The notes beneath the pieces were generated by a model. That model made no database searches and was not told the origin of the DNA. It saw only the letters and a list, made by a program, of their open reading frames with translations. DNA of 64,000 nt, from positions 131,675 to 195,674 of the forward strand of contig JAMJTW010000014.1 in NCBI GenBank assembly GCA_024281175.1. Reading direction: 5' to 3'. Position 1 is the stretch's first letter; each line of letters opens with the position of its first letter. The position numbers and the translations under genes were made by a program. This document shows, one piece after another, positions 1-64,000 of the stretch. Origin of the DNA: Candidatus Thiovulum imperiosus. GTDB taxonomy: Bacteria; Campylobacterota; Campylobacteria; Campylobacterales; Thiovulaceae.

Positions 1-546
1 TGAAATTCCATGTAACTTTCCAAGTTCCGTTGGAAGAAAATAGGTGTTTTGGAAATCGAGTTGGAAAAGACTTGAAACAGAATTCTCTTTTAGAAGTTTT
101 TGGAGAAGTAGCAAGTGGAAAGGTTTAGTTTCCTCGAAAAGTTCTACCAATTTTTTAGCTTCTTCGTTTTGAGAGAGGAGTTCTGAAAAGTTTGGGAGTT
201 GGGAAATTGGATTTTGGAGTTTTCTTCTCATTTCAAAAAATGCTTGGACTAAATCCACTTTAAACTTTATCACAATTGCATTGTTTCGCATAAAAGATAA
301 AAGTAGAGTCGCTTGAGGTTCATTGAGATAGTAAGTTTTCTGTTGGTTTGTCGCTCCTACCGAGTTAATTACACTCTCCGTTTCAAACGGAAGGTGTCCA
401 AATAGTTGAAATTTATCAAAATATTTTAAAATTAGCTCAACAACATTTTTCTGTTTAGTCTCTGTAAATTCAGCAATTAAACGGTGGGATATTCTAGGTT
501 CGTGTTCAACTATCTTTAGAAAAGATTTGTTAAAATTTGTATTCAA
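1..546 (-). CDS. Rha-family phage regulatory / antirepressor-like protein; C-terminus runs off the left window edge
   Basis: Minus-strand ORF missing from the ORF track because it has no stop inside the window. My translation from TTG at 546 (GGAGA 7 nt upstream) reads MNTNFNKSFLKIVEHEPRISHRLIAEFTETKQKNVVELILKYF...YYLNEPQATLLLSFMRNNAIVIKFKVDLVQAFFEMRRKL, which fits the Rha pattern. The tail ...YFLPTELGKLHGIS resembles the start of an ANT/KilAC-type domain. Confidence 0.55.
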   Translation of the reverse strand, partial: MNTNFNKSFLKIVEHEPRISHRLIAEFTETKQKNVVELILKYFDKFQLFGHLPFETESVINSVGATNQQKTYYLNEPQATLLLSFMRNNAIVIKFKVDLVQAFFEMRRKLQNPISQLPNFSELLSQNEEAKKLVELFEETKPFHLLLLQKLLKENSVSSLFQLDFQNTYFLPTELGKLHGIS

Positions 547-633
547 GAAATTTTCTCCAGTCAAGATTTCAAATAGAAACTGCAACTTTCTACTTGATTG
601 GAGATATTTTATCGTAAATTTTGTATAAAGTAT

Positions 634-900
634 CTAAATTTTATATCTTTTGATTGTATCGGTAAGTTGATAATGCTCCTTTTCCAATTTAACAAGTTCT
701 AAAATTCGATAACCCCATTTTGGAATTGCCCGTTTTCCGTTTCTCCAGCCAGATACTGTATTTGTTGATACTCCAATAAGTTCAGCCAATTCTCTTTGAT
801 TGATTTTTAAATCTTGACAAGCCTTTTCAACAACATTTATTTCCATAAATTTAAGACCTCCATCAATTTCTTGAAATTTTACAAAAACTGACCCTGTCAT
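634..900 (-). CDS. XRE-family helix-turn-helix transcriptional regulator (possible shorter start at 846, MEINVV...)
   Basis: HTH signature INQRELAELIGVSTNTVSGWRNGKRAIP. Paralog of the 5109-5348 product. Confidence 0.7.
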   Translation of the reverse strand: MTGSVFVKFQEIDGGLKFMEINVVEKACQDLKINQRELAELIGVSTNTVSGWRNGKRAIPKWGYRILELVKLEKEHYQLTDTIKRYKI

Positions 901-966
901 TGCCTAACTCCATTAGGCAATCTTGATATTCGGGTCAAGCCCGAGAGTTGCAAAAGTGGGAAGCCC

Positions 967-1038
967 GTCACTTCGAACCCTTTCGGGTGAGAAATCCTTT
1001 CCAAATTTTTAAGATTTCTCACATTCGTTCGAAATGAC
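967..1038. repeat. Palindromic intergenic repeat, type A (short copy)
   Basis: GTCACTTCGAACCCTTTCGGGTGAGAAATCC...AAGATTTCTCACATTCGTTCGAAATGAC. Same arms as the copies at 4140, 7626, 7733, 11068, 15463 and 45895. Confidence 0.85.
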
Positions 1039-1053
1039 AAATGCGACAAAAAA

Positions 1054-2664
1054 CTACTTCAATCCTAAAACTCTGTTCATGAATTGGAGAGGGGTTTCGT
1101 TTTCATAGCGGGGATACCAACCACTGTTATAAGAACTTTCCAGTTTTGAAAGCGAATTTATCGAACTTGGAAGTGTCGTTAGTTGGTTGTCCCACAAAGT
1201 CAAATCTTTCAAATTGGAGAGATTCCCAATGGAGTTTGGAAGTGTCGTTAGTTGGTTCCAACTCAAATCCAAAGTTTGCAAATTCTTGAGATTCCCAATG
1301 GAGTTTGGAAGTGTTGTTAGTTTGTTGTTAAACAAATATAAATTTTGCAAATTCGGAATCTGAGCCAAGATTTTAAAAACGGAATCAAAATCTAAATTTG
1401 GATTACTTCCTAAAGACAAAGATTGCAAATTGGTGAGATTTCCAATGGAGTTTGGAATTTCTTTTAGTTTGTTTCTAAACAAATCCAATTCTTGCAAATT
1501 GGTGAGATTTCCAATTGAGTTTGGAAGTGAAGTTAGTTCGTTACAACACAAATCCAATTCTTGCAAATTGGTGAGATTTCCAATTGAGTTTGGAATTTCT
1601 TTTAGTTTGTTTCCCCTAAAACTCAAAAATTGTAAATTTGTGAGATTCCCAATGGAGTTTGGAATTTCTTTTAGTTTGTTTCCATACAAATTCAACTTTT
1701 GCAAATTGGAGAGCTTCCCAATTGAGTTTGGAAGATAAGTAATTTCTTTGTTAAAACCATATATCGTTGTAACCGTTGTAACTTTCAAAAGTTCCTTTTT
1801 CCCTCTTGGAAGACCCAATTCAAATTCATCGCTCCATTTTTCTATTTCCAAATGCCATAAATCTAACTTCTCATCAACTTCTCCAAAATATCTATCTTTC
1901 CGAACCTCATCGACCCAAAGTTTTCCATCTTTTTCAGAAATATAGAAATCCATACTTTTTGTATTCTCTTCAAAGTTTCTAGCCTCTTTTCTCGGAACAG
2001 AAATTTGAAAAGAGATTCCAGTTCGGTTTTCAAAAACAGTGAAAATCTCTTTATCAGCATCATATTTCATTTCAAAATCCTGTTTTCCAAGCATAGAGTT
2101 TAGAACACCATTGTAAGTTTCAACTCTTCTTTTCTGAAAATCATCACTCGATTCATATTTTCCTTTTGAAATTGGGGGAATTCCACTTTTTGAAATTGCA
2201 TTTTGAAAACTGCTCTCTTTTGAAAGTTCTGGAAATTTGAAATCTTTTCCGTTCCAGATATAAGATTTCTCACTTATATTTAAGTTTTGAACCTCATCAT
2301 CAATTTTCTCTTTAACAATTGTAACTTTAGCTTTAAGAGTGTATATCCCATCTTTCCAAGAGTGGTCTAAAACTTCAAGTTTCATAAAGTGTTCAGATTT
2401 CGCGATGAGGTCTTTTTGGAGAGATTTGCTAACTTTTCCATTTTGAAACTTCACTCTCTCTTCGTAATAGCTTGATATAAAAGTTCCTGCCTCTTCAGAA
2501 ACAATTCGCTTTAGCTTCCGTTCCGCCTCTTTTCGAGCTTTGCTTTCGCTCTCCTTTTCACCAGCCCGATATGTAACCTCTTTGATATAGACTCCAGATT
2601 TTTCTGGCTTTGGCTTCACATCTCCACACCCTACAAAAAGTAGTAAAACTAAAAGATACCTCAT
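1054..2664 (-). CDS. Lipoprotein with a C-terminal leucine-rich-repeat (LRR) domain
   Basis: Lipobox LLFVGC at the N-terminus. About nine 23-aa repeats of the form LPNSIGNLTNLQELDLxxNKLKEIPNSIGNL. The middle region (FQISVPRKEARNFEENTKSMDFYISEKDGKLWV) is homologous to the 4600-5061 product. Confidence 0.8.
   Translation of the reverse strand: MRYLLVLLLFVGCGDVKPKPEKSGVYIKEVTYRAGEKESESKARKEAERKLKRIVSEEAGTFISSYYEERVKFQNGKVSKSLQKDLIAKSEHFMKLEVLDHSWKDGIYTLKAKVTIVKEKIDDEVQNLNISEKSYIWNGKDFKFPELSKESSFQNAISKSGIPPISKGKYESSDDFQKRRVETYNGVLNSMLGKQDFEMKYDADKEIFTVFENRTGISFQISVPRKEARNFEENTKSMDFYISEKDGKLWVDEVRKDRYFGEVDEKLDLWHLEIEKWSDEFELGLPRGKKELLKVTTVTTIYGFNKEITYLPNSIGKLSNLQKLNLYGNKLKEIPNSIGNLTNLQFLSFRGNKLKEIPNSIGNLTNLQELDLCCNELTSLPNSIGNLTNLQELDLFRNKLKEIPNSIGNLTNLQSLSLGSNPNLDFDSVFKILAQIPNLQNLYLFNNKLTTLPNSIGNLKNLQTLDLSWNQLTTLPNSIGNLSNLKDLTLWDNQLTTLPSSINSLSKLESSYNSGWYPRYENETPLQFMNRVLGLK
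1120..1765. repeat. Tandem 69-bp coding repeats (LRR units) inside the lipoprotein gene
   Basis: Near-identical strings such as caaattggtgagatttccaattgagtttggaa recur at about 1432, 1495 and 1564, with related units on both sides. Confidence 0.8.
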
Positions 2665-2722
2665 GAGTTCTCCTTTTTTTAAAATTTTACAATTAGATAG
2701 AATTCAAACAAAAAGAGATTGA

Positions 2723-4045
2723 ATGGTAGAACGATATAGTCGAAAAGAGATGGCTGATAAATGGACTCAAGAGGCTAGATATAAGGCTTGGCTAGAAGTT
2801 GAAAAAGCTGGAGTTAAGGCTTGGAGTAAATTGGGTTTAGTTCCAGCAGAAGATATGGAAAAGATAGTTGCAAATGCCTCTTTCAGTGTTGATAGAATTG
2901 ATGAAATTGAGAGAGAGACAAAGCACGATGTTATCGCTTTTCTAACTTCTGTTTCAGAGTCTCTTGGAGAAGAGAGTCGTTGGGTTCATTACGGTATGAC
3001 AAGTAGCGATGCTATCGATACTGGTGTAGCTTTACAGATGAGGGACTCTCTAAATATTGTAATTGAAGATATGAAGATGGTTCTTGAAACTCTAAAACAT
3101 AGAGCTGAAGAGGATAAGATGACTCTGATGGTTGGACGAAGCCACGGAATTCATGGAGAACCTATCACTTTTGGGCTTGTTGTTGCAATTTGGTATGACG
3201 AAATGAAGCGACATCTTAAAAATTTAGAAGAGTCCTTAGAAGTGATTTCGGTTGGAAAAATTTCTGGAGCGATGGGAAATTTTGCTCATGCACCAATAGA
3301 GTTAGAAGAGCTTGTTTGTGAAGAACTCGGCTTAAAACCTGCTCCAGCAAGTAATCAAGTTATTCAAAGAGACCGATACGCCAGAGTTATTTCAGCAATT
3401 GGACTTATGGCTTCAACTGTGGAAAAGATAGCTGTTGCAATTCGACACTACCAAAGAACAGAGGTTTATGAAGTTGAAGAGTATTTTGCAAAAGGGCAGA
3501 AAGGTAGTTCCGCAATGCCTCACAAAAGAAATCCAATTTTGAGTGAAAATCTTACAGGTCTTGCAAGAACAGTTCGAGCTTTTGTAACACCAGCAATGGA
3601 GAATGTGGCTCTTTGGCATGAAAGAGATATTTCTCACTCTTCGGTAGAGAGATTTATGCTTCCTGATGTTTTTATCACTACCGATTTTATGCTTCACCGA
3701 CTCAATGGAATGCTTGACAAAATGGTTGTCTATCCTGAAAATATGATGAAGAACTTAAATCAAACTGGCGGTCTTGTATTTTCTCAAAGAGTTCTGCTAG
3801 AACTTCCTCTATTAGGACTTTCTCGAGAAGAGAGCTATAAAATTGTTCAAAGAAATGCGATGAAAGTGTGGGAAGATTTACAAAATGGTAAAGCTGGTTT
3901 TGAAAATGGAGAGTCTCTCTATCTTCGATACCTCTTACAAGACTCAGAACTACTAGAGAAACTTTCAGAAGAGAAAATCCGAAACCTTTTCGACTTTGGA
4001 TACTACACGAAAAATGTAGATGCTATCTTCAAAAGAGTTTTTTAA
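2723..4045 (+). CDS. purB: Adenylosuccinate lyase
   Basis: 440 aa. Fumarate-lyase signature GSSAMPHKRNP. N-terminus MVERYSRKEM...W is typical of PurB. Confidence 0.95.
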   Translation: MVERYSRKEMADKWTQEARYKAWLEVEKAGVKAWSKLGLVPAEDMEKIVANASFSVDRIDEIERETKHDVIAFLTSVSESLGEESRWVHYGMTSSDAIDTGVALQMRDSLNIVIEDMKMVLETLKHRAEEDKMTLMVGRSHGIHGEPITFGLVVAIWYDEMKRHLKNLEESLEVISVGKISGAMGNFAHAPIELEELVCEELGLKPAPASNQVIQRDRYARVISAIGLMASTVEKIAVAIRHYQRTEVYEVEEYFAKGQKGSSAMPHKRNPILSENLTGLARTVRAFVTPAMENVALWHERDISHSSVERFMLPDVFITTDFMLHRLNGMLDKMVVYPENMMKNLNQTGGLVFSQRVLLELPLLGLSREESYKIVQRNAMKVWEDLQNGKAGFENGESLYLRYLLQDSELLEKLSEEKIRNLFDFGYYTKNVDAIFKRVF

Positions 4046-4139
4046 ACTGTTTCTGTCACCTCGACTGAGAAGTTTGGTTTCCAGAATGGAGAAATCTTTC
4101 TGGAAATTTAGAATTGCAAAATAGGCTTTTACCTCTCTT

Positions 4140-4231
4140 GTCATTTCGAACCCTTTAGGGTGAGAAATCCTTGTATTGAAGTAAAATATCTTTTTAAGAT
4201 TTCTCAATCGCTACGCTCATATCGAAATGAC
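4140..4231. repeat. Palindromic intergenic repeat, type A
   Basis: GTCATTTCGAACCCTTTAGGGTGAGAAATCC...AAGATTTCTCAATCGCTACGCTCATATCGAAATGAC, preceded by the AAATAGGCTTTTACCTCTCTT flank module. Confidence 0.9.
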
Positions 4232-4242
4232 AAAAAAAGAAA

Positions 4243-5061
4243 CTAGCGGTTTCGGACGCAGAGAGTGTAGTATTTCTCACTGTTACTTGAATTGCCACTT
4301 CCTCCGCTAGAACCAATAAGATACGAAGATGTACTAGACCAATATATATTTTGCAAATTTCCAAGTCTATTTCTATTTTGAAAAGCGATTTTCAACTCTT
4401 CACGGTTTGGAAGTCTCCAACTTGTAAATCCATATAGATTTAAATTTTGACAATATCTATTTGCATCTTCCCAAGTCATCGGATTTGGCAGGTGTCTTTG
4501 AAACATCAAATTTCCAGTGTAAAAAGTGTAAAAAGGAATTTCAAATTTTGAAGAGTATTTTTCTGCACTTGCTCCAACTATCCAAAGTTCTCCATTTCTC
4601 TATTCAAATTTCATATCAAATTTTTTGACACTACTTTTAAAATTTTCAGCTTTAGCAATAGGAACAGAAATCTGAAAAGGAATACTGCTGACCGTAACAT
4701 CAAAAACCTCATCATCAGGGCGATACCTCATCGAAACACTTTGTCTTCCAAGCCAAGAGTTTAAAATCTCACCTTTCTCATTTTCGATTGCTTTCTGATT
4801 TCTAGCTTGACACTCCTCTTTCTCTTTTCTAAAAGTCTCTTCTCTCTTTTGATATGCTTCACTCTTTTCAAACTCTCCTTGAGAAGAGATACTACTTGGA
4901 CAACTCTCTTGAGAAATCTTCGGTCTCACTTTCTGAACCGCTTCACTAAAACTCGTTGCATTCGCTACTTCTGGATACTTTGGAGAATTCCCCGTCCAAA
5001 CTAAACCTTTTCTCGAACAACCTGCAAAAAGCAGAAAAACTAAAATTGCAAAATATCTCAC
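4243..5061 (-). pseudogene. Lipoprotein with C-terminal DUF1566 domain, split by an in-frame TAG at 4600-4602
   Basis: ORFs 4600-5061 (lipobox LLFAGC) and 4243-4509 (DUF1566 motif WRLPNREEL ... YYTLCVR) are in the same frame. Codons 4510-4599 read through as RNGELWIVGASAEKYSSKFEIPFYTFYTGN. The region around the stop aligns with the intact paralog 1054-2664 (FDMKFE*RNGELWI vs MDFYISEKDGKLWV). Confidence 0.6.
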
Positions 5062-5108
5062 GATACTCCTTTTTTATAATTCTAATAAAATTTCAAAAAA
5101 GGAAAATT

Positions 5109-5348
5109 ATGGAAGAAGAAAATTTAGTAAAAAAGACTTGTCGAGAATTAGGAATTACTCAAAAAGAGTTGGCTGAACGAATTGGAATTCCACAAGGAAC
5201 TGTAAATCGATGGTCTTCAACTGAAAAAATACCTAAAATGACAATTTTAGCTTTAAACCTACTTATTGAAAATCAAGAATTAAAAAATGGTATGGATTAT
5301 ATTTACAAAGGTTTTTCTATCTTCTCAAAACATCAACCTACCGTTTAA
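5109..5348 (+). CDS. XRE-family helix-turn-helix regulator
   Basis: MEEENLVKKTCRELGITQKELAERIGIPQGTVNRWSSTEKIP. Start chosen at ATG 5109, inside the longer track ORF 4956-5348. Confidence 0.7.
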   Translation: MEEENLVKKTCRELGITQKELAERIGIPQGTVNRWSSTEKIPKMTILALNLLIENQELKNGMDYIYKGFSIFSKHQPTV

Positions 5349-5417
5349 ATTTTCAACGGCAGGTATCTCTTCTAAAAACTTCATTTTTAAGATAAAATAT
5401 AGAAATTTAATTCATTT

Positions 5418-5906
5418 ATGAAAAGAGTTTTAATGAAACTTATTCCATTTAAAATAGAAAAAGCGATAATTGAAATAGAAGTGATTGAAAATAGAAATTT
5501 TGAATTTCTTCTAACAACTAAAGAAGTAGCAAAAGGCTATGGAGTCTCTATTGAAAATATTCGTTCTCAATAGAGTAATCATAAAGACGAACTTATCGAG
5601 GGAAAACACTTTATATCAAATTACGAATTTTTTGACGGAAAACAGAAGCGAAAGACAACGGTTTGGACAAAACGGGGAGTAATTCGGCTTGGGTTTTTTA
5701 TAAAATCTGAAAGAGCAAAAAAGTTTCGAGATTGGGCAGAAGATTTGATACTTTCGGAAGTTGAAGCAGTTTCAAGTTTGCAAAAACTTCGAGAGAGAGC
5801 GGAGCTTTTGGAAATCTCAAGACAGGAATACAAAATTTTTGAAGATGTCTTCGACTCGGAGTTACTAGACCTGAAGAACTTGCTATTACAACAAATAGAG
5901 CAGTGA
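5418..5906 (+). pseudogene. Prophage antirepressor-like protein (Bro-N/ORF6N-type N-terminal domain), interrupted by an in-frame TAG at 5571-5573
   Basis: My translation: MKRVLMKLIPFKIEKAIIEIEVIENRNFEFLLTTKEVAKGYGVSIENIRSQ*SNHKDELIEGKHFISNYEFFDGKQKRKTTVWTKRGVIRLGFFIKSERAKKFRDWAEDLI... The part after the TAG has no start codon of its own until about 5745. Confidence 0.5.
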
Positions 5907-6250
5907 AAAAAGAGACTGGAGTCTACTTTCTAAAAATTTCAGAAAAGAAAGGAGTTTCTACATTTGACAATTTCATCACTGTAACGGAACTTTGTGAAAT
6001 TGTCCGAAAGGGAAGCTATTCCGATGAGGTGAAAGCCTCTGTTTCCACAAAAAACGACAAACCAAATCCTCGAAAACTAAACCTTATTTTAGAAGAGAAA
6101 GGTTTTCAAACCCGAAATGAGAAAGCTTGGGAAGCTACGGAAAAAGGGAAAAAGTTTTCAGATTTCATTCAAAACAAATCCAAAACTTCTGAAAAAACTA
6201 TTTATCACCTAACTTGGAAAAAGGAGGTTTTGGAAGAACTCTTTTTGTAA
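5903..6250 (+). CDS. Hypothetical protein, possibly the KilAC/ANT-like C-terminal part of the upstream antirepressor-like gene
   Basis: The GTG start overlaps the upstream TGA (GTGA). ITVTELCEIVRKG...PRKLNLILEEKGFQTRNEKAWEATEKGKKF resembles the gene-name/LN..L/W.LT.KG pattern of antirepressor C-terminal domains. Confidence 0.4.
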   Translation: MKKETGVYFLKISEKKGVSTFDNFITVTELCEIVRKGSYSDEVKASVSTKNDKPNPRKLNLILEEKGFQTRNEKAWEATEKGKKFSDFIQNKSKTSEKTIYHLTWKKEVLEELFL

Positions 6251-6271
6251 AATTTCAAAAAAGGAAAACTA

Positions 6272-7594
6272 ATGAGATATTTTCAATTAAAGCAGATAGT
6301 TTCTTATATTCAAGATTTTTCCTATATAAAATATATTTTCAGAGTAGATTTTAAAACAGTTAGAGTTGAGTTTGAAAAGGGTGAGGCTCTATACTTCAAT
6401 TTAAAAAGAGGTGGTAGTTTTATCTACAAAAGAGATAGGGAAGTTAGAGGAGAAAAGATAATTTCCCCTTTTGATACTCTACTTTCACAAAGATTTCAGA
6501 AATCAAAAATTTTAAAAGTGGAACTTCTAAACTCTGACAAAATTTTGAGATTTAAAGTTGAAGTTGCAAATCGATATAGAAAAGTTGTATCTTTTCTCCA
6601 GCTTGAATTTACAGGAAAACATACAAATGGAATTATTTTAGATAGTGAAAATAGAGTTTTAGAAGCATTGCACCATATTAGCGAATTTCAATCAGTCCGA
6701 CCTGTTAAAGTTGGAAAGGTTTTAGAACTACCTCCAAAACCGAAATTTCAATTCAAAGAGGGCGAAAAAATAGAGGATTTAGACTCTTTTCTAAAAGAGA
6801 ATTATGAGAAATCTCTTTCAGAGAAAATAGAGAAGAGAAGAGATAGAGAAAAGAGAAAAGTTGTAGAGAAGATTTCAAAATTGAGAAGAAGTTTTGAAGC
6901 TGTTCAGAGTTCAGAAAAGTTTTTTGAGGAGTCTCAAAAGTATAAAGAGTTGGGAGATATTGTTTTAGCAAATCTTTATCAAATTCCAAAATATGGAGAA
7001 AAGATAGAGCTTTGGAACTTTTTAGGAGAGAGAGTAGAATTCAATAGACCAAAAGAGGCGAGAGAAAATAGTCAAATTGCAGAGATATTTTTTACTCTTT
7101 CAAAGAAGTTTCGAAATCGTGCTGAAAACTCAAAAATAGAGAGAGAGAACTTGGAAAGTAGAATTCTCTTTTTGGAGAAATTTCTTCGGAATTTAGAGAG
7201 TAGTAAAAATTTAGATGAGATAGAACTTCTTACAAATCGAGGTAAAGAGAGAAAGAGAGAGAAAAGCGAACTTTATGAGGTTTTCTGGATTGAGGGGTAT
7301 AAAGTTCTTTTAGGAAAAAGTGAAAAAGGTAATGAAGCTCTACTTAAAGATGCAAAGAGTGGTGATATTTGGCTTCATCTCAAAGATATTCCATCTGCTC
7401 ACACTCTAATTGTTACAGATAGACAAAATGTACCTGATGAGGTTATTAGAGAAGCTGGAAAACTCTGCCTAAAATTCTCTGTAAAAGAGAGTGGTGAATA
7501 TCTCGTGGATTATACAAAACGGCGAAATGTTCGAGTTCAAAGTAGAGCCAATGTTCTATACACAGATTACAAAACATTGGCGATAGAAGTTTAG
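6272..7594 (+). CDS. NFACT-family (fibronectin-binding protein A / RqcH-like) protein with a C-terminal DUF814-type domain
   Basis: 440 aa. C-terminal WLHLKDIPSAHTLIV...VPDEVIREAGKLCLKFS...VDYTKRRNVRV. Size matches the short epsilonproteobacterial form. Confidence 0.75.
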   Translation: MRYFQLKQIVSYIQDFSYIKYIFRVDFKTVRVEFEKGEALYFNLKRGGSFIYKRDREVRGEKIISPFDTLLSQRFQKSKILKVELLNSDKILRFKVEVANRYRKVVSFLQLEFTGKHTNGIILDSENRVLEALHHISEFQSVRPVKVGKVLELPPKPKFQFKEGEKIEDLDSFLKENYEKSLSEKIEKRRDREKRKVVEKISKLRRSFEAVQSSEKFFEESQKYKELGDIVLANLYQIPKYGEKIELWNFLGERVEFNRPKEARENSQIAEIFFTLSKKFRNRAENSKIERENLESRILFLEKFLRNLESSKNLDEIELLTNRGKERKREKSELYEVFWIEGYKVLLGKSEKGNEALLKDAKSGDIWLHLKDIPSAHTLIVTDRQNVPDEVIREAGKLCLKFSVKESGEYLVDYTKRRNVRVQSRANVLYTDYKTLAIEV

Positions 7595-7595
7595 G

Positions 7596-7825
7596 AGAGT
7601 GACCAAATAGGCTTCTGCCACTCTTGTCATTTTGAAATGAACGGATTGAGAAATCTTTGAAACTTATCGTTTTACTAAATAAAAGATTTCTCACCCGAAA
7701 GGGTTCGAAATGACGATTTTATCCTCATTTTTGTCATTTCGAAATGAACGAAGTGATTGAGAAATCTTTGAAACTTATCGCTTTACTAAATAAAAGATTT
7801 CTCACCTAAAAGGGTTCGAAATGAC
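7596..7825. repeat. Two tandem type A palindromic repeats (7626-7714, 7733-7825) with the GGAGAGTGAC-AAATAGGCTTCT flank module (7596-7625)
   Basis: GTCATTTTGAAATGAACGGATTGAGAAATCTTTGAAACTTATCGTTTTACTAAATAAAAGATTTCTCACCCGAAAGGGTTCGAAATGAC, repeated almost identically 107 bp later. Confidence 0.9.
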
Positions 7826-7835
7826 ATATAAGAGA

Positions 7836-10800
7836 TTATTTCAATTTGATAATTGTCTCTCCCTCTTCTTTTCCAAAGTTGATAATTTGGGGCTTCTGTT
7901 CATATTTGGTTACTCTCTGAACATAGTTTTTTACATAAAGAGCTAGGTCTGTAAAAGTTGCAAAGCCGTCACCATCTTCATCAGCCATTCTATCTTCCAA
8001 AGCATTTATTACACCTTGAGCAAAAGGAGAGTGGTTGTCACTACCATCAGAAACAGGTTCATCATCTCCAGCAGTTAGAACAAAACTCGATTTCTTGTTT
8101 AGAAGATTTTTATAATGTTCATTACCTCTTACTATTTTTCTCTCATTACCTCGAAGTTGTGTCGCTAATCCAGAAAAGCATGAGTCTAAAAGAAGAGCTA
8201 CATGGTTTTGAGGCATTTCACTTGCCGTATTTTGTAGCCTATCTATGGAGATAGCATTCGATTTTGCATAACTTGAGTAGGTTGGATTGCTTAAAGAGAC
8301 TGTACTATTATAAGGAAGAATATACCCATGTCTAGCACCTGTTTTCTCTATGGTAATACCTTGACCATGTCCAGCATAATAGAAAATAAAGCTGTTGCTT
8401 TCACTAGTATCAATATCTACTTCAGCTTTTTCCATCTCATCAAGAATTCTCTCTTCAGTAGCATCGCTACCCAAAAGAAGAGTTACATCATAGCCCAAAT
8501 CTCTGAAAAGTTTTGCAACTGCTCTTGCGTCATTTTCAGCATTTTCTAAAGGTTCAATAGCACGATTTCTATATCTATTAATTCCAACAACTATCGCTTT
8601 TTGTCTCTTATACCAATTTTGAATATCTGGAAGAACATCAGGAATTTCAGCAACTAGATTTAGAGGGTAATTAGTAGGGTTTCCAAATCTATCTCTTGCG
8701 TAAATTTCAACTAAATTGTTTCCATTTACAAGTTCTAATTCAAACTCGAAACTACCATCACCATAAAGAGGAATAGTTACACCATTAACTGTTGCTAAAG
8801 TAATTCTGCTCTCATCTCTAATTTCTCCTTGGAGAATACATTTGTTTGTAAAAAATCTTCTACCATCTGAAAAGACCTCATCACTATTTTGAGCCGTTAG
8901 TATTCTCTCTCTCTCTCTTTTGGAATAGCATCTTGCAGAAATTATAGGACCACTATCATCTGGATTTATAGAATTTCCACCTGTAAGATGTGCATAAAAT
9001 CTATGGTCAGTCTGTATTGCAACAGTTATAGCATTATGTCCTTGATGGTTCTCTATATACTTATCAGCACCAAGCTCTAAAATTTCTACTACTTTTTCAA
9101 AATCTCTAAGTCTGATGAGGTGGATAAGTAGCGTATCTCCATTTCTATCTTGAACATTTTGATTTCCACCGTTTCGAACAAAGTTGATAATTCCCTCAGC
9201 ATCTCCCAATCGCATATGGTGTTGAACCCTTATGAAATCTGCCATTTTAGAATTTCCAGCTACATCAAGAACTGTATTCTCATTTCTATCTTCAACATCA
9301 ATATCAGCACCATTTAAAATTAGAGCTTGAGCAACTTCTAAACTACCAAATTGAGAAGCTAAAAAGAGAGGTGTTCTTCTATCATCATCTCTCTTATCTA
9401 TCTCATCTTCTTTTTCCCATTTCTCTTTAATGCTCTCTTTTCCATATTTAAGAATGTAGTTCACAATGTTTCGATGCCCATCTTTAGAGGCGTAGTGTAG
9501 AGCGTTCCAACCCTCTTCATCAGGTTTTGCAACTTTACCACTCGCTTCAAACAGAGTTTTAAAAATATCTAAATTTCCAGTTTCAGCAGCATAATGCATT
9601 GGAATTTTATCTCCAACATCATCTTGCTCATTCACTTCAAAACTTCTAATTTGACCCTCTTCCAATCTCTCTTCAACTTCTAACAGTTTTCTAACAATAT
9701 TTCCATACTGTCTCAAAACAGCATGGTTTATAGCCATTCTATCGTTTGCATCTTTTTCTCTAATATCTGCACCATTATCAATTAGAAGTTCAGATACTTT
9801 TGGAAAACCGTTTCGAATTGCTAAAATTAGAGGAGTATTACTATTACTATCTTGTAAATTTAAATCTCTCTTTTCTCTATTTACAATTTTCTCTATAACA
9901 GACAAGTACCCTTTTTTAGAAGCTATATGAATTGGATAATCACCATTATCATTCTTCTCATCTATTTTTACTTCTAAGTCTAAAAGCAGATTTGCGGTTT
10001 CTCTATTTTGGTGAATTAGAGCTAAGTGAAGTGGACTATTCTCATTTTTATCTTCAATATTTTTATTAACACCTTTTCCAATGAGAAATTTCACAATACT
10101 GTCTTGTCCCTTTTTGGAAGCGATATGTAGTGGAGCTTCTCCTCTCTTATCTTTTGCATTTAAATTCTTCATAGCAGAAATGAGTTCTCTACCAATTTCA
10201 AACTGTTCATTGTTTAAAGCGATATGTAGTGCGGTCTCTTTCTCTCCATTTTCAGCATCTGGATTTGCACCTTTTGAAAGTAGTGCTTTTACAGTTCTAA
10301 AAGAGTTTTTCTCTGTTGCTAAGTGAATAGGGAAAGTATCATCTTTTGCTCTATTTAATTTTGCACCAGCATAAATAATCTTTTCAGCTAAGTCTTCTAA
10401 ATTATTTTCTATTGCATAATATAGAGGGAAGTTCTCTTCAAGATTTGCTCCATATTCTATAAGAATTTCCGCAATCTGTTTTTGACTATTTCCTTGTTGC
10501 AAAGTGTGAAATAGCGGTGTAATATCACTGTTTTTAACATCAGGATTTGCCTTTTTCTCTAAGAGCATTTTTACAATATCAGGTCTATCCTGTATTACTG
10601 CTACAAACAGTGGTGTTAAATCATCTTCATTTTGACTATTTAAATCTACTTTTGCATTTAAAAGAAGCTCTATAATTTCAACTCTCTCCTGCTTTACAGC
10701 AATGTGAAGAGGAGTATTTCCCTTATTATCTTTTGTATTTAAACCAATCTGTTCAGCAATTACAAAACCTATCTTCTCTATACTCATATCAGGGTGATTT

Positions 10801-10937
10801 AACATATAGTGAAGAAGATTATCTTTATGCTCTTTTTCAAGAGATACAAGTTCGCTTTTATAAGGTTCTGGGACATTTTGAAATTTTGAGCAACTTATAA
10901 AAAGTAGAGGTAGTAAGTATATGAAATATCTTTTCAT
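7836..10937 (-). CDS. Lipoprotein with about 20 ankyrin repeats, a beta-sandwich-like linker and a C-terminal caspase-like (peptidase C14) domain
   Basis: Start placed at MKRYFIYLLPLLFISCSKF (lipobox). The track ORF extends to 11072 across a repeat. Ankyrin consensus G.TPLH.A....IV..LL..GA recurs throughout. The C-terminus has KAIVVGINRY...FIFYYAGHGQG...ALLLDSCFSG (His/Cys dyad context). Confidence 0.85.
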   Translation of the reverse strand: MKRYFIYLLPLLFISCSKFQNVPEPYKSELVSLEKEHKDNLLHYMLNHPDMSIEKIGFVIAEQIGLNTKDNKGNTPLHIAVKQERVEIIELLLNAKVDLNSQNEDDLTPLFVAVIQDRPDIVKMLLEKKANPDVKNSDITPLFHTLQQGNSQKQIAEILIEYGANLEENFPLYYAIENNLEDLAEKIIYAGAKLNRAKDDTFPIHLATEKNSFRTVKALLSKGANPDAENGEKETALHIALNNEQFEIGRELISAMKNLNAKDKRGEAPLHIASKKGQDSIVKFLIGKGVNKNIEDKNENSPLHLALIHQNRETANLLLDLEVKIDEKNDNGDYPIHIASKKGYLSVIEKIVNREKRDLNLQDSNSNTPLILAIRNGFPKVSELLIDNGADIREKDANDRMAINHAVLRQYGNIVRKLLEVEERLEEGQIRSFEVNEQDDVGDKIPMHYAAETGNLDIFKTLFEASGKVAKPDEEGWNALHYASKDGHRNIVNYILKYGKESIKEKWEKEDEIDKRDDDRRTPLFLASQFGSLEVAQALILNGADIDVEDRNENTVLDVAGNSKMADFIRVQHHMRLGDAEGIINFVRNGGNQNVQDRNGDTLLIHLIRLRDFEKVVEILELGADKYIENHQGHNAITVAIQTDHRFYAHLTGGNSINPDDSGPIISARCYSKRERERILTAQNSDEVFSDGRRFFTNKCILQGEIRDESRITLATVNGVTIPLYGDGSFEFELELVNGNNLVEIYARDRFGNPTNYPLNLVAEIPDVLPDIQNWYKRQKAIVVGINRYRNRAIEPLENAENDARAVAKLFRDLGYDVTLLLGSDATEERILDEMEKAEVDIDTSESNSFIFYYAGHGQGITIEKTGARHGYILPYNSTVSLSNPTYSSYAKSNAISIDRLQNTASEMPQNHVALLLDSCFSGLATQLRGNERKIVRGNEHYKNLLNKKSSFVLTAGDDEPVSDGSDNHSPFAQGVINALEDRMADEDGDGFATFTDLALYVKNYVQRVTKYEQKPQIINFGKEEGETIIKLK

Positions 10938-11067
10938 AAAAAATCCTTTTTCTATAAAATCGTTTACTCTAATTTTAAAGTTAAGTTTTTTTATATTTTT
11001 AAGAAATTGGAACCAAAGTTTTAGGAAGTAACCAAATAAGGTATTTTTACACTTTTGCAACCTATAT

Positions 11068-11200
11068 GTCATTTCGAACCCTTTTGGGTGAGAAATCTTT
11101 TACATCACTTCGAATAAAACGATAAGTTTCCAAGATTTCTCAATCACTACGCTCATATCGAAATGACAAGTGAGATAGAAGTCTATTTAGTCACTCCCGA
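11068..11200. repeat. Type A palindromic repeat plus flank module, inverted relative to the 7596-7714 copy
   Basis: The reverse complement aligns along its whole length with 7596-7714 (CGGGAGTGACTAAATAGACTTCT...TTGTCATTTCGATATGAGCG...GAGAAATCTT...AAGATTTCTCACCCAAAAGGGTTCGAAATGAC). Confidence 0.9.
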
Positions 11201-11222
11201 ATTTTGGTTCCAAATGTGTAGT

Positions 11223-11966
11223 TTACATACTTAAACCACCATTTACTTTCAAGACTTCACCTGTAATATATCCAGCTCCATCAGAGAGAAGAAATGCCGT
11301 TGCTTCAGCAACCTCTTTTCCAGAACCAAATCTTTTTAAAGGTATATTTGAGATATAAGCCTCTTTAATTTCCTCTTTCAACTTTCCAGTCATATCTGTT
11401 TCAATAAATCCTGGAGTTATAGAGTTGAAGCGAATTCCTCGTGCTGCTCCCTCCTGTGCAAAACTCTTTGTCATTGCAATCATTCCACCTTTTGAAGCAG
11501 AATAGTTTGTTTGCCCAGCATTTCCAGTTTCACCAACAATAGAAGCTATGTTTACAACAGAACCAAATCTCTTCTTATTCATAACTTTTAACGCTTCTCG
11601 AGAGCCGTAAAAAGATGAGTTCAAATTTGCTTGAATCACAGAATCAAAATCTGAACCTTTCATTCGAATTGCTAATTTATCATTTGTGATTCCAGCATTG
11701 TTTACAAGATAAGAGAGTTCACCATCAGATTCAACAATCGCTTTTATTCCAGCTATAAACTCATCTTCATTTGAAGCGTCAAAACCAATGACGGCGGACT
11801 GAAGTCCTTTTTCAGAAAGTTCTGCATGTAATTTGTCAGCTTCTTCATGAGAGCTTCGATAGTTTATCCAAACTTTAAGACCATATTCTGCTAAAACTCT
11901 GGCGATTTCAGAACCAATACCTCTACTGCTACCTGTAACTAAAACATTTTTTCCACTAAATTTCAA
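11223..11966 (-). CDS. fabG: 3-oxoacyl-[acyl-carrier-protein] reductase
   Basis: 247 aa SDR. TGSSRGIG cofactor motif, NAG, Y-x3-K (YSASKGG). Confidence 0.9.
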   Translation of the reverse strand: MKFSGKNVLVTGSSRGIGSEIARVLAEYGLKVWINYRSSHEEADKLHAELSEKGLQSAVIGFDASNEDEFIAGIKAIVESDGELSYLVNNAGITNDKLAIRMKGSDFDSVIQANLNSSFYGSREALKVMNKKRFGSVVNIASIVGETGNAGQTNYSASKGGMIAMTKSFAQEGAARGIRFNSITPGFIETDMTGKLKEEIKEAYISNIPLKRFGSGKEVAEATAFLLSDGAGYITGEVLKVNGGLSM

Positions 11967-11974
11967 ATTTTCTC

Positions 11975-12307
11975 CTAACCTAAGGCTTCTATTTTATTTT
12001 TGAGAGATTCGACCTCATCTTCTAATCTCTTTTTCTCAAATTTAAGAGTAGAGTGAGATTGACGAACACCCTTTAAATCACTTTTGATACTTAACATTTC
12101 TGAAGTAACTATATCAACATTACCAATTGACCGTTGAAGTTGAACTTGATATTTTCGAATTAGAGCTTCAGCTTCTCTCAAGGTAATTCTCATCGTTTTT
12201 GTACCGTCTTGCTCTCTCTCAACAAGGTTTTTATAGAAAAGAACTTGAAGATATAAAAATATTGCAACTATTGAAACAATAGTTAAAAGCGACCATTCAA
12301 GAAACAT
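11975..12307 (-). CDS. Membrane-anchored coiled-coil protein, function unknown
   Basis: N-terminal hydrophobic helix followed by heptad-like charged sequence. Tightly packed between rpiB and fabG. Confidence 0.5.
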   Translation of the reverse strand: MFLEWSLLTIVSIVAIFLYLQVLFYKNLVEREQDGTKTMRITLREAEALIRKYQVQLQRSIGNVDIVTSEMLSIKSDLKGVRQSHSTLKFEKKRLEDEVESLKNKIEALG

Positions 12308-12781
12308 CTATCTATCCAATATATCGATTTTTTTAACTCTATCAAGATGTCTTCCACCTTGAAAAGATGAGTTATCCCATGAATTTACAATTGACTCTAT
12401 TGTTCCAAAACCTGTTGTTCTAGCACCAAAACAGAGAATGTTTGAGTTATTATGTTCTCTTGCCATTTGAGAAGTGTAAGCATCATGACACAAAGAAGCT
12501 CTAACACCCCGAATTTTATTTGCAGTAATACTCATTCCAATTCCAGTTCCACAGATAAGAATTCCAAATACTTTGCTCTCTCTCCAATCTTTCTCAATAG
12601 AGATATCTCCACCCTCTTCAACTACTTTTCGAGATAACTTCTCTGCAAAATCTGGATAATCTACTCTATCAGAAGTGTAAGGTCCCAAATCTTCAACTTC
12701 ATACCCTTTTGCCTTAAGCAACTCTTTTGTATAATTTTTTACATCAACTCCTGCATGGTCTGTTGCAATAATATATTTCAC
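12308..12781 (-). CDS. rpiB: Ribose-5-phosphate isomerase B (RpiB/LacA/LacB family)
   Basis: MKYIIATDHAGVDVK..., ICGTGIGMSITANK, NNSNILCFGAR. Confidence 0.85.
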   Translation of the reverse strand: MKYIIATDHAGVDVKNYTKELLKAKGYEVEDLGPYTSDRVDYPDFAEKLSRKVVEEGGDISIEKDWRESKVFGILICGTGIGMSITANKIRGVRASLCHDAYTSQMAREHNNSNILCFGARTTGFGTIESIVNSWDNSSFQGGRHLDRVKKIDILDR

Positions 12782-12881
12782 ATCTCTTCCTTAACCCTTT
12801 TCTGTAATTTTATCTTAAAATAGCTATTCAATTTTATCTACATTTCCCGATCCTTAAAATAAATATTTTTAAAGGAAAAGT

Positions 12882-15431
12882 ATGAGAGTTTTACTTATCT
12901 TTTCAATTCCCTTTATTCTTTCAGCTTACTCAACTGTAAAGTTGCAGAAAGGGTGGAACTTAGTTGGCTTCTCAGAAGAGAGAAGTGTAGAGAAACTCAA
13001 AACAGAGTATCCGCAATTTGGAAATATCTATCTCTGGAAAAGTGGAGATTGGGTAAAAAATAGTGGAACCATCTCTCCGACTGATGGAGTCTGGATATAT
13101 AGTGAAATCGATACAGATATCTACTCTATTGGAAATGAAGTCTACTCTGAAAATATCTCAAATATAGATTTAGAAAAGGGGTGGAACTTACTCTCTTTAC
13201 CAATTCAGAGTGCTGTTTCTCCAGACATTTTCAAAGATGAGGCTTCTGTTTGGAAATATAGTGGTGGAGAGTGGTCTTTCTACCAAAAAGATGGTAGCAA
13301 AAGTGATGTCTATCCAGATTTAAACCTCATCGGAAATGGTGAAGGATTTTGGGTTCTCTCTGATAGTAATAAGAGTATAGATATCTCTGCTGAAGGTTCA
13401 AAACTTAGAAACTTTGAGACAAATGCATCTATGATGGATTTCTTAACTTCTATGGTTCGATACAACGGAAATACCAGAAGTGATGATTACTACTATTGGG
13501 CATACGCCACAGATGATAACATGGCAGTTCCTGAAGCTGATGAAAGTGTAGATGTTGGCACAGTAGATGTTGGCACTGCTGATAGTAGCACAAAAGTTTC
13601 TGATACAACTTCAACAAATACTCAAGAAGTTGATGTTGATGAAGCTGATATTGTAAAACATGATGGAGAGAATATCTTCTATCTTTCAGGTGATTGGAGT
13701 GAAACAGAGATTTTTATCACCTCTTTTGATGAGGTTTTAAAAGGAAACAGTGAACCTATCACTACAATTGAAACTACAAAAAGACCAGAAGAGCTATATC
13801 TAATTGGAGATAAACTCATCGTAATCTACCCTTATAACAACTCATTTTGGAGTTCTTGGTGTTATGTTGATTACGACCTCTGGAGCAATAAAAGTTTGGT
13901 AGAAGTTTATGATGTTTCTGATATTTCAAACATCTCAAAAGTTGAGAGTTTTGAATTTGATGGAAATATTGTGGATACTCGAGTTACAGGTGGAAAACTT
14001 TTTGTAATCTCAAGATATATGCCTTATATAAAAATCTCTTATGAGAAAACTTATATAAGTTGTGATGAATACTGCTACTATCCAGAAGATGAAAATGGAT
14101 ATTTCAAAACAGATTACAATAACTATACAGAAATTAGTTCTCACTTTATTCCAACTCTAAATGGAAAACCTCTCTTTTCTCATGAAACTCTTTACGCACC
14201 TCGAAAAGTAGACCAAACCCCATTTATAACTTCTATCACCTCTTTTGATATTTCAGACTTTTCTAAAATAGATAGTGTTTCAGCAATTGGAAATAGTGAA
14301 ACAATTTACGCTTCAACTGAAGCTATCTATATAGTTTCTCAAGACTATCCAAAATATTGGAACTGGAGAGATTATGATGAGAGAGTTGCTATCTACAAAT
14401 TTGATATTTCTGATACTCTCTCCTACTCTGGTAGAGCTTTTGTTGATGGAAGAATTTTAAATCAGTTTTCATTATCTGAGTATAAAGATACACTTCGAGT
14501 AGCAACTACTCAAGGCTGGAGATGGTGGGGTGACTCTCGAAAAGATGGTACAGATAATATTGTTACAGCACTTCAAGAGAAGAGTGGAACTCTGGAAGTT
14601 GTTGGGGAAGTTCGAGGTCTTGGAAATCCAAATGAGGAGATAAAAGGAGTTCGATTTTTTGGAGATAGAGGATATATAGTTACATTCTTAAATACTGACC
14701 CGCTTTATGTTGTCGATTTCTCAAATCCAGCTGAACCAGTCTTAGGAGAAAATCCACTAAAAATTGATGGATACTCAACCTACTTTCACTCTGTTTCAGA
14801 CTCACTAATTCTCTCACTTGGGGTAAACGCAAACTCAGATGGTAGAGAGACTGGATATCAAATTCAACTTTTCAATATCTTAGATTTAGACAATCCGGCA
14901 CTAATAGATAAGATGCTAATTCCAGCAACTCAAGATACAGATACTCGGTGGAGATATTATAGTGAGGCGATACACAATCATAAATCATTTGTGTATAGAA
15001 ATTCTGATAATCTTTTCGGTTTAGGTCTTAGAGAAACAGTTGATTGGAGTATGGATACAGAAGAGAAGAAAAAATATATTGCTGAAAACTACATTCCTAT
15101 TTCTGAAGCAAATCTTTCTGATGAGGTTCTTAAAGAGTATGAATTAGAAATTGAGTTGGGAACTCCACTATATATTCACAAAAGTTATCTTGGAAGTTTA
15201 TACCCTTATGTGGTCTCTACTCAAGATATCTACTTTCCAAGCTATTTCTATAAAAATGATTTGAAAATTTACCAAGTAGTAGATAATGAGATAGTTTTCA
15301 AAAATGATATTTCTGGTGGAGAGAATAGTGATTACGGTTACCAAAGAGGGATAATTTTCACTTATGATAATAGGAATTATGCTATCTATTTCTTAGGTGG
15401 TGAATTCTATTTAGGTGAGATAAACAACTAA
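12882..15431 (+). CDS. Secreted beta-propeller domain protein
   Basis: Signal peptide. N-terminal KGWNL..W repeats. VDVDEADIVKHDGENIFYLSG and later blades match the bacterial/archaeal Beta-propeller family pattern (VDEADIVKTDG..IY). Confidence 0.65.
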   Translation: MRVLLIFSIPFILSAYSTVKLQKGWNLVGFSEERSVEKLKTEYPQFGNIYLWKSGDWVKNSGTISPTDGVWIYSEIDTDIYSIGNEVYSENISNIDLEKGWNLLSLPIQSAVSPDIFKDEASVWKYSGGEWSFYQKDGSKSDVYPDLNLIGNGEGFWVLSDSNKSIDISAEGSKLRNFETNASMMDFLTSMVRYNGNTRSDDYYYWAYATDDNMAVPEADESVDVGTVDVGTADSSTKVSDTTSTNTQEVDVDEADIVKHDGENIFYLSGDWSETEIFITSFDEVLKGNSEPITTIETTKRPEELYLIGDKLIVIYPYNNSFWSSWCYVDYDLWSNKSLVEVYDVSDISNISKVESFEFDGNIVDTRVTGGKLFVISRYMPYIKISYEKTYISCDEYCYYPEDENGYFKTDYNNYTEISSHFIPTLNGKPLFSHETLYAPRKVDQTPFITSITSFDISDFSKIDSVSAIGNSETIYASTEAIYIVSQDYPKYWNWRDYDERVAIYKFDISDTLSYSGRAFVDGRILNQFSLSEYKDTLRVATTQGWRWWGDSRKDGTDNIVTALQEKSGTLEVVGEVRGLGNPNEEIKGVRFFGDRGYIVTFLNTDPLYVVDFSNPAEPVLGENPLKIDGYSTYFHSVSDSLILSLGVNANSDGRETGYQIQLFNILDLDNPALIDKMLIPATQDTDTRWRYYSEAIHNHKSFVYRNSDNLFGLGLRETVDWSMDTEEKKKYIAENYIPISEANLSDEVLKEYELEIELGTPLYIHKSYLGSLYPYVVSTQDIYFPSYFYKNDLKIYQVVDNEIVFKNDISGGENSDYGYQRGIIFTYDNRNYAIYFLGGEFYLGEINN

Positions 15432-15462
15432 AAGTCTTTGGAAAAGTATTTTTACACCTTAT

Positions 15463-15620
15463 GTCATTTCGAACCCTTTCGGGTGAGAAATCTTGGGAAC
15501 TTATCATTTTCAAAGATTTCCCAATCACTTCGTTCATATCGAAATGACAAGAGAGGCATAAGCCTATTTCGTCATTCCCAAAAGTTTTTTGGAAGAGTCT
15601 TTTTAGACTCTTCAGCTAAA
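15463..15620. repeat. Type A palindromic repeat (15463-15548) plus AAATAGGCTT/GTCATTCCC flank and GAAGAGTC hairpin module (15597-15618)
   Basis: GTCATTTCGAACCCTTTCGGGTGAGAAATCTTGGGAACTTATCATTTTCAAAGATTTCCCAATCACTTCGTTCATATCGAAATGAC, followed by ...GGCATAAGCCTATTTCGTCATTCCC...GAAGAGTCTTTTTAGACTCTTC. Confidence 0.85.
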
Positions 15621-17142
15621 CACTTTTAGCAATAGCTTTAGCACGACTCTCCCGAATAACATTTACAACAATATCACCTGGAAACTTCTCTAATTTCTCT
15701 TCTATCTCTCTTGCCACCTTTCTTGAAAGGGCATAAGAGTCTTGGTCACTAATTTCAGCAGAGTTCACAATTACTCGCAATTCTCTGCCTGAATTTACAG
15801 CATAAGCGTTTGAAACACCACCATAAGATAATGCAATATCTTCTATTCTTTTAACTCTTTTGAGAGAGTTTTCAAGAACTTCTCTTCTTGCTCCAGGTCT
15901 ACCAGCAGAGAGTTTATCAGCTGTACAAACAGCTGCAACTTCTATTGTTTTTGCCTCTTCGTATTCATGGTGAGCATAAATTGCATTTATAACAACTTCA
16001 CTTTCGCCATATTTTTTACAAACCTCTACTCCAAGTTCAACATGATTTCCACCGTTGTCATGAGTGAGAGCTTTTCCAATATCGTGAAGAAGTCCAGCCC
16101 GTCTTGCAAGAGTCTCATCACCACCAAGTTCAGCAGTAATTGTTCCAGCAAAATAGGCAACTTCTATGGAGTGAGCAAGAGCATTCTGTCCATAACTTGC
16201 TCTATATTGAAGTTTTCCAATCAGTTTTACAAGTTCAGAGTGAACACTACCAATACCAAGTTCAGAAACGATACTTTCACCCTCTTTCATTGTCTCTAAA
16301 TCAAATTCTCGAACAACTTTCTCATAAATCTCTTCAATTCGAGCTGGTTGAATTCTTCCATCTTCAATAAGCTGTTCAAGAGTTTTAACAGCAACTGCTC
16401 GACGATATAAGTTGAAACTTGATAGTGTAATGGTTCGAGGAGTGCCATCAACTATAATATCAACGCCAAGTATCGCTTCAAGTCTTTTTATATTTCGTCC
16501 CTCTTTCCCAATAATACGACCTTTTATATCATCACTATTTAGTTTTACAGTATTTATAAGTCTTTCAGCAGCATAATCTCCAGCAAAACGAGTTGTTGCT
16601 TGAGCCAAAAGGTAGTTTGCCCTTCTCTCTGCATCCTCTTTTGCTTTTCTCTCATAGTTTCGAATTGTGTTTGCAATAAGTGCTTCTTCCTGCTCTTCAA
16701 TTCTTCTCATAAGAGTATCCTTTGCTTCATCTTTACTCATTTTTGCTGTTTTCTCAATTAAGCGATAAAGCTCTTTTAACTTATTTTCATACTCTTGTTT
16801 AAGTTTACCAACAGCACCTCGCTCTTTTCCAAGCTCTTTCTCATCTCTTTTTAAAGATTTTATTTTCTCTTTAGCTTCATTTTTCAAGTCAAATAGCTTC
16901 TTGTCGAATTCGTGCTTATGTTGAAGCTCATACTCTTTAGCTTTGATTTTTGCCTCTTTAAAAAGATATTCAGCTTCTCTCTCAATGCTTTTAGCTTTAG
17001 TTTTTGCTTGTTTAATAAAAATATTACTATTTGATTTTGCTACTCTTTGACCTATCAAAAAACTTATGTAAGAGAGAAATGAAAGAGTTGCGATAGAAAT
17101 AACTATTATCTCATTCATTGAAACTATTTCTAATATCTGCAT
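15616..17142 (-). CDS. rny: Ribonuclease Y (possible start at 17118, MNEIIV...)
   Basis: N-terminal TM helix, long coiled coil, KH domain (GRIIGKEGRNIKRLE), HD domain (LLHDIGKA). Confidence 0.9.
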   Translation of the reverse strand: MQILEIVSMNEIIVISIATLSFLSYISFLIGQRVAKSNSNIFIKQAKTKAKSIEREAEYLFKEAKIKAKEYELQHKHEFDKKLFDLKNEAKEKIKSLKRDEKELGKERGAVGKLKQEYENKLKELYRLIEKTAKMSKDEAKDTLMRRIEEQEEALIANTIRNYERKAKEDAERRANYLLAQATTRFAGDYAAERLINTVKLNSDDIKGRIIGKEGRNIKRLEAILGVDIIVDGTPRTITLSSFNLYRRAVAVKTLEQLIEDGRIQPARIEEIYEKVVREFDLETMKEGESIVSELGIGSVHSELVKLIGKLQYRASYGQNALAHSIEVAYFAGTITAELGGDETLARRAGLLHDIGKALTHDNGGNHVELGVEVCKKYGESEVVINAIYAHHEYEEAKTIEVAAVCTADKLSAGRPGARREVLENSLKRVKRIEDIALSYGGVSNAYAVNSGRELRVIVNSAEISDQDSYALSRKVAREIEEKLEKFPGDIVVNVIRESRAKAIAKSV

Positions 17143-17322
17143 AAAATTTAAATCCTCGATTTTTTAGAGAGCTTGATAAGTTGAAGTAGCTCCCTATAAA
17201 TTTGGAGAAATAAGGTGTAAATAATTTTTTCGCAAACTCCTATAAATCCATTTTATAGGAACTACGGATAATCAACTCTCTATATCTTTCACACTTTTCG
17301 GTGTAGCCAACATTTTACCAAA

Positions 17323-17336
17323 AATGATTAATCATT
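17323..17336. promoter_or_regulatory. Perfect 14-bp palindrome AATGATTAATCATT, Fur-box-like
   Basis: Resembles the core of the classical Fur box (AATGATAATCATT) with one extra central base. It lies 17 nt upstream of a TATAAA(AT) -10-like hexamer at 17354. Confidence 0.25.
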
Positions 17337-17445
17337 CTCATTTTTCGGCATTCTATAAAATGGTATGTAAATTCTAGAAGAAAGACTTTAAAAGAGTAGA
17401 TGGTTTGAGTGTGGAATAAGAAATCTTTTCAAGTTTTAGCAAATG

Positions 17446-17483
17446 CAAAGAGTCTTTTTCTTATGACTCTTTGTTCGTTTTTT
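17446..17483 (+). terminator. Hairpin plus T-tract with plus-strand polarity
   Basis: CAAAGAGTC-10 nt loop-GACTCTTTG followed by TTCGTTTTTT. On the minus strand the hairpin is not followed by a U-tract. Confidence 0.35.
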
Positions 17484-17498
17484 AAGAGAGGATGGTAA

Positions 17499-17882
17499 TT
17501 AGTTCACAACAACTAAATTGAAATTTAAAGTATCAAACTCTTCTTGAAACTCTTCACCGCTCTCTTTTCCATAATCATTTTCAATGTTATATTTCCAATA
17601 TATTTGGATATCACGACCTTCATCTTGAGCATCTTCAAAAAGTGTGAAGAAGTCAAATAGAAGTTTTGAAGAGCTTGAGTTGAAATATGCTATTTCAAGT
17701 TCTACAATAATTGGTTTTTCACTCTCTTCTTTAAGAAACTCTTCAATCCAATCCATAGTTTCATGGTAAAACTCAAATGTGTTTTCTGGATAAGAAGAGC
17801 CTCTAATTTTGATATTTCTATCAAATGGGTCTAAGATAATTTCAGGAGTATATTTTGTTTCTGAAATATGTATTTTCTCCAT
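17499..17882 (-). CDS. SiaC-like regulatory phosphoprotein (DUF1987)
   Basis: 127 aa. TKYTPEI...IKIRGSSYPENTFEFYHETMDWIEEFL...EIAYFNSSSSKLLFDFF...IYWKY. As I recall it, this aligns end to end with P. aeruginosa SiaC (SYPEN, DW.E.FL, Y.NTSS.K). Confidence 0.8.
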   Translation of the reverse strand: MEKIHISETKYTPEIILDPFDRNIKIRGSSYPENTFEFYHETMDWIEEFLKEESEKPIIVELEIAYFNSSSSKLLFDFFTLFEDAQDEGRDIQIYWKYNIENDYGKESGEEFQEEFDTLNFNLVVVN

Positions 17883-17890
17883 TTTAAATC

Positions 17891-18409
17891 CTAAATATAA
17901 GCTATGATTTGGAAAAACATATGTTCACCTTTTTCAGCTATCTCATACTCAATTGGTTCACTTGCTCTTCTTGCTATCTCAATTAAACCTAATCCAGCAC
18001 CTTCATTTTCAACATCTCTATCATCTCTTCTTGTTTGAAGATAGAAATCTTTCAATTCACTTTTGCTCATAACTTGAAGTTTTCCCAATTTTTGAGTTAT
18101 ATTTGGAATATCTTCTTCATCAATATAGTTTCCTGAACCGACAAAATATCTCTCTCTCTTTTTAGAATATCCCATAATAAATAGTCCTAAATTATCATGG
18201 TCTTTTGCATAATTTATCATATTCTGCATCTGTTCTGTAAATATTGAAAATATATCTGTGATAGTTCTTCTAGGTACATGCAAATCTTGAAGTTTGCTCT
18301 CAATTGCACTACCAAGTCCAACAAGTACAGTTTGTGTAACTCTACCGCTGAAACTAAAAAATATTCCATCTTGCTCTAAAATGTTGTGAGCATCTAATAA
18401 ATTTATCAT
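17891..18409 (-). CDS. SiaB-like small GHKL-type protein kinase (anti-sigma-factor-like)
   Basis: 172 aa. C-terminal GAGLGLIEIARRASEPIEYE. Sits directly upstream of the DUF1987 gene, with a 4-nt ATGA overlap with the upstream kinase gene. Confidence 0.6.
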   Translation of the reverse strand: MINLLDAHNILEQDGIFFSFSGRVTQTVLVGLGSAIESKLQDLHVPRRTITDIFSIFTEQMQNMINYAKDHDNLGLFIMGYSKKRERYFVGSGNYIDEEDIPNITQKLGKLQVMSKSELKDFYLQTRRDDRDVENEGAGLGLIEIARRASEPIEYEIAEKGEHMFFQIIAYI

Positions 18410-19215
18410 AAAATTCCCTCATGAATAGATATTGTAAACATAGCTCCACAATCTACATTTTCAACAGATATCTTTCCGCCAAAATCTTTAACTATCTGTT
18501 TTGTCATATACAAACCAACTCCTGTTCCATTCTCTTTTGTTGTAAGGTTTTCTTCAAATATTTTATCAATTATCTCTACTGGAATTCCGCCACCATTATC
18601 TTTAACAATTAGTGAAAAAAGACCATATTTTTGAGAAATACCAATATCAATTTTCCTATCTTTTATACTATTCTCAATAAAAGCATCTTTAGAATTATTT
18701 ATTAGATTGATAATTATATGTTTGAAGTCATTCTGAACACCATAAATCATAAAATCAAAATTTTCTTCTAAAACGACACTTATCTGATTACCTTTTATAA
18801 CATCTTGAAGAATATGTAAAGCTCCAGAAACACTCTCTTTTACTGAAAAGAACTCTTTTGTTCGATTTGGTCTTAAAAACTCTCGAAACTCATCTAAAGT
18901 ATTTAAAAGATGATTTATCTGTAATTCTACTTTATTAGAGAAATTATTAATATATTTTTCATCAACATCACCATAACTGTAATCGTGTAAAAGCATCTGA
19001 TTGTAGAGAGAGATGATAGAGAGAGGCTGTTTCCATTGATGGGCAATAGCATCAACCATCTCTCCCATAGTAACTTTTCTTGATTGCTCTTTGATACTTC
19101 TTTTTATAGAACGGAACTCTTCAAAGAGATTTTCAAAAAACTCGATATCCTCTTTTGAGAAATCTTTTTTATTTAAAATATTTTTAGCAGTAGCAATTTT
19201 TTTATTCAATTTCAT
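18406..19215 (-). CDS. Cytoplasmic sensorless histidine kinase (DHp + HATPase only)
   Basis: H-box AIAHQWKQPLS, N-box INLINNSKDA, G-boxes VKDNGGGIP and GTGVGLYMTKQIV. No TM segment or sensor domain in 269 aa. Confidence 0.8.
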   Translation of the reverse strand: MKLNKKIATAKNILNKKDFSKEDIEFFENLFEEFRSIKRSIKEQSRKVTMGEMVDAIAHQWKQPLSIISLYNQMLLHDYSYGDVDEKYINNFSNKVELQINHLLNTLDEFREFLRPNRTKEFFSVKESVSGALHILQDVIKGNQISVVLEENFDFMIYGVQNDFKHIIINLINNSKDAFIENSIKDRKIDIGISQKYGLFSLIVKDNGGGIPVEIIDKIFEENLTTKENGTGVGLYMTKQIVKDFGGKISVENVDCGAMFTISIHEGIL

Positions 19216-20422
19216 TCACTACCTTTTTAAAGATTTCACCTCTCTCAATATAAGATTTGAATTGGTCTTTACTTGCACAAGCTGGAGATAGAATAGCAAA
19301 ACTTTTTTTAGAGTGTTTTTTAGAAATTTGAGAAATGGCTTGTTCTAAAGTTTCAGATTTTACAAAAGGTATATTAAACTCTTTTGAGAAATTTGAGAGC
19401 ATGGAAACACTTTTTCCAATACCAAAAACTTCAACTCTTTTCTCTTTTAGGATTTCAAAAAGAGGCTTAAAATCAGCATCTTTATCATCTCCGCCTAAAA
19501 TTAGATACAACTTCTCATCTTTAAAACTTTCTAAAAGTGCAATAGTAGAGTCTACATTTGTAGCTTTACTATCATTTATCCAAACTCTACTTTTGGCATC
19601 TAAAATTTTCTCTTGCCGATGAGGTAGCATTTTATAAGAGTTTATCTTCTCATAATCTACCTCATCAAAAAGAATTTTTGAAGTTGCTAAAGCTAGTAGT
19701 GCATCTAAAAGAAAAGCTCCATTGAAATCTATTTTAGAACTATCCAAATTTAACTTTTTTGCTAAATCCTCACTATTTTTATAAGAGATGATATACCCAT
19801 CACTCTCAACATCAGCAAACTCTTCTGGAATTATTGCAACTTCTCCCTCTCTTAAAGTTTTAAGTGGCTTCAACTTACTCTCCACATACTTTTCAAAAGA
19901 GCCGTGCCAATCTGCATGGTCATCTTTTATAGGTAGTAAAATGTAGATATTTGGTTTTGCATGTTTTGTGTAGTGTAGAGTAAAAGAGCTTGTTTCAAGA
20001 ACCCAAATTGAGGAATCTGAACTCATTTTTCCTAAAGGAGTTCCTATATTTCCTCCGCTCTCTGCATATCTCTCTTTCAAAAGTAGAGTTATCATCTCCG
20101 TAGTTGTCGTCTTTCCGTTTGTTCCACTCACCCAGATAGAGAATGGAAACTTCTTCTCTAAATAGAAAAGGTCATATTCACTTATCACCTCACCTTTAAA
20201 ATTTGTGAAAACTTCGTTTGTTGGCGGAACTCCAGGTGCTGGAATCAAGTAAGAGTCTTTTTTCGGTTTTTTTGGAAACTTAGATGAGTGAAAACATCTC
20301 TTTTCAACCAACTCTCTATCATCATAAACTTTATTAATTCTAAACTCTTTTGCAATAGCACAGGTTGTTTTTCCATAGCCAAACAGATAGAGCTGTTTCT
20401 TTACTTTTTTTTCCATTTGCAA
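19202..20422 (-). CDS. murD: UDP-N-acetylmuramoylalanine--D-glutamate ligase
   Basis: GTNGKTTTTEM P-loop. Mur ligase middle and C-terminal domains. 406 aa. Confidence 0.9.
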   Translation of the reverse strand: MQMEKKVKKQLYLFGYGKTTCAIAKEFRINKVYDDRELVEKRCFHSSKFPKKPKKDSYLIPAPGVPPTNEVFTNFKGEVISEYDLFYLEKKFPFSIWVSGTNGKTTTTEMITLLLKERYAESGGNIGTPLGKMSSDSSIWVLETSSFTLHYTKHAKPNIYILLPIKDDHADWHGSFEKYVESKLKPLKTLREGEVAIIPEEFADVESDGYIISYKNSEDLAKKLNLDSSKIDFNGAFLLDALLALATSKILFDEVDYEKINSYKMLPHRQEKILDAKSRVWINDSKATNVDSTIALLESFKDEKLYLILGGDDKDADFKPLFEILKEKRVEVFGIGKSVSMLSNFSKEFNIPFVKSETLEQAISQISKKHSKKSFAILSPACASKDQFKSYIERGEIFKKVVNEIE

Positions 20423-20452
20423 AATTCTATCAAAAACTACTTCTATAACTTT

Positions 20453-21040
20453 TTAAAATATATAGATAAGAAATTTGAAGAATTCTGGAATAAAATCTAA
20501 GAGTCCCTGTTCACTTTTCCACCAATTTTGAGGAGTATAAATTCTGCTTTCTGCTCCTGCTATTTCAATATCTGCTCTGCCATCACAATATTTCCAGAAA
20601 GCAAAATAGGCTCTTCTAGTGTGGAACTGGTCAGTAACAACTATCACTCTTTCCCAACCCTGAGTTTTCTGGTATTCACAAAAATCTAAAACTTCATCTT
20701 TTGTACTTGCAGCTGGTTTCTCTCGATAAGGAATTTTCTGAATTGGAATGTTGTGGTACTCTAAAATCATCTCTCCAATCTCTCTTTGAGTCTGTATAAA
20801 ACTATATTTATCAGCAATATCTATTGGAGAAGTTAAATATATTTGAGAAGAGTAACCATCTTTTAGAAGTTCTATGGCTTTATCAACTCTGGTTTCATTT
20901 CTCCCTCCCAACACTAAAATAGCATCAGCACCTTTTGTAGCATTTTCAAAAATGAATAGATTTGCATATCCCTCCAATAGTTTCTCTCTAAAGAGAAAAA
21001 GGAGAGATATAAAAAGTAGAAGTAGTAAAATTTTCTTCAA
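20453..21040 (-). CDS. DUF218 (YdcF/ElyC-like) membrane-anchored protein
   Basis: N-terminal TM helix. ADAILVLGG ... VIVVTDQFHTRRA motifs. Confidence 0.7.
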   Translation of the reverse strand: MKKILLLLLFISLLFLFREKLLEGYANLFIFENATKGADAILVLGGRNETRVDKAIELLKDGYSSQIYLTSPIDIADKYSFIQTQREIGEMILEYHNIPIQKIPYREKPAASTKDEVLDFCEYQKTQGWERVIVVTDQFHTRRAYFAFWKYCDGRADIEIAGAESRIYTPQNWWKSEQGLLDFIPEFFKFLIYIF

Positions 21041-21043
21041 AAC

Positions 21044-23119
21044 TTACTCTGTAACACATAAGATATAGAGTGAGTTTGAAACGAAACCATCATCACTGCT
21101 AGAGCCATCATTGAACGAGATTTTCCACTTGTAGTTTTCATTATCAGATACAGGAGTACTACTCCAATACCAGTTGTCATATCTAATATTTTCAAAAATA
21201 CTATCTACAAATGGTCTCTCGCTTCTCTTCTGGTTTGCAATAGATTGCAACTCTTCAATAGTTGGTAATTTCCAATCATCTCGACCTCCAAAAGTTCGTT
21301 TATCACAAAATTCTTTTGCATATTCAAAATCACCACTATTAACTTCTACCTCATCAATCCAGTAGAGGTTATGAGTTGTATCAAGTACAATACTGTTTTT
21401 ATCATCTCTCTGAAATGTCAAATCTTCATAAGATGAAACTCCACGAACACATCGTACAAAAGCCTCTTCCTCTTTTTCACGCCAATCATCAAAACCTTCA
21501 TATCCAGAAACCACCCAAGCCTTACTACCTGTTTCATTGTGAAGACCTGAATAGGTAACAAGTTGATTACTCCAAAAGAACTCATCTTTTAAGAAATGAA
21601 ACTCCTTATCAATAGTTGGAATACCGATATCTCGGTCACTAAGATACCAAAGTTCTTTAAATGTTGGAACTCTCCAATCTGACTTTCTATCAAGTGTAAG
21701 CTCCTCACAATACTTCTCAGCAAATTCTAATGTACCAAAAAAGAGGTTTTCTTTATAATCTTCCCACTCTAAGCCTCTACCATTTGAGACAACTCCATTT
21801 GAATTTCTACTATACTCAACATCTACTCTTAGAAAAGTCGAATTTGCCTCTCCCTCTTCAGAAACTTGCATACTTCCACTCTCTTCTGTCGCTATCTTCC
21901 AATAATCTATATCATTCAAACTTATGTATGAGTGTTGAACTTCTCCTAAATTCAAGATATAAGCATAAGATAACTTATCATTTGGTTCTAAACTACCGCT
22001 ACCTATATTTTTATCTGGTGATGTAAGGTTGATGTTGTTATTATCAGCACCAATACCGTAGTAGGTTTCACCACCCTCAACAGAATTTACAATTGCAAGT
22101 ATATAAGGTGTATCCTCTTTTTGAAGTGGTAATTCCATAGAGAAATTTCTGCTATTTAGTAAAAAGACCTCATCACTATTTGGATAGTATAAAACTCCTT
22201 TCAAATCAGAAACAGACTCTATATGGAGCTTGAAATTATCTTTATGAACTCTAATAGGAATGTATTGCACCCACTCTCTATTGTCATCATCTTTGATTTT
22301 TACAGTCAAATTGTAATCTTTTGCATTTTCACTCTGCTTTGGAAATTTGAGATGGACAAGAGTCTCTCTACTCTCTTCGCTACCAAGTGGTCTAGTCAAG
22401 TAGTCTTGGTCTACCGTAGCACCCTCAATAGAAACTCGTATCTCAACTCCTTCAGCTCGAACACTACCTATGTTCTTAACAGTGACAGTGCCGTCATACT
22501 GCTCTCCACCGCTATATAAAAAATCAGCATTTGTTTGAAAAGTTGCTTGAAAATTTGGAGCATTACTTTCTGCAAGTTGCAAATCCAAATACTCATCTTC
22601 TCTTTTCAAATCTAATTCCAAATCTAAGTAACCAAATTTAGAATTTACTGAAGCTGTATAGACTCCAGCTGGTAAAGAGCTATTCTTAAAAGTTCCGTTT
22701 TCATCAGTTACTACTGTTGCAAAAATATTTTCATCGAGAATGTTTCTTAAAATCATCTCAACACCAACAGCGTCTACGAAATCTTTTAACTCTTTCTCTT
22801 CGAAATAGCTGTTGTCAAAAAAGATATTTCCACTAAGATTTACATTTCTGCTACTCTGTCTAAGATATACAGTTTCATCAACTTTTATCACATTTTCAGC
22901 AACAGTTTCTATTTCTATCTTTTCAGTTGTAATATAGAGTTGGTCGGTAGCATCTTCGACATTTATCCAGCTTCCCCAATATGCGCTATTTCTTATCGAG
23001 ATATTTTCCTCTGGTTCTGACTCTTTAATTAGAGTTGTAGAAGAGCTACTGTTTCCACTACAACCTAAAAAAAGAAGAGGAATTAAGAAGATATAAAACA
23101 TAATTTTCCCTTTTAACAC
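21044..23119 (-). CDS. Lipoprotein with CARDB-like and pre-peptidase C-terminal (PPC)-like domains and two C-terminal DUF1566 domains (likely start 23101, MFYIF...)
   Basis: Lipobox LLFLGC. TVTVKNIGSVRAEGVEIRV (CARDB-like). EPNDKLSYAY...DIDYWKI (PPC-like). Two copies of A..YC..L......DWR.PT..EL ... CV. Confidence 0.75.
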   Translation of the reverse strand: MLKGKIMFYIFLIPLLFLGCSGNSSSSTTLIKESEPEENISIRNSAYWGSWINVEDATDQLYITTEKIEIETVAENVIKVDETVYLRQSSRNVNLSGNIFFDNSYFEEKELKDFVDAVGVEMILRNILDENIFATVVTDENGTFKNSSLPAGVYTASVNSKFGYLDLELDLKREDEYLDLQLAESNAPNFQATFQTNADFLYSGGEQYDGTVTVKNIGSVRAEGVEIRVSIEGATVDQDYLTRPLGSEESRETLVHLKFPKQSENAKDYNLTVKIKDDDNREWVQYIPIRVHKDNFKLHIESVSDLKGVLYYPNSDEVFLLNSRNFSMELPLQKEDTPYILAIVNSVEGGETYYGIGADNNNINLTSPDKNIGSGSLEPNDKLSYAYILNLGEVQHSYISLNDIDYWKIATEESGSMQVSEEGEANSTFLRVDVEYSRNSNGVVSNGRGLEWEDYKENLFFGTLEFAEKYCEELTLDRKSDWRVPTFKELWYLSDRDIGIPTIDKEFHFLKDEFFWSNQLVTYSGLHNETGSKAWVVSGYEGFDDWREKEEEAFVRCVRGVSSYEDLTFQRDDKNSIVLDTTHNLYWIDEVEVNSGDFEYAKEFCDKRTFGGRDDWKLPTIEELQSIANQKRSERPFVDSIFENIRYDNWYWSSTPVSDNENYKWKISFNDGSSSDDGFVSNSLYILCVTE

Positions 23120-23949
23120 TTTTTTGATATTTGAAGTCCTAATCTTTTGAGCATCTCAATATCTCTATTACCATCTCTACCTTTTGTTGTGAGATAGTTT
23201 CCAATAACAATAGAGTTTGCTCCAGCACGAAAAACCTCATCTTGCCTCTCTTTAAAGAAAGACTCTCTGCCTCCAGCAACCATTATCATCTCTTTTGGAA
23301 ACCGTTTTCGAAATTCTGAAATGATTTCAAAACCTCTATCTATACTTAAACTGTTTTCAGGTAGAGGTAGTGCTGGATTGTGATGAAAGAAGTTTAAAGG
23401 TATAGACTCAGGTTGTAACTCCTCTAAACTTTTTAATAGAGACTCTACATCATTGTCAGTTTCACCCATTCCAAAAATTCCACCACTACATAAATCTAAA
23501 CCAACCTCTTTAACATTTTGACAAGTTTCAAATCGCTCACTCCAAGAGTGAGTAGAACAGATTTCTGGATAGAACTCTTTTGAAGTTTCTAAGTTATGAT
23601 TGTAACTATCGATACCACCTCTCTTCAATTCCAAAAGTTGCTCTTTTGTAGCTGTTCCATTACAGGCGATGAGGTTCAAATCTGGGACTTCACTCTTTAT
23701 ATTATCAGCAACTTCCAAAACATATTTTAAAGTTTTAGAAGTTAAGCCTTTTCCAGCAGTTACCAAACAGAAACCTGTTGCACCTAAAGAAGAGAGCTGT
23801 TTCGCTTCAGCAACAATTTTGCTTATCTCTTTCTTTGAGTATCTCTCAATATCAGCACCATACTTTACACTTTGAGTACAAAATTTGCAATCTTCCAAAC
23901 AAGTTCCACTCTCAATATTACTTATTGAACATAAAAAAACATTTTTCAT
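23113..23949 (-). CDS. bioB: Biotin synthase
   Basis: Radical-SAM CLEDCKFC. 278 aa, the epsilonproteobacterial BioB length and N-terminus (FLCSI.N..SG.C.EDC.FCTQS). Confidence 0.9.
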   Translation of the reverse strand: MKNVFLCSISNIESGTCLEDCKFCTQSVKYGADIERYSKKEISKIVAEAKQLSSLGATGFCLVTAGKGLTSKTLKYVLEVADNIKSEVPDLNLIACNGTATKEQLLELKRGGIDSYNHNLETSKEFYPEICSTHSWSERFETCQNVKEVGLDLCSGGIFGMGETDNDVESLLKSLEELQPESIPLNFFHHNPALPLPENSLSIDRGFEIISEFRKRFPKEMIMVAGGRESFFKERQDEVFRAGANSIVIGNYLTTKGRDGNRDIEMLKRLGLQISKKC

Positions 23950-23958
23950 TTCTACCTC

Positions 23959-25002
23959 TTACACAGGAGTCGGTTTTCCAAAATAGAAACCTTGAACAAA
24001 ATCAACTCCAATACTTTTGAGAGTTTTAAACTCTTCAATTCTCTCTATTCCTTCAGCTAGAACCTTAATTCCATTGCTGTTTGCTATATCATAAAGAGCT
24101 TTATAAACAGATTTTTTCATTGGACTTTTATCTATTTCTGAAATTATATTTCTATCAATTTTAATAATATCAGGTTTCATATCAATAAGAAGATTTAAAT
24201 TTGAATACCCCTCACCAACATCATCAAGAGCAATTTTAAATCCCTGCTTTTTATAGAAATTTAAGATTTTTTGTAGATGTTTCTGGTCTTTTACAAGTTC
24301 TGTTTCAATAACTTCAAAAATGATATTTGAGAAATTCAAATTTAGTTTTTTTGCAATTCCCATTGTTGTCTGCAAACAGAACTCTGGGTCATAAATTGCT
24401 GTTGGCATAAAATTTATAAATATCTTCTTCTCTATTTTTGAATTTGATGCACTCTGTAAAGCTGTCTCTCTGCAAACTCTATCAACCATAAAATTTAAAT
24501 CATTTCGAGCAGTCTTCTCAAAAAACTCATTTGGATACATGATAGAGCCATCAGATTTTATACCTCTAATTAGAGCTTCGTATCCAAATAGAGTGTCACT
24601 CTCTACTTCTAAAATAGGTTGGAAATAGGAGGTTAGATTTCTCTTTTCCAAAATATCAAAGAACTCCCTATCTTCAACATGATTTAAAAATATCTCAAGT
24701 GATTTTGAAAAGAGAACTGAACGATAATTCAGTTTCTCATTTTCTGTTTCAATAAATAGTTTTATAACCTCCTGCTCTATTTGACTAAAACACTCCTTGA
24801 ATTCTTTAAAAAAGTTTTGAAGAAACTGTTCTGGATTTTTACAAGAAATTTTTATAAGGTCATCTGTTTCACTATAAGCTATTTCTAATTTAGAAAAACA
24901 TCTCTCTATTTTCTTTTTGATTTCATCAAATTCTGAAATAAAATATATAGCACTACTTTTTCTTGGTAAATTTAAATATGGGTTGCATTTTTGACATGAC
25001 AT
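23959..25002 (-). CDS. EAL-domain c-di-GMP phosphodiesterase with an uncharacterised N-terminal domain
   Basis: YFQPI...GYEALIRG, FINFMP, FEVIE, ALDDVGEGYS, IKID, AEGIE, QGFYF. The catalytic set appears complete. Confidence 0.85.
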   Translation of the reverse strand: MSCQKCNPYLNLPRKSSAIYFISEFDEIKKKIERCFSKLEIAYSETDDLIKISCKNPEQFLQNFFKEFKECFSQIEQEVIKLFIETENEKLNYRSVLFSKSLEIFLNHVEDREFFDILEKRNLTSYFQPILEVESDTLFGYEALIRGIKSDGSIMYPNEFFEKTARNDLNFMVDRVCRETALQSASNSKIEKKIFINFMPTAIYDPEFCLQTTMGIAKKLNLNFSNIIFEVIETELVKDQKHLQKILNFYKKQGFKIALDDVGEGYSNLNLLIDMKPDIIKIDRNIISEIDKSPMKKSVYKALYDIANSNGIKVLAEGIERIEEFKTLKSIGVDFVQGFYFGKPTPV

Positions 25003-25113
25003 AAGAAGAGTCTCTTTCTTGCTATTTTAACAAAAGTTAAATTATTGAGGTAAATTTTTCGGGACTGACCAAATAGCTTTTTCAGGGTAAAACACTCTGA
25101 GGAAGTAAAACAA

Positions 25114-25172
25114 CCGAAGAGTCTACAATTTGAGATAGACTCTTTGCATTCGCTCAGAGAGGAAATCCTACT
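25114..25172. repeat. Type B intergenic repeat (GAAGAGTC hairpin + GCATTCGCTCAGAGAGGAAATCCTACT)
   Basis: CCGAAGAGTCTACAATTTGAGATAGACTCTTTGCATTCGCTCAGAGAGGAAATCCTACT. The same module occurs at 40072-40123. Confidence 0.8.
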
Positions 25173-25198
25173 CCATTTAGCCAACCCCGTAAATTTTT

Positions 25199-26107
25199 CT
25201 AAAAGATATCTATTTGGAATTTATCTTTTCTATTTTTCATTTTAAGAATTAAACTATTTTTATTATGAGAGATTTTTACAAAATCTACACCAATTTTTAC
25301 AACAGTATATTTCCCATATTTGTCTCCAACTCTATACCATTTTCCAGATATTTTGGCTCTATTGTTTAAAACAATTTCCAAGTTATTTGTAGGATTTTTT
25401 CTGTTGTAAGAACATCTTTCAACTCTCTTCTCTTTTGTGAAGTTCTCTATCTCATAAACTATCTTTTTCCCAACTCCAATTTTTGCATTTCTCAAATCTT
25501 GAAGTGAAGCTAATGGGTTCTCTTTTCGAAAATTTATAATTTTCTGGGCTATCTTCTCTCCAATTCCTGAAATCTCTATGAGTTCACTTCTGGAAGCTGA
25601 CTTCCAATCAAATTTGTAAAGATAAGTTTTGTAGTAGCATCTTCTCTTTGAAGACTTTTTCACTTTTCTTTTTTTTACAACACTCTTTCGAGTACATCTT
25701 TTACTATTTATAATATGTCCTCTAATATGACCTATTATAGTTTTCCCTAATCCTCGTATCTTTTCCAAATCTTTAATAGTTGTTAAGGAGTTGTTTTTCC
25801 GAAAATTTACAATTTTCTGAGCTATTTTTTCATTAACCTCTCTAATTTGCATAAAATCTTCCTTGGAAGCTCTATCTAATTTGAAAGTGTAATGGCAGTT
25901 CTCTTCTATGGTAGTTGGAAGTTCTAAAACTTCACTTTTTTCTCTCTTTTGGAAAAATGGATTGGAGATATTTAAACTACCATTTCTATCTAAACCATCT
26001 CTTGGAGAGTTTATAACAGTAGTTATCTCATTTATAAATTGTTTGAATTGTTTATCCCCCTCTCCAAAGAGAAAAGAGATGGAGAGGAGTAGGAGAAGAA
26101 ACCTCAT
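25199..26107 (-). CDS. Secreted protein with two ComEA-like helix-hairpin-helix modules and a C-terminal PilP/GspC-like beta domain
   Basis: Signal peptide. IREVNEKIAQKIVNFRKNNSLTTIKDLEKIRGLGKTI and ISGIGEKIAQKIINFRKENPLASLQDL. C-terminal ISGKWYRVGDKYGKYTVVKIGVDFVKI. Confidence 0.6.
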   Translation of the reverse strand: MRFLLLLLSISFLFGEGDKQFKQFINEITTVINSPRDGLDRNGSLNISNPFFQKREKSEVLELPTTIEENCHYTFKLDRASKEDFMQIREVNEKIAQKIVNFRKNNSLTTIKDLEKIRGLGKTIIGHIRGHIINSKRCTRKSVVKKRKVKKSSKRRCYYKTYLYKFDWKSASRSELIEISGIGEKIAQKIINFRKENPLASLQDLRNAKIGVGKKIVYEIENFTKEKRVERCSYNRKNPTNNLEIVLNNRAKISGKWYRVGDKYGKYTVVKIGVDFVKISHNKNSLILKMKNRKDKFQIDIF

Positions 26108-26109
26108 CT

Positions 26110-26688
26110 CTAATCTAAGTTGTTTTCACCTAAATCATCTTTGTAGAAGTCTCTCAAAGCACGAATTACAATCGCATTTTTGGAGATACTCTCACTTTTA
26201 GCTGCTATATCAACTCTCTCATAAACATCAAGAGGCAGAGAAATTGAAAAAGTTTTTGTCTCAATTTTCTTTCTTCTCTTGATAATATCTGTGATGGCTG
26301 TAAGCAAATCTATGATTTTATCAGTATCAATTGGTTTTTGAATAAAGCTATTTACACCAATCTCAATTGTTTCAGAGATTTTTGTAATATCATTACTTGC
26401 AGAGATAATTACAATTATCTGCTTTCTGTTTATCTCTCTAATTCTTCGAGAGAGAGTAATACCGTCCATTCCGTCCATGATAATATCAACAAAGACTACA
26501 TCTGGTCTATATTTCTGGTAAATTTCAAATCCATCTTTACCATTGTATGTAGAATAGACATCAGAAAAGAAATTTGAAAAAGTTGTAGAGAGAAGTCTAT
26601 TTGCCTCTTTCTCATCTTCAACTATCATCGCTGTTAATTTTTTTGTCTCTTCTGATAATCTTACTAAATCAAAACTCTTCTTTTTCAT
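26110..26688 (-). CDS. Response regulator: receiver domain fused to a C-terminal ribbon-helix-helix (CopG/Arc-like) domain
   Basis: MIVEDE...DVVFVDIIMDGMDG...FIQKP (REC). C-terminal SISLPLDVYERVDIAAKSESISKNAIVIRALRDFY (RHH pattern). Confidence 0.7.
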   Translation of the reverse strand: MKKKSFDLVRLSEETKKLTAMIVEDEKEANRLLSTTFSNFFSDVYSTYNGKDGFEIYQKYRPDVVFVDIIMDGMDGITLSRRIREINRKQIIVIISASNDITKISETIEIGVNSFIQKPIDTDKIIDLLTAITDIIKRRKKIETKTFSISLPLDVYERVDIAAKSESISKNAIVIRALRDFYKDDLGENNLD

Positions 26689-26903
26689 TTCACCATACCT
26701 TGTAGAGTTGAAATAACATCAGTTAAATTTTCATAAGGAATATGCACTTTCCAATCTGGCTCATCTCCATTTAAAGAGATAGCAATAGAAACAACAGGGT
26801 CGCTATTTTGACCATAAGGCTCTTTTAGTTCTCCAATAGAAATTGTTCCATCTTTGGTTCCAGCTAAAGAAAATTCCTCTTTTATCTCTAATATTCCAGA
26901 CAT
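26685..26903 (-). CDS. Small hypothetical protein (72 aa), translationally coupled between lpxD and the response regulator
   Basis: 4-nt overlap with the downstream gene and a 2-nt gap after the lpxD stop. I recognise no family. Confidence 0.45.
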   Translation of the reverse strand: MSGILEIKEEFSLAGTKDGTISIGELKEPYGQNSDPVVSIAISLNGDEPDWKVHIPYENLTDVISTLQGMVK

Positions 26904-26905
26904 AT

Positions 26906-27871
26906 CTATCCTTTATTAAAAAATTTTGATATTTTGGCTTGTAATTTCAACCAATTTTTATGTTCAACTGCTGGGAAGCCAGACCAATATCGTCCAGAAG
27001 TTTTAATACTTTTTGTAACACCACTTCTAGCTGTTATGGTTGAAAATGGTGCTATCCTAACATGTCCTGTAATTCCGCTCTGTCCACCCATAACAACATT
27101 TCTTCCTAACTTTGAAGAACCAGCTACACCAGATTGAGCAGCGAGAACAACACCAACTCCAATATCGCAATTGTGTGCAATTTGAACTAAGTTGTCTATT
27201 CTAGCACCTTTTCTAATAAAGGTTGAATTGAATACAGCTCTATCAATTGAGGTGTTAGAACCTATTTCAACACCATCTTCTATTACAACATTCCCATTCT
27301 GGTAAATTTTGATATGTTCACCATGTTTGGTTGTTGCAAACCCAAATCCGTCGCTACCAACAACAGTTCCACTATGAATTATAACACTATTTCCAATAAT
27401 TGTTTCTTTGTAGACTGTTGTATTTGGGTATATGATACTGTAATCACCAATTACAACATTGTCGCCAATATAGGTATTGTGGAGTATTTGAGAACCTTTA
27501 CCTATTTTTACATTAGAGCCTAAAAAGACATTTTTAGCTATTACACTTTCCTCTCCAATTTCTGGTTTTACTCTACTCTCTTCTGAAATTTCTAGTGGAG
27601 TTGCAAAATATTTTGATAGTTTTGCAAGAGCAATATAGGGTTCATCTACAAGAAGAGGGATAGTTTTTTCAGGAATGTATTTAGCATCTTTAGGAGAGAG
27701 AAGAACAGCAGATGCGTTAGTTGTTTTCAATTCAGAGCTATATTTTGAATTTTGGAGAAAAGATATTTCACCATCTTTTGCATCTTTTAATGTATTTATT
27801 TTTTCTATCTCAATATCTTGAGATAATTCAATTTTTAGTTCTAATACTTCTACAATTTCAGAGAGTTTCAT
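26906..27871 (-). CDS. lpxD: UDP-3-O-acylglucosamine N-acyltransferase
   Basis: 321 aa. Hexapeptide left-handed beta-helix repeats. The N-terminal MKLSEI...L pattern is typical of LpxD. Confidence 0.9.
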
Positions 27872-27891
27872 AATTCACTTTTATAATATTA

Positions 27892-28365
27892 TTAGAAACC
27901 AATTTTACCAAAAATAATATCTCTATGGTTTACAAATCTGTCACAGCGACTACCTTCGAGTTCTAAACAGACTCTCTGCCACTCTCTGCTGTGACCATCT
28001 TTACCATCATATTTACCAAACTTGAAAAGTAGAGCGTGAGCAAACTCATGAGGCATTACATCATCTATCATATAATCTAAACTCTCTTTAAGTCTACTTC
28101 TATTCAAAACTATTTCAACATTTTCACCATCAAAAATAGTTACACCATACATACTTGGATGAAGTTTTTGAAGAGAGAGAGGAGCATCTAATTTATATGA
28201 GTAGAGATGCTCTATTCTTTCTAAAATTCGTCTCTCTTCAATATCTATTTTCTCTAAAACCTCATCAGGAATGCTATTTTTCCACTTACTACTCTCGTAA
28301 AAATTTAGAATTAGAACAACTGCTCCAACCCCAACCATTCCAAAAAATAGAGTTTCTAACTTCAC
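27892..28365 (-). CDS. SprT-like zinc metallopeptidase-domain protein with an N-terminal TM helix
   Basis: HEFAH (HExxH) in a SprT-like context, plus a C-terminal Cys/His cluster. Confidence 0.55.
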   Translation of the reverse strand: MKLETLFFGMVGVGAVVLILNFYESSKWKNSIPDEVLEKIDIEERRILERIEHLYSYKLDAPLSLQKLHPSMYGVTIFDGENVEIVLNRSRLKESLDYMIDDVMPHEFAHALLFKFGKYDGKDGHSREWQRVCLELEGSRCDRFVNHRDIIFGKIGF

Positions 28366-29738
28366 TAATTGTCTCTAATACAAGTAGTAAGTATCTTTCT
28401 GCTTGAGCTATCCCAAGTATCCATTCCAGTTGTAGTATTTAAGTTCCAAAACTTATTTCTATTTGTAATAAAATTTGTGCTAGACCAGTACCAGTTTGGC
28501 TTGATATTTTCAAACTTTGAACATATTTTTCCACTGTTCGTAATAGAGTATAATTCTTCAATTGTTGGTAGTCTCCAGTCTGACTTATTTAGAAATACTA
28601 AATCTTGACAGAAGAAATTTGCATCTTTCCAATTTTTACTTCTACCACTACTTTGGTCAAACCACATTTTTCTATTTTTACTATCTAAAACTGTACCATC
28701 ACCACTATTTGAAAAGTCCCCATATTTCTGAATAGAGCCTCTTACACATCTTGCGTAATGGAGACTACTCCTCTTTAAAATTTTGTCAGAACCAGTTTTA
28801 ATATCAACTCCATAAACTCTATTTCTGTCTATTTCACTACCACTCCAATATTTGTCGCTGATGAGGTCTACTGATTTACTACCCTTTTCTCGATTTACAA
28901 CATGCCAAAGCTCTTTTAAAGTTGGTAGTCTCCAATCATCTTTCCCATCAAATATAAGTTCATTGCAGTAACTTTTTGCTTCAGGATAAATACCTTTATA
29001 GCTTCTGCTATTTTGCCACTCAAATTTTACTTCTTCACTCTCTACTATTAGTTCATCTTCTAAAATATCTGGAGAGTCATTAAATAGAATTACAATTTTA
29101 TCTCCATAATAGTTCACCCATTTTGAAACTTTCTCTCCATTTTGAGTTGTAATAGTAATGTTATACGGTTTCTCTCTCTCAAGAGGCATTCCCTGTTTAA
29201 ATTGAAGAACACCCTCTATCTGAATTTTCGGATTTGGAACATCTGTTTCAATATATATTTTTGGATATACAAAGTTGTAAAACTTCAAAAAAAGCTCATA
29301 ATCTCTATACTTTTTAAAATTCTCTTTTGTATCTGGATATCTATTTGAGACAAAAGTTCCATACTCTTTTAATTCATCGTAAGGATACTGTCCATGATGT
29401 CCAATAAAAATCTGATTTCGCTTGAAAATACTTTTGAAATTTCTGGTATCATAATCACTATAATTGAATTTTACTTCTCTTTTTGGAACTTCTTCCTTTT
29501 CTGAAACATCGCCATAACCTTCTGTTACTAATCCACCTTCAGGCATTGGAAATGGTAAACCTATATCTGAAATAGAGTTAATTGTATTTAGAGATTTCTC
29601 TTCTTGTTCAGGGTAAGTTTGTGGTGTAAATCCATCGTTTTGTCTCAACTTTTTTAAGTTGTTTCCTATCGCTTCTCCATCATCTGAAGAGAGTTGAAAA
29701 GTTAATAAAAATATTGTAAATAGAACTTTTACAAACAT
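28365..29738 (-). CDS. Secreted protein with two C-terminal DUF1566 domains
   Basis: Signal peptide. AKSYCNELIFDGKDDWRLPTLKELW...ARCVRG and ANFFCQDLVFLNKSDWRLPTIEELY...TTCIRD. Confidence 0.75.
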   Translation of the reverse strand: MFVKVLFTIFLLTFQLSSDDGEAIGNNLKKLRQNDGFTPQTYPEQEEKSLNTINSISDIGLPFPMPEGGLVTEGYGDVSEKEEVPKREVKFNYSDYDTRNFKSIFKRNQIFIGHHGQYPYDELKEYGTFVSNRYPDTKENFKKYRDYELFLKFYNFVYPKIYIETDVPNPKIQIEGVLQFKQGMPLEREKPYNITITTQNGEKVSKWVNYYGDKIVILFNDSPDILEDELIVESEEVKFEWQNSRSYKGIYPEAKSYCNELIFDGKDDWRLPTLKELWHVVNREKGSKSVDLISDKYWSGSEIDRNRVYGVDIKTGSDKILKRSSLHYARCVRGSIQKYGDFSNSGDGTVLDSKNRKMWFDQSSGRSKNWKDANFFCQDLVFLNKSDWRLPTIEELYSITNSGKICSKFENIKPNWYWSSTNFITNRNKFWNLNTTTGMDTWDSSSRKILTTCIRDN

Positions 29739-29855
29739 AAGAATCCTTAAACTATTTTTACAAAATTGTATCAGAAAAGAGTTTGAAACTATTTTTTGAA
29801 AAGAGAGGCTTTTTTAGGCGGTTTCTATGCTACTATTTGGTAAAAAGATAGCATA

Positions 29856-31379
29856 ATGAGAGCTTTAATTAGCGTTAGTAATAAAAGTGGAGTTGTACAA
29901 TTTGCCAAAGGGTTGGAAACTTTTGGTTATGAAATCATTTCCACTGGTGGAACTTTCAAAATTCTTCGAGAAGCTGGAGTTTCTGTTCAAGAAATTAGTG
30001 ATGTTACCAAATTTCCAGAGTCGTTTGATGGTAGAGTGAAAACTTTAAATCCTCTAATTCATGGTGGAATTCTCTACAAAAGAGAAGACCCTAAACATGT
30101 TGAAACTGCAAAAGAGCTTGGAGTTTCTAGCATAGATTTAGTTTGTGTAAATCTATACCCTTTCTTGGAAACTACAAAACGGACTAACGACTTTGATGAG
30201 ATAATTGAGAATATTGATATTGGTGGTCCAGCGATGGTTCGAAGTTCTGCAAAGAATTTTGAGAGTGTAGCAGTTGTTACAAGTCCAGAGAGATATGAAG
30301 AGGTTCTGGAAAGGTTGGAAAAGAGTAATTTAGATTTGGATTTCCGAAGAGAACTTATGATTGAGGCTTTTGAGCATACAGCAAACTACGACTCTACAAT
30401 TGCGAATTATATGAATTCCCGATTTAAAAATGGTTTTGGAGAAAAGCAATTTATCGTCGGCTCAAAAGTAGCAGATACTAGATATGGAGAAAATCCTCAT
30501 CAGAAAGGTAGTTTATACTCCTTTGGAAACTTCGAATTAGAAACTCTTAAAGGTGAAGCTAGTTTTAATAATTATGGAGATATAAATGGTGCTGTTAAGA
30601 TTGCAACAGCTTTTGGTGATGTCCCAGCAGTCTGTATTGTGAAACATGGAAATCCTTGCGGTTTCTCAAAAAAAGAGACCCTACTAGAAAGCTATACAGA
30701 AGCTCTAAAATCTGACCCAATTTCAGCTTATGGTGGAGTTGTTACGATAAATGGAACTCTGGACAAGGAACTTGCTGAAAAGATAAATGAGATTTTTGTA
30801 GAAGTTATCATTGCAGGAAAAGTTACAACAGAGGCTTTAGAAGTTTTCTCCAAAAAGAAGAGAATCAAAATATTTCAGCAAAACAGAAATTTCTTAAAGC
30901 TACCTAATGATTCTCACGATTTTCGACACATTTCAGGAGGTTTTCTATATCAAGATTCTGATGAGGTTCTTGAAAATGAAGTTCGAGATGCAAAAGTTGT
31001 TTCGGCAAGAACTCCTTCAGAATCTGAAATTTCAGATTTAGAAATTGCTTATAAAATTGCTTCTTTGACAAAATCGAATTGTGTTGTTTATGTGAAAGAT
31101 TCTAGTATGGTAGCAATTGGAATGGGAATGACAAGTCGAGTTGATGCAGCAAAGTGTGCTATTCGAAAAGCTGAAGAGCTAGAGTTAGATTTGAACGGTT
31201 CATCACTTGCAAGTGAGGCATTTTTTCCATTTCGAGACTCAGTAGATGAGGCTTCAAAAGTTGGTGTAAAAGCAATTATTCAACCGGGAGGAAGTATCCG
31301 AGATGATGAGGTTATTGAGGCTTCAAATCAGCATGGAATTGCTCATCTATTTTCTGGCAGACGACACTTTTTACATTAG
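29856..31379 (+). CDS. purH: Bifunctional AICAR transformylase / IMP cyclohydrolase
   Basis: [12 protein letters not shown]...STGGT..., 507 aa, C-terminal GGSIRD...RHFLH. Confidence 0.95.
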
Positions 31380-31387
31380 GAAATATT

Positions 31388-31639
31388 TTGGTAGATTTAA
31401 AAATAGACTCTGATACAAAAAGAATTTATGCTGAATTTATGTTGAAAGGCGAAGTGGATAAGTTGGTTTTAGATATAAGAAAGTATCAAATTGTAGAAGA
31501 GAATGGTGAAACATTTGTGGAGATTTCAGAACTTGAAACAAACCGAGAGTGGCTAAATATCGTTTTTAAAAACTTTCTTCCAACAAATCGAATTCCAATT
31601 CCTGAAAGATTTGTACCTCTTTTAGAGATATCTCTATAA
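31388..31639 (+). CDS. Small hypothetical protein (TTG start)
   Basis: ORF only. Compact spacing after purH and a terminator immediately downstream. Confidence 0.4.
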   Translation: MVDLKIDSDTKRIYAEFMLKGEVDKLVLDIRKYQIVEENGETFVEISELETNREWLNIVFKNFLPTNRIPIPERFVPLLEISL

Positions 31640-31642
31640 AGG

Positions 31643-31668
31643 AACTCCGCAAAAAGCGGAGTTTTTAA
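31643..31668. terminator. Bidirectional intrinsic terminator between convergent genes
   Basis: AACTCCGC-AAAAA-GCGGAGTT followed by TTTT, with an A-run on the other side. Confidence 0.65.
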
Positions 31669-31672
31669 ACCT

Positions 31673-32713
31673 CTATTTAAAGATAAGTCCATTTAACCAA
31701 CTTGCCACTTTTTTGAAAGAAGCATTCTTATTTCCATCTTCATTAGAGAGTCTATTTTTAAATTGAGTTTCAAACCCTAAGTGATAAATACCATCTGCTA
31801 TTTTGTTTATAGCATTTTTTCCAAAGAGTTTCCTTTTTGCACCATCATTTTGAACTAAATGAAAACCTGTCTCTTCTCCAACCTCATCATCTCCATGTAG
31901 TTCTGCCCACTCTGTGGCGTAATTTGTAGAGAGATAGGAGTTCAATTCTCTAATTTCATCAGCTACGATTTCACCATCATTTGTAACTCCAGTAGCATAA
32001 ATTGCTTCCAGAAGAATTTTATTCATCTCATCAGCACTTTTTGCTCCCTCTCTAATATCTCCTGTTGATACTCTCTTTTGAAGTCCAACATCTGTATAGA
32101 TGATTTCGATAATATCATCTAATCCAGTATTAGTTGAACCTGTCACCTCAACAACACTACTATTTGAGAGAGACTCTAAATCATCTATAAGAAGAGAATT
32201 TAGCCAATTTGCTACCTTTTTAAAAGATGCATTTTTATTATCATCTTCATTTAAAAGTCTATTTTTTCGGTGAGTCTCAAAACCTAAGTGATAGATACTA
32301 TCTGCAACTCTATTTATCGCATTTTTTCCAAAAAGTTTTGTTCTTGCTCCATTATTTTGGACAAGATGAAAACCACTCTCTACACCATCTTCATCATCTC
32401 CATGTAGAGTTTTCCACTCTTCTGAGTAGTTTGTATAAATGAAATTATTTATCTCTCTAGCATCAGAAGTAGAAATCTCTTTATCATTTGCAAGTCCATT
32501 CTCAAAAATAGCTTCAAGAATGATAGAGTTCATTCTATCAGCAGAGTAGATAGCCTCTTCTATCGCATCTCCAGTAACTCTACTGTTGAGTGTGCTATCT
32601 GTATCGATAATTTCAATAATTTTGTCTAGTCCTGTTCCAGTTTCTGCTGAAAGAGTAGAAGATAAAAGAAGCGATGCTGTTGTAACTGATAGTATAAATT
32701 TCGAATTTTTCAC
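31673..32713 (-). CDS. Secreted protein made of two tandem repeats of about 160 aa, function unknown
   Basis: Signal peptide (GTG start). Repeat 1 TGLDKIIEIIDTD...GFHLVQNNGARTKLFGKNAINRVADSIYHLGFETHRKNRL...NKNASFKKVANWLNSL versus repeat 2 TGLDDIIEIIYTD...GFHLVQNDGAKRKLFGKNAINKIADGIYHLGFETQFKNRL...NKNASFKKVASWLNGL. Confidence 0.7.
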   Translation of the reverse strand: MKNSKFILSVTTASLLLSSTLSAETGTGLDKIIEIIDTDSTLNSRVTGDAIEEAIYSADRMNSIILEAIFENGLANDKEISTSDAREINNFIYTNYSEEWKTLHGDDEDGVESGFHLVQNNGARTKLFGKNAINRVADSIYHLGFETHRKNRLLNEDDNKNASFKKVANWLNSLLIDDLESLSNSSVVEVTGSTNTGLDDIIEIIYTDVGLQKRVSTGDIREGAKSADEMNKILLEAIYATGVTNDGEIVADEIRELNSYLSTNYATEWAELHGDDEVGEETGFHLVQNDGAKRKLFGKNAINKIADGIYHLGFETQFKNRLSNEDGNKNASFKKVASWLNGLIFK

Positions 32714-32734
32714 GATTTGCCCTTTAATATATTT

Positions 32735-32826
32735 TTGGCAAACCTGTTAAGAAGTTCAACGCAACTTGGCAATCTCATTGAGACCCATAGCTTTCCGTCC
32801 TTGCTTCACAACAAGTTTGGCATCTA
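32735..32826 (-). promoter_or_regulatory. Candidate c-di-GMP-I (GEMM-I) riboswitch in the 5' leader of the 31673-32713 gene
   Basis: Minus strand reads UGCCAAA-CUUGUU-GUGA-AGCAAG-GACGGAAAGC-UAUGGGUCUC... This parallels the Vc2 aptamer as I remember it (GGGCAAA-CCAUUC-GAAA-GAGUGG-GACGCAAAGCC-UCCGG). The 3' segment GGUUUGCC can pair either with the 5' GCCAAAC or with the RBS region AAAGGGCAAAUC-GUG. Confidence 0.45.
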
Positions 32827-32844
32827 AAATAGATATCGGCAGTA

Positions 32845-34068
32845 TTACATTTTAAGTAAAGTCTTGTAAATTTTTAAATGTTTCTCTTTAAATTTATCTT
32901 GAGAGAACTCTTTAGCCTTCTCTTTTCCAGCTCTGGAGAATTTAAAGAAGTCAGTAAGTTCACCATACTTTACTGGAGGAAGCCAAGGTAACTTCATTCT
33001 TTTAAGTCTCTCTTGAAGAACCTCATCACCAATTAGAGCATCAACTTTTTTCTCAAGGTCATCTAAGTTATTAGACTCAAAAAGATACCCATTTTTTCCA
33101 TGAGTTATAAGTTCTCTAACTCCATCTATATTTGGAGCAATTATCGGTTTTCCAAGTTCTAACATATCAACTATTGTTGCACCCAACGCCTCTTTTTTAG
33201 AAGTTACAAGAAAAGCATCAAAATATTCAATATGCTCTTCAATATTCATAATATACTCTTGCATTTTAAAATTGAAAAGGTGTCTTGTTCTCTCTTGAAT
33301 TATCGCATCTTGTGGACCTTCTCCAATTAGAACAAATTGAATTTCAGGATTTTTCTTCACATAACGATATGCCAAATCTACGGCAAGTTCAAAGTTTTTT
33401 ACTGGAAGAAGTTTACCAACCATTCCAATAATTACAGTATGATTAAAAGGATTTCTAAAGAAGTTTGACTCACCCTTATTGATTTCATGAATATAGAAAG
33501 AGGGTGTGTTGTGTATAGTTACAAACTTGTCTCTAAGTTTTCTATGCCAATCTTTCATAAAATTATGTTGATAGTCTGAAACTGTAATTATCTTTTCAGC
33601 TTCTTCAAAACCTCTTTTTAAAAATTTTTCAAAAGTTCTATATAGAAATGTGTTGGGAGGTTCAGGTTTATGGAAAGTTATTACATAAGGAGTGCTAAAT
33701 TTATGCTTTATGTAATAAGCGATAAAAATTGCCTTAATTGAGTGTGCATGTAAAATATCACAACTTTTAAACTTTTCCAAACACTCTTTTTGCAATAGAG
33801 AATAGGGTACTATTTTTGCGAACTCTATCACTTCCAATTTTCCCTCTTTAATTACATGTTCCACATTGTCATATAAATTCATGTTCATCTGAAACATCAT
33901 AATCATCTCTGGAGAGACTTTTGGATTATTTTTAAATCTATTTTTCTTCTTATTTCTGTAAAAAAGTTTCTGTTGGATATTCTCTTCAGAGAGTTTTCTT
34001 ATAAGTATCTCCATCTGTTTTTCAGGAGCATTGTAATATCTTGACAAGTTTACATGACAGATTGTCAT
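32845..34068 (-). CDS. Glycosyltransferase family 4 (GT-B fold)
   Basis: C-terminal EALGATIVDMLELGKPIIAPNIDGVRELITHGKNGYLF (E-x7-E-like GT4 motif). Confidence 0.8.
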   Translation of the reverse strand: MTICHVNLSRYYNAPEKQMEILIRKLSEENIQQKLFYRNKKKNRFKNNPKVSPEMIMMFQMNMNLYDNVEHVIKEGKLEVIEFAKIVPYSLLQKECLEKFKSCDILHAHSIKAIFIAYYIKHKFSTPYVITFHKPEPPNTFLYRTFEKFLKRGFEEAEKIITVSDYQHNFMKDWHRKLRDKFVTIHNTPSFYIHEINKGESNFFRNPFNHTVIIGMVGKLLPVKNFELAVDLAYRYVKKNPEIQFVLIGEGPQDAIIQERTRHLFNFKMQEYIMNIEEHIEYFDAFLVTSKKEALGATIVDMLELGKPIIAPNIDGVRELITHGKNGYLFESNNLDDLEKKVDALIGDEVLQERLKRMKLPWLPPVKYGELTDFFKFSRAGKEKAKEFSQDKFKEKHLKIYKTLLKM

Positions 34069-34394
34069 CTTTTCAGGTAGTTTAAACCTCTATTAAAATC
34101 CAAAGTTAGTTTTTTGTATGAGCTTTTTAGAATTTGCTCTTTTGCAATAAAAACCCAATATCCGCTACCCATTTTTTTACAAAATGGTGCCACAAGAGAA
34201 CGGAGAACTCTACGACTTCTACTTCTTTTTACGGAGTTTCCAACTCTCTTACTAGATATGAAACCAAATTTCAAGTTTTCATCTTTTAAATAAAACATCA
34301 CAAAAGAGGGGCGATGATACTGCTTCCCACTTTTAAAAATCTCTTGAAATTTTAAAGGTTCTCTAATTCGATAGCTATGTTTTAAACAGCTAAT
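34065..34394 (-). CDS. rnpA: Ribonuclease P protein component, probably with a non-canonical (ATT) start
   Basis: The track ORF (34065-34301, GTG) lacks the conserved N-terminus. The frame stays open upstream to 34400 and encodes [36 protein letters not shown], matching the RnpA N-terminal pattern (EF..V...GK..H....FYL). There is no ATG/GTG/TTG in that stretch. The central RNR-like motif [11 protein letters not shown] is present. Confidence 0.65.
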
Positions 34395-34516
34395 CTCTTT
34401 CTACCTTTAGCTCTTCTTGCTGAAATAACTCTTCTTCCACTCTTTGTTTTCATTCTTGTTCTAAAACCGTGAGTTCGCTTTCTTGGAGTGTTGTGAGGTT
34501 GATAAGTTCTTTTCAT
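34382..34516 (-). CDS. rpmH: 50S ribosomal protein L34
   Basis: Not in the ORF track (44 aa). My translation: [44 protein letters not shown]. Confidence 0.9.
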
Positions 34517-34613
34517 CTTTTTCCTTTTTTGAATTTAGCGTCGAATTATACCTATTTTCTAAAACATCTTAAAAATCACTCAAGCTATAATTCCAAAAAA
34601 CAGAGGATTAGTT

Positions 34614-35105
34614 GTGGAAAGAGAGTTGCTTACCCCTAATGGGTATACAAAACTTACTAATGAGATTAAAACATTAACTTTAGTAGAGAGACCTAAAATT
34701 ATTGAAGAGGTGCAAATCGCTCGAGAACATGGAGATTTAAAAGAGAATGCTGAATATCATGCTGCAAAAGAGAAGCAGAGACTAATAGATAAACAGATAG
34801 CAGAATTGAATTCTCTACTCTCTAATTCAGAAATAGCTGACCCTAAAAACATTTCTCATTCCATAGTCTCATTTGGTAGTAAAGTAACAATTGTTGATTG
34901 TGATACTGAAGAAGAGGTAACATATACAATTGTCGGAAGTTATGAAGCTGATATAGAGAGAAATATTATTTCATACCACTCTCCTTTGGCAAAAGTTCTT
35001 TTAGGAAAAGAGCAGGGTGAAGAGTTTGAAGCTGAACTTCCTGGAGGAGTTAAAGAGTTCGAAATTTTAGAGATAGTTTCTGGAAGTGAACATCTTGGAA
35101 GTTAA
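34614..35105 (+). CDS. greA: Transcription elongation factor GreA
   Basis: GDLKENAEYHAAKE motif. 163 aa. GTG start. Confidence 0.9.
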   Translation: MERELLTPNGYTKLTNEIKTLTLVERPKIIEEVQIAREHGDLKENAEYHAAKEKQRLIDKQIAELNSLLSNSEIADPKNISHSIVSFGSKVTIVDCDTEEEVTYTIVGSYEADIERNIISYHSPLAKVLLGKEQGEEFEAELPGGVKEFEILEIVSGSEHLGS

Positions 35106-35526
35106 AATTAGACTCCTCTCTAAAGAGGCAAAAGTCCCTAAATACCAAACAGAATGCTCAGCAGGTTTTGACTTAAGTTCTGTGGAAGATATAGAGATAG
35201 ATAGTGGTGAGGTAATTTTGGTTTCTACTGGATTAGCTTTTGAATTGCCTAATGGTTTTGAGTTGCAACTTCGTCCAAGAAGTGGACTCGCTTTAAAACA
35301 TGGTATCACTTTACTAAATTCTCCAGCCACAATTGATAGTGATTATCGTGGAGAGATAAAAGTGATTTTAATAAATCATGGTAAAGAGAGTTTTAAAATT
35401 TCAGTTGGAGATAGAATTGCTCAAGGAGTGATATCTAAAGTGGAAAAAGCAGATTTTCAGAAGGTATCTCTACTTTCAGAGAGTGATAGAGGAGATAGTG
35501 GATTTGGAAGTACAGGAAAGAGATAA
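35086..35526 (+). CDS. dut: dUTP diphosphatase
   Basis: SAGFDL, RPRSGLALKHGI, IDSDYRGEI, SDRGDSGFGSTG. Confidence 0.9.
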   Translation: MNILEVKIRLLSKEAKVPKYQTECSAGFDLSSVEDIEIDSGEVILVSTGLAFELPNGFELQLRPRSGLALKHGITLLNSPATIDSDYRGEIKVILINHGKESFKISVGDRIAQGVISKVEKADFQKVSLLSESDRGDSGFGSTGKR

Positions 35527-35587
35527 TTTTTTGTAAAAGTTCTGAATTTTGTTATTATCCATTTCAAAATTATAGAAAGGAGTTGTT

Positions 35588-37015
35588 TTGAACTTAAGTG
35601 ATGCATTAAAAAATAGAGAGTTTTCCATTCCAGAACCACCAAAAAAGAAGAAAAAGATAGGTAGATGGATACTTCTAGCAATAATTCTATTTTGGGTTGG
35701 GAACAGTTTTATAAGTTCAGATGCGTTTGACGAAGAGCCTCCTATTGTTGAAATTGAAGATATGGACTATTGGAATTTGCGAGAACCTATTGCATTAAAA
35801 ATTAGTGATAATATTGCTATTAAATCATATAAGATACTTATAGATAATGGTACTGGAGAGAGGGAAGTTTTTAAAGAGGAGACTTTTGAAGATAGAGTTG
35901 TGAAAGAGTTGGAGTTCAATATCACTGCTCCAATTAAAAAATATAAAAGTACTTATACAACAATATTTGTAGAGGTTGAAGACAATTCAATAATGAATTG
36001 GCTTTCTGGAAATAGAGTTGAAATTGAAAATATAATCACAGTTGATAAAGAGAGACCTAAAATTTCTATTCTTGCTAATTCTTATGGAATTAGAAAAGCT
36101 GGTAGTGCTGTTGCAATTTTTGATGTTGAAGATGTAAACCTTGATGAGGTCTATATTGAAACTCAGAGCGGAAGAAGGTTCTATCCTCAACCATTTTACA
36201 ATGCTGGTGGAAAGAAAACAAACTACATCTCTCTTGTTGCTTGGCCAATTGAAGATGAAAGATTTAGTGCAAATATTGTTGCTAGAGATAAAGCTGGAAA
36301 TTTTTCAACTCAATATCTAAATTACTATTTAAAAGGTAAAACCTACAAGATTTCTGAAATGCATTTAAAAGAGAGTTTTTTAACTGGAAAGATACAATCT
36401 CTCGCTTCTCAACATGAGCAGAGTTCTTTTGTAGATAATCCTGCTGAACATTTTAGAATTGTGAATGAAGACATTAGAAAGGAGAACGAAGATGTTATTA
36501 GAGCATTTACTTCAGTTGTTCATAAAGATAGAGTAATAACAGATTTTGATATTGTTCCATTTATTCCTTTAAAAGGATATCGTTCTGTTGCTAGTTTTGG
36601 AGATTTGAGAAAATACTATTTTGAAGGAGAACTTGTTAGTGAGTCAAGACACATGGGATTAGATTTAGCAAGTATTCGAATGGCACCTGTTATCTCTTCA
36701 AACAGAGGGCAAGTTGTGGATATTTCAACTAAAGGTATTTACGGTCTTTCTCCAATTGTAGACCACGATTTGGGTCTCTATTCTATCTATTCTCACTGCT
36801 CTTCAACTAGAGTAAATGAAGGTGAGATTATAGAGAGAGGAACAATTGTTGCAAATACTGGTAAAAGTGGTTTGGCTTTTGGAGACCATCTCCATTTTGG
36901 ACTTTATGTTCAAAGTATTCCTGTTCGTCCAGAAGAGTGGATGGATAGTGATTGGATAAGGGTAAACATTACAGATGTAATTGCTAGTGCAAAACAGATA
37001 ATAGAGAGACAGTAG
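35588..37015 (+). CDS. M23-family peptidoglycan endopeptidase (membrane anchored)
   Basis: HMGLDLAS ... GDHLHFGLYV. N-terminal TM helix. Confidence 0.85.
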   Translation: MNLSDALKNREFSIPEPPKKKKKIGRWILLAIILFWVGNSFISSDAFDEEPPIVEIEDMDYWNLREPIALKISDNIAIKSYKILIDNGTGEREVFKEETFEDRVVKELEFNITAPIKKYKSTYTTIFVEVEDNSIMNWLSGNRVEIENIITVDKERPKISILANSYGIRKAGSAVAIFDVEDVNLDEVYIETQSGRRFYPQPFYNAGGKKTNYISLVAWPIEDERFSANIVARDKAGNFSTQYLNYYLKGKTYKISEMHLKESFLTGKIQSLASQHEQSSFVDNPAEHFRIVNEDIRKENEDVIRAFTSVVHKDRVITDFDIVPFIPLKGYRSVASFGDLRKYYFEGELVSESRHMGLDLASIRMAPVISSNRGQVVDISTKGIYGLSPIVDHDLGLYSIYSHCSSTRVNEGEIIERGTIVANTGKSGLAFGDHLHFGLYVQSIPVRPEEWMDSDWIRVNITDVIASAKQIIERQ

Positions 37016-37027
37016 AGAGAGACTATA

Positions 37028-37669
37028 TTGAAAGTGAAACAGCAGACTCTTCAAAGTTTTGAATTTTTATTAGATGATGGAGATGAAGAGAAGTTTATAT
37101 CTTATTTTACACAGAATGAACCTCTTTTATCAGGTCATCTTATAATTCTTTCAGGTGTAAAATATGAGAAAGTTGAAGAGTTTTTATCAGAAAGAGGCTT
37201 CTGCTACCTTCAAAAAGGTAATTGTAAACTTAATGAACGAAAAAGAGATGTCAGGCAACTACCTAAAATTTCTATTGAAGAGGCGTTAGAAAAACTTGAA
37301 GATGGAAAAGAGCCTGAAATAGAGAAAGAGCCAGAGAACAAAGTTAAACTTACTAAAAAGAGAAGTCGAGAAATAATAGAGAAACCTGTTCGTTCAGGAA
37401 CTTTTATTCAGACTAAAAATGACTTAACTGTTCTATCTCAAATTAATGATGGTTCTGAAATTGAAATTTCTGGAAATCTTGAAGTATTCGGCACAATAAA
37501 TGGAAAAATTATTTGCAATGGAGTTTACATGCTTTTGAGAGATATCGGAGCAATTGGAAATGTTATCTTTAACGGTATTATTTTAGACAAAGAGAAATTC
37601 AAAACGAAAAGAGCTAAAATAGTAAGATTGAATAGTAGTAATATGAAACTTATAATAGAGGAGCTTTAG
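37028..37669 (+). CDS. minC: Septum site-determining protein MinC
   Basis: C-terminal beta-helix VRSGTFIQTKNDLTVLSQINDGSEIEISGNLEVFGTINGKI. Sits directly upstream of lpxC, as in Helicobacter. Confidence 0.7.
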   Translation: MKVKQQTLQSFEFLLDDGDEEKFISYFTQNEPLLSGHLIILSGVKYEKVEEFLSERGFCYLQKGNCKLNERKRDVRQLPKISIEEALEKLEDGKEPEIEKEPENKVKLTKKRSREIIEKPVRSGTFIQTKNDLTVLSQINDGSEIEISGNLEVFGTINGKIICNGVYMLLRDIGAIGNVIFNGIILDKEKFKTKRAKIVRLNSSNMKLIIEEL

Positions 37670-37670
37670 T

Positions 37671-38516
37671 TTGAAAACTTTAGAGAAGACAATTAGAAGT
37701 GAAATCGAAATCTCTGGAGTATCTCTCCATACAGGACAAGAGAGTTTTATAAAACTCTCTCCACTACCAGAAAATAGTGGAATTATTTTTTTTAAAAATG
37801 GTATTGATATCCCTCTTTCTCCAGAAAATGTAATTAGCACAGAGAGAGCAACAACTATTGGAAAAGATGGCGAAGTAATTCATACCATAGAACATTTTAT
37901 GAGTGCTATTTTCTCATTAGGAATCTCCAATTTAAAAATAGAAGTTGATGGAAATGAACCTCCAATTCTTGATGGTAGTGGAATTGAGTTTTTAAAAATA
38001 GTTGATGAGGTTGGAGTTGTAGAACAGAGTGGAGAAAGAGAAGTTTTAGTGATAGAGAGAGAGGTCTCTGTAAATGATGGAGAGAGATTTGTCTCTATAT
38101 CACCAAATAAAGATATGAAGTTTCGAATAGAATCAAAGATAGATTTTTCAAATCCAGCAATTGGAGTTCAAGAATTTGCATTAGATGTATCTATTAAAAC
38201 TTATAGAGAAGAGTTGGCAGAAGCTAGAACATTTGGTTTCTTGAAAGATTTTGACTATTTAAAATCAAAAGGTTTAGCACTTGGTGCAACTTATGAAAAT
38301 GTGATAGTTGTTGGAGAAGATAAAGTTTTAAATGAGGGTGGTTTGCGATTTGAGAACGAATTTGTCCGACACAAAATTTTAGATGTCATAGGAGATTTAT
38401 CAATTTTGGGAAAAGGAATAGTTGGGACTTATCGCTCTTTTGCCAGTAGTCACGCTCTAAATTATGCTCTAATTAAGAAAATACTTTCAGATAAGAAAAA
38501 TTATAGTGTACATTGA
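37671..38516 (+). CDS. lpxC: UDP-3-O-acyl-N-acetylglucosamine deacetylase
   Basis: ISGVSLHTGQ, TIEHFMSA, FVRHKILDVIGDL. Confidence 0.9.
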   Translation: MKTLEKTIRSEIEISGVSLHTGQESFIKLSPLPENSGIIFFKNGIDIPLSPENVISTERATTIGKDGEVIHTIEHFMSAIFSLGISNLKIEVDGNEPPILDGSGIEFLKIVDEVGVVEQSGEREVLVIEREVSVNDGERFVSISPNKDMKFRIESKIDFSNPAIGVQEFALDVSIKTYREELAEARTFGFLKDFDYLKSKGLALGATYENVIVVGEDKVLNEGGLRFENEFVRHKILDVIGDLSILGKGIVGTYRSFASSHALNYALIKKILSDKKNYSVH

Positions 38517-38952
38517 TTTAGTAATTATCGCAATTAAATCTCCCCTATATATCGGTATATATGAAAATGAAGAGCTTGTAGAAACTCTAAAATTTGAGGG
38601 AAAAACAAGTGAGACTCTACCAGTAGAATTTCAAAAAGTATATAAGAAGTATAAAATTAGAAGAGTTCTTTTTGCAAATGGTCCGGGCAGTTTCATGGCA
38701 ATTAAAATCAATTACATATTTTTAAAAACTATCTCCACTGTTTCTGGAATAGAGCTTTTTGGAGTCGATGGTTTCTTTTTCAATTCAAACACCCCAATTG
38801 AAGCGATGAATGGAATGGTATTTGTAAAAAGAGATGATGAAATAGTTTTAGAAAAGGGAACAGTAGAAAGTAGTTTCAAGTTACCAAAAAGATTTGAAGT
38901 TGAGAACTACTCCAAAGATATTGAACCTCTATACATCATACCTGCAATTTAA
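38506..38952 (+). CDS. tsaB: Short TsaB-like (tRNA t6A, glycoprotease-family) protein
   Basis: GPGSFMAIKINY corresponds to the TsaB GPGSFTGLRIG motif. 148 aa. Confidence 0.5.
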   Translation: MYIDLVIIAIKSPLYIGIYENEELVETLKFEGKTSETLPVEFQKVYKKYKIRRVLFANGPGSFMAIKINYIFLKTISTVSGIELFGVDGFFFNSNTPIEAMNGMVFVKRDDEIVLEKGTVESSFKLPKRFEVENYSKDIEPLYIIPAI

Positions 38953-39093
38953 AATTATCTGATATAATTCCGAACTTGAAAATTTTCAGAGCTAGGAGTA
39001 ACTCCTACTCTGGTTTATCTTAGACTTAAGAGAGCTGGAGGCGACTGCCTTAATATATCCCGCTTGAGGTTTTTGAGTCGGAAAGGAGGAAAA

Positions 39094-39615
39094 ATGACAA
39101 GAAGTGAAAAACAGGAAATTGTAAGTGGTTTGACATCTGAGTTTCAAAATGCTGCTGCTGTTGTTGTTACAGATTTTAAAGGTATGACAGTTCAAGAGCT
39201 TGAGGAATTGAGAAATCAAGCCAGAGAGAGTGGAATTAAAGTTCAAGTTGTAAAAAATACACTTGCAAAACTTGCCCTTGATGGTGCTGAGAAAAATGGT
39301 CTCGAGCTTAAAGATAATAACCTTTTTATCTGGGGTGATGATTTAGTTACTCTAGCTAAAGTTGTTACAAAATTTGATGAAAAAAGTTCGGATAAGTTTG
39401 TAATTAAGGCTGGACACTTTGAGGGCGAAGCTGTTGAACCAGCTAAAATTGAGGCTTACTCTAAACTCGCATCTCGAGAAGAGTTCCTTGGAATGTTACT
39501 TTCTACATGGACTGCTCCATTACGAAACATTATGTATGTTTGGAGTGCAAATGCAAGAGAGTTTGTTACAGTGCTTGATGCTATTAAGCAACAAAAAGAA
39601 GAGGCGGGAGCCTAA
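39094..39615 (+). CDS. rplJ: 50S ribosomal protein L10
   Basis: Start at ATG 39094 after AAAGGAGGA. MTRSEKQEIVSGLTSEF... Confidence 0.9.
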   Translation: MTRSEKQEIVSGLTSEFQNAAAVVVTDFKGMTVQELEELRNQARESGIKVQVVKNTLAKLALDGAEKNGLELKDNNLFIWGDDLVTLAKVVTKFDEKSSDKFVIKAGHFEGEAVEPAKIEAYSKLASREEFLGMLLSTWTAPLRNIMYVWSANAREFVTVLDAIKQQKEEAGA

Positions 39616-39645
39616 AATCCAAAATAGAATTTAAAGGAAATAAAA

Positions 39646-40023
39646 ATGGCAATTACAAAAGAAGAAGTTGTTGAGTATATCTCAAATTTAAGTGTTTTAG
39701 AGCTTTCAGAGTTAGTTAAAGAGTTTGAAGAGAAATTTGGTGTTTCTGCTACTCCAACTGTTGTAGCTGGTGGTGCTGCTGGTGGTGAAGCTGCTCCTGC
39801 TGCTGAAGAGAAAACTGAATTTGATGTAATTCTTAAAGATGCTGGTGCTAAGAAAATCAATGTAATTAAAGTTGTTAGAGCTATCACAGGTCTTGGTCTT
39901 AAAGAGGCAAAAGCTGCTGTTGAAGGTGCTCCAACTCCAATCAAAGAAGCTGTTTCTAAAGAAGAAGCTGAAGATATCAAAAAGCAACTTGAAGAAGCTG
40001 GTGCTGGAGTTGAAGTTAAATAA
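39646..40023 (+). CDS. rplL: 50S ribosomal protein L7/L12
   Basis: [33 protein letters not shown]...[15 protein letters not shown]. Confidence 0.95.
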
Positions 40024-40041
40024 CTTCACTTCTACACTTTT

Positions 40042-40062
40042 TGGGGTTCCCCCCACTTTTTT
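40042..40062 (+). terminator. Intrinsic terminator after rplL
   Basis: TGGGG-TTCC-CCCCA followed by CTTTTTT. Confidence 0.5.
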
Positions 40063-40063
40063 C

Positions 40064-40137
40064 GAGAGTGACCGAAGAGTATTTTTTAGACTCTTCGCAT
40101 TCGCTCAGAGAGGAAATCCTACTATTTTGTCACTCCC
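40064..40137. repeat. Type B intergenic repeat bounded by inverted GAGAGTGAC / GTCACTCCC termini
   Basis: GAGAGTGACCGAAGAGTATTTTTTAGACTCTTCGCATTCGCTCAGAGAGGAAATCCTACTATTTTGTCACTCCC. The core is shared with 25114-25172, and the termini are shared with the flank modules at 7596 and 11192. Confidence 0.8.
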
Positions 40138-40280
40138 ATTTTCCCAAACAAATCCACTAAAAATTTTTCAATATTTTATTTTTACTATTTCCTTATTTGT
40201 TGAATTTCAATTTTTTTCGATAATATAATCGGCAAGAAAAGTTTCCAATAGGTTACTAAAATTTATATAAGGATTTGCGA

Positions 40281-40838
40281 ATGTTGGAAATTCGTTGGCA
40301 CAGCCGAGCTGGACAAGGTGCGGTAACGGGTGCTAAAGGTTTGGCTGATGTTATTGCCACAACAGGTAAATATGTTCAAGCCTTTGCATTTTATGGTTCA
40401 GCAAAAAGGGGAGCAGCTATGACTGCTTATAATAGAGTTGATGATGAAGATATTATCAATCATGAGAAGTTTATGAACCCCGATTTTGTTCTTGTTATCG
40501 ACCCAGCTCTTACTTATACAGATGATATTACTCTTAATGAGAAAGATGATACAAAATACATCATTACAACTCATTTAAGTAAAGATGACCTCATCAAATC
40601 TCAACCAAAACTTGAAGGAAAAGATGTTTATGTTGTTGATTGTATGAGAATTTCTCAAGAGAAGATTGGAAAAGCAATTCCAAATACTCCAATGCTTGGA
40701 GCGTTGATGAAGATTTCTGGAATGTATGATATTGACTTCTTTAAAGAGAAGATGCTTGAGGTTCTATCAAAGTTCCCTCAAAAAATCATCGATGCAAATA
40801 TGGCAGCTATTGAAACTGCTTACAACGAAGTAGAATAG
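40281..40838 (+). CDS. porC: Pyruvate:ferredoxin oxidoreductase, gamma subunit
   Basis: MLEIRWHSRAGQGAVTGAK. First gene of a four-gene por cluster. The track ORF starts 6 nt earlier at TTG. Confidence 0.9.
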   Translation: MLEIRWHSRAGQGAVTGAKGLADVIATTGKYVQAFAFYGSAKRGAAMTAYNRVDDEDIINHEKFMNPDFVLVIDPALTYTDDITLNEKDDTKYIITTHLSKDDLIKSQPKLEGKDVYVVDCMRISQEKIGKAIPNTPMLGALMKISGMYDIDFFKEKMLEVLSKFPQKIIDANMAAIETAYNEVE

Positions 40839-40847
40839 GAGATATAG

Positions 40848-41252
40848 ATGGAAAAAAGAGGTTGGGACGATTTTGACCCTGGTGTAATTCTCTTCTCTTT
40901 TGAGAAAGATAAGAAAGTTACTGATATTGCTACAACAGAACCTGAAAATAGACCTTACTCTCAAAGTAACTCTTTCTCATCAGACCAAGCGTCAGGTTGG
41001 AGAGTTGAAAAACCTATTTTCAAACAAGATTTATGTATCGATTGTCAATTCTGTTGGATTTACTGTCCAGATATGTCTATCATCTCTCGAGATAAGAAGA
41101 TGGTTGGTGTCGATTATGACCACTGTAAAGGTTGTGGAATTTGTGTAGAAGTTTGTCCTACAAATCCAAAATCTTTACTAATGTTTGTTGAAGCAAAAGA
41201 AGAGGCTGAAGCTCTTGCAGAGTGGCCTGAGAAGAAAAAAGAGGAGAAGTAA
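40848..41252 (+). CDS. porD: Pyruvate:ferredoxin oxidoreductase, delta (2x[4Fe-4S]) subunit
   Basis: CIDCQFCWIYCP and CKGCGICVEVCP. Confidence 0.9.
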   Translation: MEKRGWDDFDPGVILFSFEKDKKVTDIATTEPENRPYSQSNSFSSDQASGWRVEKPIFKQDLCIDCQFCWIYCPDMSIISRDKKMVGVDYDHCKGCGICVEVCPTNPKSLLMFVEAKEEAEALAEWPEKKKEEK

Positions 41253-41254
41253 AG

Positions 41255-42484
41255 ATGACTGAAAAAATGGAATTGAAAAGTGTTGAGGTTTGGGACGGTA
41301 ACTTAGCTGCTGCTCACTCACTCCGACAAGCTCAAGTAGATGTTGTTTCCGCTTATCCTATTACTCCATCAACTCCAATTGTTGAGAATTATGCAAAATT
41401 CCTTGCAAATGGATATGTTGAGGGTGAGTATATGATGGTTGAGTCTGAACATGCTGCGATGTCAGGTTGTATTGGTGCTTCCGCTGCTGGTGGTAGAGTT
41501 GCTACGGCTACCTCATCACAAGGTTTTGCTCTTATGGTTGAGACTCTATACCAAGCGTCTGGAATGAGACTTCCAATTGTATTACATGTTGTAAACAGAG
41601 CAATGGCTGCACCACTAAATGTAAATGGTGACCATTCAGATATGTATCTTGGTAGAGACTCTGGTTGGATACAGCTTGACTCTTTCAGACAACAAGAGGC
41701 TTATGATTTAGGACTTATGGCTTTCAAAATTGGAGAAGACCATGGAGTTAGATTACCAGTTATGGTTCACCAAGACGGTTTTATCTCTTCTCATACAGCT
41801 CAAAATATCTTTCCTCTTTCTGATGAGGTAGCTTACAGTTTCTTAGGAGACCATCAACCATTTAATGCGATGTTAGACTTTGAGAAACCTGCAACTTATG
41901 GAGCTCAAACAGAAGAGAATTGGCATTTTGAACATAAAGCACAACAACATCATGACCTTATGACAAAAGTCTTCTCAAAAGTTGAAGAAGTTTTTGCTGA
42001 GTATGAGAAGATTTCTGGAAGAAAGTATCGAATTGTTGAAGATTTTATGATGGAAGATGCTGAAGTTGCAATTATTGCAATGGGAACTACTGTAAATAGC
42101 GCTAGACTTGCTGCAAAAATCATTCGAGAGAAAGAGGGAATTAAGGCTGGAGTTGTTGGAATTAGACTTCTTCGACCTTTCCCATTTGAGCAAATCAAAG
42201 AGGTTCTTAAAGATGTAAAAGCTATTGGAACTCTTGATAGAAGTTCTCCAAATGGTACAGTTGGAATGTTACACAACGAAATTTCTGGAGTTGTAATTGA
42301 GAATGAGAAAGTTCCTGCTATGAAAAACTATATCTACGGTCTTGGTGGTAGAGATATTACTATTCAGATGTTACAAGACATCTTTAAAGAGTTAGATGTT
42401 AGTGCAAAAGCTGGAAAAAGAGTTGGACCAATCCAGAAATTTATCAATGTTCGAGGTCCTGAACTAAGTTTCTTAGGAAAATAG
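41255..42484 (+). CDS. porA: Pyruvate:ferredoxin oxidoreductase, alpha subunit
   Basis: 409 aa. YPITPST motif. Confidence 0.9.
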   Translation: MTEKMELKSVEVWDGNLAAAHSLRQAQVDVVSAYPITPSTPIVENYAKFLANGYVEGEYMMVESEHAAMSGCIGASAAGGRVATATSSQGFALMVETLYQASGMRLPIVLHVVNRAMAAPLNVNGDHSDMYLGRDSGWIQLDSFRQQEAYDLGLMAFKIGEDHGVRLPVMVHQDGFISSHTAQNIFPLSDEVAYSFLGDHQPFNAMLDFEKPATYGAQTEENWHFEHKAQQHHDLMTKVFSKVEEVFAEYEKISGRKYRIVEDFMMEDAEVAIIAMGTTVNSARLAAKIIREKEGIKAGVVGIRLLRPFPFEQIKEVLKDVKAIGTLDRSSPNGTVGMLHNEISGVVIENEKVPAMKNYIYGLGGRDITIQMLQDIFKELDVSAKAGKRVGPIQKFINVRGPELSFLGK

Positions 42485-42493
42485 GAGGAAAGA

Positions 42494-43453
42494 ATGGCTG
42501 AACAAAAGAAAATTAAAAACCTAAAAGAGTTTTCTAAATCTGTTGATAGATTTGAGGGTTCAAACCTTCTCTGTCCAGGTTGTGCTCACTCTATCATTGT
42601 TAGAGAAGTTTTAAACGCAACAAATGACGATTTAGTTCTCTCTGCTGCAACTGGGTGTCTTGAAGTTTCAACTGCTGTATACCCTTACACTTCTTGGGAC
42701 GCTTCTTGGATACATATCGGTTTTGAAAATGCAACTACTGCTGTTGCTGGAGCAGAAGCTATGTATAAAGCTCTTAAAAGAAAAGGTAGACTACTTCAAC
42801 CTGACAGACCTCCAAAATTTGTAGCATTCGCTGGAGATGGTGCAACTTATGACATCGGTTTCCAATGGCTCTCTGGAACTTTTGAAAGAGGACATGATGT
42901 TATGCATGTTACACTCGACAATGAGGTTTATGCAAATACAGGTGGACAAAGCTCTAGTTCAACTCCTATCGGTTCTTCAACTACAACTGCTCCAGCTGGA
43001 CGAGTTTCATATGGAGAGAAGAGAGTTAAGAAAGATATGATGAGTATCATGGCTGCTCACGGTGCTCCTTATGTTGCTCAAGTTGCTCCAAACAAATGGA
43101 AAGATATGATTAAGAAAATTCAACACGGTTTTGCTGTTGAAGGTCCTGTTTATATCAATGCTATGAGTGCTTGTACAACTGAGTGGAGATTTGATGTAGC
43201 TGATACAATTGCTGTTTCTGATTTAGCAACAGACTCTCTTGTTTTCCCTCTTTATGAAATTATTGATGGTGAAACTTGGAATATCACATATAGACCTAAA
43301 AATGTAATTCCAGTTAGAGATTACCTTGCGGCTCAAGGGAGATTTAAACACCTCTTTAAACCTGAAAATGAGTATCTTATCGATGAGTGGCAACAACGAA
43401 TTGATAAAGAGTGGGTTAGACTTCAAAGAATGGAAGAGAACTCTCCAAGATAG
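42494..43453 (+). CDS. porB: Pyruvate:ferredoxin oxidoreductase, beta (TPP-binding) subunit
   Basis: CPGC..., GDGATYDIG TPP motif. Confidence 0.9.
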   Translation: MAEQKKIKNLKEFSKSVDRFEGSNLLCPGCAHSIIVREVLNATNDDLVLSAATGCLEVSTAVYPYTSWDASWIHIGFENATTAVAGAEAMYKALKRKGRLLQPDRPPKFVAFAGDGATYDIGFQWLSGTFERGHDVMHVTLDNEVYANTGGQSSSSTPIGSSTTTAPAGRVSYGEKRVKKDMMSIMAAHGAPYVAQVAPNKWKDMIKKIQHGFAVEGPVYINAMSACTTEWRFDVADTIAVSDLATDSLVFPLYEIIDGETWNITYRPKNVIPVRDYLAAQGRFKHLFKPENEYLIDEWQQRIDKEWVRLQRMEENSPR

Positions 43454-43461
43454 TTCTTTTC

Positions 43462-43483
43462 TTCCCCTTTTGGGGGAATTTTA
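43462..43483 (+). terminator. Intrinsic terminator after porB (convergent with the methyltransferase gene)
   Basis: TTCCCC-TTTT-GGGGAA-like hairpin followed by TTTTAT. Confidence 0.5.
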
Positions 43484-44275
43484 TATTTCAAAAGTGAGTT
43501 GTGCAGAAGAAATTCTATTTTTTGCCAAATGACAATACTCCTCACTTATATCTATTCCAATATAGTTTCTTCCAAGCTCAAAAGCTGTTTTACAAGTTGT
43601 ACCACTTCCACACATAGGGTCTAAAACTGTATCACCTCTATTTGTCCAAGAGAGGATATGGTCTCTAGCCAAAGCTACTGGAAAAGGTGCAGGGTGTCCT
43701 TTTGCTTCTTGGTCTTCTGCTTTTTTGCCAACAACATATTCCCAAATGTTGCCTTTTACTTTTTTATCTTTGACAGGTTTAGCCTCTTTTCCTCTTTTTT
43801 GTTCTCCTTTTGAGTAGTTTTTATAAGTAGTCCCTTTAAGTTCCAATCCGCCATGGAGAGTATCTACTAAAATAGGATTGTGGGTTTTCACAATACCTTT
43901 GCTAAAAACAAACATATATTCAAATTCATTGTTGTACCTTTTTCTGTAAATTTGAGGAATTGGGTTCTGTTTTTTAAAAATCATCGTATCGTGTAAGTTA
44001 AAACCTATCTCTTTAAAGTAGAGTGCTTGTTTAAAACTTGTTCCAGTTTCAGTCCCAGCAACTGTTGCATCAGCAACAACCCAAACTAAAATCCCTCCAT
44101 CTTTAGTAACTCTAAAAATTTCTTTTGCAATCTCTTCAAAGGGAAATTTATATCCTTTATAGTTTCGTAAATTATCATAAGGCGGAGAAGTTAGAGTAAG
44201 GTCGATACTATTTTCTTCTAAGTTTTGAAGAATTTTGGAACAGTCTCCTGTAACTATCGTATTAGAATAGTTCAT
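43481..44275 (-). CDS. Beta-class N4/N6 DNA methyltransferase (SPPY motif IV before motif I), with no adjacent endonuclease
   Basis: TLTSPPYDNL near the N-terminus. VLDPMCGSGTT near the C-terminus. GHPAPFPVALA. Confidence 0.85.
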   Translation of the reverse strand: MNYSNTIVTGDCSKILQNLEENSIDLTLTSPPYDNLRNYKGYKFPFEEIAKEIFRVTKDGGILVWVVADATVAGTETGTSFKQALYFKEIGFNLHDTMIFKKQNPIPQIYRKRYNNEFEYMFVFSKGIVKTHNPILVDTLHGGLELKGTTYKNYSKGEQKRGKEAKPVKDKKVKGNIWEYVVGKKAEDQEAKGHPAPFPVALARDHILSWTNRGDTVLDPMCGSGTTCKTAFELGRNYIGIDISEEYCHLAKNRISSAQLTFEI

Positions 44276-44417
44276 TTGTTTTTACTTTCTGAATAGTCTC
44301 TATTTTAGTATCAATTTTACTTATTTTTAAAAGTTCTGCAATTGCATCATCTCGACTTATTTTCATGATTTTTTCTCTTAAAAGAAGAAATCTCTTTTAC
44401 TATCTTTTTTTTATTCA

Positions 44418-45224
44418 TTAAAAACTTCCTATTTTAGAGATTTTAAACCCTCTATCAAGATTTGCCAAATCTTTATAAAACTCTATTTCTGCTCTACCAT
44501 TTAGAAATTTTTCTATCTTCTCTTTTTGGTCATAACCCATTTCACAAAAAAGATAGGGAACTTTAGAATTTAGAAAAGTATCTACTATTTTTTTCAAGAC
44601 CTCATCACCAATTTCACCACCAAAAAGAGCATTTTCAGGTTCAAAATCCAACTCTTTTTGAAGTTTCCCCTTTTCTCTATCTGAAATATATGGGGGATTT
44701 GAAACTATTATCTGAAAATCTAAATTTGGAACTTTTGAAAAGAGATCACTTTGAATAAACTTCACATTTTGAAGCTGACTCTCTTCTAAATTTCTATTTG
44801 CTACTTTTAGAGCTTCCAGAGAGATGTCTACTCCTAAGATAGTGGAATTTGGAAGAAGTTCTCCTAAAACTAAAGAGATAATTCCACTACCGACCCCAAT
44901 TTCTAAAATTTTTGGATTTGAAAAACTCTTTGCAACTTCTAAAACTTTATCAATAAGAATTTCAGTTTCAGGTCTTGGAATTAAAGCACCTTTTTCAATA
45001 TAAAACTCTTTTGAATAGAAAGAGACTCTGTTTGTAATATACTCTATTGGTTCTCCAGACTCTCTTCTGGAAAGATGTTTTAGAAACAGCTCTTCAGAAA
45101 TTTCTAAATCTGGATTGGTGATGAGGTAGAGTCTATTTTTAGAAATGGAGTTGGCAAGAAGAATTTCACTCTCTTTTCTTCCAACTCTCTCTTTTCCAAT
45201 CTCTATCGCTTTAGATATGGTCAA
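44418..45224 (-). CDS. prmC: Peptide chain release factor N5-glutamine methyltransferase
   Basis: EIGVGSG SAM motif. VSNPPYI catalytic motif. Confidence 0.85.
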   Translation of the reverse strand: MTISKAIEIGKERVGRKESEILLANSISKNRLYLITNPDLEISEELFLKHLSRRESGEPIEYITNRVSFYSKEFYIEKGALIPRPETEILIDKVLEVAKSFSNPKILEIGVGSGIISLVLGELLPNSTILGVDISLEALKVANRNLEESQLQNVKFIQSDLFSKVPNLDFQIIVSNPPYISDREKGKLQKELDFEPENALFGGEIGDEVLKKIVDTFLNSKVPYLFCEMGYDQKEKIEKFLNGRAEIEFYKDLANLDRGFKISKIGSF

Positions 45225-45834
45225 GTATCTTCTCTAAATCTTTCTCTTCAATTACGATGTTTGCCTCTTTTTTCAAAACATCTTTTCCACAAAATGAGAC
45301 TCTATAATCAGCTTCTGCAAACATACTTAAATCATTTGCTCCATCTCCAACAACAAGTGTATCTTTTCGTGAAACTCCTAAAATAGTTTGAACTCTTTTA
45401 ATCATATCACCTTTACTGCTATCAAACATCATTTCACCACCAACTTTTCCAGTTAGAAGACCATCTTTCTGATGTAGAGTATTTGAGAAATCAGCATCAA
45501 ATCCTAAAATATCTTTAGCAAAAGAAGTAGCACATCTAAAACCTCCACTAAAACAGATAACTGTTGCACCTCGATTTTTCAATTCTGAAATCACCTCTTT
45601 TGCTCCTTTCATATAAGGTAGATTTTGAGCTATTTTGATAACTTTCTCATGCTCTAATCCTTCTAGTAGAGAAACCCGTTTAGTAATACTTTCAAAAAAA
45701 CTAAGTTCTCCATTCATCGCTTCTTTTGTAATCTTCTCCACTTCTTCCCAAATTCCCAACTCTTTTGCAAAAAAGTTTATTGTCTCTCCGTCCATTAAAG
45801 TTGCATCAAAATCAAAAACTGCTAATTTAATCAT
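45211..45834 (-). CDS. serB: Phosphoserine phosphatase (HAD family)
   Basis: AVFDFDATL, FSGGF, GDGANDL. 207 aa. Confidence 0.8.
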   Translation of the reverse strand: MIKLAVFDFDATLMDGETINFFAKELGIWEEVEKITKEAMNGELSFFESITKRVSLLEGLEHEKVIKIAQNLPYMKGAKEVISELKNRGATVICFSGGFRCATSFAKDILGFDADFSNTLHQKDGLLTGKVGGEMMFDSSKGDMIKRVQTILGVSRKDTLVVGDGANDLSMFAEADYRVSFCGKDVLKKEANIVIEEKDLEKILDHI

Positions 45835-45894
45835 CTACTCTCTTTTTTCAAATTCTAACAAAATATTAACCACTCAGGTACTTTCTAGTACTCG

Positions 45895-45976
45895 GTCATT
45901 TCGAGCTACTCGAGAAATCTCTTTTTTGTTTTCCATATTGAGATTTCTCCACTTCCTAACTGTCAGTCGAAATGAC
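45895..45976. repeat. Type A palindromic repeat, divergent copy
   Basis: GTCATTTCGAGCTACTCGAGAAATCTC...GAGATTTCTCCACTTCCTAACTGTCAGTCGAAATGAC. Confidence 0.75.
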
Positions 45977-46012
45977 ATTTTGGGTAAAATAGATTTTTAC
46001 AATGGAGAAATA

Positions 46013-46537
46013 ATGACAATAAATGAAATTAGAAATAGCATAAGAGTAGTACAAAATTTTCCAAAAGATGGAATAGAATTTAAAGATATCACAACAATAT
46101 TAAATGACCCAAAAGTATTCAGTGAAGCTATACACATATTTTATGAGAGATATAAAAATATGAATATTCACTATGTTGCTGGAGCAGAGAGTCGAGGTTT
46201 TATTTTTGGAGTTCCTCTTGCTTTAAAACTTGGAGTTGGCTTTGTTCCAATTCGGAAAAAAGGGAAACTTCCAGCTGAAACTATCTCTGTAAGTTATGAA
46301 TTGGAGTATGGTAGCGATACTCTTGAAATCCACAAAGACGCTTTTCATGAAAAAGAGGCAAATGTTCTATTTATAGATGACCTTTTAGCTACTGGTGGAA
46401 CAGCAGAAGCGTCCATAAAACTTATTGAAAAAAGTGGTTCGAAAGTTGTTGAGAGTGCATTTTTTATAAATCTAAAATTCCTTAAAGGTGAAGAGAAACT
46501 ATCTTCTCCTATCTTCTCTATTATTGATGAGATATGA
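46013..46537 (+). CDS. apt: Adenine phosphoribosyltransferase
   Basis: Start at ATG 46013 (GGAGA upstream). FKDITTIL, AGAESRGF, VLFIDDLLATGGTA PRPP motif. The upstream part of track ORF 45635-46537 is antisense to serB. Confidence 0.9.
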   Translation: MTINEIRNSIRVVQNFPKDGIEFKDITTILNDPKVFSEAIHIFYERYKNMNIHYVAGAESRGFIFGVPLALKLGVGFVPIRKKGKLPAETISVSYELEYGSDTLEIHKDAFHEKEANVLFIDDLLATGGTAEASIKLIEKSGSKVVESAFFINLKFLKGEEKLSSPIFSIIDEI

Positions 46538-46582
46538 AAAACCTAGAGAAAATAAAGGGAATGGCTATTTTGCGTCTTTTGG

Positions 46583-46629
46583 ATATGAGCATAGCGATTG
46601 AGAAATCTTGAAAGTTTAGAAGATTTCTC
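46583..46629. repeat. Partial type A repeat (inner arms only)
   Basis: ATATGAGCATAGCGATTGAGAAATCTTGAAAGTTTAGAAGATTTCTC. Lacks the GTCATTTCGAA termini. Confidence 0.7.
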
Positions 46630-46789
46630 GGTATATGTACCTAAGAAAAATTAATAGTGTTTTCAGTGCAAAACTTTAAGGAGAAAGCCAGAGGATACCT
46701 TACGGGACTCTATCTTGTTGCAAATTTGAAAACAGCTTCCTCAAAGAAGTAGGACTATCTTTTACAGGTACATAAAACCTGAATTAGAG

Positions 46790-47821
46790 TTATAGAGAAA
46801 TTGTAAAAAGATTGCACTCTTCTTCCATTCTAGAAGAAAGTTTTATATTTCCAGTTTCACCAAAAATCTCTCTTTTAAAACTATTTTGTATCTGTTCTCC
46901 TATCTTCTGGGCAAGTTTTGGAGGAACTGCATTTCCAACCATTTTATATCCATCATTTACATTTTTATAAAAGAATTTGAATTCATCAGGAAAAGTTTGA
47001 ACTCTTGCACATTCTCGAATAGAAAGCCGTCTAATTCCCTCCTCTTTTTCAAACTTCCATTTATCTTTTCCAATTTTTACCATTTTTGGAGAATCTGGGT
47101 GAATTGGGGCTTGTCTTCCACTTGCTTGAATTGTAAAACTCGGTTCATCAAAATTTCGAATACGATTTCGAGACATAAAAATAGAAGAGAAACCACTTTC
47201 CAAATATTCATGATTCCAGTGATGAGGTTTCTCTTTTTGAAAAGGTTTAGCAGTTTCCAAATTTAGAACATCTCTCAAATTTCTTTTTTGAGAACTCTTT
47301 TCTGGAAAACGGAAATCGAGATTCAAATCCTCTCGGAATCCAACTATAAAAACTCTTTCACGAGTTTGAGGAACTTCAAAATCATAGGAATTTAAAACAG
47401 AGTAGAAATTTTTGTATCCAGCTTCAGAAAAGAGAGAGAGTATATTTTGAAACTCCTCAATATGAGCTTTACTAACGATTCCCTTTACATTTTCAACTAC
47501 AAAAAATTTTGGTTTTGTCGCTTTTAAAATTCGGAGATATTCAAAAAATAGTTTCCCTCTCTCATCATTTGAGCCTCTCATTTTTCCTGCTAAGCTCCAA
47601 CTTTGGCATGGGGGACCTCCAATAATTCCATCTATATCTTTTGGAATTTCAGAAATTTGGAGTTTTCTAATGTCTTTTCGATTTAAAATCCCATCATGAT
47701 TTTCTTCATAAGTTTCCCAAATAGTTTTATCAAACTCATTTGCCCAAATAACATCAAAACCAGCCCATGTGAAACCTAAATCTAAACCTCCAGCTCCAGC
47801 AAAAAGTGATATTACTCTCAC
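46790..47821 (-). CDS. DNA (cytosine-5) methyltransferase, M.HaeIII-like (predicted GGCC specificity)
   Basis: Motifs I (ISLFAGAGGLDLG), IV (GGPPCQSWS), VI (ENVKG), VIII (QTRERVFIVGF) and X (GNAVPP). The variable region NHEY..GFSSIFMSRNRIRNFDEPSFTIQASGRQAPIHP closely parallels M.HaeIII as I remember it. Confidence 0.9.
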   Translation of the reverse strand: MRVISLFAGAGGLDLGFTWAGFDVIWANEFDKTIWETYEENHDGILNRKDIRKLQISEIPKDIDGIIGGPPCQSWSLAGKMRGSNDERGKLFFEYLRILKATKPKFFVVENVKGIVSKAHIEEFQNILSLFSEAGYKNFYSVLNSYDFEVPQTRERVFIVGFREDLNLDFRFPEKSSQKRNLRDVLNLETAKPFQKEKPHHWNHEYLESGFSSIFMSRNRIRNFDEPSFTIQASGRQAPIHPDSPKMVKIGKDKWKFEKEEGIRRLSIRECARVQTFPDEFKFFYKNVNDGYKMVGNAVPPKLAQKIGEQIQNSFKREIFGETGNIKLSSRMEEECNLFTISL

Positions 47822-48582
47822 TTGAAAACCTTTACAAGATAGGCATCCAAAAGTTCTGCTGGGTTATTTGGATTTCTTACTTTTACCTCATCAGCTTCTA
47901 TTTCACTCTCAAAATTCTCTTTAGAAATTAGAGCATAGAGAACAGAGCCACTTTTCGGTTTTTCAATTTCCAAATATGAGAATATATCAAAAGGGTTTTC
48001 AATTCCCCACATTCCTCGAATACGAAGATATGTAATTCCGAGTGGGTCAATTTTGTTTAATCTTCCAAGCTCTTTTGTGTTTGAAGCTGAACCTAAAGTT
48101 TCTCGAACTCTATTTTTAAGGTTTTCATAGATTTTACTATCTGCTGAATATAGAGAACCATCAACTATAAAAAGGGACTCAATTCTGTTTTTATCCATTT
48201 TCCCAATGAAGTAGTAGAGGTTCTTTGTCCAATTTCCTCCATCAATCTCTCTACAACTTTTTGTTAGCATTTGGTCTGATGAAGTAATTCTATTTTTTGG
48301 AAAAGAGCTATTTAAAGCTACTTGAGAATAGCTATTCATCTTTTTTACTTCAATAGCATCACCATTTCTTAAAATCAAATCTGGTGGATTGTTACTATTT
48401 CCAAGCCAAGAAAAAATTTGTGATTCTAGTTCTAAATCATTTTGAAAATTTAGAAAAGAGTTTTTTACAAACTCTTCTAAAGAATCTCCAACTCTATTGA
48501 TTCTATTTTCACTTTTAAAGTTTTCTTTTATATTCCAACTTTCTAAATTTGAAATATTGTGAATTGCTTCAGTTATATTCAT
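47818..48582 (-). CDS. Type II restriction endonuclease, partner of the C5 methyltransferase (PD-(D/E)XK)
   Basis: 4-nt overlap with the methyltransferase gene. NPPDLILRNGDAIEVKK gives PD...ExK. About 254 aa. Confidence 0.6.
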   Translation of the reverse strand: MNITEAIHNISNLESWNIKENFKSENRINRVGDSLEEFVKNSFLNFQNDLELESQIFSWLGNSNNPPDLILRNGDAIEVKKMNSYSQVALNSSFPKNRITSSDQMLTKSCREIDGGNWTKNLYYFIGKMDKNRIESLFIVDGSLYSADSKIYENLKNRVRETLGSASNTKELGRLNKIDPLGITYLRIRGMWGIENPFDIFSYLEIEKPKSGSVLYALISKENFESEIEADEVKVRNPNNPAELLDAYLVKVFK

Positions 48583-48639
48583 TTTAAGTCCTTGTGGAAA
48601 AGGAATTGTAGTAGTTTTGAGAGAAAAGTAGGGAGTTCC

Positions 48640-48858
48640 CTACTTGTATCGGTAAGTAATTCGTCCCTTATCAAGACTATAAGGTGTAAGTTCCACTTTT
48701 ACAGTATCTCCCGGAAGAATTCGAATATAGTTCATTCTCATCTTTCCAGCAATATGACAGAGAATTACATGTCCATTTTGCAGTTCTACTCTGAAAGTTG
48801 CATTTGGAAGTGCTTCAACAACTTTTCCATCAACTTCAATTACATCAGATTTAGCCAT
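48640..48858 (-). CDS. infA: Translation initiation factor IF-1
   Basis: [30 protein letters not shown]. Confidence 0.95.
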
Positions 48859-48869
48859 TTGTCTCCTTT

Positions 48870-49625
48870 TTAAATTTTTGAAAGAATTTCAGCTTTGCCA
48901 TTTATCATAGCTACGGTGTGTTCGTGGTGGCTTCCCCGTTCTCCATCATTTGAGACGACTGACCACTTATCTTCTAATAGGCTATACTCCATATCTTGAC
49001 GACAAACCATCGGCTCAATACAGAAAACCATTCCATTTTTGATTTTTGGTCCACTTTTTGGAGAACCTGTAAGAAAGTTTGGAATATCTGGTTCTTCATG
49101 AGGTTTTCGACCGATACCATGTCCGCAGAAGTTAGAGAGAGGAACAAAACCACGAGACCTTATAAACTTCTCGATTTCATAAGAGAGTTCTTTAAATCTC
49201 ATTCCAACTTTTAGAATTGAAATTGCAAATTCCAAAGTATCTTCAGAACATTTCATAAGTTCTCTATCCTCTTCAGAAACTTCTCCAATTCCAACTGTGA
49301 TTGCAGAGTCTCCAAACCAACCATCAATTTCTACTCCAACATCAAAGCCAACAATATCACCATCTTGTAACTTATACTCTGTTGGAATTCCGTGAATTAC
49401 AACTTCATTAACAGATGTGCAAACAGTAGATGGAAAATCATAAAGACCTTTGAAAGAGGGGCGACCGCCTTTAGAACGGATATAGTTTTCTGCGAGAGTG
49501 TCTAATTCGAGGAGCGAAACTCCAGCTTTACTCTCCTTTCGGAGAAGTTGTAGAGTTTCAGCAACAATTCTATTCGCTTTTCGAAGAGCCTCGACTTCAC
49601 GAGGCTTTCTAATAGGAATAGCCAT
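48870..49625 (-). CDS. map: Methionine aminopeptidase type I
   Basis: 251 aa. FCGHGIG, HHEHT metal ligand motifs. Confidence 0.9.
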
Positions 49626-49628
49626 TAG

Positions 49629-50891
49629 TTAGAGTCCAACCGCACTGATTGTTTCATATCTGCTCATGTAAATCTGAGCTTCAATTTTTCTCATTGTGTC
49701 AAGAGCGACTTGAACTACAATTAGAACTGCTGTTCCTCCAAAGAAGAATGGAACTCCAATTCCTTTTACAAGAAGCCAAGGTAGAGTTGCTACAAGACCA
49801 AGATAGATAGCACCTGTTACAGTAAGTCTACTTGCCACTTCATTTAAGAAATCTTTTGTATGTTCACCTGGTCTAATCCCTGGAATAAAACCGCCTTGTC
49901 TTTTCAAGTTGTCGGAAATATCTTTCGAGTTGAAAGTAATTGAGGCATAGAAGAATGCAAAGAATACAACAAATAGGAAAGTTAAGAAGTGGTAAAGATA
50001 CCCATTTGGTGAAAGCAAGTCAGCTATACTTGTAACGATTGGATTTGTAGATGCTTGAAGTAGAGTTAGAGGGAACATCAAAATAGCTGAAGCAAAGATA
50101 ACAGGAATAACCCCACTTAAATTTACTTTAACAGGAATGTAGTTCATAATTCTCTTATTCTGATTTTGCATTAAAATCTTTTTAGCATAAGTAACAGGAA
50201 CTCTTCTCTCTCCAAGTTCAACATAGATGATAACTCCAACTGTAATTAGAATTACAATTAGAACCGCTAAAACAGTAAAGAAGCTCATATGTCCATTTGT
50301 AACTAAAGTAACGGTTTCACCAATAGCACTTGGAATTGCCGAAACGATACCAGCAAAGATGATAAGTGAAATTCCATTTCCAATACCTCTTTGAGTAATT
50401 CTCTCTCCAATCCACATAAGCAACATTGTTCCTGTAAGCATTGATGCAACTGTTATTAGAATGAAAGTATCCATATCAATCATAATTGCACTTTTCCCTC
50501 CAGGACCACTAAGACTCTGAAGACCCATCGCAACACCAACAGCTTGAACAATTGTAATACCAACAGTAGCGTATCTAATGATTTGCATATATTTAGTCAT
50601 ACCATCTCGCTCTTTTTTCATCTGACCCAAACTTGGGAAAGTTGCAGCAAGAAGTTCCATGATAATAGATGCAGTGATGTAAGGCATAATACCAAGAGAG
50701 ATGATGGAGAGTCGTTCTACTGCATTACCAGAGAACATATTGAAGAGACCAAGAGCATTTGCAGAGTTTTCGTCAAAGAAAGATTTTACGACATCAATGT
50801 CGACTCCAGGAACTGGCACATAAGCCAGTAACCTGTAAAGGAGAAGAAATCCTAATGTGATAAGGATTTTATTTACAAGATTTTTATTCAT
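49629..50891 (-). CDS. secY: Preprotein translocase subunit SecY
   Basis: 420 aa, about 10 TM segments. Located between rplO and map. Confidence 0.95.
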   Translation of the reverse strand: MNKNLVNKILITLGFLLLYRLLAYVPVPGVDIDVVKSFFDENSANALGLFNMFSGNAVERLSIISLGIMPYITASIIMELLAATFPSLGQMKKERDGMTKYMQIIRYATVGITIVQAVGVAMGLQSLSGPGGKSAIMIDMDTFILITVASMLTGTMLLMWIGERITQRGIGNGISLIIFAGIVSAIPSAIGETVTLVTNGHMSFFTVLAVLIVILITVGVIIYVELGERRVPVTYAKKILMQNQNKRIMNYIPVKVNLSGVIPVIFASAILMFPLTLLQASTNPIVTSIADLLSPNGYLYHFLTFLFVVFFAFFYASITFNSKDISDNLKRQGGFIPGIRPGEHTKDFLNEVASRLTVTGAIYLGLVATLPWLLVKGIGVPFFFGGTAVLIVVQVALDTMRKIEAQIYMSRYETISAVGL

Positions 50892-51292
50892 TACTTCTTG
50901 TTAGTGTAAGTAACTTTTTCGTCTTTGATTTTCTCTGCTAAATCTTTGGCACTTTTACCAATAAGTTTTACAGATTTTACACTTTTTCCAATTCGGTATA
51001 CAGATTTGATACTTTCTACCGTGATTTCTTCGAGAGTAGCAATTTTCTCATACTTATCAACATTGATAGCGTAAGGTTTTACAACTCTCGATTTGAAACC
51101 AACTTTTGGAAGTCGTCTAGCTAGAGGTTGCTGACCACCCTCGAAGCCTCGTTTAACTTTGTAACCAGTTCGTGATTTCTGCCCTTTGTTCCCTCGAGTG
51201 GCAGTTTTTCCCATACCACTACCTTGACCCCGTCCAACAATTTTTCTGGAGTGAGTAGAACCTTCAGCAGGTTTTAAATTGTGTAGAGCCAA
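50891..51292 (-). CDS. rplO: 50S ribosomal protein L15
   Basis: LKPAEGS...[22 protein letters not shown]. Confidence 0.95.
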
Positions 51293-51295
51293 TTC

Positions 51296-51745
51296 TTATC
51301 CTTTAAGTCTGCCGAGTGCCTCGATTGTTGCTCGAACCACAGTAGCAGGGTTGTTTGAACCAAGAGATTTTGTCAGAATATCTTTTACTCCAGCAAGTTC
51401 AAGAACAGGTCTCATAGCACCCCCAGAGATAACTCCTGTCCCCTCACTAGCAGGTTTTAAAAGAACTCTACTAGCATTATATTTATGCTCAATATCGTGA
51501 GCAATAGTAGAACCTTTGATTTTCACTTCAACAACATTTTTGAAAGCGTTATCAACAGCTTTTCGGATAGCTTCAGGAACTTCCTTCGCTTTTCCAAAAC
51601 CAAAGCCTACATGACCGTTTTTATCGCCGATAACAACAAGGGCAGTAAATCTAAATCTTCTACCACCCTTTACAACTTTTGTTACTCGACCAATATTAAC
51701 GATAGACTCTTCAAACTCTTCTCGATTTATATTTTTAAATTCCAT
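51296..51745 (-). CDS. rpsE: 30S ribosomal protein S5
   Basis: [33 protein letters not shown]. Confidence 0.95.
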
Positions 51746-51753
51746 TAACTATC

Positions 51754-52110
51754 CTAAAACTCTATTCCGCTATCTCGAAGAGCATCAGCAAATGAGGCTA
51801 CAACACCGTGAAACTGGTATCCATTTCTATCAAAGACAACTTTTGTGATACCTTTCTCTTTCAACTCTGCTCCAAAAGCCTCACCAAGTTTTTTTGCACT
51901 CTCTCTATTCGATTTGAGTCCAAGTTTCTTGCCGTGAAGACCAAGTAGAGTGTGTCCAGCTAAATCATCAATAGCTTGAACAGAAAGGAAAGCGTTTGAA
52001 CGGAAGATAGATACTCTTGGAAGTTCAGGAGTTCCGCTGATTTTAGCTCGTATTCTCTTCTTTCTTTTAGCTCTTAGAAGTTTTTTTCTTTCCAAAACTT
52101 TACTATTCAT
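51754..52110 (-). CDS. rplR: 50S ribosomal protein L18
   Basis: PRVSIFRSNAFLSVQAIDD...FDRNGYQFHGVV. Confidence 0.95.
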   Translation of the reverse strand: MNSKVLERKKLLRAKRKKRIRAKISGTPELPRVSIFRSNAFLSVQAIDDLAGHTLLGLHGKKLGLKSNRESAKKLGEAFGAELKEKGITKVVFDRNGYQFHGVVASFADALRDSGIEF

Positions 52111-52119
52111 AAACTACCC

Positions 52120-52656
52120 CTACTTCTTAGCTGTTTTACCAGCTTTTCTGATAATTCTCTCATCAGCATACTTAACACCTTTTCCTTTATATGGCTCAGG
52201 TGGTCTGAATGAACGAATATCAGCAGAAACTTGTCCAACTTGTTGTTTATTAGCACCCTTTACAGAAATCGTGTTTTTATCAACAGCTATCTGAATTCCA
52301 GCAGGAACAGGGAAAACAATTGGGTGAGAGTGTCCAAGTTGCATCTCAAGGTTTTTACCTTTTATAGCAGCTCTATATCCAACACCATTGATTTCAAGTC
52401 TCTTCTCATAACCTTTTGTTACACCAACAACGATATTTTCAGCTAGAGAGCGATAAGTTCCCCAGTAAGCTCGATGTTGTCTCTCTTCAGAAAGAGGAGA
52501 GAAGATGAGGTTTCCATCTGAGAGTTCCACTTTTACATTTCCATGAGTGTCGAGAACTTCAGAAAGTTTTCCTTTAGAGAATGTAACCTCATCACCAGAG
52601 ATTTCAACTTTCAAGTCGCTTGGAATAGCTACTGGTCTTTTACCAATTCTTGACAT
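52120..52656 (-). CDS. rplF: 50S ribosomal protein L6
   Basis: [13 protein letters not shown]...[11 protein letters not shown]. Confidence 0.95.
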
Positions 52657-52665
52657 CTCTATCTC

Positions 52666-53061
52666 CTACCAAATTGTGCAGAGGACTTCGCCTCCAACAC
52701 CAAGTTCATGAGCTTTATCGTTGTCAATAACACCTTTAGAAGTAGAAACGATAATAGTTCCATAACCGTTTTTAAATCTCTTGATGTCGCCACTCTTTTT
52801 ATAAACTCGTCTTCCTGGTTTTGAGACTCTCTTGATTTCGTTGATTACAGTGAAGCCTTTGTCATCATATTTCAAGATAACATTTACAAACTTCTTATTT
52901 CCCTCTTCAACTACTGAATAACTCTCAACATAACCTTTCTCTTGAAGAATTTTTACAATCGCCTCAACAGAGTTGGAGAAGAGAAGTCTTGCTGACTCCA
53001 TTCTTCTCATTGAAGCATTTCTAATTCTTGCTAGAGAGTCGGAAATTACATCATTTACCAT
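52666..53061 (-). CDS. rpsH: 30S ribosomal protein S8
   Basis: [13 protein letters not shown]...GGEVLCTIW. Confidence 0.95.
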
Positions 53062-53070
53062 TCCTACCCT

Positions 53071-53256
53071 TTACCAACTCGATTTTCTAACACCAGGAAT
53101 AAGTCCCTCGTTAGCCATTTTTCGGAAACATACTCGGCAGATACCAAAGTCTCTCATTACAGAGTGAGGTCTACCGCAAATTTTACATCTTGTGTAAGCT
53201 CGGCTAGAAAATTTAGGTTTTCTGTTAGCCTTTGCAATCATCGATTTCTTAGCCAT
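53071..53256 (-). CDS. rpsN: 30S ribosomal protein S14, type Z (zinc-binding)
   Basis: 61 aa. [10 protein letters not shown]...CRVCFR. Confidence 0.95.
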
Positions 53257-53806
53257 TATTTCTTGCCTTTACAAACGGAAGTCCTATCTTTGTAAGAAGA
53301 GCTAAAGCCTCTTTATCATTCTCAGTAGTTGTAACAACTGTAATGTTCATTCCGTGAATTTGCATGATGTCATCATATTTAATTTCAGGGAAAATAAGTT
53401 GCTCTGTTAAACCAAAGTTATAGTTTCCTCGACCATCAAATCCGTTTCTTGGAATTCCTCGGAAGTCCTTAACTCTTGGTAGAGAGATGTTGATAAGTTT
53501 ATCTAGGAAGTGATACATATTCTCACCTCGAAGTGTAACTTTAACTCCCGTAGCCATTCCCTCTCGAACTTTAAATCCAGCAACTGATTTCTTTGCCGTT
53601 ACAGCAACAGCTTTCTGTCCAGCAATTGTTGAAACTGTCTCCACAATAGAGTCAAGAAGTTTCTTATCTTTCATTGCAAAACCAGTTCCAACAGAAATTA
53701 CAACTTTCTCAACCGCAGGAATGTTCATCACATTTGCAATTTCTAGCTCTTTCTGAAGCTCCGCTTTGATTTCACTATTGTATCGCTCTTTTAGTCTTGA
53801 AGCCAT
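53249..53806 (-). CDS. rplE: 50S ribosomal protein L5
   Basis: Position in the spc operon. RLKERY...PRVKDFRG. Confidence 0.95.
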
Positions 53807-53809
53807 CTA

Positions 53810-54043
53810 CTACTCCTCAACTTTTTTAACATTTGAAATATCGATAGGCATCTCTTTCATGTCGAAACCGCCCTCTTTATTCTCATCTGTTGGTTTAATA
53901 GCTTTTTTTACTACTTTTACACCTTCAACGATAAGTTTTCGAGTTTTAGGCATAGCTTTAATCACTACTCCCTCTTTACCCTTATCATCTCCAGCAATTA
54001 CGAGGACCTTATCCCCTTTTTTAATTTTTAATTTATTCTTCAT
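53810..54043 (-). CDS. rplX: 50S ribosomal protein L24
   Basis: [22 protein letters not shown]. Confidence 0.95.
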
Positions 54044-54411
54044 TACAACACCTCTGGAGCAAGAGAGACTATTTTCATAAAGTTAGCGTATCGAACTTCT
54101 CTACCAACAGGTCCAAAAATACGAGTTCCAATAGGCTCATCCTTACCATCTAAGATAACTCCAGCGTTATCATCAAATCGGATAAGAGAGCCATTTTCTC
54201 GTTGAACCTCTTTGTGAGTTCGGACAACTACCGCTTTTACAACTTGCCCTTTTTTAACTTTTCCATTTGGTATCGCTTTCTTAACAGAAGCTACAATTAC
54301 ATCTCCAAGAGAAGCATATCTTCGCTTACTACCGCCAAGAACTTTGATACACATTATCTCTTTAGCACCGCTGTTATCAGCAACATTCAATCTTGTAAAT
54401 GCTTGAACCAT
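54043..54411 (-). CDS. rplN: 50S ribosomal protein L14
   Basis: [28 protein letters not shown]. Confidence 0.95.
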
Positions 54412-54413
54412 CT

Positions 54414-54674
54414 CTATTCACCCTTGCTAATAACTTCTTTGAGTTGGAAGCTCTTTCTCTTTGAGTATGGAGCACACTCTTCAGCAGAAACAAAATCACC
54501 GATATTTAAGATATTCTCTTCATCGTGAATGATATATTTCTTGAACTTCTTAACGATTTTGTGGTATCTTTTGTGAAGAACTGTTCTCTCTACTGAAATA
54601 GTAGCACTCTTATCTCCAGCTTTAGAAACCACATTTCCCTGTATCACTCTACGGTGAGGAACTTTTTCTTCCAC
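54414..54674 (-). CDS. rpsQ: 30S ribosomal protein S17
   Basis: [31 protein letters not shown]. Confidence 0.95.
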
Positions 54675-54862
54675 TAGGCTTCCTTTTTAGTAATTGCTGT
54701 GCTGATACGAGCTATATCTTTTCGAGTAACTCTAATTTCAGCCGTATTTTGAAGTTGAGACATCTGCTTTTTTACTCGCAGTTGGAAAAGCTCTAACTTC
54801 TTCTCATCGAGAAGTGTATTGAGTTCCTCAAGAGATTTATCTTGTAAATCAGTATATCTCAT
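54674..54862 (-). CDS. rpmC: 50S ribosomal protein L29
   Basis: 62 aa. EL...[11 protein letters not shown]. Confidence 0.9.
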
Positions 54863-55274
54863 GACTCATCTCCTTTGTAACGATTTTTGTTTTGAAAGCT
54901 AGTTTGCTCATTCCAAGAGCAAGAGCCTCTCGAGCAGTAGTCTCATCAATTCCAGCCATCTCGAAAATTACTCGTCCAGGTTTAATGTTCATAACCCATT
55001 TGTCAATCGCACCCTTACCTTTACCCATTCTTGTTTCGAGTGGTTTAGCTGTTAGTGGCTTATCTGGGAATACTCTAATCCAAACTTTCGCTTGTCTCTT
55101 AACATGTCGAGTCATTGCAACCCTTGCTGCCTCGATTTGTCTTGAGTCAATTCTTCCAGCCTCAACTGCTTTGAAACCTATTGTTCCGAAGTGGAGCTTA
55201 TTTCCTCTAAAAGCCTTACCTCGATTCCGTCCCTTCATATACTTTCGGAACTTCATTCTTTTAGGCATTAACAT
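54849..55274 (-). CDS. rplP: 50S ribosomal protein L16
   Basis: [19 protein letters not shown]. Confidence 0.95.
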
Positions 55275-55988
55275 CTAGTCTCTCCTCTCTCTTCTTCTCG
55301 AAGGTCTTCGACCCTTCTTCTTCTTATCAGAAGTATCTACCTCATCAGATTGGATACCTTTTGTAAGAACCTCACCTTTGAAGAACCAAACTTTCACACC
55401 GATGATTCCATAAGTTGTGTTCGCTTCAGCAAAACCGTAATCGATTTTTGCTCTCAAAGTATGTAACGGAACTCTACCTTCAATATACCATTCCGTTCGA
55501 GCCATCTCAGCACCACCCAGTCTTCCAGCAACAGAAACCTTAACACCTTTAACACCAGCTTTTTGAGCATTCTGAATCATCTTCTTCATTGCTCTACGGA
55601 AAGCCACCCGTCTCTCAAGTTGAGTTGCAACATTCTCCGCAGCCAGTTGTGCTGACGCTTGAGACCGCTTCTCTTCCTTGATATTTACAGCTACCTCTCT
55701 CTTGATAAACTTCTGAAGAGAAACTTTTAATTTCTCAATATCAGCCCCTTTTTTACCAATAATGATTCCAGGTCTCGCTGCAACAAGTGTTACTCGGAGT
55801 TTTTTAGCAGTTCTTTCAATAATGATATTGGAAATTCCTGCATAATAGAGTTGTTTCTTAAGAAACTTTCTAATTCTATGGTCTTCAGCCACAAATTCAG
55901 AAGCCTTTTTTCTTGTTGGAAACCATCGAGAATCCCAGTTTCTGTTGATTCCTAATCGGAGTCCAATTGGATTAACTTTTTGACCCAT
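55275..55988 (-). CDS. rpsC: 30S ribosomal protein S3
   Basis: [18 protein letters not shown]. Confidence 0.95.
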
Positions 55989-55991
55989 ATA

Positions 55992-56315
55992 CTATTCTCC
56001 CGCCTCTATAACTTCTACAAATATGTGAGATGTTGGTTTTCGGATACCCGATGCACTACCTCTAGCTCTTGGTTTGAATCTTTTAAGTTCAGGACCTTTA
56101 TCAACTCTACAAGAGTGCACAATGAGGTCTTCAGCCTCAATATCACTATTTGCAACAGCAGAAGCAATTACTTTAGAGATAACACCAGCAGCTTTGTTAG
56201 GAGTGAATTGTAGAGATGCGAGAGCATGTTCTGCATTCATTCCTTGAACTTCTTTAGCGATAAGTCTAGCTTTGATTGGAGACAGTCTTACAAATTTTAA
56301 TGTTGCTGTTGCCAT
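55992..56315 (-). CDS. rplV: 50S ribosomal protein L22
   Basis: Position, plus [17 protein letters not shown]. Confidence 0.95.
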
Positions 56316-56597
56316 CTACTTACCTATCTTCTTTTGAACGGAACCTTTATGTCCCTTGAAAGTTCGAGATGGAGCAAATTCGCCAAGTTTATATCCAACA
56401 TGGTTTTCTGTAATATAAACAGGAATAAATTTTCTACCATCATGAACATTTAGAGTTAAACCTATCATATCTGGAACGATAGTGCTTCTTCGACTCCAAG
56501 TTTTGATTGGCTTTTTGTTTTTCTCCTCTTTAGCTTTCACAACTTTCTTAAGGAGATGTCCATCTATAAAAGGACCTTTTTTAACTGAACGAGCCAT
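56316..56597 (-). CDS. rpsS: 30S ribosomal protein S19
   Basis: [12 protein letters not shown]...GHKLGEF-like [15 protein letters not shown]. Confidence 0.95.
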
Positions 56598-57436
56598 TAG
56601 TTACCTTTTTTCGATTTTCTTCTTGAGATGATGAGTTTATCACTAGCTTTCTTTCGTCTAGTTTTTCCACCTTTAGTTGGGAAGCCCCATGGAGTAACAG
56701 GATTTCTACCAGAGTTAGTTTTACCTTCACCTCCCCCGTGTGGGTGGTCAATCGGGTTCATCGCAGAACCTCTTGTTTGTGGTCTAATACCTCTGTGTCT
56801 GTTTGTTCCAGCTTTTCCAATTACAATGTTTGAATACTCTTCATTTCCAACAGTTCCGATAGTTGCAAAACACTCACCAAGAACTTTTCTCATCTCACCA
56901 CTTGGAAGTCGGAGAATTACATACTTCTCTTCTCTACCCATGATTTGAGCTGAACCACCTGCACTTCGCACCATCTGACCACCTTTTCCAGGCTTCAATT
57001 CGATGTTATGAACAAGTGTCCCCACTGGAATACTCTTCATTTTCATAGCATTTCCAGGTTTAATATCAAGTCCCTCAACAGCACTCGATACCTCATCACC
57101 AACAGAAAGACCACTTGGCTGTAAGATATATCTCTTCTCACCATCAGAGTAATTTACAAGAGCAATTCGACAGTTTCTGTATGGGTCATACTCGATAGTT
57201 GCAACTTTTCCAACTACATCTAACTTATTTCTTTTGAAATCAATAATTCGATATAGCTTTTTAGCTCCAGCCTCTTTATGTCGAGAAGTAATTCGCCCTC
57301 TATTGTTTCTTCCAGCTTTTGCAGGAATTCTCTTTAAAAGACTTCTAACCGTAGGTTTGCTTGTAATATCATTACTACTAATGTTTGTGATATATCTTCT
57401 ACTTGGAGTAGTCGGTTTGTAAGTTTTTATTGCCAT
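56597..57436 (-). CDS. rplB: 50S ribosomal protein L2
   Basis: [14 protein letters not shown]...[12 protein letters not shown]...[13 protein letters not shown]. Very close to Campylobacter L2 as recalled. Confidence 0.95.
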
Positions 57437-57437
57437 A

Positions 57438-57722
57438 CTATACCTCTAAACCTTTTATTGTTGTTCCTTCAGGAACCCAAACATAGAACTTTTTAAAGTC
57501 TGGTTGTTTTCCCTCTCGACCTCTAAACTTCTTTACTTTACCACCCTGATTTAGAGAATTAACTCTAACAGGTGTAACATCAAAGTATTTTTTGAAAACC
57601 TCTTTAAGAGAGTTTTTTGTAACTCTTTTAGATGTCTTTACTGTATAAACACCATGCTCTTGAAGAGAAAATGTCTTATCTGTATAGATGATAGCTTTAA
57701 TATCTGTAATATCTGCTGCCAT
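57438..57722 (-). CDS. rplW: 50S ribosomal protein L23
   Basis: Start moved to [16 protein letters not shown] (57722), which abuts the rplD stop. The track ORF begins 30 nt upstream. Confidence 0.9.
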
Positions 57723-57724
57723 TC

Positions 57725-58336
57725 TTAACCCTCTTTTGTTAGATTTTCCCAAACAGCTTTTTCAATTACTACTGCTTGATACTTACTCGCTGTAAATCCA
57801 TTTAGCTCGTCGCTTTCAACATATTCACATTTTGGTAAATTTCTAAAAGCTAAAATCTCTTTTTCACCAAACGCTTCAGCAACTACTAATGCACTTTTCG
57901 ACTCTAAATTTTGGAATTTAGAATTTGCATCTTTTGTCTTTCCAGACTCCACTGCAACTTTCTCAACTACAAAAAGTTTTCCAGCTTCTGAAAGTGTGCT
58001 AAGTGCAAGTTTTGTAGCAAGTGCTTGTTGCTTCTTATTCACTTTCTGAACATAGTTTCTCTTTGTTGGACCAAAAGCTGTTCCACCACCTACAAAAACA
58101 GGACTTCTTCGAGAACCAGCTCTAGCTCCACCTCGACCTTTTTGACTCCAAGGCTTTTTACCACCTCCGCTAACTTCAGTTCGAGTTTTCGATTTAGCAG
58201 TGTTTGCTCTCATAGAAGCGTGGAATGCTTTTACAAAAAGATATAAATTGTGAGGATTTATCTCTTTCCAATCTGCTGGAAGCTCTAAAGTTTCAGCCGT
58301 CTTCTCAAAATTCTCATTTAAAACTACAACTGCCAT
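57725..58336 (-). CDS. rplD: 50S ribosomal protein L4
   Basis: [24 protein letters not shown]. Confidence 0.95.
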
Positions 58337-58917
58337 TATTTGATTACCTTTAATCTACCAAATCTACCATTTGAACCAGACACAGACCCTTTTAAAACTA
58401 AAATATTCTGCTCTGTATCAAAAGAGATAACTTCATTTTTTACCGAGTTTCGTGTATTTCCATACTGACCTGGCATTTTTTGTCCTGGTTGAACTCGTCC
58501 TGGCCATTCAGCATTACCGATTGAACCTGTTCTTCTATGGAAACGGCTACCGTGAGATTTTGGACCACCAGCAAAACCGTGTCTCTTAATTCCCCCAGAG
58601 AAACCTCGTCCCTTTGTGTTGAAAGAAGTTTGAACCTCTTTTGCTTCTCCAAGAGAAGATAAGTCTAAATCTCCAGCTTCACTATTCGCAACTTTTGAAA
58701 GAGTTGTAAATCTGTTGAAATCTTCTGGTAAAGCAAATTTCTTCTGCTGACCTTTAATAGGCTTGTTTGCTTTCTTTCCTTGTGCATAGGAGACAAGAGC
58801 AGAACCATTTTCATTAATTTCACAAACTTTTGTTTCAACAACTCTTAATAGGGTTACGGGAATACTTGGAACTCCAACTGTTCGGCTCATACCGATTTTT
58901 TCTACAATAAATTCCAC
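58336..58917 (-). CDS. rplC: 50S ribosomal protein L3
   Basis: GKGFSG-like [23 protein letters not shown]. Confidence 0.95.
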
Positions 58918-58927
58918 CTGTTACTCC

Positions 58928-59239
58928 TTACTTATCCATTGAGCGAACTTCAACGTCCACTTCTGGAGCTAAATCGAGTTTCATAAGTGAGTCTACTGTT
59001 TCTGGAGTAGCGGATACTATATCAACCATTCGAGCGTGGCTTCGGATTTCGAACTGCTCTCGGGAGTCTTTATTTACATGCGGAGACTTTAAAACAGTAT
59101 ATTTTCTTATCTTCGTTGGGAGAAGAATTGGACCTCTGATAGAGGCACCTGTTCGTTTAACTGCCTCAACTATGGCGGCGACTGACCTATCTAAAATTCG
59201 ATGGTCGTAAGCCTTCAACTTTAATCTTATTTTTTCCAT
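58928..59239 (-). CDS. rpsJ: 30S ribosomal protein S10
   Basis: Start at [17 protein letters not shown] (59239). The track ORF has a 16-codon upstream extension. Confidence 0.95.
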
Positions 59240-59394
59240 AGAGACTTTTACCTTAAAAAGAACTCGTTGGTAGTATTTAAACTCCAACAGAAATTTGGCT
59301 GGAATTGTAGTAGAAAAGGAGATTTAATGCAAATATTACTAGATAGTTTATCCTTTTAAAAAGGATAAAATCAAGAAATAGTTTTCAAATTTAA

Positions 59395-61296
59395 ATGAGG
59401 TTGTACATGAATTTAAGAACAGTTTTAAAAATTCCAGAAGAGTTAGCTTCAGAAGAGGTTTATGGAGTTGGGATAGGAACTTTTATAGAGGAGAAAGAGA
59501 ACTATTTCTCAACTCATAAAAGTAATTTCTCTTTAGAAGAGATAGAACAATTTACAAATTTGAGAGAATTGGAAATTTGGAGTGATGAAATTCCAGATTC
59601 TCTTTTCAATTTAAAAAAATTAGAGAGATTAGCTATTGGGAATAGAGTAGTTTCAGAAAATATTGGGAAATTGCAAACTCTTATAGATTTAGAGCTTGGA
59701 TATGTCGAAACAGTTTCAGCGGAAATTGGAAAGTTGGTAAATTTGAAATATCTCTACTTATGGGGTTTTGAAAAAAGTAGCTTTCAAGAAATTCCAAAAG
59801 AGATAGGAAAACTAAAAAATTTGGAAGTTTTAAGTTTAGATGGTTCATTTAAGGAGTTTCCAAAAGAGATAGGAAAACTAAGAAATTTAGAAGAGTTAGA
59901 AATTTCTGGAAATTTGAAAAGAGTAGAGATAGAGAAACTTTCAAAATTGAGAAAGCTGGAAATTGTTGAAGTAGAAGAGTTTCCTAGAGAGATAGGAAAT
60001 TTGAAAGAGTTAGAAGAGTTACGAATTTATGGAAGATTTGAGAAAGTTCCAAAGGAGATAGAGAAACTTTCCAAATTAAGAAAGTTGGATATTTCTGGAA
60101 ATTTTAGAGAGTTTCCAAAAGAGATAGAAAATCTAAGAAATTTAGAAGAGTTAGAAATTTCTGGAAACTTTGAAACTGTTTTAGGAATTCAAAATATCTT
60201 GAAATTTGGAGTTCATTTTAAAAGAGAGATAACAGAAATTACAATTTCAGATTTTGAGAATTTAAGAGAACTTGTTGTTGGTGATGAGGTGGAATTTGTA
60301 AAACTTTCCAATTTGCCAAATTTGAAACAGCTCTATCTTGAAAGTGATTTTGAAATCTCAGAAGATAGTTCTAAAAATCTGGAAATACTATACTTAAGAT
60401 ATTTTGCAAAAGAGTTTGATTTATCACATTTCCCAAACTTGCAAAAATTGGATTTAGATACTCCTACTCTTTCTAAAATTTCTGGAAAAACAGATTTGAA
60501 ATCTCTGAAAATTCAACATGGTGGTTCTATCACTTTACCAAAAATAGATAGTTTAGAAGAGTTGTATCTTTATGATACAAAAGTGGATTTTGAATTTCCA
60601 AAAAGATTGAAAGTATTGAGTTTATGTAGAAACATAGATGAGTTTCCACATTTTGATTTAGAAGAGTTATATCTTGAAGGTCTCTTTTCTAAAGAACTTC
60701 CAGATTGGATAGAAAATCAGAAAAAACTTCGAGTTTTAGATATTCAATGGTCAAGTTTAGAAAAAGTTTCTGAAGCTATAACAGATTTTGAAAATTTGGA
60801 AAAATTAAATCTTTTCAAAAACCATATTGAGTTTTTTCCAAAAGGAATTGGAAAATTAAAAAATTTAAAAGAGTTCTTTTTTGAAGAGGAGAAGATTAGT
60901 TTTAATGAATATAACAGAATTAGAAAAGCACTGCCAAATACAGAAATTCCAGATAAAGAGATTGAGGTTTTTGTTTATGGAACTTTGAAAAAAGGTTTCT
61001 ATTATCAGATTTTAAAAGATGCACAATTTCTTGGAAAGGCAACAACTGAAGAGAGCTATCCAATGATTTCAGAAAATGGAACTTTTCCTTACCTCATCGA
61101 CAAAGAGGGGTGTGGAAAGAAAATAGCAGGTGAACTCTATCGTATAGATAAAGATATTTTAAAAGAGTTAGATTTTGTAGAAGGATATCCAAAATACTAC
61201 TACCGAAAAGATATAAAAGTCCGAGTTCATGATGAACCTAAAGCGTATTGGAGATACGCAATCACCTATTTTAAAATAGACTATTTTAGGATTTAA
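59395..61296 (+). CDS. Cytoplasmic leucine-rich-repeat protein fused to a C-terminal gamma-glutamylcyclotransferase-like (GGCT/AIG2) domain
   Basis: No signal peptide. Many LRR units (FPKEIGKLRNLEELEISGN...). C-terminal VFVYGTLKKGFYY...IAGELYRID...LDFVEGYPKYYYR (YGTLK.G and GE.Y motifs). Alternative start ATG 59407. Confidence 0.8.
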   Translation: MRLYMNLRTVLKIPEELASEEVYGVGIGTFIEEKENYFSTHKSNFSLEEIEQFTNLRELEIWSDEIPDSLFNLKKLERLAIGNRVVSENIGKLQTLIDLELGYVETVSAEIGKLVNLKYLYLWGFEKSSFQEIPKEIGKLKNLEVLSLDGSFKEFPKEIGKLRNLEELEISGNLKRVEIEKLSKLRKLEIVEVEEFPREIGNLKELEELRIYGRFEKVPKEIEKLSKLRKLDISGNFREFPKEIENLRNLEELEISGNFETVLGIQNILKFGVHFKREITEITISDFENLRELVVGDEVEFVKLSNLPNLKQLYLESDFEISEDSSKNLEILYLRYFAKEFDLSHFPNLQKLDLDTPTLSKISGKTDLKSLKIQHGGSITLPKIDSLEELYLYDTKVDFEFPKRLKVLSLCRNIDEFPHFDLEELYLEGLFSKELPDWIENQKKLRVLDIQWSSLEKVSEAITDFENLEKLNLFKNHIEFFPKGIGKLKNLKEFFFEEEKISFNEYNRIRKALPNTEIPDKEIEVFVYGTLKKGFYYQILKDAQFLGKATTEESYPMISENGTFPYLIDKEGCGKKIAGELYRIDKDILKELDFVEGYPKYYYRKDIKVRVHDEPKAYWRYAITYFKIDYFRI

Positions 61297-61334
61297 GTAA
61301 AATTCATAATTGAAGTTCATTTACAGGAGAGAAG

Positions 61335-62396
61335 TTGCTAGTTCATAAGATGTTGAACTCACAACCAAGTTTATGCTGTACTGTTACAGATGGAAAAGTG
61401 AGTTCCACAAATCAGAAGTTTAGAAGTTTTTTTGAGATAGAAGAGAATGAAATTCTCAGAAAAAAACTTGAATTACGAGATTTTGTTTCTACATTTAAAG
61501 AAGAGTGGATTGATGCAAGAATAAAATATCCAGATACTCCTTATAAAGTAGAACTCTATAAAAATGGAAAGAACTACATCTTTGATACTTATCTCTCCTT
61601 AAGCTACTATGACACTTCATACATTTATGTAGTAACAATGTTAGATGTTTCAGAAATTGAAGAGTTGAAAAAGAGAGAATTGGCTCAAGCAAAAACTATA
61701 TCCATTGGAGAACTATCGATGGGACTGACTCATGAAGTAAATACGCCTCTAACATATATTAAGGGAAATATTGACCTCATCGAAATGGATATCTCATTTT
61801 TAGAGGATAAAAAACTTGTAGAGACTTTACAAGAGAATATAGATGCTGTTCGAGATGGTGTTGATAGAATAAATTCAATTGTAGAACTTTTAAAAGAGTA
61901 CTCTTCAAACAGTCTTGATTTGAATAGTAACTGCAATATTTATGAAGCGATAATCAATGGATATAAACTAATTTCTGGAACTGCTCAATACATCTCTCCA
62001 ATTTACTTAAATGGTGAGAGACTTTCTATGAACTACAAATCAAAAGAGACTCTTTTCAAATGCATTGAGAAGAGAAAGTTAGAACAGGTTATTCTTATAC
62101 TTTTTCAAAACTCTCTTGATGAATTGAAGAACTCATCTATACCGTACAATAAAAGGTATATAGAAGTTACTATTGAAAATTATAAAGATGGAAAAACTTT
62201 GATAGAGGTAAAAGATAATGGTGGTGGTATTGAAGAGAAGTTGCTTCCAAAAATCTTTGAACCATTTGTTAGTGGAAAGCCTCAATCTGGAATGGGACTT
62301 GGACTAAATATTGCAAAAAAGATAATTAATGAACATGCGGGAGAAATTTATGCTGAAAATTTTGAAGCTGGAGCTTCGGTAAAGATACTGTTTTGA
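61335..62396 (+). CDS. Cytoplasmic sensor histidine kinase (PAS-like N-terminus, HisKA, HATPase)
   Basis: H-box GLTHEVNTPLTYI. VKDNGGGIEE. GMGLGLNIAKKII. Possible ATG start at 61350. Confidence 0.8.
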   Translation: MLVHKMLNSQPSLCCTVTDGKVSSTNQKFRSFFEIEENEILRKKLELRDFVSTFKEEWIDARIKYPDTPYKVELYKNGKNYIFDTYLSLSYYDTSYIYVVTMLDVSEIEELKKRELAQAKTISIGELSMGLTHEVNTPLTYIKGNIDLIEMDISFLEDKKLVETLQENIDAVRDGVDRINSIVELLKEYSSNSLDLNSNCNIYEAIINGYKLISGTAQYISPIYLNGERLSMNYKSKETLFKCIEKRKLEQVILILFQNSLDELKNSSIPYNKRYIEVTIENYKDGKTLIEVKDNGGGIEEKLLPKIFEPFVSGKPQSGMGLGLNIAKKIINEHAGEIYAENFEAGASVKILF

Positions 62397-63790
62397 TAGA
62401 TGTTTTAGATATAAAAGATTTTTATCTCTCAATAGGAGAGAAAGAGATATTGAAAAATATCTCAATTTCATTAAGAGATGGTGAAATTTTTGCATTTATT
62501 GGAGAGAGTGGCTCTGGAAAATCTCTGTTGGCTCACTCTATTTTAAAACTGCTACCAAGAAATTCTGATTTCAAAGGTGAAATTATCTTTGAAGAGAGAA
62601 ATATTCTCTGGCTCTCCAAACCAGAACTTAGAGATATTCGAGGTGATAGAATTTCTTATATTTTTCAAGAACCGATGCAGAGCTTAAATCCACTACACAA
62701 AGTTGGAAAACAGATTGAAGAGATGATTGAAAATCACCAACTAATTTTTAAAAAAGATATGAAAATAGCTTTAAAAGAGTTGATGAAAAAAGTATCTCTA
62801 CCAATAGAATTACTCTCAAAATATCCACACCAACTATCTGGAGGAGAGAGACAGAGAGTTCTAATTGCAATTGCAATTGCAAATTCTCCAAATATTTTAA
62901 TTGCAGATGAACCAACAACTGCTCTTGATAAAGAGTTGCAAAAAGATATTTTAGAACTTATAAAATTCCTAGATAGAACAACTATTCTGATTTCTCACAA
63001 TTTAGAAGCTGTAAAAGATATTGCTGATAGAGTCGCAATTTTTAAAGATGGCGAAATTTTAGAGATTGGTAAAACAGAAGATATCTTCTCCTCTCCAAAA
63101 AGTGAATACACAAAACAGTTGCTCTATCTACCAGATTGGAAAGAGCCAACTCCAGCTTTGGGAAATAGAGATATTTTAAAAATAGAGAATTTAAATATTG
63201 AGTATGATAGTGGAGTAAAGATAGAAGATATCTCTTTCTCTCTAAAAGTTGGTGAGTCAATTGGAATTATTGGACGAAGTGGTTCTGGAAAGTCATCAAT
63301 TGCAAAAGCAATTGTTGGTCTTGTAAAATCTGAAGGAGAGATAAAAAACTACTCTTTCCAATCAATTCAGATGATTTTTCAAGACCCTTATGGTAGCCTA
63401 AATCCAAAAATGAGCATTTTTGAAATTATAGTTGAAGGGCTTAAAATTCATTTTCCAGATAAAGATAATTTTAAATCACAAGTTCACAACATTGCTGAAA
63501 GAGTCCACCTTCCTTATGAACTTCTCTACAAATATCCTCATCAACTCTCTGGAGGTGAAAGACAGCGAGTCTCTATTGCAAGAGCATTAATTTTAAAACC
63601 GAAAATTCTAATTTTAGATGAACCAACTTCAGCATTAGATAGAAGAATTGAAATTGAGATAGTAGAACTTCTTTTAGAACTTCAAAGAGAGTTAAAACTC
63701 TCCTACATTTTTATTTCACACGATTTGGAAATTTTAAAACCTCTTGTTCACAAAATTATCAAAATTGAGAATGGCAAAATAGTTGATTAA
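62393..63790 (+). CDS. ABC transporter ATP-binding protein with duplicated ATPase domains (peptide/opine-type, YejF-like)
   Basis: Two Walker A (GESGSGKS, GRSGSGKS), two signatures (LSGGERQR twice), two Walker B (ADEPTTALD, LDEPTSALD). The TTG start overlaps the kinase stop. Confidence 0.85.
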   Translation: MIDVLDIKDFYLSIGEKEILKNISISLRDGEIFAFIGESGSGKSLLAHSILKLLPRNSDFKGEIIFEERNILWLSKPELRDIRGDRISYIFQEPMQSLNPLHKVGKQIEEMIENHQLIFKKDMKIALKELMKKVSLPIELLSKYPHQLSGGERQRVLIAIAIANSPNILIADEPTTALDKELQKDILELIKFLDRTTILISHNLEAVKDIADRVAIFKDGEILEIGKTEDIFSSPKSEYTKQLLYLPDWKEPTPALGNRDILKIENLNIEYDSGVKIEDISFSLKVGESIGIIGRSGSGKSSIAKAIVGLVKSEGEIKNYSFQSIQMIFQDPYGSLNPKMSIFEIIVEGLKIHFPDKDNFKSQVHNIAERVHLPYELLYKYPHQLSGGERQRVSIARALILKPKILILDEPTSALDRRIEIEIVELLLELQRELKLSYIFISHDLEILKPLVHKIIKIENGKIVD

Positions 63791-63857
63791 ACGAGTTTTT
63801 GCAGATGGTAGAGGAAAGTTTCAAATTTTCCTTTTTCCATTCTACTTTTTAGTCTAT

Positions 63858-64000
63858 ATGATGCTGTTTTATGACCACGATAGCGATGCTTGGAGTATGG
63901 AAGATTTTAATAAAAGTGTAAAGTATAAAACTTTAGAAGAGATTTTTACAACTCATGGAGAACCGAGTAACTTTGAAATAAGAGGAAAATTTCTAGTTCT
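63858..64000 (+). CDS. Hypothetical protein, 5' fragment running off the right edge
   Basis: Open frame MMLFYDHDSDAWSMEDFNKSVKYKTLEEIFTTHGEPSNFEIRGKFLV... with no stop before the window end. Confidence 0.3.
   Translation, partial: MMLFYDHDSDAWSMEDFNKSVKYKTLEEIFTTHGEPSNFEIRGKFLV

Follow-up and report, generated by a model that had tools for sequence, protein, structure and literature searches.

The stretch of the Candidatus Thiovulum imperiosus genome analyzed here (64,000 nucleotides, referred to as the window) carries a gene for a sensor-less histidine kinase (HK) directly followed by genes resembling siaB and siaC, which raises the question of what role a histidine kinase plays beside a Ser/Thr partner switch. 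In agreement with the first-pass annotation, the order is murD-HK-SiaB-SiaC, with three tightly packed minus-strand genes behind murD. The first gene of the unit, murD (19202..20422, minus strand; UDP-N-acetylmuramoylalanine--D-glutamate ligase, TIGR01087, 310.7 bits), is followed by the genes for HK (18406..19215, 269 aa), for a SiaB-family GHKL Ser/Thr protein kinase (17891..18409, 172 aa) and for a SiaC-family (DUF1987, STAS-like) phosphoprotein (17499..17882, 127 aa), positions that had been annotated exactly. Reading of the sequence confirmed the 14 nt overlap reported between the murD stop and the HK start; the HK stop and SiaB start overlap by 4 nt (ATGA), SiaB and SiaC are separated by 8 nt, and each start is preceded by an AGG/GAGG-type Shine-Dalgarno site. 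About 20 nt past the SiaC stop lies a hairpin (17440..17477, minus strand; RNA fold -11.5 kcal/mol, z=-2.4) without a U-tract, which possibly marks the end of the transcription unit; the terminator scan made no call at this hairpin, and the matches of the promoter and terminator scans were no more numerous than in shuffled sequence. Some 300 nt of non-coding DNA lie between the hairpin and rny.

Profile searches of HK against Pfam yielded HATPase_c (66 bits) and HisKA (23.8 bits, slightly under the gathering score of 26.9) and no further domains, and HK matched an HK853-type structure in the PDB with E=2e-21. Its H-box reads AIAHQWKQPL, and alignment with HK853 identifies His59 (codon 19039..19041, minus strand) as the phospho-accepting residue. 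None of the catalytic boxes is missing (N170/N174, D206-x-G-G-G210, F220 and G230-x-G232-x-G234), and H59, N170/N174, D206, G210, F220 and G230/232/234 are invariant columns in alignment A2. The AF2 model of the monomer (pLDDT 82) starts with a short helix (residues 2-16) and a long one (residues 21-80) bearing His59, after which come the second helix of DHp and the CA domain. HK therefore has the H-box His, the N, G1, F and G2 boxes and the DHp plus CA fold of a two-component kinase. Neither the profile search nor the model revealed a sensor domain, which agrees with its earlier description as DHp+CA only. No response regulator gene adjoins HK. The nearest receiver protein (26110-26688, minus strand) is encoded 7 kb upstream with six genes between, so that the statement that no cognate receiver lies nearby was also borne out.

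The 17891-18409 product scored 144.5 bits against NF038262 ('SiaB family protein kinase', cut-off 85) and 116.7 bits against PF19788 (cut-off 26.6), and matched chain A of PDB entry 6KKO with E=2e-14. It conserves the catalytic Glu59 (the catalytic Glu of P. aeruginosa SiaB is E61; PMC7647112), the Mg-binding Asn63 and the G-box G137-A-G-L-G141, and none of the 25 sequences of the SiaB alignment A1 departs from E59, N63 or G137/A138/G141. This product is a SiaB family protein kinase, as the first-pass annotation required, and its kinase role on SiaC is predicted. The 17499..17882 product scored 126.2 bits against PF09345 (cut-off 24.5), with residues 6-125 covering profile positions 1-119 of 120, and its residues 2-116 matched SiaC in PDB entries 6K4F/6KKO with E=2e-21. 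Its N68-S69-S70 aligns with N67-T68-S69 of P. aeruginosa SiaC, which places Ser69 (codon 17676..17678, minus strand; inside Y-F-N-S-S-S) opposite the phospho-acceptor Thr68. The phospho-peptide of P. aeruginosa SiaC is LLYLNTSSIK with T68 (PMC7647112), and the motif comparison of the first-pass annotation (window FNSSSSK, SiaC LNTSSIK) was right, as were both family assignments. The N-(T/S)-S motif is invariant in all 16 aligned SiaC family members, and in the alignment the SiaC-like protein retains every family-invariant surface element, namely Y-F-N-S-S-S and the acidic alpha-3 'GEEFQEEF'. Since the scores stay under the NCBIfam equivalog cut-offs (94.1 bits vs 225 for the SiaB orthologue model NF038264, and 109.3 bits vs 150 for the SiaC model NF038265), the two proteins are, by their profile scores, family members and not P. 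aeruginosa-type orthologues.

In the P. aeruginosa SiaABCD system (PA0172-PA0169: PP2C SiaA, kinase SiaB, phosphoprotein SiaC and diguanylate cyclase SiaD), SiaB and SiaC are adjacent and in the same order as in the window, which also keeps the N-(T/S)-S phospho-site and the SiaB catalytic Glu, Asn and G-box. Unlike that system, the window has HK upstream of SiaB and lacks SiaA and SiaD. With our own HMMs, no PP2C (SpoIIE/PP2C model), GGDEF, HD-GYP or class III cyclase was found in any frame of the 64 kb; hence SiaB/SiaC are encoded neither with a SiaA PP2C nor beside a stalk-bearing diguanylate cyclase SiaD, and the local absence of both reported earlier stands. The 23959-25002 product, 5.5 kb from the triad, had been offered as an example of a GGDEF/EAL protein; the EAL part holds and the GGDEF part does not, this being an EAL-only protein without a stalk motif. 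Together with a c-di-GMP-I riboswitch, it indicates that the organism uses c-di-GMP.

A comparison of relatives shows where the HK gene belongs (the locus labels and the types of HK-containing cassette were defined in the present analysis). The murD-HK junction is kept in five related lineages, seen by synteny in L087, L088/89, L090 and L099/100. The gene order is murD-HK-SiaB-SiaC-HD-GYP in L088/89, murD-HK-SiaB without SiaC and with intact SiaB motifs in L090, HK-SiaB-SiaC-HD-GYP in L182, and SiaA-HK-SiaB-SiaC-HD-GYP in L093/94, L093 having a stop/start overlap between HK and SiaB. These loci hold the closest relatives of the window HK (48-53% identity), with linkage to SiaB kept, and also the proteins most similar to the window SiaB (43%) and SiaC (51% identity). 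The fact that SiaB and SiaC have their best matches in the same loci as HK indicates that the triad was inherited together. Within the murD-linked clade, HK persists while SiaB/SiaC are lost in L087 and L099, a pattern that is expected if SiaB/SiaC are modulators of HK.

The arrangement in which a short HK of the AHQWKQPL subfamily stands directly upstream of SiaB, then SiaC, on the same strand is present in the window as well as in L088, L093, L182, L102-L110 and others, so that the HK adjacency, on which the first-pass annotation also depended, is conserved in relatives. In Sulfuricella (L069), HK (E=1e-45 to the window HK) again lies directly upstream of SiaB, and in Alphaproteobacteria a short HK occupies the position of SiaD, after SiaC, with SiaA still present. 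A SiaB-anchored scan showed a short stalk-bearing HK beside SiaB/SiaC in 20 of 80 genomes; in a SiaA-anchored metagenome scan, which is an independent census, at least 15 of the 80 loci were of the SiaA-HK-SiaB-SiaC(-HD-GYP) type and 2 of the SiaA-SiaB-SiaC-HK type. The switch is attached to a sensor-less HK in about a quarter of the sampled loci. The five-gene signalling cassette with HK is widespread and unstudied; in Campylobacterota-like genomes the complete version reads SiaA(PP2C sensor)-HK-SiaB-SiaC-HD-GYP. Its HK (L093/94, L102, L105, L106, L110 and others) belongs to the same subfamily as the window HK (41-53% identity), and it shares with the window the HK-SiaB-SiaC order, the overlapping junctions and the closest SiaB/SiaC. 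Unlike this cassette, the window has neither of the two end genes (PP2C sensor and HD-GYP), its triad is joined to murD, and the N-terminus of HK is ~40-60 residues shorter and without '(Q)(S/A)DKQ'. Since HK coexists in the fuller cassettes with both a SiaA-type PP2C and an HD-GYP bearing the stalk, the window is a reduced derivative rather than a design of its own, and the proposal that the histidine kinase takes the place of SiaA and SiaD does not hold. No remnant of an HD-GYP gene was found by tblastn and six-frame reading in the 356-nt spacer after SiaC (17143-17498), the sole weak tblastn match of this search being the HD domain of RNase Y. The SiaA-anchored metagenome scan, made with a PP2C alignment, also served to look for the SiaA of the same organism; none of its 80 loci came from the JGI samples of the window.

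Most HKs beside SiaB/SiaC begin with a helical "...R-I-S-D-R-x-Q..." motif, and the cyclases, GGDEF and HD-GYP proteins found in the same position have the same N-terminal motif. It aligns with 'RISDGFQ' and 'RISDRYQ' of SiaD, where it is the crystallographically defined SiaC docking site, S50/Q54 and S82/Q86 of SiaD binding T68 of SiaC in the crystal structure (PMC8457831). In the window HK the N-terminal helical extension (residues 1-48; 19072..19215, minus strand) is modelled by AF2 as helix 2-16, a loop, and a helix continuous with DHp alpha-1, and is possibly what is left, in shortened form, of the SiaC-docking stalk. On inspection it lacks the (S/A/G)-D-(R/K)-x-Q motif, only S40-I-K-E-Q44 being similar, and two alignments place the stretch differently. 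A 63-position stalk HMM built on 44 outputs, run over 6238 ORFs, placed the window HK at rank 84 (E=0.27), immediately behind the last of the true outputs. Shuffle tests of the stalk disagree: none of 2000 shuffles reached the 13.7 bits obtained with the general HMM, whereas 411 of 2000 reached the 3.1 bits obtained with the Campylobacterota-specific HMM. We rejected 'EQSRK' (residues 43-47) as an equivalent of 'QSDKQ'; it aligns with the DHp lead-in 'QQSKMAAMGEM', a stretch that every HK of the subfamily shares, also the members with other sensors. In L088 and L182 the HD-GYP right after SiaC carries a perfect 'RILKQSDRQQ' motif, and this gene is absent from the window locus. The earlier suggestion that SiaC acts on HK thus gains support at the level of the family, whose HKs share the docking stalk motif; for the window HK, in which the motif is missing, it stays a proposal.

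Our preferred reading, to which we give somewhat less than an even chance, is that the triad is a reduced Sia-type partner switch with HK as its regulated output. SiaB would phosphorylate SiaC on Ser69. Unphosphorylated SiaC would dock on the dimeric helical extension that continues into DHp of the sensor-less HK and would thereby shift the balance between autokinase and phosphatase activity, much as SiaC acts on the SiaD stalk; phospho-SiaC would release HK. HK would then pass the signal to a response regulator encoded elsewhere, and SiaC would be reset by a phosphatase from outside the triad locus. We infer the contact of SiaC (or SiaB) with the window HK, the direction of the signal, and a phosphatase and receiver encoded in trans. 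Several observations speak against this reading: the window HK lacks the canonical docking motif, in L088 and L182 the perfect motif sits on the HD-GYP, the absence of a PP2C within 64 kb leaves the local reset step missing, no receiver adjoins, and among the best 120 SiaC homologues no SiaC-HK fusion was seen, all of them being stand-alone proteins of 110-139 aa.

Another explanation is that SiaB/SiaC still work on a canonical enzyme with a stalk (HD-GYP, GGDEF or cyclase), with this enzyme and a SiaA-type PP2C both encoded elsewhere in the genome, and that HK is a syntenic passenger from the ancestral cassette or a second, uncoupled branch. This would account for a SiaC that keeps the family-invariant surface, and so probably still binds a basic S...Q helix, next to an HK that has no such helix; it is also in line with the HD-GYPs of L088 and L182 and with the use of c-di-GMP by the organism. 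However, neither a target nor a phosphatase was found in the 64 kb, and at least three lineages with short HK N-termini (the window, L090 and L182) preserve the overlap and the order of HK and SiaB, which exceeds what simple inheritance would lead one to expect. We consider this explanation rather unlikely. SiaB might instead hold HK itself in the manner of an anti-sigma factor, with unphosphorylated SiaC capturing SiaB and thereby freeing HK, so that the HK-SiaB pair would be the core of the system. HK-SiaB is indeed the most conserved junction, with a stop/start overlap in both the window and L093; HK is directly upstream of SiaB in 13 SiaA-anchored loci and in Sulfuricella, L090 keeps the pair in the absence of SiaC, and a stalk motif on HK would not be required. 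In the sole system studied, though, the effector contact is SiaC-SiaD and not SiaB-target (PMC8457831), and the alphaproteobacterial HK comes after SiaC and bears the SiaC-docking motif. We regard sequestration by SiaB, through a putative SiaB-HK contact, as unlikely.

The stepwise reduction within the murD-linked clade and the shortened stalk of HK would also fit a locus in decay, in which SiaB/SiaC have been idle since SiaA and the HD-GYP were lost and are on their way out, as in L087, L099 and partly L090. Against this, neither the SiaB nor the SiaC ORF is disrupted, no catalytic or phospho-site residue is missing, translational coupling and Shine-Dalgarno sites are maintained, and more than 20 metagenome contigs, obtained from many mangrove samples, carry identical SiaB and SiaC sequences; we take decay to be quite improbable. 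(The locus occurs only in DNA runs of mangrove metagenomes and in no RNA runs. Two haplotypes differ at 44 positions clustered in one 3-kb tract across HK, murD and DUF218, and with SiaB/SiaC identical in all contigs no dN/dS can be given for SiaB/SiaC.) The first-pass annotation had alternatively proposed that HK acts as an input to the switch. HK would then feed phosphoryl groups or conformational information into the switch, for example via SiaB or a receiver-PP2C, and so replace SiaA as the sensor. HK does occupy the slot directly upstream of SiaB, and the HptB-HsbR-HsbA pathway demonstrates that His-Asp signalling is able to feed a partner switch. Yet HK has no sensor domain, neither SiaB nor SiaC contains a receiver domain, the fuller cassettes hold SiaA with periplasmic SBP/CHASE8/PAS sensors alongside HK, and HKs of this kind carry the output-type stalk motif. 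The comparative data thus lend this mechanism no support, and we hold it to be highly improbable.

The only SiaB/SiaC switch studied so far controls one diguanylate cyclase in P. aeruginosa, and we found no paper on an HK wired to SiaB/SiaC or on HK outputs. Our sequence comparisons indicate that a single portable docking helix links the same switch to at least four classes of enzyme. We put forward, as a more tentative and rather doubtful proposition, that SiaB/SiaC directly gates HK as a minimal trio without a dedicated PP2C or an operon c-di-GMP enzyme, and that SiaC-type proteins are universal plug-in regulators of a portable 'R-I-S-D-R-x-Q' stalk on HKs, class III nucleotide cyclases, GGDEF and HD-GYP proteins. 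If SiaC or SiaB does set HK activity, Ser/Thr phosphorylation would be connected directly to His-Asp signalling by a route not characterised before, which would also account for the way in which signals reach some 'input-less' orphan kinases. The window trio, in which the stalk is shortened and a phosphatase is locally absent, offers a natural test case for the parts of the docking helix that are required and for whether the switch can run without SiaA.

By analogy with SiaABCD, unphosphorylated SiaC of the window would be expected to bind the helical stalk of a dimeric enzyme; unlike SiaD, the neighbouring enzyme of the window, HK, is devoid of the S-D-R-x-Q docking motif. HptB-HsbR-HsbA-HsbD of P. 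aeruginosa, RsbU/V/W and SpoIIE/AA/AB share the logic of a GHKL Ser/Thr kinase and a STAS-like antagonist whose phosphorylation decides the partner, and this group has the cross-talk between two-component and partner-switch signalling that we propose for the window. Their targets, however, are sigma factors or a cyclase and not an HK, and SiaC is a DUF1987 protein and not a canonical STAS protein. In HptB-HsbR the His-Asp relay lies upstream of the switch, via a receiver-PP2C, whereas the window HK is more likely downstream. Control of an HK by a small protein that binds the DHp domain or adjacent helices has precedents in Sda and KipI on KinA, FixT on FixL and PII on NtrB; none of these is known to be switched by a dedicated Ser/Thr kinase or to be related in sequence to SiaC. 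Closer to the window are the alphaproteobacterial SiaA-SiaB-SiaC-HK(-GGDEF) loci of Azospirillum and Magnetospirillum (L026, L055, L075 and others), in which a sensor-less HisKA/HATPase_c kinase likewise adjoins SiaB/SiaC. Unlike in the window, HK there follows SiaC and has the canonical 'R-x-SDR-x-Q' stalk, and SiaA is usually present; a stalk-GGDEF or a hybrid kinase/receiver is often the next gene.

The three genes analyzed here lie on the minus strand directly downstream of murD (19202-20422; TIGR01087, 310.7 bits). ORF calling delimited a histidine kinase (HK) of 269 residues (18406-19215), a SiaB-family kinase of 172 residues (17891-18409) and a SiaC-family protein of 127 residues (17499-17882). 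As read from the sequence, the end of murD overlaps the beginning of the HK gene by 14 nt, the HK and SiaB genes share ATGA as stop and start, and 8 nt separate the SiaB gene from that of SiaC; an AGG/GAGG-type ribosome-binding site precedes each start in the unit. RNA folding placed a modest hairpin without a U-tract 3' of the SiaC gene (-11.5 kcal/mol, z=-2.4), which a non-coding stretch of ~300 nt separates from rny (RNase Y). Generic scans for promoters and terminators gave no more matches than shuffled sequence. HMMs built from the neighbour genes of related loci were run over all frames of the 64 kb and detected no SpoIIE/PP2C, GGDEF, HD-GYP or class III cyclase, and no HD-GYP remnant was found in the window. 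The three-gene arrangement reported in the first-pass annotation, with its ORFs, families, tight junctions and lack of SiaA and SiaD enzymes, was thereby borne out in full.

The product of 17891-18409, on whose SiaB-type character that annotation depended, scored 144.5 bits with the NCBIfam model 'SiaB family protein kinase' (cut-off 85), also passed PF19788, and matched SiaB of PDB 6KKO (E=2e-14). It retains the invariant Glu59 and Asn63 and the G-box; the predicted catalytic residue of P. aeruginosa SiaB is Glu61 (PMC7647112). The SiaC-like protein belongs to PF09345 (126 bits), and its residues 2-116 aligned with the SiaC structures 6K4F and 6KKO (E=2e-21). Its motif Y-F-N68-S69-S70-S corresponds to L-N67-T68-S69 of SiaC, in which T68 is the mapped phospho-site (PMC7647112), and all family-invariant surface elements are retained. 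Both proteins scored below the NCBIfam equivalog cut-offs, indicating that they are family members and not Pseudomonas-type orthologues.

In Pfam searches the HK matched HATPase_c (66 bits) and, at 23.8 bits, came just under the HisKA gathering score of 26.9; no further domains were found. It aligned with HK853-type kinases in PDB (E=2e-21), and its catalytic boxes (H59, N170/N174, D206…G210, F220, G230/232/234) were all invariant in an alignment of 35 sequences. The AlphaFold2 model (pLDDT 82) consists of a helix at residues 2-16, a short loop, a continuous helix 21-80 bearing His59, a second DHp helix (86-114) and then the CA domain; as modelled, the protein leaves no space for a sensor domain. 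The ORF call leaves no possible start further upstream. The window encodes a second, unrelated HK of 353 aa (61335-62396(+)), and the closest receiver, a 192-aa protein combining REC with a weak ribbon-helix-helix, lies 7 kb upstream of the triad HK, after a 72-aa ORF (26110-26903(-)).

Adjacency of the HK to SiaB(-SiaC) is conserved in relatives (loci L088/89, L090, L182 and L093/94 of the homologue scans), and the same synteny was present in more than 20 mangrove-metagenome contigs of the window's own species. Among the closest HK homologues compared (48-53% identity), the order is murD-HK-SiaB-SiaC-HD-GYP in L088/89 (HK of 331 aa), murD-HK only in L087 and L099/100, and accD followed by HK-SiaB-SiaC-stalk protein in L182 (HK of 258 aa), whose last gene begins '…RILKQSDRQQIELDRYK', which the L088 HD-GYP gene shows almost unchanged at its own start. 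More distant HKs (44% identity) are part of SiaA(SBP+SpoIIE)-HK-SiaB-SiaC-HD-GYP in L093/94. The closest counterparts of the window SiaB and SiaC are found in L088/89, L090 and L093/94, indicating joint inheritance of the three triad genes. Among other HKs of the subfamily, some are orphans (L091, L095, L098) and some adjoin PP2C only (L097, L101). At L090 (6001-7425; HK of 293 aa), which also belongs to the 48-53% identity group, the order is murD-HK-SiaB; SiaB retains its catalytic motifs, but there is no SiaC gene, and ribH comes 43 nt later; this unexplained orphan SiaB beside an HK is the main hint of a direct HK-SiaB relationship.

In two of these loci (L088:3930-6427, L099:6841-9285) genes for a GT4 glycosyltransferase and a ~470-aa protein with a weak PelD_GGDEF match come after the murD-HK(-SiaB-SiaC-HD-GYP) block, which suggests an ancestral cassette link to exopolysaccharide control; these genes are not adjacent to the triad in the window. 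Two haplotypes of the window's species were distinguished by comparison with L082/L083/L086. All 44 substitutions over 20.5 kb fall within one ~3-kb tract (window ~18500-21500) covering the 5' part of the HK gene, murD and a DUF218 gene, which has the look of a segment imported by recombination. The haplotypes do not differ in SiaB or SiaC, and several HK changes are in the N-terminal helix (N12K, D23E, I24M).

For a wider view, one genome per species was searched with a SiaB alignment, and the 80 loci whose SiaB came closest to that of the window were analyzed by calling ORFs, clustering neighbours and checking representatives with Pfam. The SiaB-SiaC pair was near-universal and a SiaA-like sensor-PP2C was present in most loci. 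Different genes occupied the SiaD position: 40 loci had a class III nucleotide cyclase there, 20 a short HisKA/HATPase_c kinase (Azospirillum, Magnetospirillum and others), 16 a GGDEF protein, which in ten of them stood in tandem after the HK, and 4 an HD-GYP protein (Sulfurimonas). In Sulfuricella (L069) an HK similar to that of the window (E=1e-45) is located immediately 5' of SiaB, the same placement that the window shows. When metagenomes were scanned with an alignment of the Campylobacterota SiaA PP2C, another 80 loci were obtained, of which 15 had SiaA-HK-(SiaB-SiaC-HD-GYP), ~20 SiaA-SiaB-SiaC-HD-GYP and 2 SiaA-SiaB-SiaC-HK; both censuses being biased to relatives of the query, these fractions hold for the samples and are no estimate for bacteria generally. 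In six loci (L111, L126, L116, L122, L150, L177) PP2C and SiaB HMMs matched one long ORF (e.g. 1367 aa), suggesting candidate natural SiaA-SiaB fusion proteins.

Alignment showed that all output enzymes of the census start with a common helical module of ~60 residues, independent of the catalytic domain (HMM matches of E=1e-11 to 1e-28), with the core 'R-R-L-V-R-(I/L)-S-D-R-x-Q'. When a GGDEF protein carrying it was aligned with SiaD (PDB 7E6G), this core fell on SiaD 'RISDGFQ', of which SiaD has a second copy, 'RISDRYQ'. These contain S50/Q54 and S82/Q86, which hydrogen-bond SiaC T68 in the SiaC-SiaD crystal structure, a contact disrupted by T68 phosphorylation (PMC8457831). This alignment identifies the module as a SiaC-docking stalk, with the motif (S/A/G)-D-(R/K)-x-Q. 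Many short Campylobacterota HKs bear the stalk too, among them protein P0150 (E=3e-9) and those of Halarcobacter (~5e-5); 'IKQSDKMQ' and 'VKQADKQL' are examples of their motifs. Any HK with this module is therefore a predicted SiaC target. A class III adenylate/guanylate cyclase with the stalk 'RLMRLSDRNE' follows SiaC in half of L001-L080 (e.g. L013:10956-11999); judged by sequence, such cyclases predict a SiaABC-to-cAMP/cGMP output that is apparently uncharacterised.

The window HK is without the motif that would make a mechanism straightforward. Its pre-DHp region comprises 48 residues only, residues 1 to ~40 contain no (S/A/G)-D-(R/K)-x-Q, and the sole S…Q look-alike, S40-I-K-E-Q44, is flanked by basic residues and is not conserved in relatives. 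Tests for a putative stalk homology of this region gave conflicting results. The general stalk HMM ranked the HK directly behind all true outputs, yet with E=0.27; within the window the HK was the best match (E=0.015), and its residues 1-42 scored above all 2000 shuffles. With a Campylobacterota-specific stalk HMM the score of the same residues was reached by 411 of 2000 shuffles, and two multiple alignments placed the HK N-terminus on different parts of the stalk. A perfect docking motif is carried by the HD-GYP proteins of L088 and L182. The element 'EQSRKVTMGEM' of the window HK was discarded as a stalk-specific feature, since it is part of a lead-in that every HK of the subfamily has. The 23959-25002(-) product, annotated earlier as GGDEF/EAL, retained the EAL assignment and lost that of GGDEF: Pfam identified an EAL-only phosphodiesterase, whose N-terminal 115 aa are of unknown type and which has no stalk motif.

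The triad most likely arose by reduction of the SiaA-HK-SiaB-SiaC-HD-GYP cassette and is now presumably cotranscribed with murD. In the model that we tentatively prefer, and to which we give somewhat less than an even chance as a whole, SiaB would phosphorylate SiaC at Ser69, unphosphorylated SiaC would bind the dimeric helix leading into the DHp and so set HK activity, and a phosphatase and a receiver encoded elsewhere would close the circuit. The sequence data establish what the three proteins are, that their motifs are intact, that the genes are coupled and co-inherited, and that HKs of this kind are linked, as a family, to the SiaC-docking motif; contact with the window HK, the way in which the signal flows and partners acting in trans are inferred. 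A bolder idea, that a partner switch acts directly on a histidine kinase and gates it by way of a portable docking helix, in this case without a local phosphatase, is rather doubtful.

It is unlikely, if conceivable, that SiaC continues to serve a stalk enzyme and a SiaA whose genes lie elsewhere, the HK being a passenger. Classical sequestration, in which SiaB would bind the HK and SiaC would free it, is suggested by HK-SiaB being the most conserved junction, by the intact SiaB without SiaC in L090 and by its needing no stalk; we nevertheless regard it as distinctly unlikely. We consider it improbable that SiaB and SiaC are a decaying remnant. It is very improbable that the HK is an input to the switch, because it has no sensor and SiaA sensors are present beside the HK in the fuller cassettes.

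The only characterised relative is SiaABCD of P. aeruginosa, with phosphatase SiaA, kinase SiaB, phospho-protein SiaC and diguanylate cyclase SiaD (PMC7647112, PMC8457831, PMC12834913). Full-text literature searches returned nothing on DUF6272 or on SiaB-like/SiaC-like proteins in other contexts, nor on HK, cyclase or HD-GYP outputs; the SiaD structure paper goes no further than suggesting that DUF1987 proteins modulate the activity of adjacent proteins. Compared with SiaABCD, the window locus encodes members of the SiaB and SiaC families but does not constitute the system, because SiaA and SiaD are absent, and the most fitting label for it is a new Sia-type partner-switch variant, reduced and with an HK partner. 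The first-pass proposal of an undescribed wiring is partly supported: the HK partnership is conserved and is not unique to the window, and the triad is a minimal member of a broad, unstudied class.

Elsewhere in the window, a c-di-GMP-I riboswitch (RF01051, 55.5 bits, E=4e-8; 32757-32831(-)) indicates that the organism uses c-di-GMP. It lies directly 5' of an ORF of 346 aa without Pfam match (31673-32713(-)), and the next gene upstream encodes a GT4/GT1 glycosyltransferase (32845-34068(-)); c-di-GMP possibly controls a surface-polysaccharide gene. The source samples are all mangrove metagenomes. Eukaryote-like repeats are encoded at 7836-11072(-), 1054-2664(-), 59395-61296(+), 21044-23119(-) and 28365-29738(-), the set comprising a 1078-aa ankyrin-repeat protein, two LRR proteins (one fused to a GGACT domain) and two Lcl_C-domain proteins. 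Such proteins are unusual in free-living Campylobacterota and hint at host association.

Follow-up and report, generated by a model that had tools for sequence, protein, structure and literature searches.

A type II c-di-GMP-I riboswitch upstream of an exported repeat-protein gene in Candidatus Thiovulum imperiosus, with a predicted translational OFF switch

Introduction

The type example of Rfam family RF01051, the c-di-GMP-I or GEMM-I riboswitches, is Vc2 from Vibrio cholerae, which contacts its ligand through G20, A47 and C92 (PMC11218506). Aptamers of type I combine a GNRA tetraloop with a tetraloop receptor, whereas those of type II have a GYRA loop and no receptor (PMC11218506). Vc2 is of type I, and its GAAA loop docks with an 11-nt receptor that is part of the second hairpin. 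For Bc1, a type I c-di-GMP-I riboswitch from Bacillus thuringiensis, SHAPE-MaP experiments found that, with c-di-GMP present, a stem traps both the ribosome-binding site and the start codon; its 220-nt expression platform holds two terminators and exerts dual transcriptional and translational control (PMC11218506). Also close is the c-di-GMP-I-GGC variant (RF03167), which has a short second hairpin that lacks the receptor.

Here we analyze a 64,000-nt stretch of the Candidatus Thiovulum imperiosus assembly (the window), in which an earlier note, made from the sequence alone, had proposed a candidate GEMM riboswitch with an alternative helix that sequesters the ribosome-binding site. Stem names follow PMC11218506: P1 closes the aptamer, P2 is the hairpin with the tetraloop, and P3 is the second hairpin. 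Like Vc2, the RNA in the window has two hairpins, a CAAA junction, a tetraloop of the GNRA family and a GACG.AAAGC strand; it also shares the three ligand-contacting nucleotides, and the gene whose 5' leader it occupies encodes an exported protein. Unlike Vc2, it is of type II: its tetraloop reads GUGA, the receptor is deleted, and the second hairpin ends in a 3-nt loop. The first junction pair, moreover, is C:G rather than G:C, and P1 is weak. The ligand-dependent masking of a translation start described for Bc1 is what we propose for this leader as well, but here the platform is 44 nt long, has no terminator and uses a single switch strand. Our literature searches found no description of a GEMM-I riboswitch in Thiovulum or in Campylobacterota.

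Results

When the whole window was scanned against all 4227 Rfam families at their gathering thresholds, RF01051 matched on the minus strand over its full length (model positions 1-87 of 87), with 55.5 bits against a gathering score of 35 and an E-value of 4e-8. None of the other families, c-di-GMP-II (RF01786) included, reached its gathering score in the window. The match is the only GEMM-I copy in the 2.2-Mb assembly of 36 contigs (E 3.2e-10), and none was present in 14 control genomes. The minus-strand leader quoted in the earlier note agrees letter for letter with nucleotides 32845-32700, and its proposal of a GEMM riboswitch is borne out by the covariance score. The interval it gave, 32735-32826, does take in the switch strand GGUUUGCC, but the aptamer starts 5 nt earlier than this, and the Shine-Dalgarno (SD) sequence AAAGGG, the sequestered segment GGCAAAUC and the GUG start all lie outside. 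Judged by sequence, the matching segment is almost certainly a real c-di-GMP aptamer. The features of the locus are collected in Table 1.

Table 1. Features of the riboswitch locus, in window coordinates
Feature	Position	Strand	Basis or remark
c-di-GMP-I (GEMM-I) aptamer	32757..32831	-	full-length RF01051 match
G equivalent to Vc2 G20	32821	-	conserved unpaired G before the GC pair, Rfam consensus alignment
Junction pair, 5' side, CC	32820-32819	-	Rfam alignment, coordinate check
Junction AAA	32818-32816	-	Rfam alignment
P2 tetraloop hairpin, CUUGUU-GUGA-AGCAAG, GYRA-type loop	32800..32815	-	5/6 pairs covary in 16 related aptamers
Junction pair, 3' side, GG (of GACGG)	32796-32795	-	Rfam alignment, coordinate check
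A equivalent to Vc2 A47 (intercalating adenine)	32794	-	first A after GACGG, Rfam alignment
P3 second hairpin, short: 12 pairs, 3-nt loop, no 11-nt tetraloop receptor	32763..32792	-	Rfam alignment
C equivalent to Vc2 C92	32761	-	conserved C in the 3' tail gCC of RF01051
Predicted anti-aptamer strand CUUCUUAACAGGUUUG, pairing with CAAACUUGUUG (11 bp) and GAAG of the aptamer	32739..32754	-	unconstrained minimum free energy (MFE) folds
Predicted switch strand GGUUUGCC (anti-SD), common to the anti-aptamer and sequestrator helices	32737..32744	-	folds, shuffles
SD sequence AAAGGG	32725-32720	-	coordinate check
Predicted sequestered segment GGCAAAUC, between/overlapping SD and start	32721-32714	-	P(unpaired) <=0.02, aptamer enforced
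GUG start	32713-32711	-	
Putatively regulated gene: 346-aa exported protein, GUG start, signal peptide, two ~160-aa repeats	31673..32713	-	
Promoter-like hexamers, TTTAAA-18-TAAAAT and TTTACA-18-AATACT with TG	32841..32878	-	within the 3' end of the GT4 gene upstream

All 20 consensus pairs of the aptamer are canonical or G-U, and the equivalents of G20, A47 and C92 are all present in the Rfam alignment. Because the loop reads GUGA, a GYRA sequence, and the alignment lacks the part of the model that contains the receptor, the aptamer belongs to type II. By its sequence, then, the RNA is a type II GEMM-I aptamer with a canonical pocket, predicted to bind c-di-GMP, and a further member of a well-known class.

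The fold is also supported by its relatives. In 16 aptamers found upstream of homologous genes, compared over the 20 pairs of the Rfam-derived structure, 99.7% of the cells are standard pairs, and both sides have changed in 12 of the 20 pairs. The covariation score of 0.529 compares with 0.194 in shuffled alignments and was reached by none of 500 shuffles; sliding the partners by 1-3 columns brought it to 0.215 or less. The covariation among homologous leaders that the earlier note had called for is therefore strong. It had further suggested that the two departures from Vc2, G to C before CAAAC and C to G in GACGC, compensate for each other, and these positions indeed form a true Rfam consensus pair, which is C:G in 11 of the related aptamers and G:C in 5.

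An EAL gene reported in the window was confirmed (PF00563, 187.8 bits, at ~23971-24654 on the minus strand); it is an open frame of 355 aa and lies 8 kb from the riboswitch. Across the genome, 18 GGDEF and 7 EAL domain hits suggest that the host can both make and degrade c-di-GMP.

The N-terminus of the protein encoded downstream, read from the GUG start, aligns with the MK.Q.KFIS of its relatives. The protein has no match in Pfam or NCBIfam; at least 472 homologues were found at E<=0.001. An AlphaFold2 model built from a 63-sequence alignment is confident (pLDDT 92.1, pTM 0.84); Foldseek found no neighbour for it in the PDB (best E 4.3, TM <=0.17), and a sequence search of the PDB found no relative. 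The invariant residues, H104-G-D-D-E, H116, D138, H142 and N-E-D157 together with their equivalents in the second repeat, suggest that the family binds metal through His, Asp and Glu. Some homologues carry Tat-type signals, and some are fused to RTX calcium-binding repeats or to a Spherulin4 domain, which fits an extracellular role. The family is widespread, with one, two or three repeats, in Campylobacterota, Thiotrichales, Burkholderiales, Planctomycetota, Gracilibacteria and Rhodobacteraceae. Between purH and this gene, and convergent with it, lies an 83-aa ORF (31388-31639, plus strand) that has no Pfam or NCBIfam match and that gene calling recovers on all strain-identical contigs.

A single-protein query found no relative, but a profile search with the alignment of the protein gave 78 named genome loci. 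At 12 of these 78 loci, Rfam scans at the gathering score placed a GEMM-I aptamer directly before the homologous gene and on its coding strand; a regular-expression screen for the aptamer core, which returned 7 true loci, was an undercount. Three of the loci carry two aptamers each (L051, L066 and L068), and the others are L073, L074, L078, L083, L086, L092, L095, L099 and L104. Together they span Campylobacterota, Gammaproteobacteria (Thiosulfatimonas, Thiomicrospira, Methylococcaceae) and Betaproteobacteria (Rhodoferax, Aalborgicola), and their aptamers fall into two lineages: A, to which the window's belongs (CCAAAC-CUUGUU-GUGA...), and B (GGCAC-CCUUGG-GUAA...). Ten homologous loci, the closest of those that lack an aptamer, yielded neither a diverged aptamer nor another leader RNA at an Rfam E-value of 1 or below, so riboswitch control of the family appears recurrent but optional.

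The exact 5' half of the window's aptamer occurs 101 times in metagenomes (L134-L228). Among 100 first ORFs behind this aptamer subtype, the family of the window's protein is the most frequent, with 25; two lipoprotein families account for 23 and 15, and a PAS-domain protein for 5. The downstream genes of the subtype may thus make up a regulon of exported proteins.

Within the order, to which records of Nitratiruptor, Sulfurimonas and Sulfurovum belong, GEMM-I aptamers are present in 48 of 301 genomes and the protein in 11 of the 301; the taxonomic family from which the window comes has five further genomes, and these have neither. The best matches of the protein, at 65-69% identity, come from Thiotrichaceae and Campylobacterales MAGs. 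Riboswitch and gene are thus missing in near relatives but present in distant sulfur bacteria, a pattern that fits their joint horizontal acquisition. An empty-site comparison found synteny around or downstream of purH conserved in none of the five family members.

Homologous leaders from marine sulfur bacteria (L051, L066, L068, L078, L209 and others) share with the window a near-identical aptamer 5' half, CCAAACUUGUUGYGAARCAAGGACGGAAAGC, as well as the type II architecture and the exported repeat-protein target. They differ from it in that many have tandem double aptamers where the window has one, and in their platforms, which are 74-100 nt or longer: a hairpin or terminator comes first, and after it a conserved anti-SD, ACUUCCUU, that pairs with an AAGGA SD. 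The window's platform is compact and private: its strings occur in none of the 101 metagenome leaders that share the aptamer 5' half, and it is identical in six Logan contigs that encode the same protein.

Further features of these leaders deserve mention. The pairing of ACUUCCUU to an AAGGA SD between aptamer and start is seen in L051, L066, L150, L209, L223, L154, L136 and others. An AAGGA also occurs within the aptamer (in GCAAGGACGG), so that a decoy logic like the window's is conceivable; thermodynamic modelling did not show one. Enforcing the aptamer left SD accessibility essentially as in the free ensembles of the relatives, because their free MFE fold usually already holds the aptamer together with a constitutive anti-SD:SD hairpin, and the relatives therefore give no prior on the direction of control. 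Tandem aptamers lie 70-120 nt apart (L051:2157-2410, L066:14-288, L068:2150-2393, L154 and L209; ~360 nt in L198), and the window's single aptamer, whether kept or gained, is most like the gene-proximal copy of such pairs. In L086 (~750-1580) and L179, 45 nt from the 5' flank and 5' half of the aptamer (UACUUUAAAUCGCCAAACUUGUUGUGAAGCAAGGACGGAAAGCUU) recur ~743 nt upstream of an intact aptamer; the two copies bracket a segment with a 170-aa ORF, which looks like an insertion into the riboswitch or a duplication across it.

From the end of the Rfam match to the GUG start there are 44 nt, and the folds predicted for this short leader are of two kinds. In unconstrained ViennaRNA folds, CAAACUUGUUG of the aptamer pairs with UUAACAGGUUUG over 11 bp and GAAG with CUUC, so that P2 and the junction are lost and P3 is kept. 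With the aptamer enforced, GGUUUGCC always pairs with GGCAAAUC across a 15-nt loop, an 8-bp hairpin worth -9.4 kcal/mol by itself, and two G of AAAGGG and the whole spacer have an unpaired probability of at most 0.02. The sequestering helix proposed in the earlier note is thus reproduced in the model. Mean accessibility over positions -14 to -4 falls from 0.81 in the free ensemble to 0.51 with the aptamer enforced; the masking of the SD is partial, its AAAG alone being unpaired in both states.

The two states lie ~3-5 kcal/mol apart, and where the transcript begins decides which of them is predicted to be favoured. Starting at 32831, the anti-aptamer state is predicted at -30.0 and the aptamer state at -27.2 kcal/mol; starting at 32845, the values are -35.8 and -30.7 kcal/mol. 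With a 5' end at 32838 the anti-aptamer fold is not the MFE, and the fold with aptamer and sequestrator is (-31.1 kcal/mol). In transcripts that include UGCC (32841-32838), GGGC of the SD is predicted to be paired in the ligand-free state too. A gap of this size could be well within reach of tight ligand binding. Promoter-like hexamers in the region number three sites, with 5.0 expected from shuffles, and are not significant; no terminator-like site was found in the leader.

The complementarities themselves exceed chance. When the 37-nt linker was shuffled 5000 times with its dinucleotide content kept, its duplex with the aptamer 5' half (-17.5 kcal/mol) was matched by 19 shuffles, its duplex with the SD region (-12.2 kcal/mol) by 54, and the two together by none. 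The dual complementarity of GGUUUGCC noticed earlier is thus real on both sides, but the reading of its GCCAAAC partner as the strand that closes the aptamer fails: the CC of that strand has its partner in the GG of GACGG, and its AAA forms the conserved junction. Since the pairing extends to an 11-bp helix that uses up the 5' strand of P2, it makes an anti-aptamer, and the layout would accordingly be that of a three-strand OFF switch rather than of one that closes P1.

Discussion

Our analysis suggests the following mechanism. The two genes that flank the aptamer, one for a GT4 glycosyltransferase and the other for the exported protein, are 131 nt apart, and the aptamer would control the latter in cis. 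Without ligand, UUAACAGGUUUG would invade the tetraloop hairpin and pair with CAAACUUGUUG; this anti-aptamer state would destroy the aptamer, leave the SD region largely open and allow the gene to be translated. Bound c-di-GMP would lock the aptamer and set GGUUUGCC free to pair with GGCAAAUC, covering two G of AAAGGG and the whole spacer up to -1, so that initiation is blocked and translation is OFF. The 5' strand of the aptamer, GCCAAAC, would in effect mimic the ribosome-site segment GGGCAAAUC. We consider cis-control of the downstream gene very likely and lean towards translational repression by c-di-GMP in the manner described, inferring the level and the OFF direction of control from the predicted folds; the account as a whole, from aptamer through cis-control to OFF switch, is probably the right one. 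A stronger version, which we offer only tentatively, is that of a minimal switch that works by invasion of P2 and not by competition for P1, of which little is left here, and in which GCCAAAC acts as a decoy of GGGCAAAUC for one 8-nt strand; the gene it shuts off at high c-di-GMP would be the founding example of a widespread exported family whose confidently predicted fold has no neighbour in the PDB, the commonest family behind this aptamer subtype in marine sulfur-oxidising bacteria.

The alternative that survives best, though we find it less likely, is that the aptamer binds c-di-GMP with a different output: the gene may be turned ON, or control may act through transcription, Rho-dependent termination or mRNA stability. 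Both directions exist among c-di-GMP-I switches, Vc1 being an ON and Cd1 an OFF switch. Some relatives, for example L068 and L150, have terminator-like hairpins right after the aptamer, and in some, L154 among them, such a hairpin overlaps the 3' strand of P1 and would give ligand-dependent antitermination; the window itself has no such element, and leaves only 44 nt for one between aptamer and start. The partial and 5'-end-dependent masking predicted for the SD would also sit well with another output. However, none of the computed folds opens the SD further once the aptamer has formed, and the dual complementarity of GGUUUGCC, which is beyond chance, fits the logic of an OFF switch.

It is very unlikely, in our judgement, that the aptamer is a decaying relic, recognizable in sequence but no longer binding or switching. 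Such a view would rest on a truncated second hairpin and on P1, a stem outside the RF01051 model. In the register of the relatives, whose P1 stems are of the UUUG:CAAA type and 4-6 bp long, the window gives only two Watson-Crick pairs, and the alternative (U.G, A-U and G.U with one mismatch) is weak too; its 55.5 bits are moreover the lowest score among lineage-A aptamers upstream of this family (57.5-68.3 bits for the others). Several relatives, however, have a P1 that is equally weak, and type II aptamers normally combine a GYRA loop with a short second hairpin that lacks the receptor (PMC11218506), an architecture common to all lineage-A relatives. All 20 consensus pairs and the three ligand-contact nucleotides are intact, and the complementarity of the linker to both its partners is non-random.

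Still less probable is a different ligand class, that is, an aptamer for another cyclic dinucleotide (3'3'-cGAMP, as in GEMM-Ib) or a c-di-GMP-I-GGC variant. The suggestion arises since RF03167 is the best model for some relatives, outranking RF01051 and exceeding its own gathering score of 59 in L066:14-92 (68.3), L051:2157-2235 (62.7) and L074:2338-2415 (63.8). The best clan match of the window is nevertheless RF01051, and the position that distinguishes RF03167 (GACGC-G-AA as against GACGC-A-AA) is an A both in the window, which reads GACGG-A-AA, and in the cross-hitting relatives. With a consensus G where the window has the canonical A47, RF03167 does not include this RNA; the cross-hits are due to the short P3 without a receptor that both have in common, and not to a variant pocket. 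Clan competition can thus mislabel receptor-less type II GEMM-I aptamers with a canonical A47 as GGC variants. Selectivity for cGAMP in GEMM-Ib reportedly goes with an A at position 20, and membership in that group was rejected as well, the window having a G there. Finally, a chance resemblance without function, for which nothing speaks beyond the AT-rich, low-complexity flanks, can be set aside as negligible against E-values of 4e-8 in the window and 3.2e-10 in the genome, the empty control genomes, and the repeated, covarying occurrence upstream of homologous genes.

Returning to the translational OFF switch that we favour, the RNA itself is no discovery: it belongs to a familiar class, and every annotation pipeline built on Rfam would pick it up. 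The points of interest are modest: it is the sole copy of its class, and the lone c-di-GMP riboswitch, in a genome with all the GGDEF and EAL domains counted above; the 5' strand of its aptamer appears to mimic a segment of the ribosome site; and it is linked to an exported family. Its 44-nt platform, in which a single strand would be exchanged, could serve as a small, clean model for translational control by type II GEMM-I riboswitches. Above all, the riboswitch provides a functional handle, in that it would tie an unstudied, widespread family of exported proteins, with a predicted fold that has no match, to c-di-GMP signalling.

Follow-up and report, generated by a model that had tools for sequence, protein, structure and literature searches.

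A predicted gamma-glutamylamine cyclotransferase domain fused to a variable LRR array in Candidatus Thiovulum imperiosus

Proteins of the GGACT/AIG2-like type are widespread, and to our knowledge most of their bacterial members lack a known physiological substrate. The known GGACT proteins, among them human and mouse GGACT (A2LD1; PDB entries 3JUB, 3JUC, 3JUD, 1VKB and 2KL2) and the YtfP/AIG2-like members of PF06094, are small standalone proteins of 115–160 aa acting on free small molecules. The protein described here shares with them the YGTL motif, the counterparts of Glu82 (E596) and Tyr88 (Y602), and the expected chemistry; unlike them, it carries its GGACT domain fused, via a cap, to an LRR array of ~500 residues. 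The most similar GGACT domains of other multidomain proteins are found in GATase(class II)-GGACT and tandem GGACT/AIG2_2 proteins. In those cases, however, the partner is enzymatic or a second cyclotransferase and the proteins are widespread, whereas here the partner is a repeat scaffold and the fusion belongs to one lineage.

For the LRR part, the best structural matches were SHOC2, known from the SHOC2-MRAS-PP1C holophosphatase, and the Leptospira proteins LIC11098, LIC12759 and LIC10831 (Foldseek, 1e-13 to 3e-15). The LRR of SHOC2 brings a catalytic subunit into place on the substrate, and this is the logic that we propose for the LRR-GGACT protein as well; yet SHOC2 is eukaryotic and binds its enzyme non-covalently, while in our case the two are covalently fused. 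Most of the Leptospira LRR proteins are exported, and none has an enzyme attached, in contrast to the cytoplasmic, enzyme-bearing LRR-GGACT. An LRR followed by a C-terminal enzyme is the typical layout of LRR effectors, and LRR-GGACT resembles IpaH/SspH LRR-NEL, XopL and XopAC/AvrAC in combining N-terminal LRR targeting with a C-terminal catalytic module. The case of RipAY illustrates that gamma-glutamyl cyclotransfer is usable as a weapon, although RipAY is a glutathione-degrading, ChaC-type enzyme without an LRR. Unlike the secreted LRR effectors, LRR-GGACT has neither a secretion signal nor a detected secretion machine, and its host is free-living. Finally, Avs, bNACHT and CapRel unite a variable sensor and an effector in one chain, as the lineage-specific and rapidly diversifying LRR-GGACT may do; compared with CapRel and the NLR-like/STAND proteins (Avs, bNACHT), it lacks an NTPase switch, a known defence effector, a PADLOC match and a defence island.

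The window, i.e., the whole stretch of DNA analysed here, is 64,000 nt long, and the longest ORF of the gene occupies positions 59395–61296 on the forward strand as one unbroken frame of 633 aa. The initial annotation had begun the gene at 59395. We prefer the ATG at 59407, since GAGG lies 7 nt upstream of it, gene callers predict a product of 629 aa from it and the paralogs align from that Met; thus, the likely true extent of the gene is 59407–61296 (+; 629 aa plus stop). Residue numbers are counted from 59395 throughout. From the N- to the C-terminus, the protein is composed of ~26–28 LRR turns, a helical cap and a GGACT/AIG2-like domain. It contains no hydrophobic segment (the maximum 19-residue Kyte-Doolittle mean is 0.76) and therefore neither a signal peptide nor a TM helix; judging from its sequence, it is a cytoplasmic, soluble protein. 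The absence of a signal peptide had already been recognized by the initial annotation, which had also described the neighbourhood correctly: the S10 operon is transcribed divergently from the gene, and a soluble histidine kinase gene comes next downstream, before a gene for a double-ATPase ABC protein.

The wider flanks of the locus include the S10 ribosomal operon, the kinase, the ABC ATPase, a flagellar rod protein and an MCP, and the same context is found in two strains. A common operon function with the kinase and ABC genes finds no support: in a same-genus genome (G001), the kinase and the ABC protein (54% and 63% identity, respectively) are still paired, with neither the S10 operon nor LRR-GGACT adjoining them. 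Scans for promoters and terminators returned counts equal to the shuffle expectation and were uninformative. An artefactual fusion of two genes, the weak point that the initial annotation had named, is ruled out: the gene is one frame, 4 independent contigs carry a 92%-identical allele with the same surroundings, and other loci hold diverged versions of the fusion. Recurring on independent contigs, the fusion is thus real.

The LRR solenoid spans residues ~37–498 (59503–60888, +) and comprises ~26–28 turns, as delimited by Pfam, AF2, Foldseek and the repeat register. Pfam profiles cover residues ~45–500 (LRR_14, 6.8e-39; LRR_4, 1.1e-25; and LRR_8), in agreement with the roughly 500 aa of irregular LRRs reported initially. 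The AF2 model of this part has a pLDDT of 65–96 over residues 50–515 (~90 over most of 100–500) and consists of ~26 strand-turn units, and Foldseek retrieved Leptospira LIC11098 (4u08, 2.9e-15), SHOC2 and plant peptide receptors, so that both features of LRR proteins, profile matches and a curved parallel-beta solenoid, are found here. Turns at the N- and C-terminal ends are regular, with 20–23 aa and a helix, and those in the middle (residues ~258–420) are short, irregular and mostly strand. A regular block of 22-aa repeats occupies residues 142–257 (59818–60165, +), with a period of 66 nt. Two ~60-bp segments that had been called near-identical at first sight indeed are so, as 57 of 59 positions agree between the copies at 59854–59912 (+) and 60109–60167 (+). 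The solenoid is closed by the C-terminal cap EKISFNEYNRIRKALPNTEI (residues 499–518; 60889–60948, +), delimited from the alignment and the AF2 secondary structure, with a helix at 503–512. This cap is almost invariant in all paralogs and is of the 'E..RI..LLP..EI' type, which we take to be typical of Leptospira-type bacterial LRR proteins. A spacer of just six residues, PDKEIE (residues 519–524), separates the cap from the region matched by the Pfam GGACT profile.

The GGACT/AIG2-like domain, a predicted gamma-glutamyl(amine) cyclotransferase, occupies residues 525–623 (60967–61263, +). Here, PF06094 (GGACT) matches with E = 1.2e-19 and 71.5 bits against a cut-off of 22.8, phmmer against the PDB finds human GGACT (3JUB, 1.3e-10 over ~90 residues) and mouse 1VKB/2KL2, and PHROG 2520, 'gamma-glutamyl cyclotransferase', scores 9e-20; among other Pfam families, AIG2_2 reaches just 15 bits and ChaC does not match. 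Thus, the profile searches suggested by the initial annotation returned both the GGACT and the LRR families, and its call of a C-terminal GGCT/AIG2 domain with a YGTLK motif (residues 528–532) holds. Such similarity points to a GGCT-type beta-barrel fold. Nine residues have been described in the catalytic site of GGACT, including Ile50, Tyr88, Tyr115 and Tyr143 (PMC2954230). Seven of them could be mapped onto the window protein, six being identical: Y528-G529-T530-L531 (60976–60987, +), the predicted substrate-carboxylate-binding motif corresponding to Tyr7–Leu10; E596 (codon GAA, 61180–61182, +), the predicted catalytic Glu; and Y602 (61198–61200, +), the counterpart of Tyr88. At the Ile50 position, there is F564 in the window protein and Tyr in its paralogs; Tyr115 and Tyr143 fall beyond the sequence-alignable region. 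E596, within 'FVEGYP', aligns with human Glu82, the residue altered in the E82Q entry 3JUD. A catalytic Glu had been predicted in the initial annotation and is present, but not in the 'GE.Y' motif where it was placed: the Glu of GELY (579–582) is the counterpart of Glu66 of human GGACT. With the residues for catalysis kept, the domain is apparently active. The structure prediction proposed at the outset succeeded for the LRR part but not for residues 519–633, where the AF2 model, built on an alignment of 6 sequences, has a pLDDT < 50 and gives neither a reliable fold nor a reliable orientation towards the LRR face.

As to the substrate, a search of the genome confined to two glutathione-pathway families, GshA (PF04262) and GGT (PF01019), found neither the GshA-type glutamate-cysteine ligase nor GGT. 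Since these two are absent and the closest solved relative is GGACT rather than GGCT/ChaC, the substrate is likely not glutathione but a gamma-glutamyl-amine, such as gamma-glutamyl-lysine, a polyamine or a gamma-glutamylated protein. Likewise, the glutathione-degrading ChaC/GGCT type does not describe this domain, whose best Pfam family is GGACT. The genome encodes RimK-like ATP-grasp ligases, and no ligase is linked to LRR-GGACT at any of its loci.

LRR-GGACT is a new architecture assembled from known parts. The fusion is very rare: it forms 6 clusters among 5.8 billion, all from Thiovulum-like bacteria, and an exhaustive protein search returned 2 of 1.84e9 representatives below 1e-30, both of the LRR-GGACT family. 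None of the 60 relatives, the same-genus genome included, has it. Searching genome contigs, those of this genome excepted, with a profile of the family alignment recovered generic LRR proteins only, none of which carries a GGACT domain according to tblastn; the profile had picked LRR peptide patterns and was thus uninformative for the fusion. The survey of domain architectures called for initially confines LRR-GGACT to free-living Thiovulum-like bacteria, and the impression that no bacterial example had been described is borne out by the literature searches and the exhaustive protein search.

Three LRR-GGACT paralogs are present in this genome, the window gene being one of them. Between paralogs, the cap and the GGACT domain are 54–72% identical, the LRR is conserved much less and the number of repeats differs. 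The predicted catalytic Glu is conserved in P0003, P0004, P0122 and P0123 and is lost only in P0124, whose first GGACT domain is degenerate (VVNSLKK for VYGTLKK, catalytic Glu deleted) and whose second domain is intact. At the other loci, which lie beyond the window, an orphan protein of ~440 aa (p438) comes after the GGACT domain, and this pairing occurs at four loci with different flanking genes. AF2 models p438 as all-helical with a mean pLDDT of 52; its family numbers only 5 clusters among 5.8e9, and no match was found in 400 other Campylobacterota genomes or, by tblastn, in phages. The window copy is solo, lying without a p438 partner amid housekeeping genes.

The same pattern of a constant enzyme and a variable LRR holds between paralogs and between strains. 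Two near-identical strains differ at 127 positions over 12.6 kb, and 103 of these differences sit in the first 1.3 kb of the LRR. The resulting divergence island (59358–60633; ~109 differences in 1.28 kb, with the rest of the 12.6 kb almost identical) extends from the promoter region to the inside of the LRR array. Its most variable segment is the 22-aa repeat block, with 13.3% nucleotide divergence in 59807–60106 and a 2-codon indel. The first ~400 codons of the gene hold ~97 substitutions, while in ~220 codons from about residue 410 onwards (the last LRR turns, the cap and GGACT) there are no amino-acid changes at all, cap and GGACT domain being 100% identical; the flanking genes are identical too. 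The dN/dS between the strains is 0.2–0.4, which marks the gene as functional rather than decaying. Positive selection on the concave face was not seen, either in this ratio or in the share of changes falling in beta strands (35%, against 36% expected). Gene conversion from paralogs or repeats was rejected as the source of the island, with only 4 of the 109 variant-centred 17-mers found elsewhere in the genome, all of low complexity, at 17-mer resolution. DGR-type mutagenesis of the LRR is unlikely, as the changes are scattered across 1.3 kb and affect synonymous positions as well.

Such evidence induces us to propose that a variable LRR module directs or gates a gamma-glutamyl-amine cyclotransferase that itself stays constant; we give this model roughly even chances. 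The solenoid of ~500 residues would serve as a protein- or peptide-binding surface, joined rigidly to the constant GGACT domain by the cap and the six-residue spacer. Binding of a macromolecular partner by the LRR might then present the substrate to the enzyme or gate the enzyme itself. In the reaction expected of this family, the free alpha-amino group of an L-gamma-glutamyl moiety would attack its own gamma-amide, yielding an amine and 5-oxoproline. The window copy may work by itself or make use of p438 supplied in trans.

The biological role of such a protein is most plausibly one of variable recognition or of conflict, not of core metabolism, and a role in conflict or defence is plausible. 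The initial annotation had likened the protein to sensor-effector immune proteins. As an anti-phage system acting by abortive infection, LRR-GGACT would be a single-chain sensor-effector, in which recognition of a phage protein by the LRR frees the GGACT domain to destroy an essential gamma-glutamyl metabolite or modification, with p438 as a regulator or antitoxin elsewhere. An island of LRR divergence within an otherwise identical background, its variants not accounted for by intragenomic conversion, would suit such a function, as would the turnover of the family, which we deduce from its several copies, its restriction to one lineage, a domain that is dead and a partner gene that is split. 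The family is also absent from the same-genus genome, other cytoplasmic LRR fusions, e.g., caspase-LRR, are encoded in this genome, and GGACT genes are carried by phages. However, the protein matched none of the PADLOC-DB 2.0 families at E ≤ 0.1 (the neighbouring ABC ATPase had generic ATPase matches only), Pfam detected no P-loop NTPase (NACHT, NB-ARC, STAND) in the 633 residues, and neither an oligomerisation domain nor a known effector domain was found. The association with defence islands raised initially did not materialize, there being neither a defence island nor a mobile element at the window locus. Moreover, dN/dS is below 1 without enrichment of changes on the concave face, the p438 family was found neither in phages nor in the other Campylobacterota, and we know of no defence system with a gamma-glutamyl cyclotransferase effector. 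Indirect signs, i.e., the divergence island, lineage restriction and paralog turnover, thus favour a conflict role, but a PADLOC match, an NTPase and a defence island are all lacking, and an anti-phage function strikes us as rather doubtful. With the same reserve, we would tentatively suggest that LRR-GGACT, together with p438 at the sister loci, might form a new innate-immune or toxin-like module, in which a hypervariable LRR directly controls a cyclotransferase effector.

The housekeeping neighbourhood, with synteny kept in two strains, and the purifying selection on the gene might also fit a regulatory 'eraser' whose LRR docks on one cellular protein while GGACT strips a gamma-glutamyl group from that protein or from a bound metabolite, as part of the physiology of a large fast-swimming sulfur bacterium. 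SHOC2-type scaffolds place an enzyme on its substrate in a similar way, and the RimK-like ligases are possible glutamyl 'writers'. Yet none of these ligases is linked to any locus, the family is missing from all 60 relatives including the same-genus genome, the three paralogs are diverging, one of them with a dead domain, and an LRR divergence island is unexpected for a fixed housekeeping interaction, all of which makes this role unlikely. That very dead domain in P0124 raises the question of whether GGACT might be a non-catalytic binding or structural module and the protein an LRR adaptor; GGCT folds as non-enzymatic modules are reported in a preprint (bioRxiv 10.1101/2025.01.15.633182). The window protein, however, retains YGTL, E596 and Y602, its domain is 100% identical in the two strains and shows the highest conservation of all parts when paralogs are compared, and even P0124 has an intact second domain, so we judge a pseudo-enzyme very unlikely. 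By analogy with LRR-enzyme type III effectors, which have the same layout, and with RipAY, one could also think of an exported effector against eukaryotic grazers or neighbouring cells. The best NCBIfam matches of the LRR part are indeed XopAE, XopL and XopAC, but their 80–114 bits against cut-offs of 450–600 (114 vs. 600 bits) indicate generic LRRs only. In addition, the protein has no signal peptide, the genome encodes neither T6SS TssC nor T4SS VirB4 (the search covering these two machines), the family is found only in free-living Thiovulum-like bacteria and the enzyme domain is of the GGACT type, not ChaC; we consider export highly improbable.

Overall, the joining of GGACT to a large scaffold for protein binding implies either that its target is a macromolecule or that a macromolecule controls its chemistry. 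It points to protein-linked gamma-glutamyl-amine bonds in bacteria, or to the ligand-gated destruction of a gamma-glutamyl metabolite. The sharp, LRR-confined divergence island in otherwise identical strains matches what is seen at recognition loci. As the family is tiny and belongs to a single uncultured lineage, its generality is limited. If a housekeeping role proves true, LRR-GGACT would bring to light a gamma-glutamyl modification cycle so far unrecognized in giant sulfur bacteria. If a part in defence or self/non-self recognition is demonstrated, bacteria would have in this module a minimal equivalent of the LRR immune receptors that does without an NTPase switch, and bacterial immunity would gain an effector chemistry new to it as well as an LRR receptor of very simple design.

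The uninterrupted open reading frame at window positions 59395-61296 (forward strand, 633 aa) was recovered just as the initial annotation had delimited it, but its likely start is the second methionine (ATG 59407, 629 aa), which is chosen by the gene callers, shared by all paralogs and preceded by GAGG 7 nt upstream. Residue numbers used here are counted from 59395. Residues ~45-500 match the Pfam models LRR_14 (6.8e-39), LRR_4 (1.1e-25) and LRR_8 (2e-13), and residues 525-623 match the GGACT/AIG2-like family PF06094 (E=1.2e-19; score 71.5 bits, cut-off 22.8), confirming the proposed LRR array with a C-terminal GGACT/AIG2-like domain. As had also been claimed, a signal peptide is missing: no hydrophobic stretch was found (maximum 19-residue hydropathy 0.76), and the protein is therefore predicted to be soluble and cytoplasmic. 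The two near-identical DNA segments of ~60 bp reported in the LRR part are real as well (59854-59912 and 60109-60167, 57/59 identical), and both sit in a stretch of regular repeats, each 22 aa (66 nt) long. From an alignment of six sequences, AF2 modelled a confident solenoid of ~26-28 strand-turn units (pLDDT 65-96 across residues 50-515) with a helix at residues 503-512; the closest Foldseek neighbours of the solenoid were Leptospira LRR proteins (4u08, 2.9e-15), SHOC2 and plant peptide-hormone receptors. A six-residue spacer holds the GGACT domain at the C-terminal end of the LRR surface, and this domain was modelled unreliably from the same 6-sequence alignment (pLDDT<50).

By sequence, the enzyme domain comes closest, among solved structures, to human GGACT (3JUB/3JUC, E=1.3e-10) and mouse A2LD1 (1VKB/2KL2); PH0828 and E. 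coli YtfP rank next. The catalytic site of GGACT is composed of Tyr7, Gly8, Thr9, Leu10, Ile50, Glu82, Tyr88, Tyr115 and Tyr143 (PMC2954230). Tyr7-Leu10, Ile50, Glu82 and Tyr88 map in the sequence alignment to Y528, G529, T530, L531, F564, E596 and Y602 of the window protein, while Tyr115 and Tyr143 fall past the alignable region. Only 'DDFES' vs 'DDFQS' distinguishes 3JUB from 3JUD, the entry for the E82Q mutant, and the Glu changed in that mutant aligns with E596 in 'FVEGYP'; E596 is thus the predicted catalytic Glu. A catalytic Glu is therefore present as anticipated, but it is not the one of the 'GE.Y' motif, which corresponds to Glu66 of GGACT. Given these mapped residues, the domain looks catalytically competent.

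Only six LRR+GGACT clusters, the window protein (P0002) included, were found by a word-indexed search of 5.8e9 clusters (the others being P0003, P0004, P0122, P0123 and P0124), and no account of the fusion was found in the literature, in line with the initial annotation, which was not aware of a bacterial example; nor is the fusion mentioned in the paper on the Thiovulum genome. An exhaustive phmmer search of 1.84e9 representatives with the cap and GGACT part returned 6392 matches, only two of them below 1e-30, both from the LRR-GGACT family itself. The next best (1e-24) were standalone or tandem GGACT proteins, and none of the longer matches carried LRRs, being GATase-GGACT proteins, tandem GGACT/AIG2_2 proteins and one with an unannotated N-terminus. 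The host genome (2.2 Mb, 33% GC) encodes a ribosomal protein L2, located in the window, that clusters with Thiovulum sp. ES at >=90% identity. Among 60 relatives, one same-genus genome included, the fusion occurs only in the window's genome, and the standalone GGACTs elsewhere in the order are proteins of 117-136 aa with 44-50% identity. LRR-GGACT is a new, very rare architecture made of two known domains. Standalone GGACT-like proteins also occur in phages, in 94 genomes of which most are from podophages of Pseudomonas aeruginosa (Bruynoghevirus; e.g., NC_019813.1:30836-31117); they are 33-38% identical to the window domain and correspond to PHROG 2520, annotated as moron/AMG.

The genome holds five GGACT domains, one of them in the window gene. 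On contig C5, P0124 (707 aa, LRR followed by a degenerate and an intact GGACT domain; L006:8001-10124) stands in tandem with P0123 (503 aa), and contig C9 carries a distant standalone copy. In the first domain of P0124, VVNSLKK replaces VYGTLKK and the catalytic Glu position is deleted. The domain tree separated three groups: type A, the LRR-attached domain of the window gene included; type B, with the intact second domain of P0124 and the standalone copy of locus L097 (support 100/99); and the distant standalone copies of C9 and of loci L001 and L008.

At the C5 locus (L006/L007), a divergent caspase-Lcl_C lipoprotein gene lies upstream of P0124 and P0123, which are followed by p438, an unannotated 438-aa protein, and a 230-aa protein. 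L008 has a divergent standalone GGACT upstream, then P0122 and a 450-aa protein 63% identical to p438. L001 likewise begins with a divergent standalone GGACT, followed by P0004, an Lcl_C (DUF1566) gene and a p438 homolog broken into ORFs of 291 and 153 aa (L001:6206-7564) by a frameshift, as a pseudogene or through a sequencing error. Finally, at L097:7084-8542, and likewise at L098-L100, a standalone type-B GGACT of 140 aa is directly followed by a p438-family protein of 336 aa, with grpE-dnaK close behind; these loci represent a minimal pair devoid of any LRR. Such pairing across the compared loci identifies the GGACT domain plus a p438-family protein as the recurrent unit, and the window gene is the only copy with no p438-family protein nearby. 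p438 has no match in Pfam or PHROG, its family comprises only 5 clusters among 5.8e9, and it was not found in 400 other genomes of the phylum or, by tblastn, in phages. Its AF2 model is all-helical, with low confidence.

Conservation between paralogs is highest in the final LRR turns, the cap 'EKISF(D/N)EYNRI(R/K)(R/K)ALPNTEI' and the GGACT domain, and the central LRRs vary in number and sequence. The comparison with the 92%-identical allele of a near-identical strain (L002) followed the same line. The 847 codons compared in S10, L3, L4 and the kinase show no difference, while the first ~400 codons of LRR-GGACT carry ~43 synonymous and 54 non-synonymous changes and a 2-codon indel (dS 0.15-0.32, dN/dS 0.2-0.4). 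Past residue ~410 there are no amino-acid changes and few synonymous differences, and alignment codons 500-631, covering the cap and enzyme, are identical. In 300-nt bins, 103 of the 127 differences over 12.6 kb sit in 59207-60706, with a maximum of 13.3% at 59807-60106; the island extends over 59358-60633. Only 4 of the 109 variant-centred 17-mers of the L002 allele occur elsewhere in the genome, so gene conversion with paralogs or sister repeats of this genome as donors was rejected. Nor were the amino-acid changes enriched on the beta strands of the LRR. We read the island as a divergent allele of the recognition module, probably imported or maintained for a long time and subject to purifying selection, and not as a product of positive selection driven by point mutations. 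A smaller patch inside the ABC ATPase gene (62507-63406, forward strand; 17 differences in 900 nt, almost all synonymous), in a region otherwise identical between the strains, suggests mosaic recombination tracts along the chromosome.

The genome also encodes at least five exported LRR proteins: a 536-aa lipoprotein of the window (1054-2664, reverse strand, C14:132728-134338; lipobox LLLFVGC) and proteins of 838 aa (C10), 960 aa (C26), 356 aa (C28) and 452 aa (C1), all but that of C26 sharing the tail 'ETP(L/I)QF(M/L)(N/K)RVLG'. Two further candidate cytoplasmic fusions were recognised by eye: a Peptidase_C14-type, caspase-like N-terminus with LRRs and the same cap 'ISSLLPNTEI' (578 aa; C8:5320-7056, reverse strand), and LRRs with a C-terminal HTH-like segment (346 aa; C28:88288-89328, reverse strand).

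BtrG and ChaC share the gamma-glutamyl cyclotransferase chemistry. In the account of Oakley et al. 2010 cited by PMC2954230, the alpha-amine of the gamma-glutamyl group has to be free, and the attached amine is released together with 5-oxoproline. We would give about even chances to LRR-GGACT being an LRR-guided or LRR-gated gamma-glutamyl-amine cyclotransferase, in which the LRR part would bind a protein and thereby either switch the enzyme or bring a gamma-glutamylated amine to its active site. Endogenous glutathione is an unlikely substrate, since neither a GshA-type ligase nor GGT is encoded in the genome, and the GSH-synthetase model matches only two RimK-like ATP-grasp proteins (C20:8770-9666, reverse strand; C5:3382-4527, forward strand). 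The latter are possible glutamyl ligases ('writers'), and their genes are linked to no GGACT locus.

It is rather improbable that LRR-GGACT is an immune receptor whose LRRs directly drive a cyclotransferase effector: the protein has no PADLOC match and no NTPase domain in Pfam, and its neighbourhood consists of housekeeping genes, which also speaks against an association with defence islands, a point that the initial annotation had proposed to test. The soluble histidine kinase (HisKA+HATPase_c, weak PAS match, no TM segment) and ABC ATPase described downstream are indeed there (61335-63790, forward strand), the kinase stop codon overlapping the TTG start of the ABC gene, whose double-ATPase product has no membrane domain. 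However, the same-genus genome keeps this pair, at identities of 54% and 63%, in another place that adjoins neither the S10 operon nor any LRR-GGACT, and a conserved functional link was therefore rejected. An exported effector is likewise unlikely, given the missing signal peptide, the lack of TssC and VirB4 in the genome and NCBIfam effector matches far below cut-offs. Returning to the guided or gated cyclotransferase, the lineage restriction, paralog turnover, orphan partner and LRR divergence island point towards a role in variable recognition or conflict.
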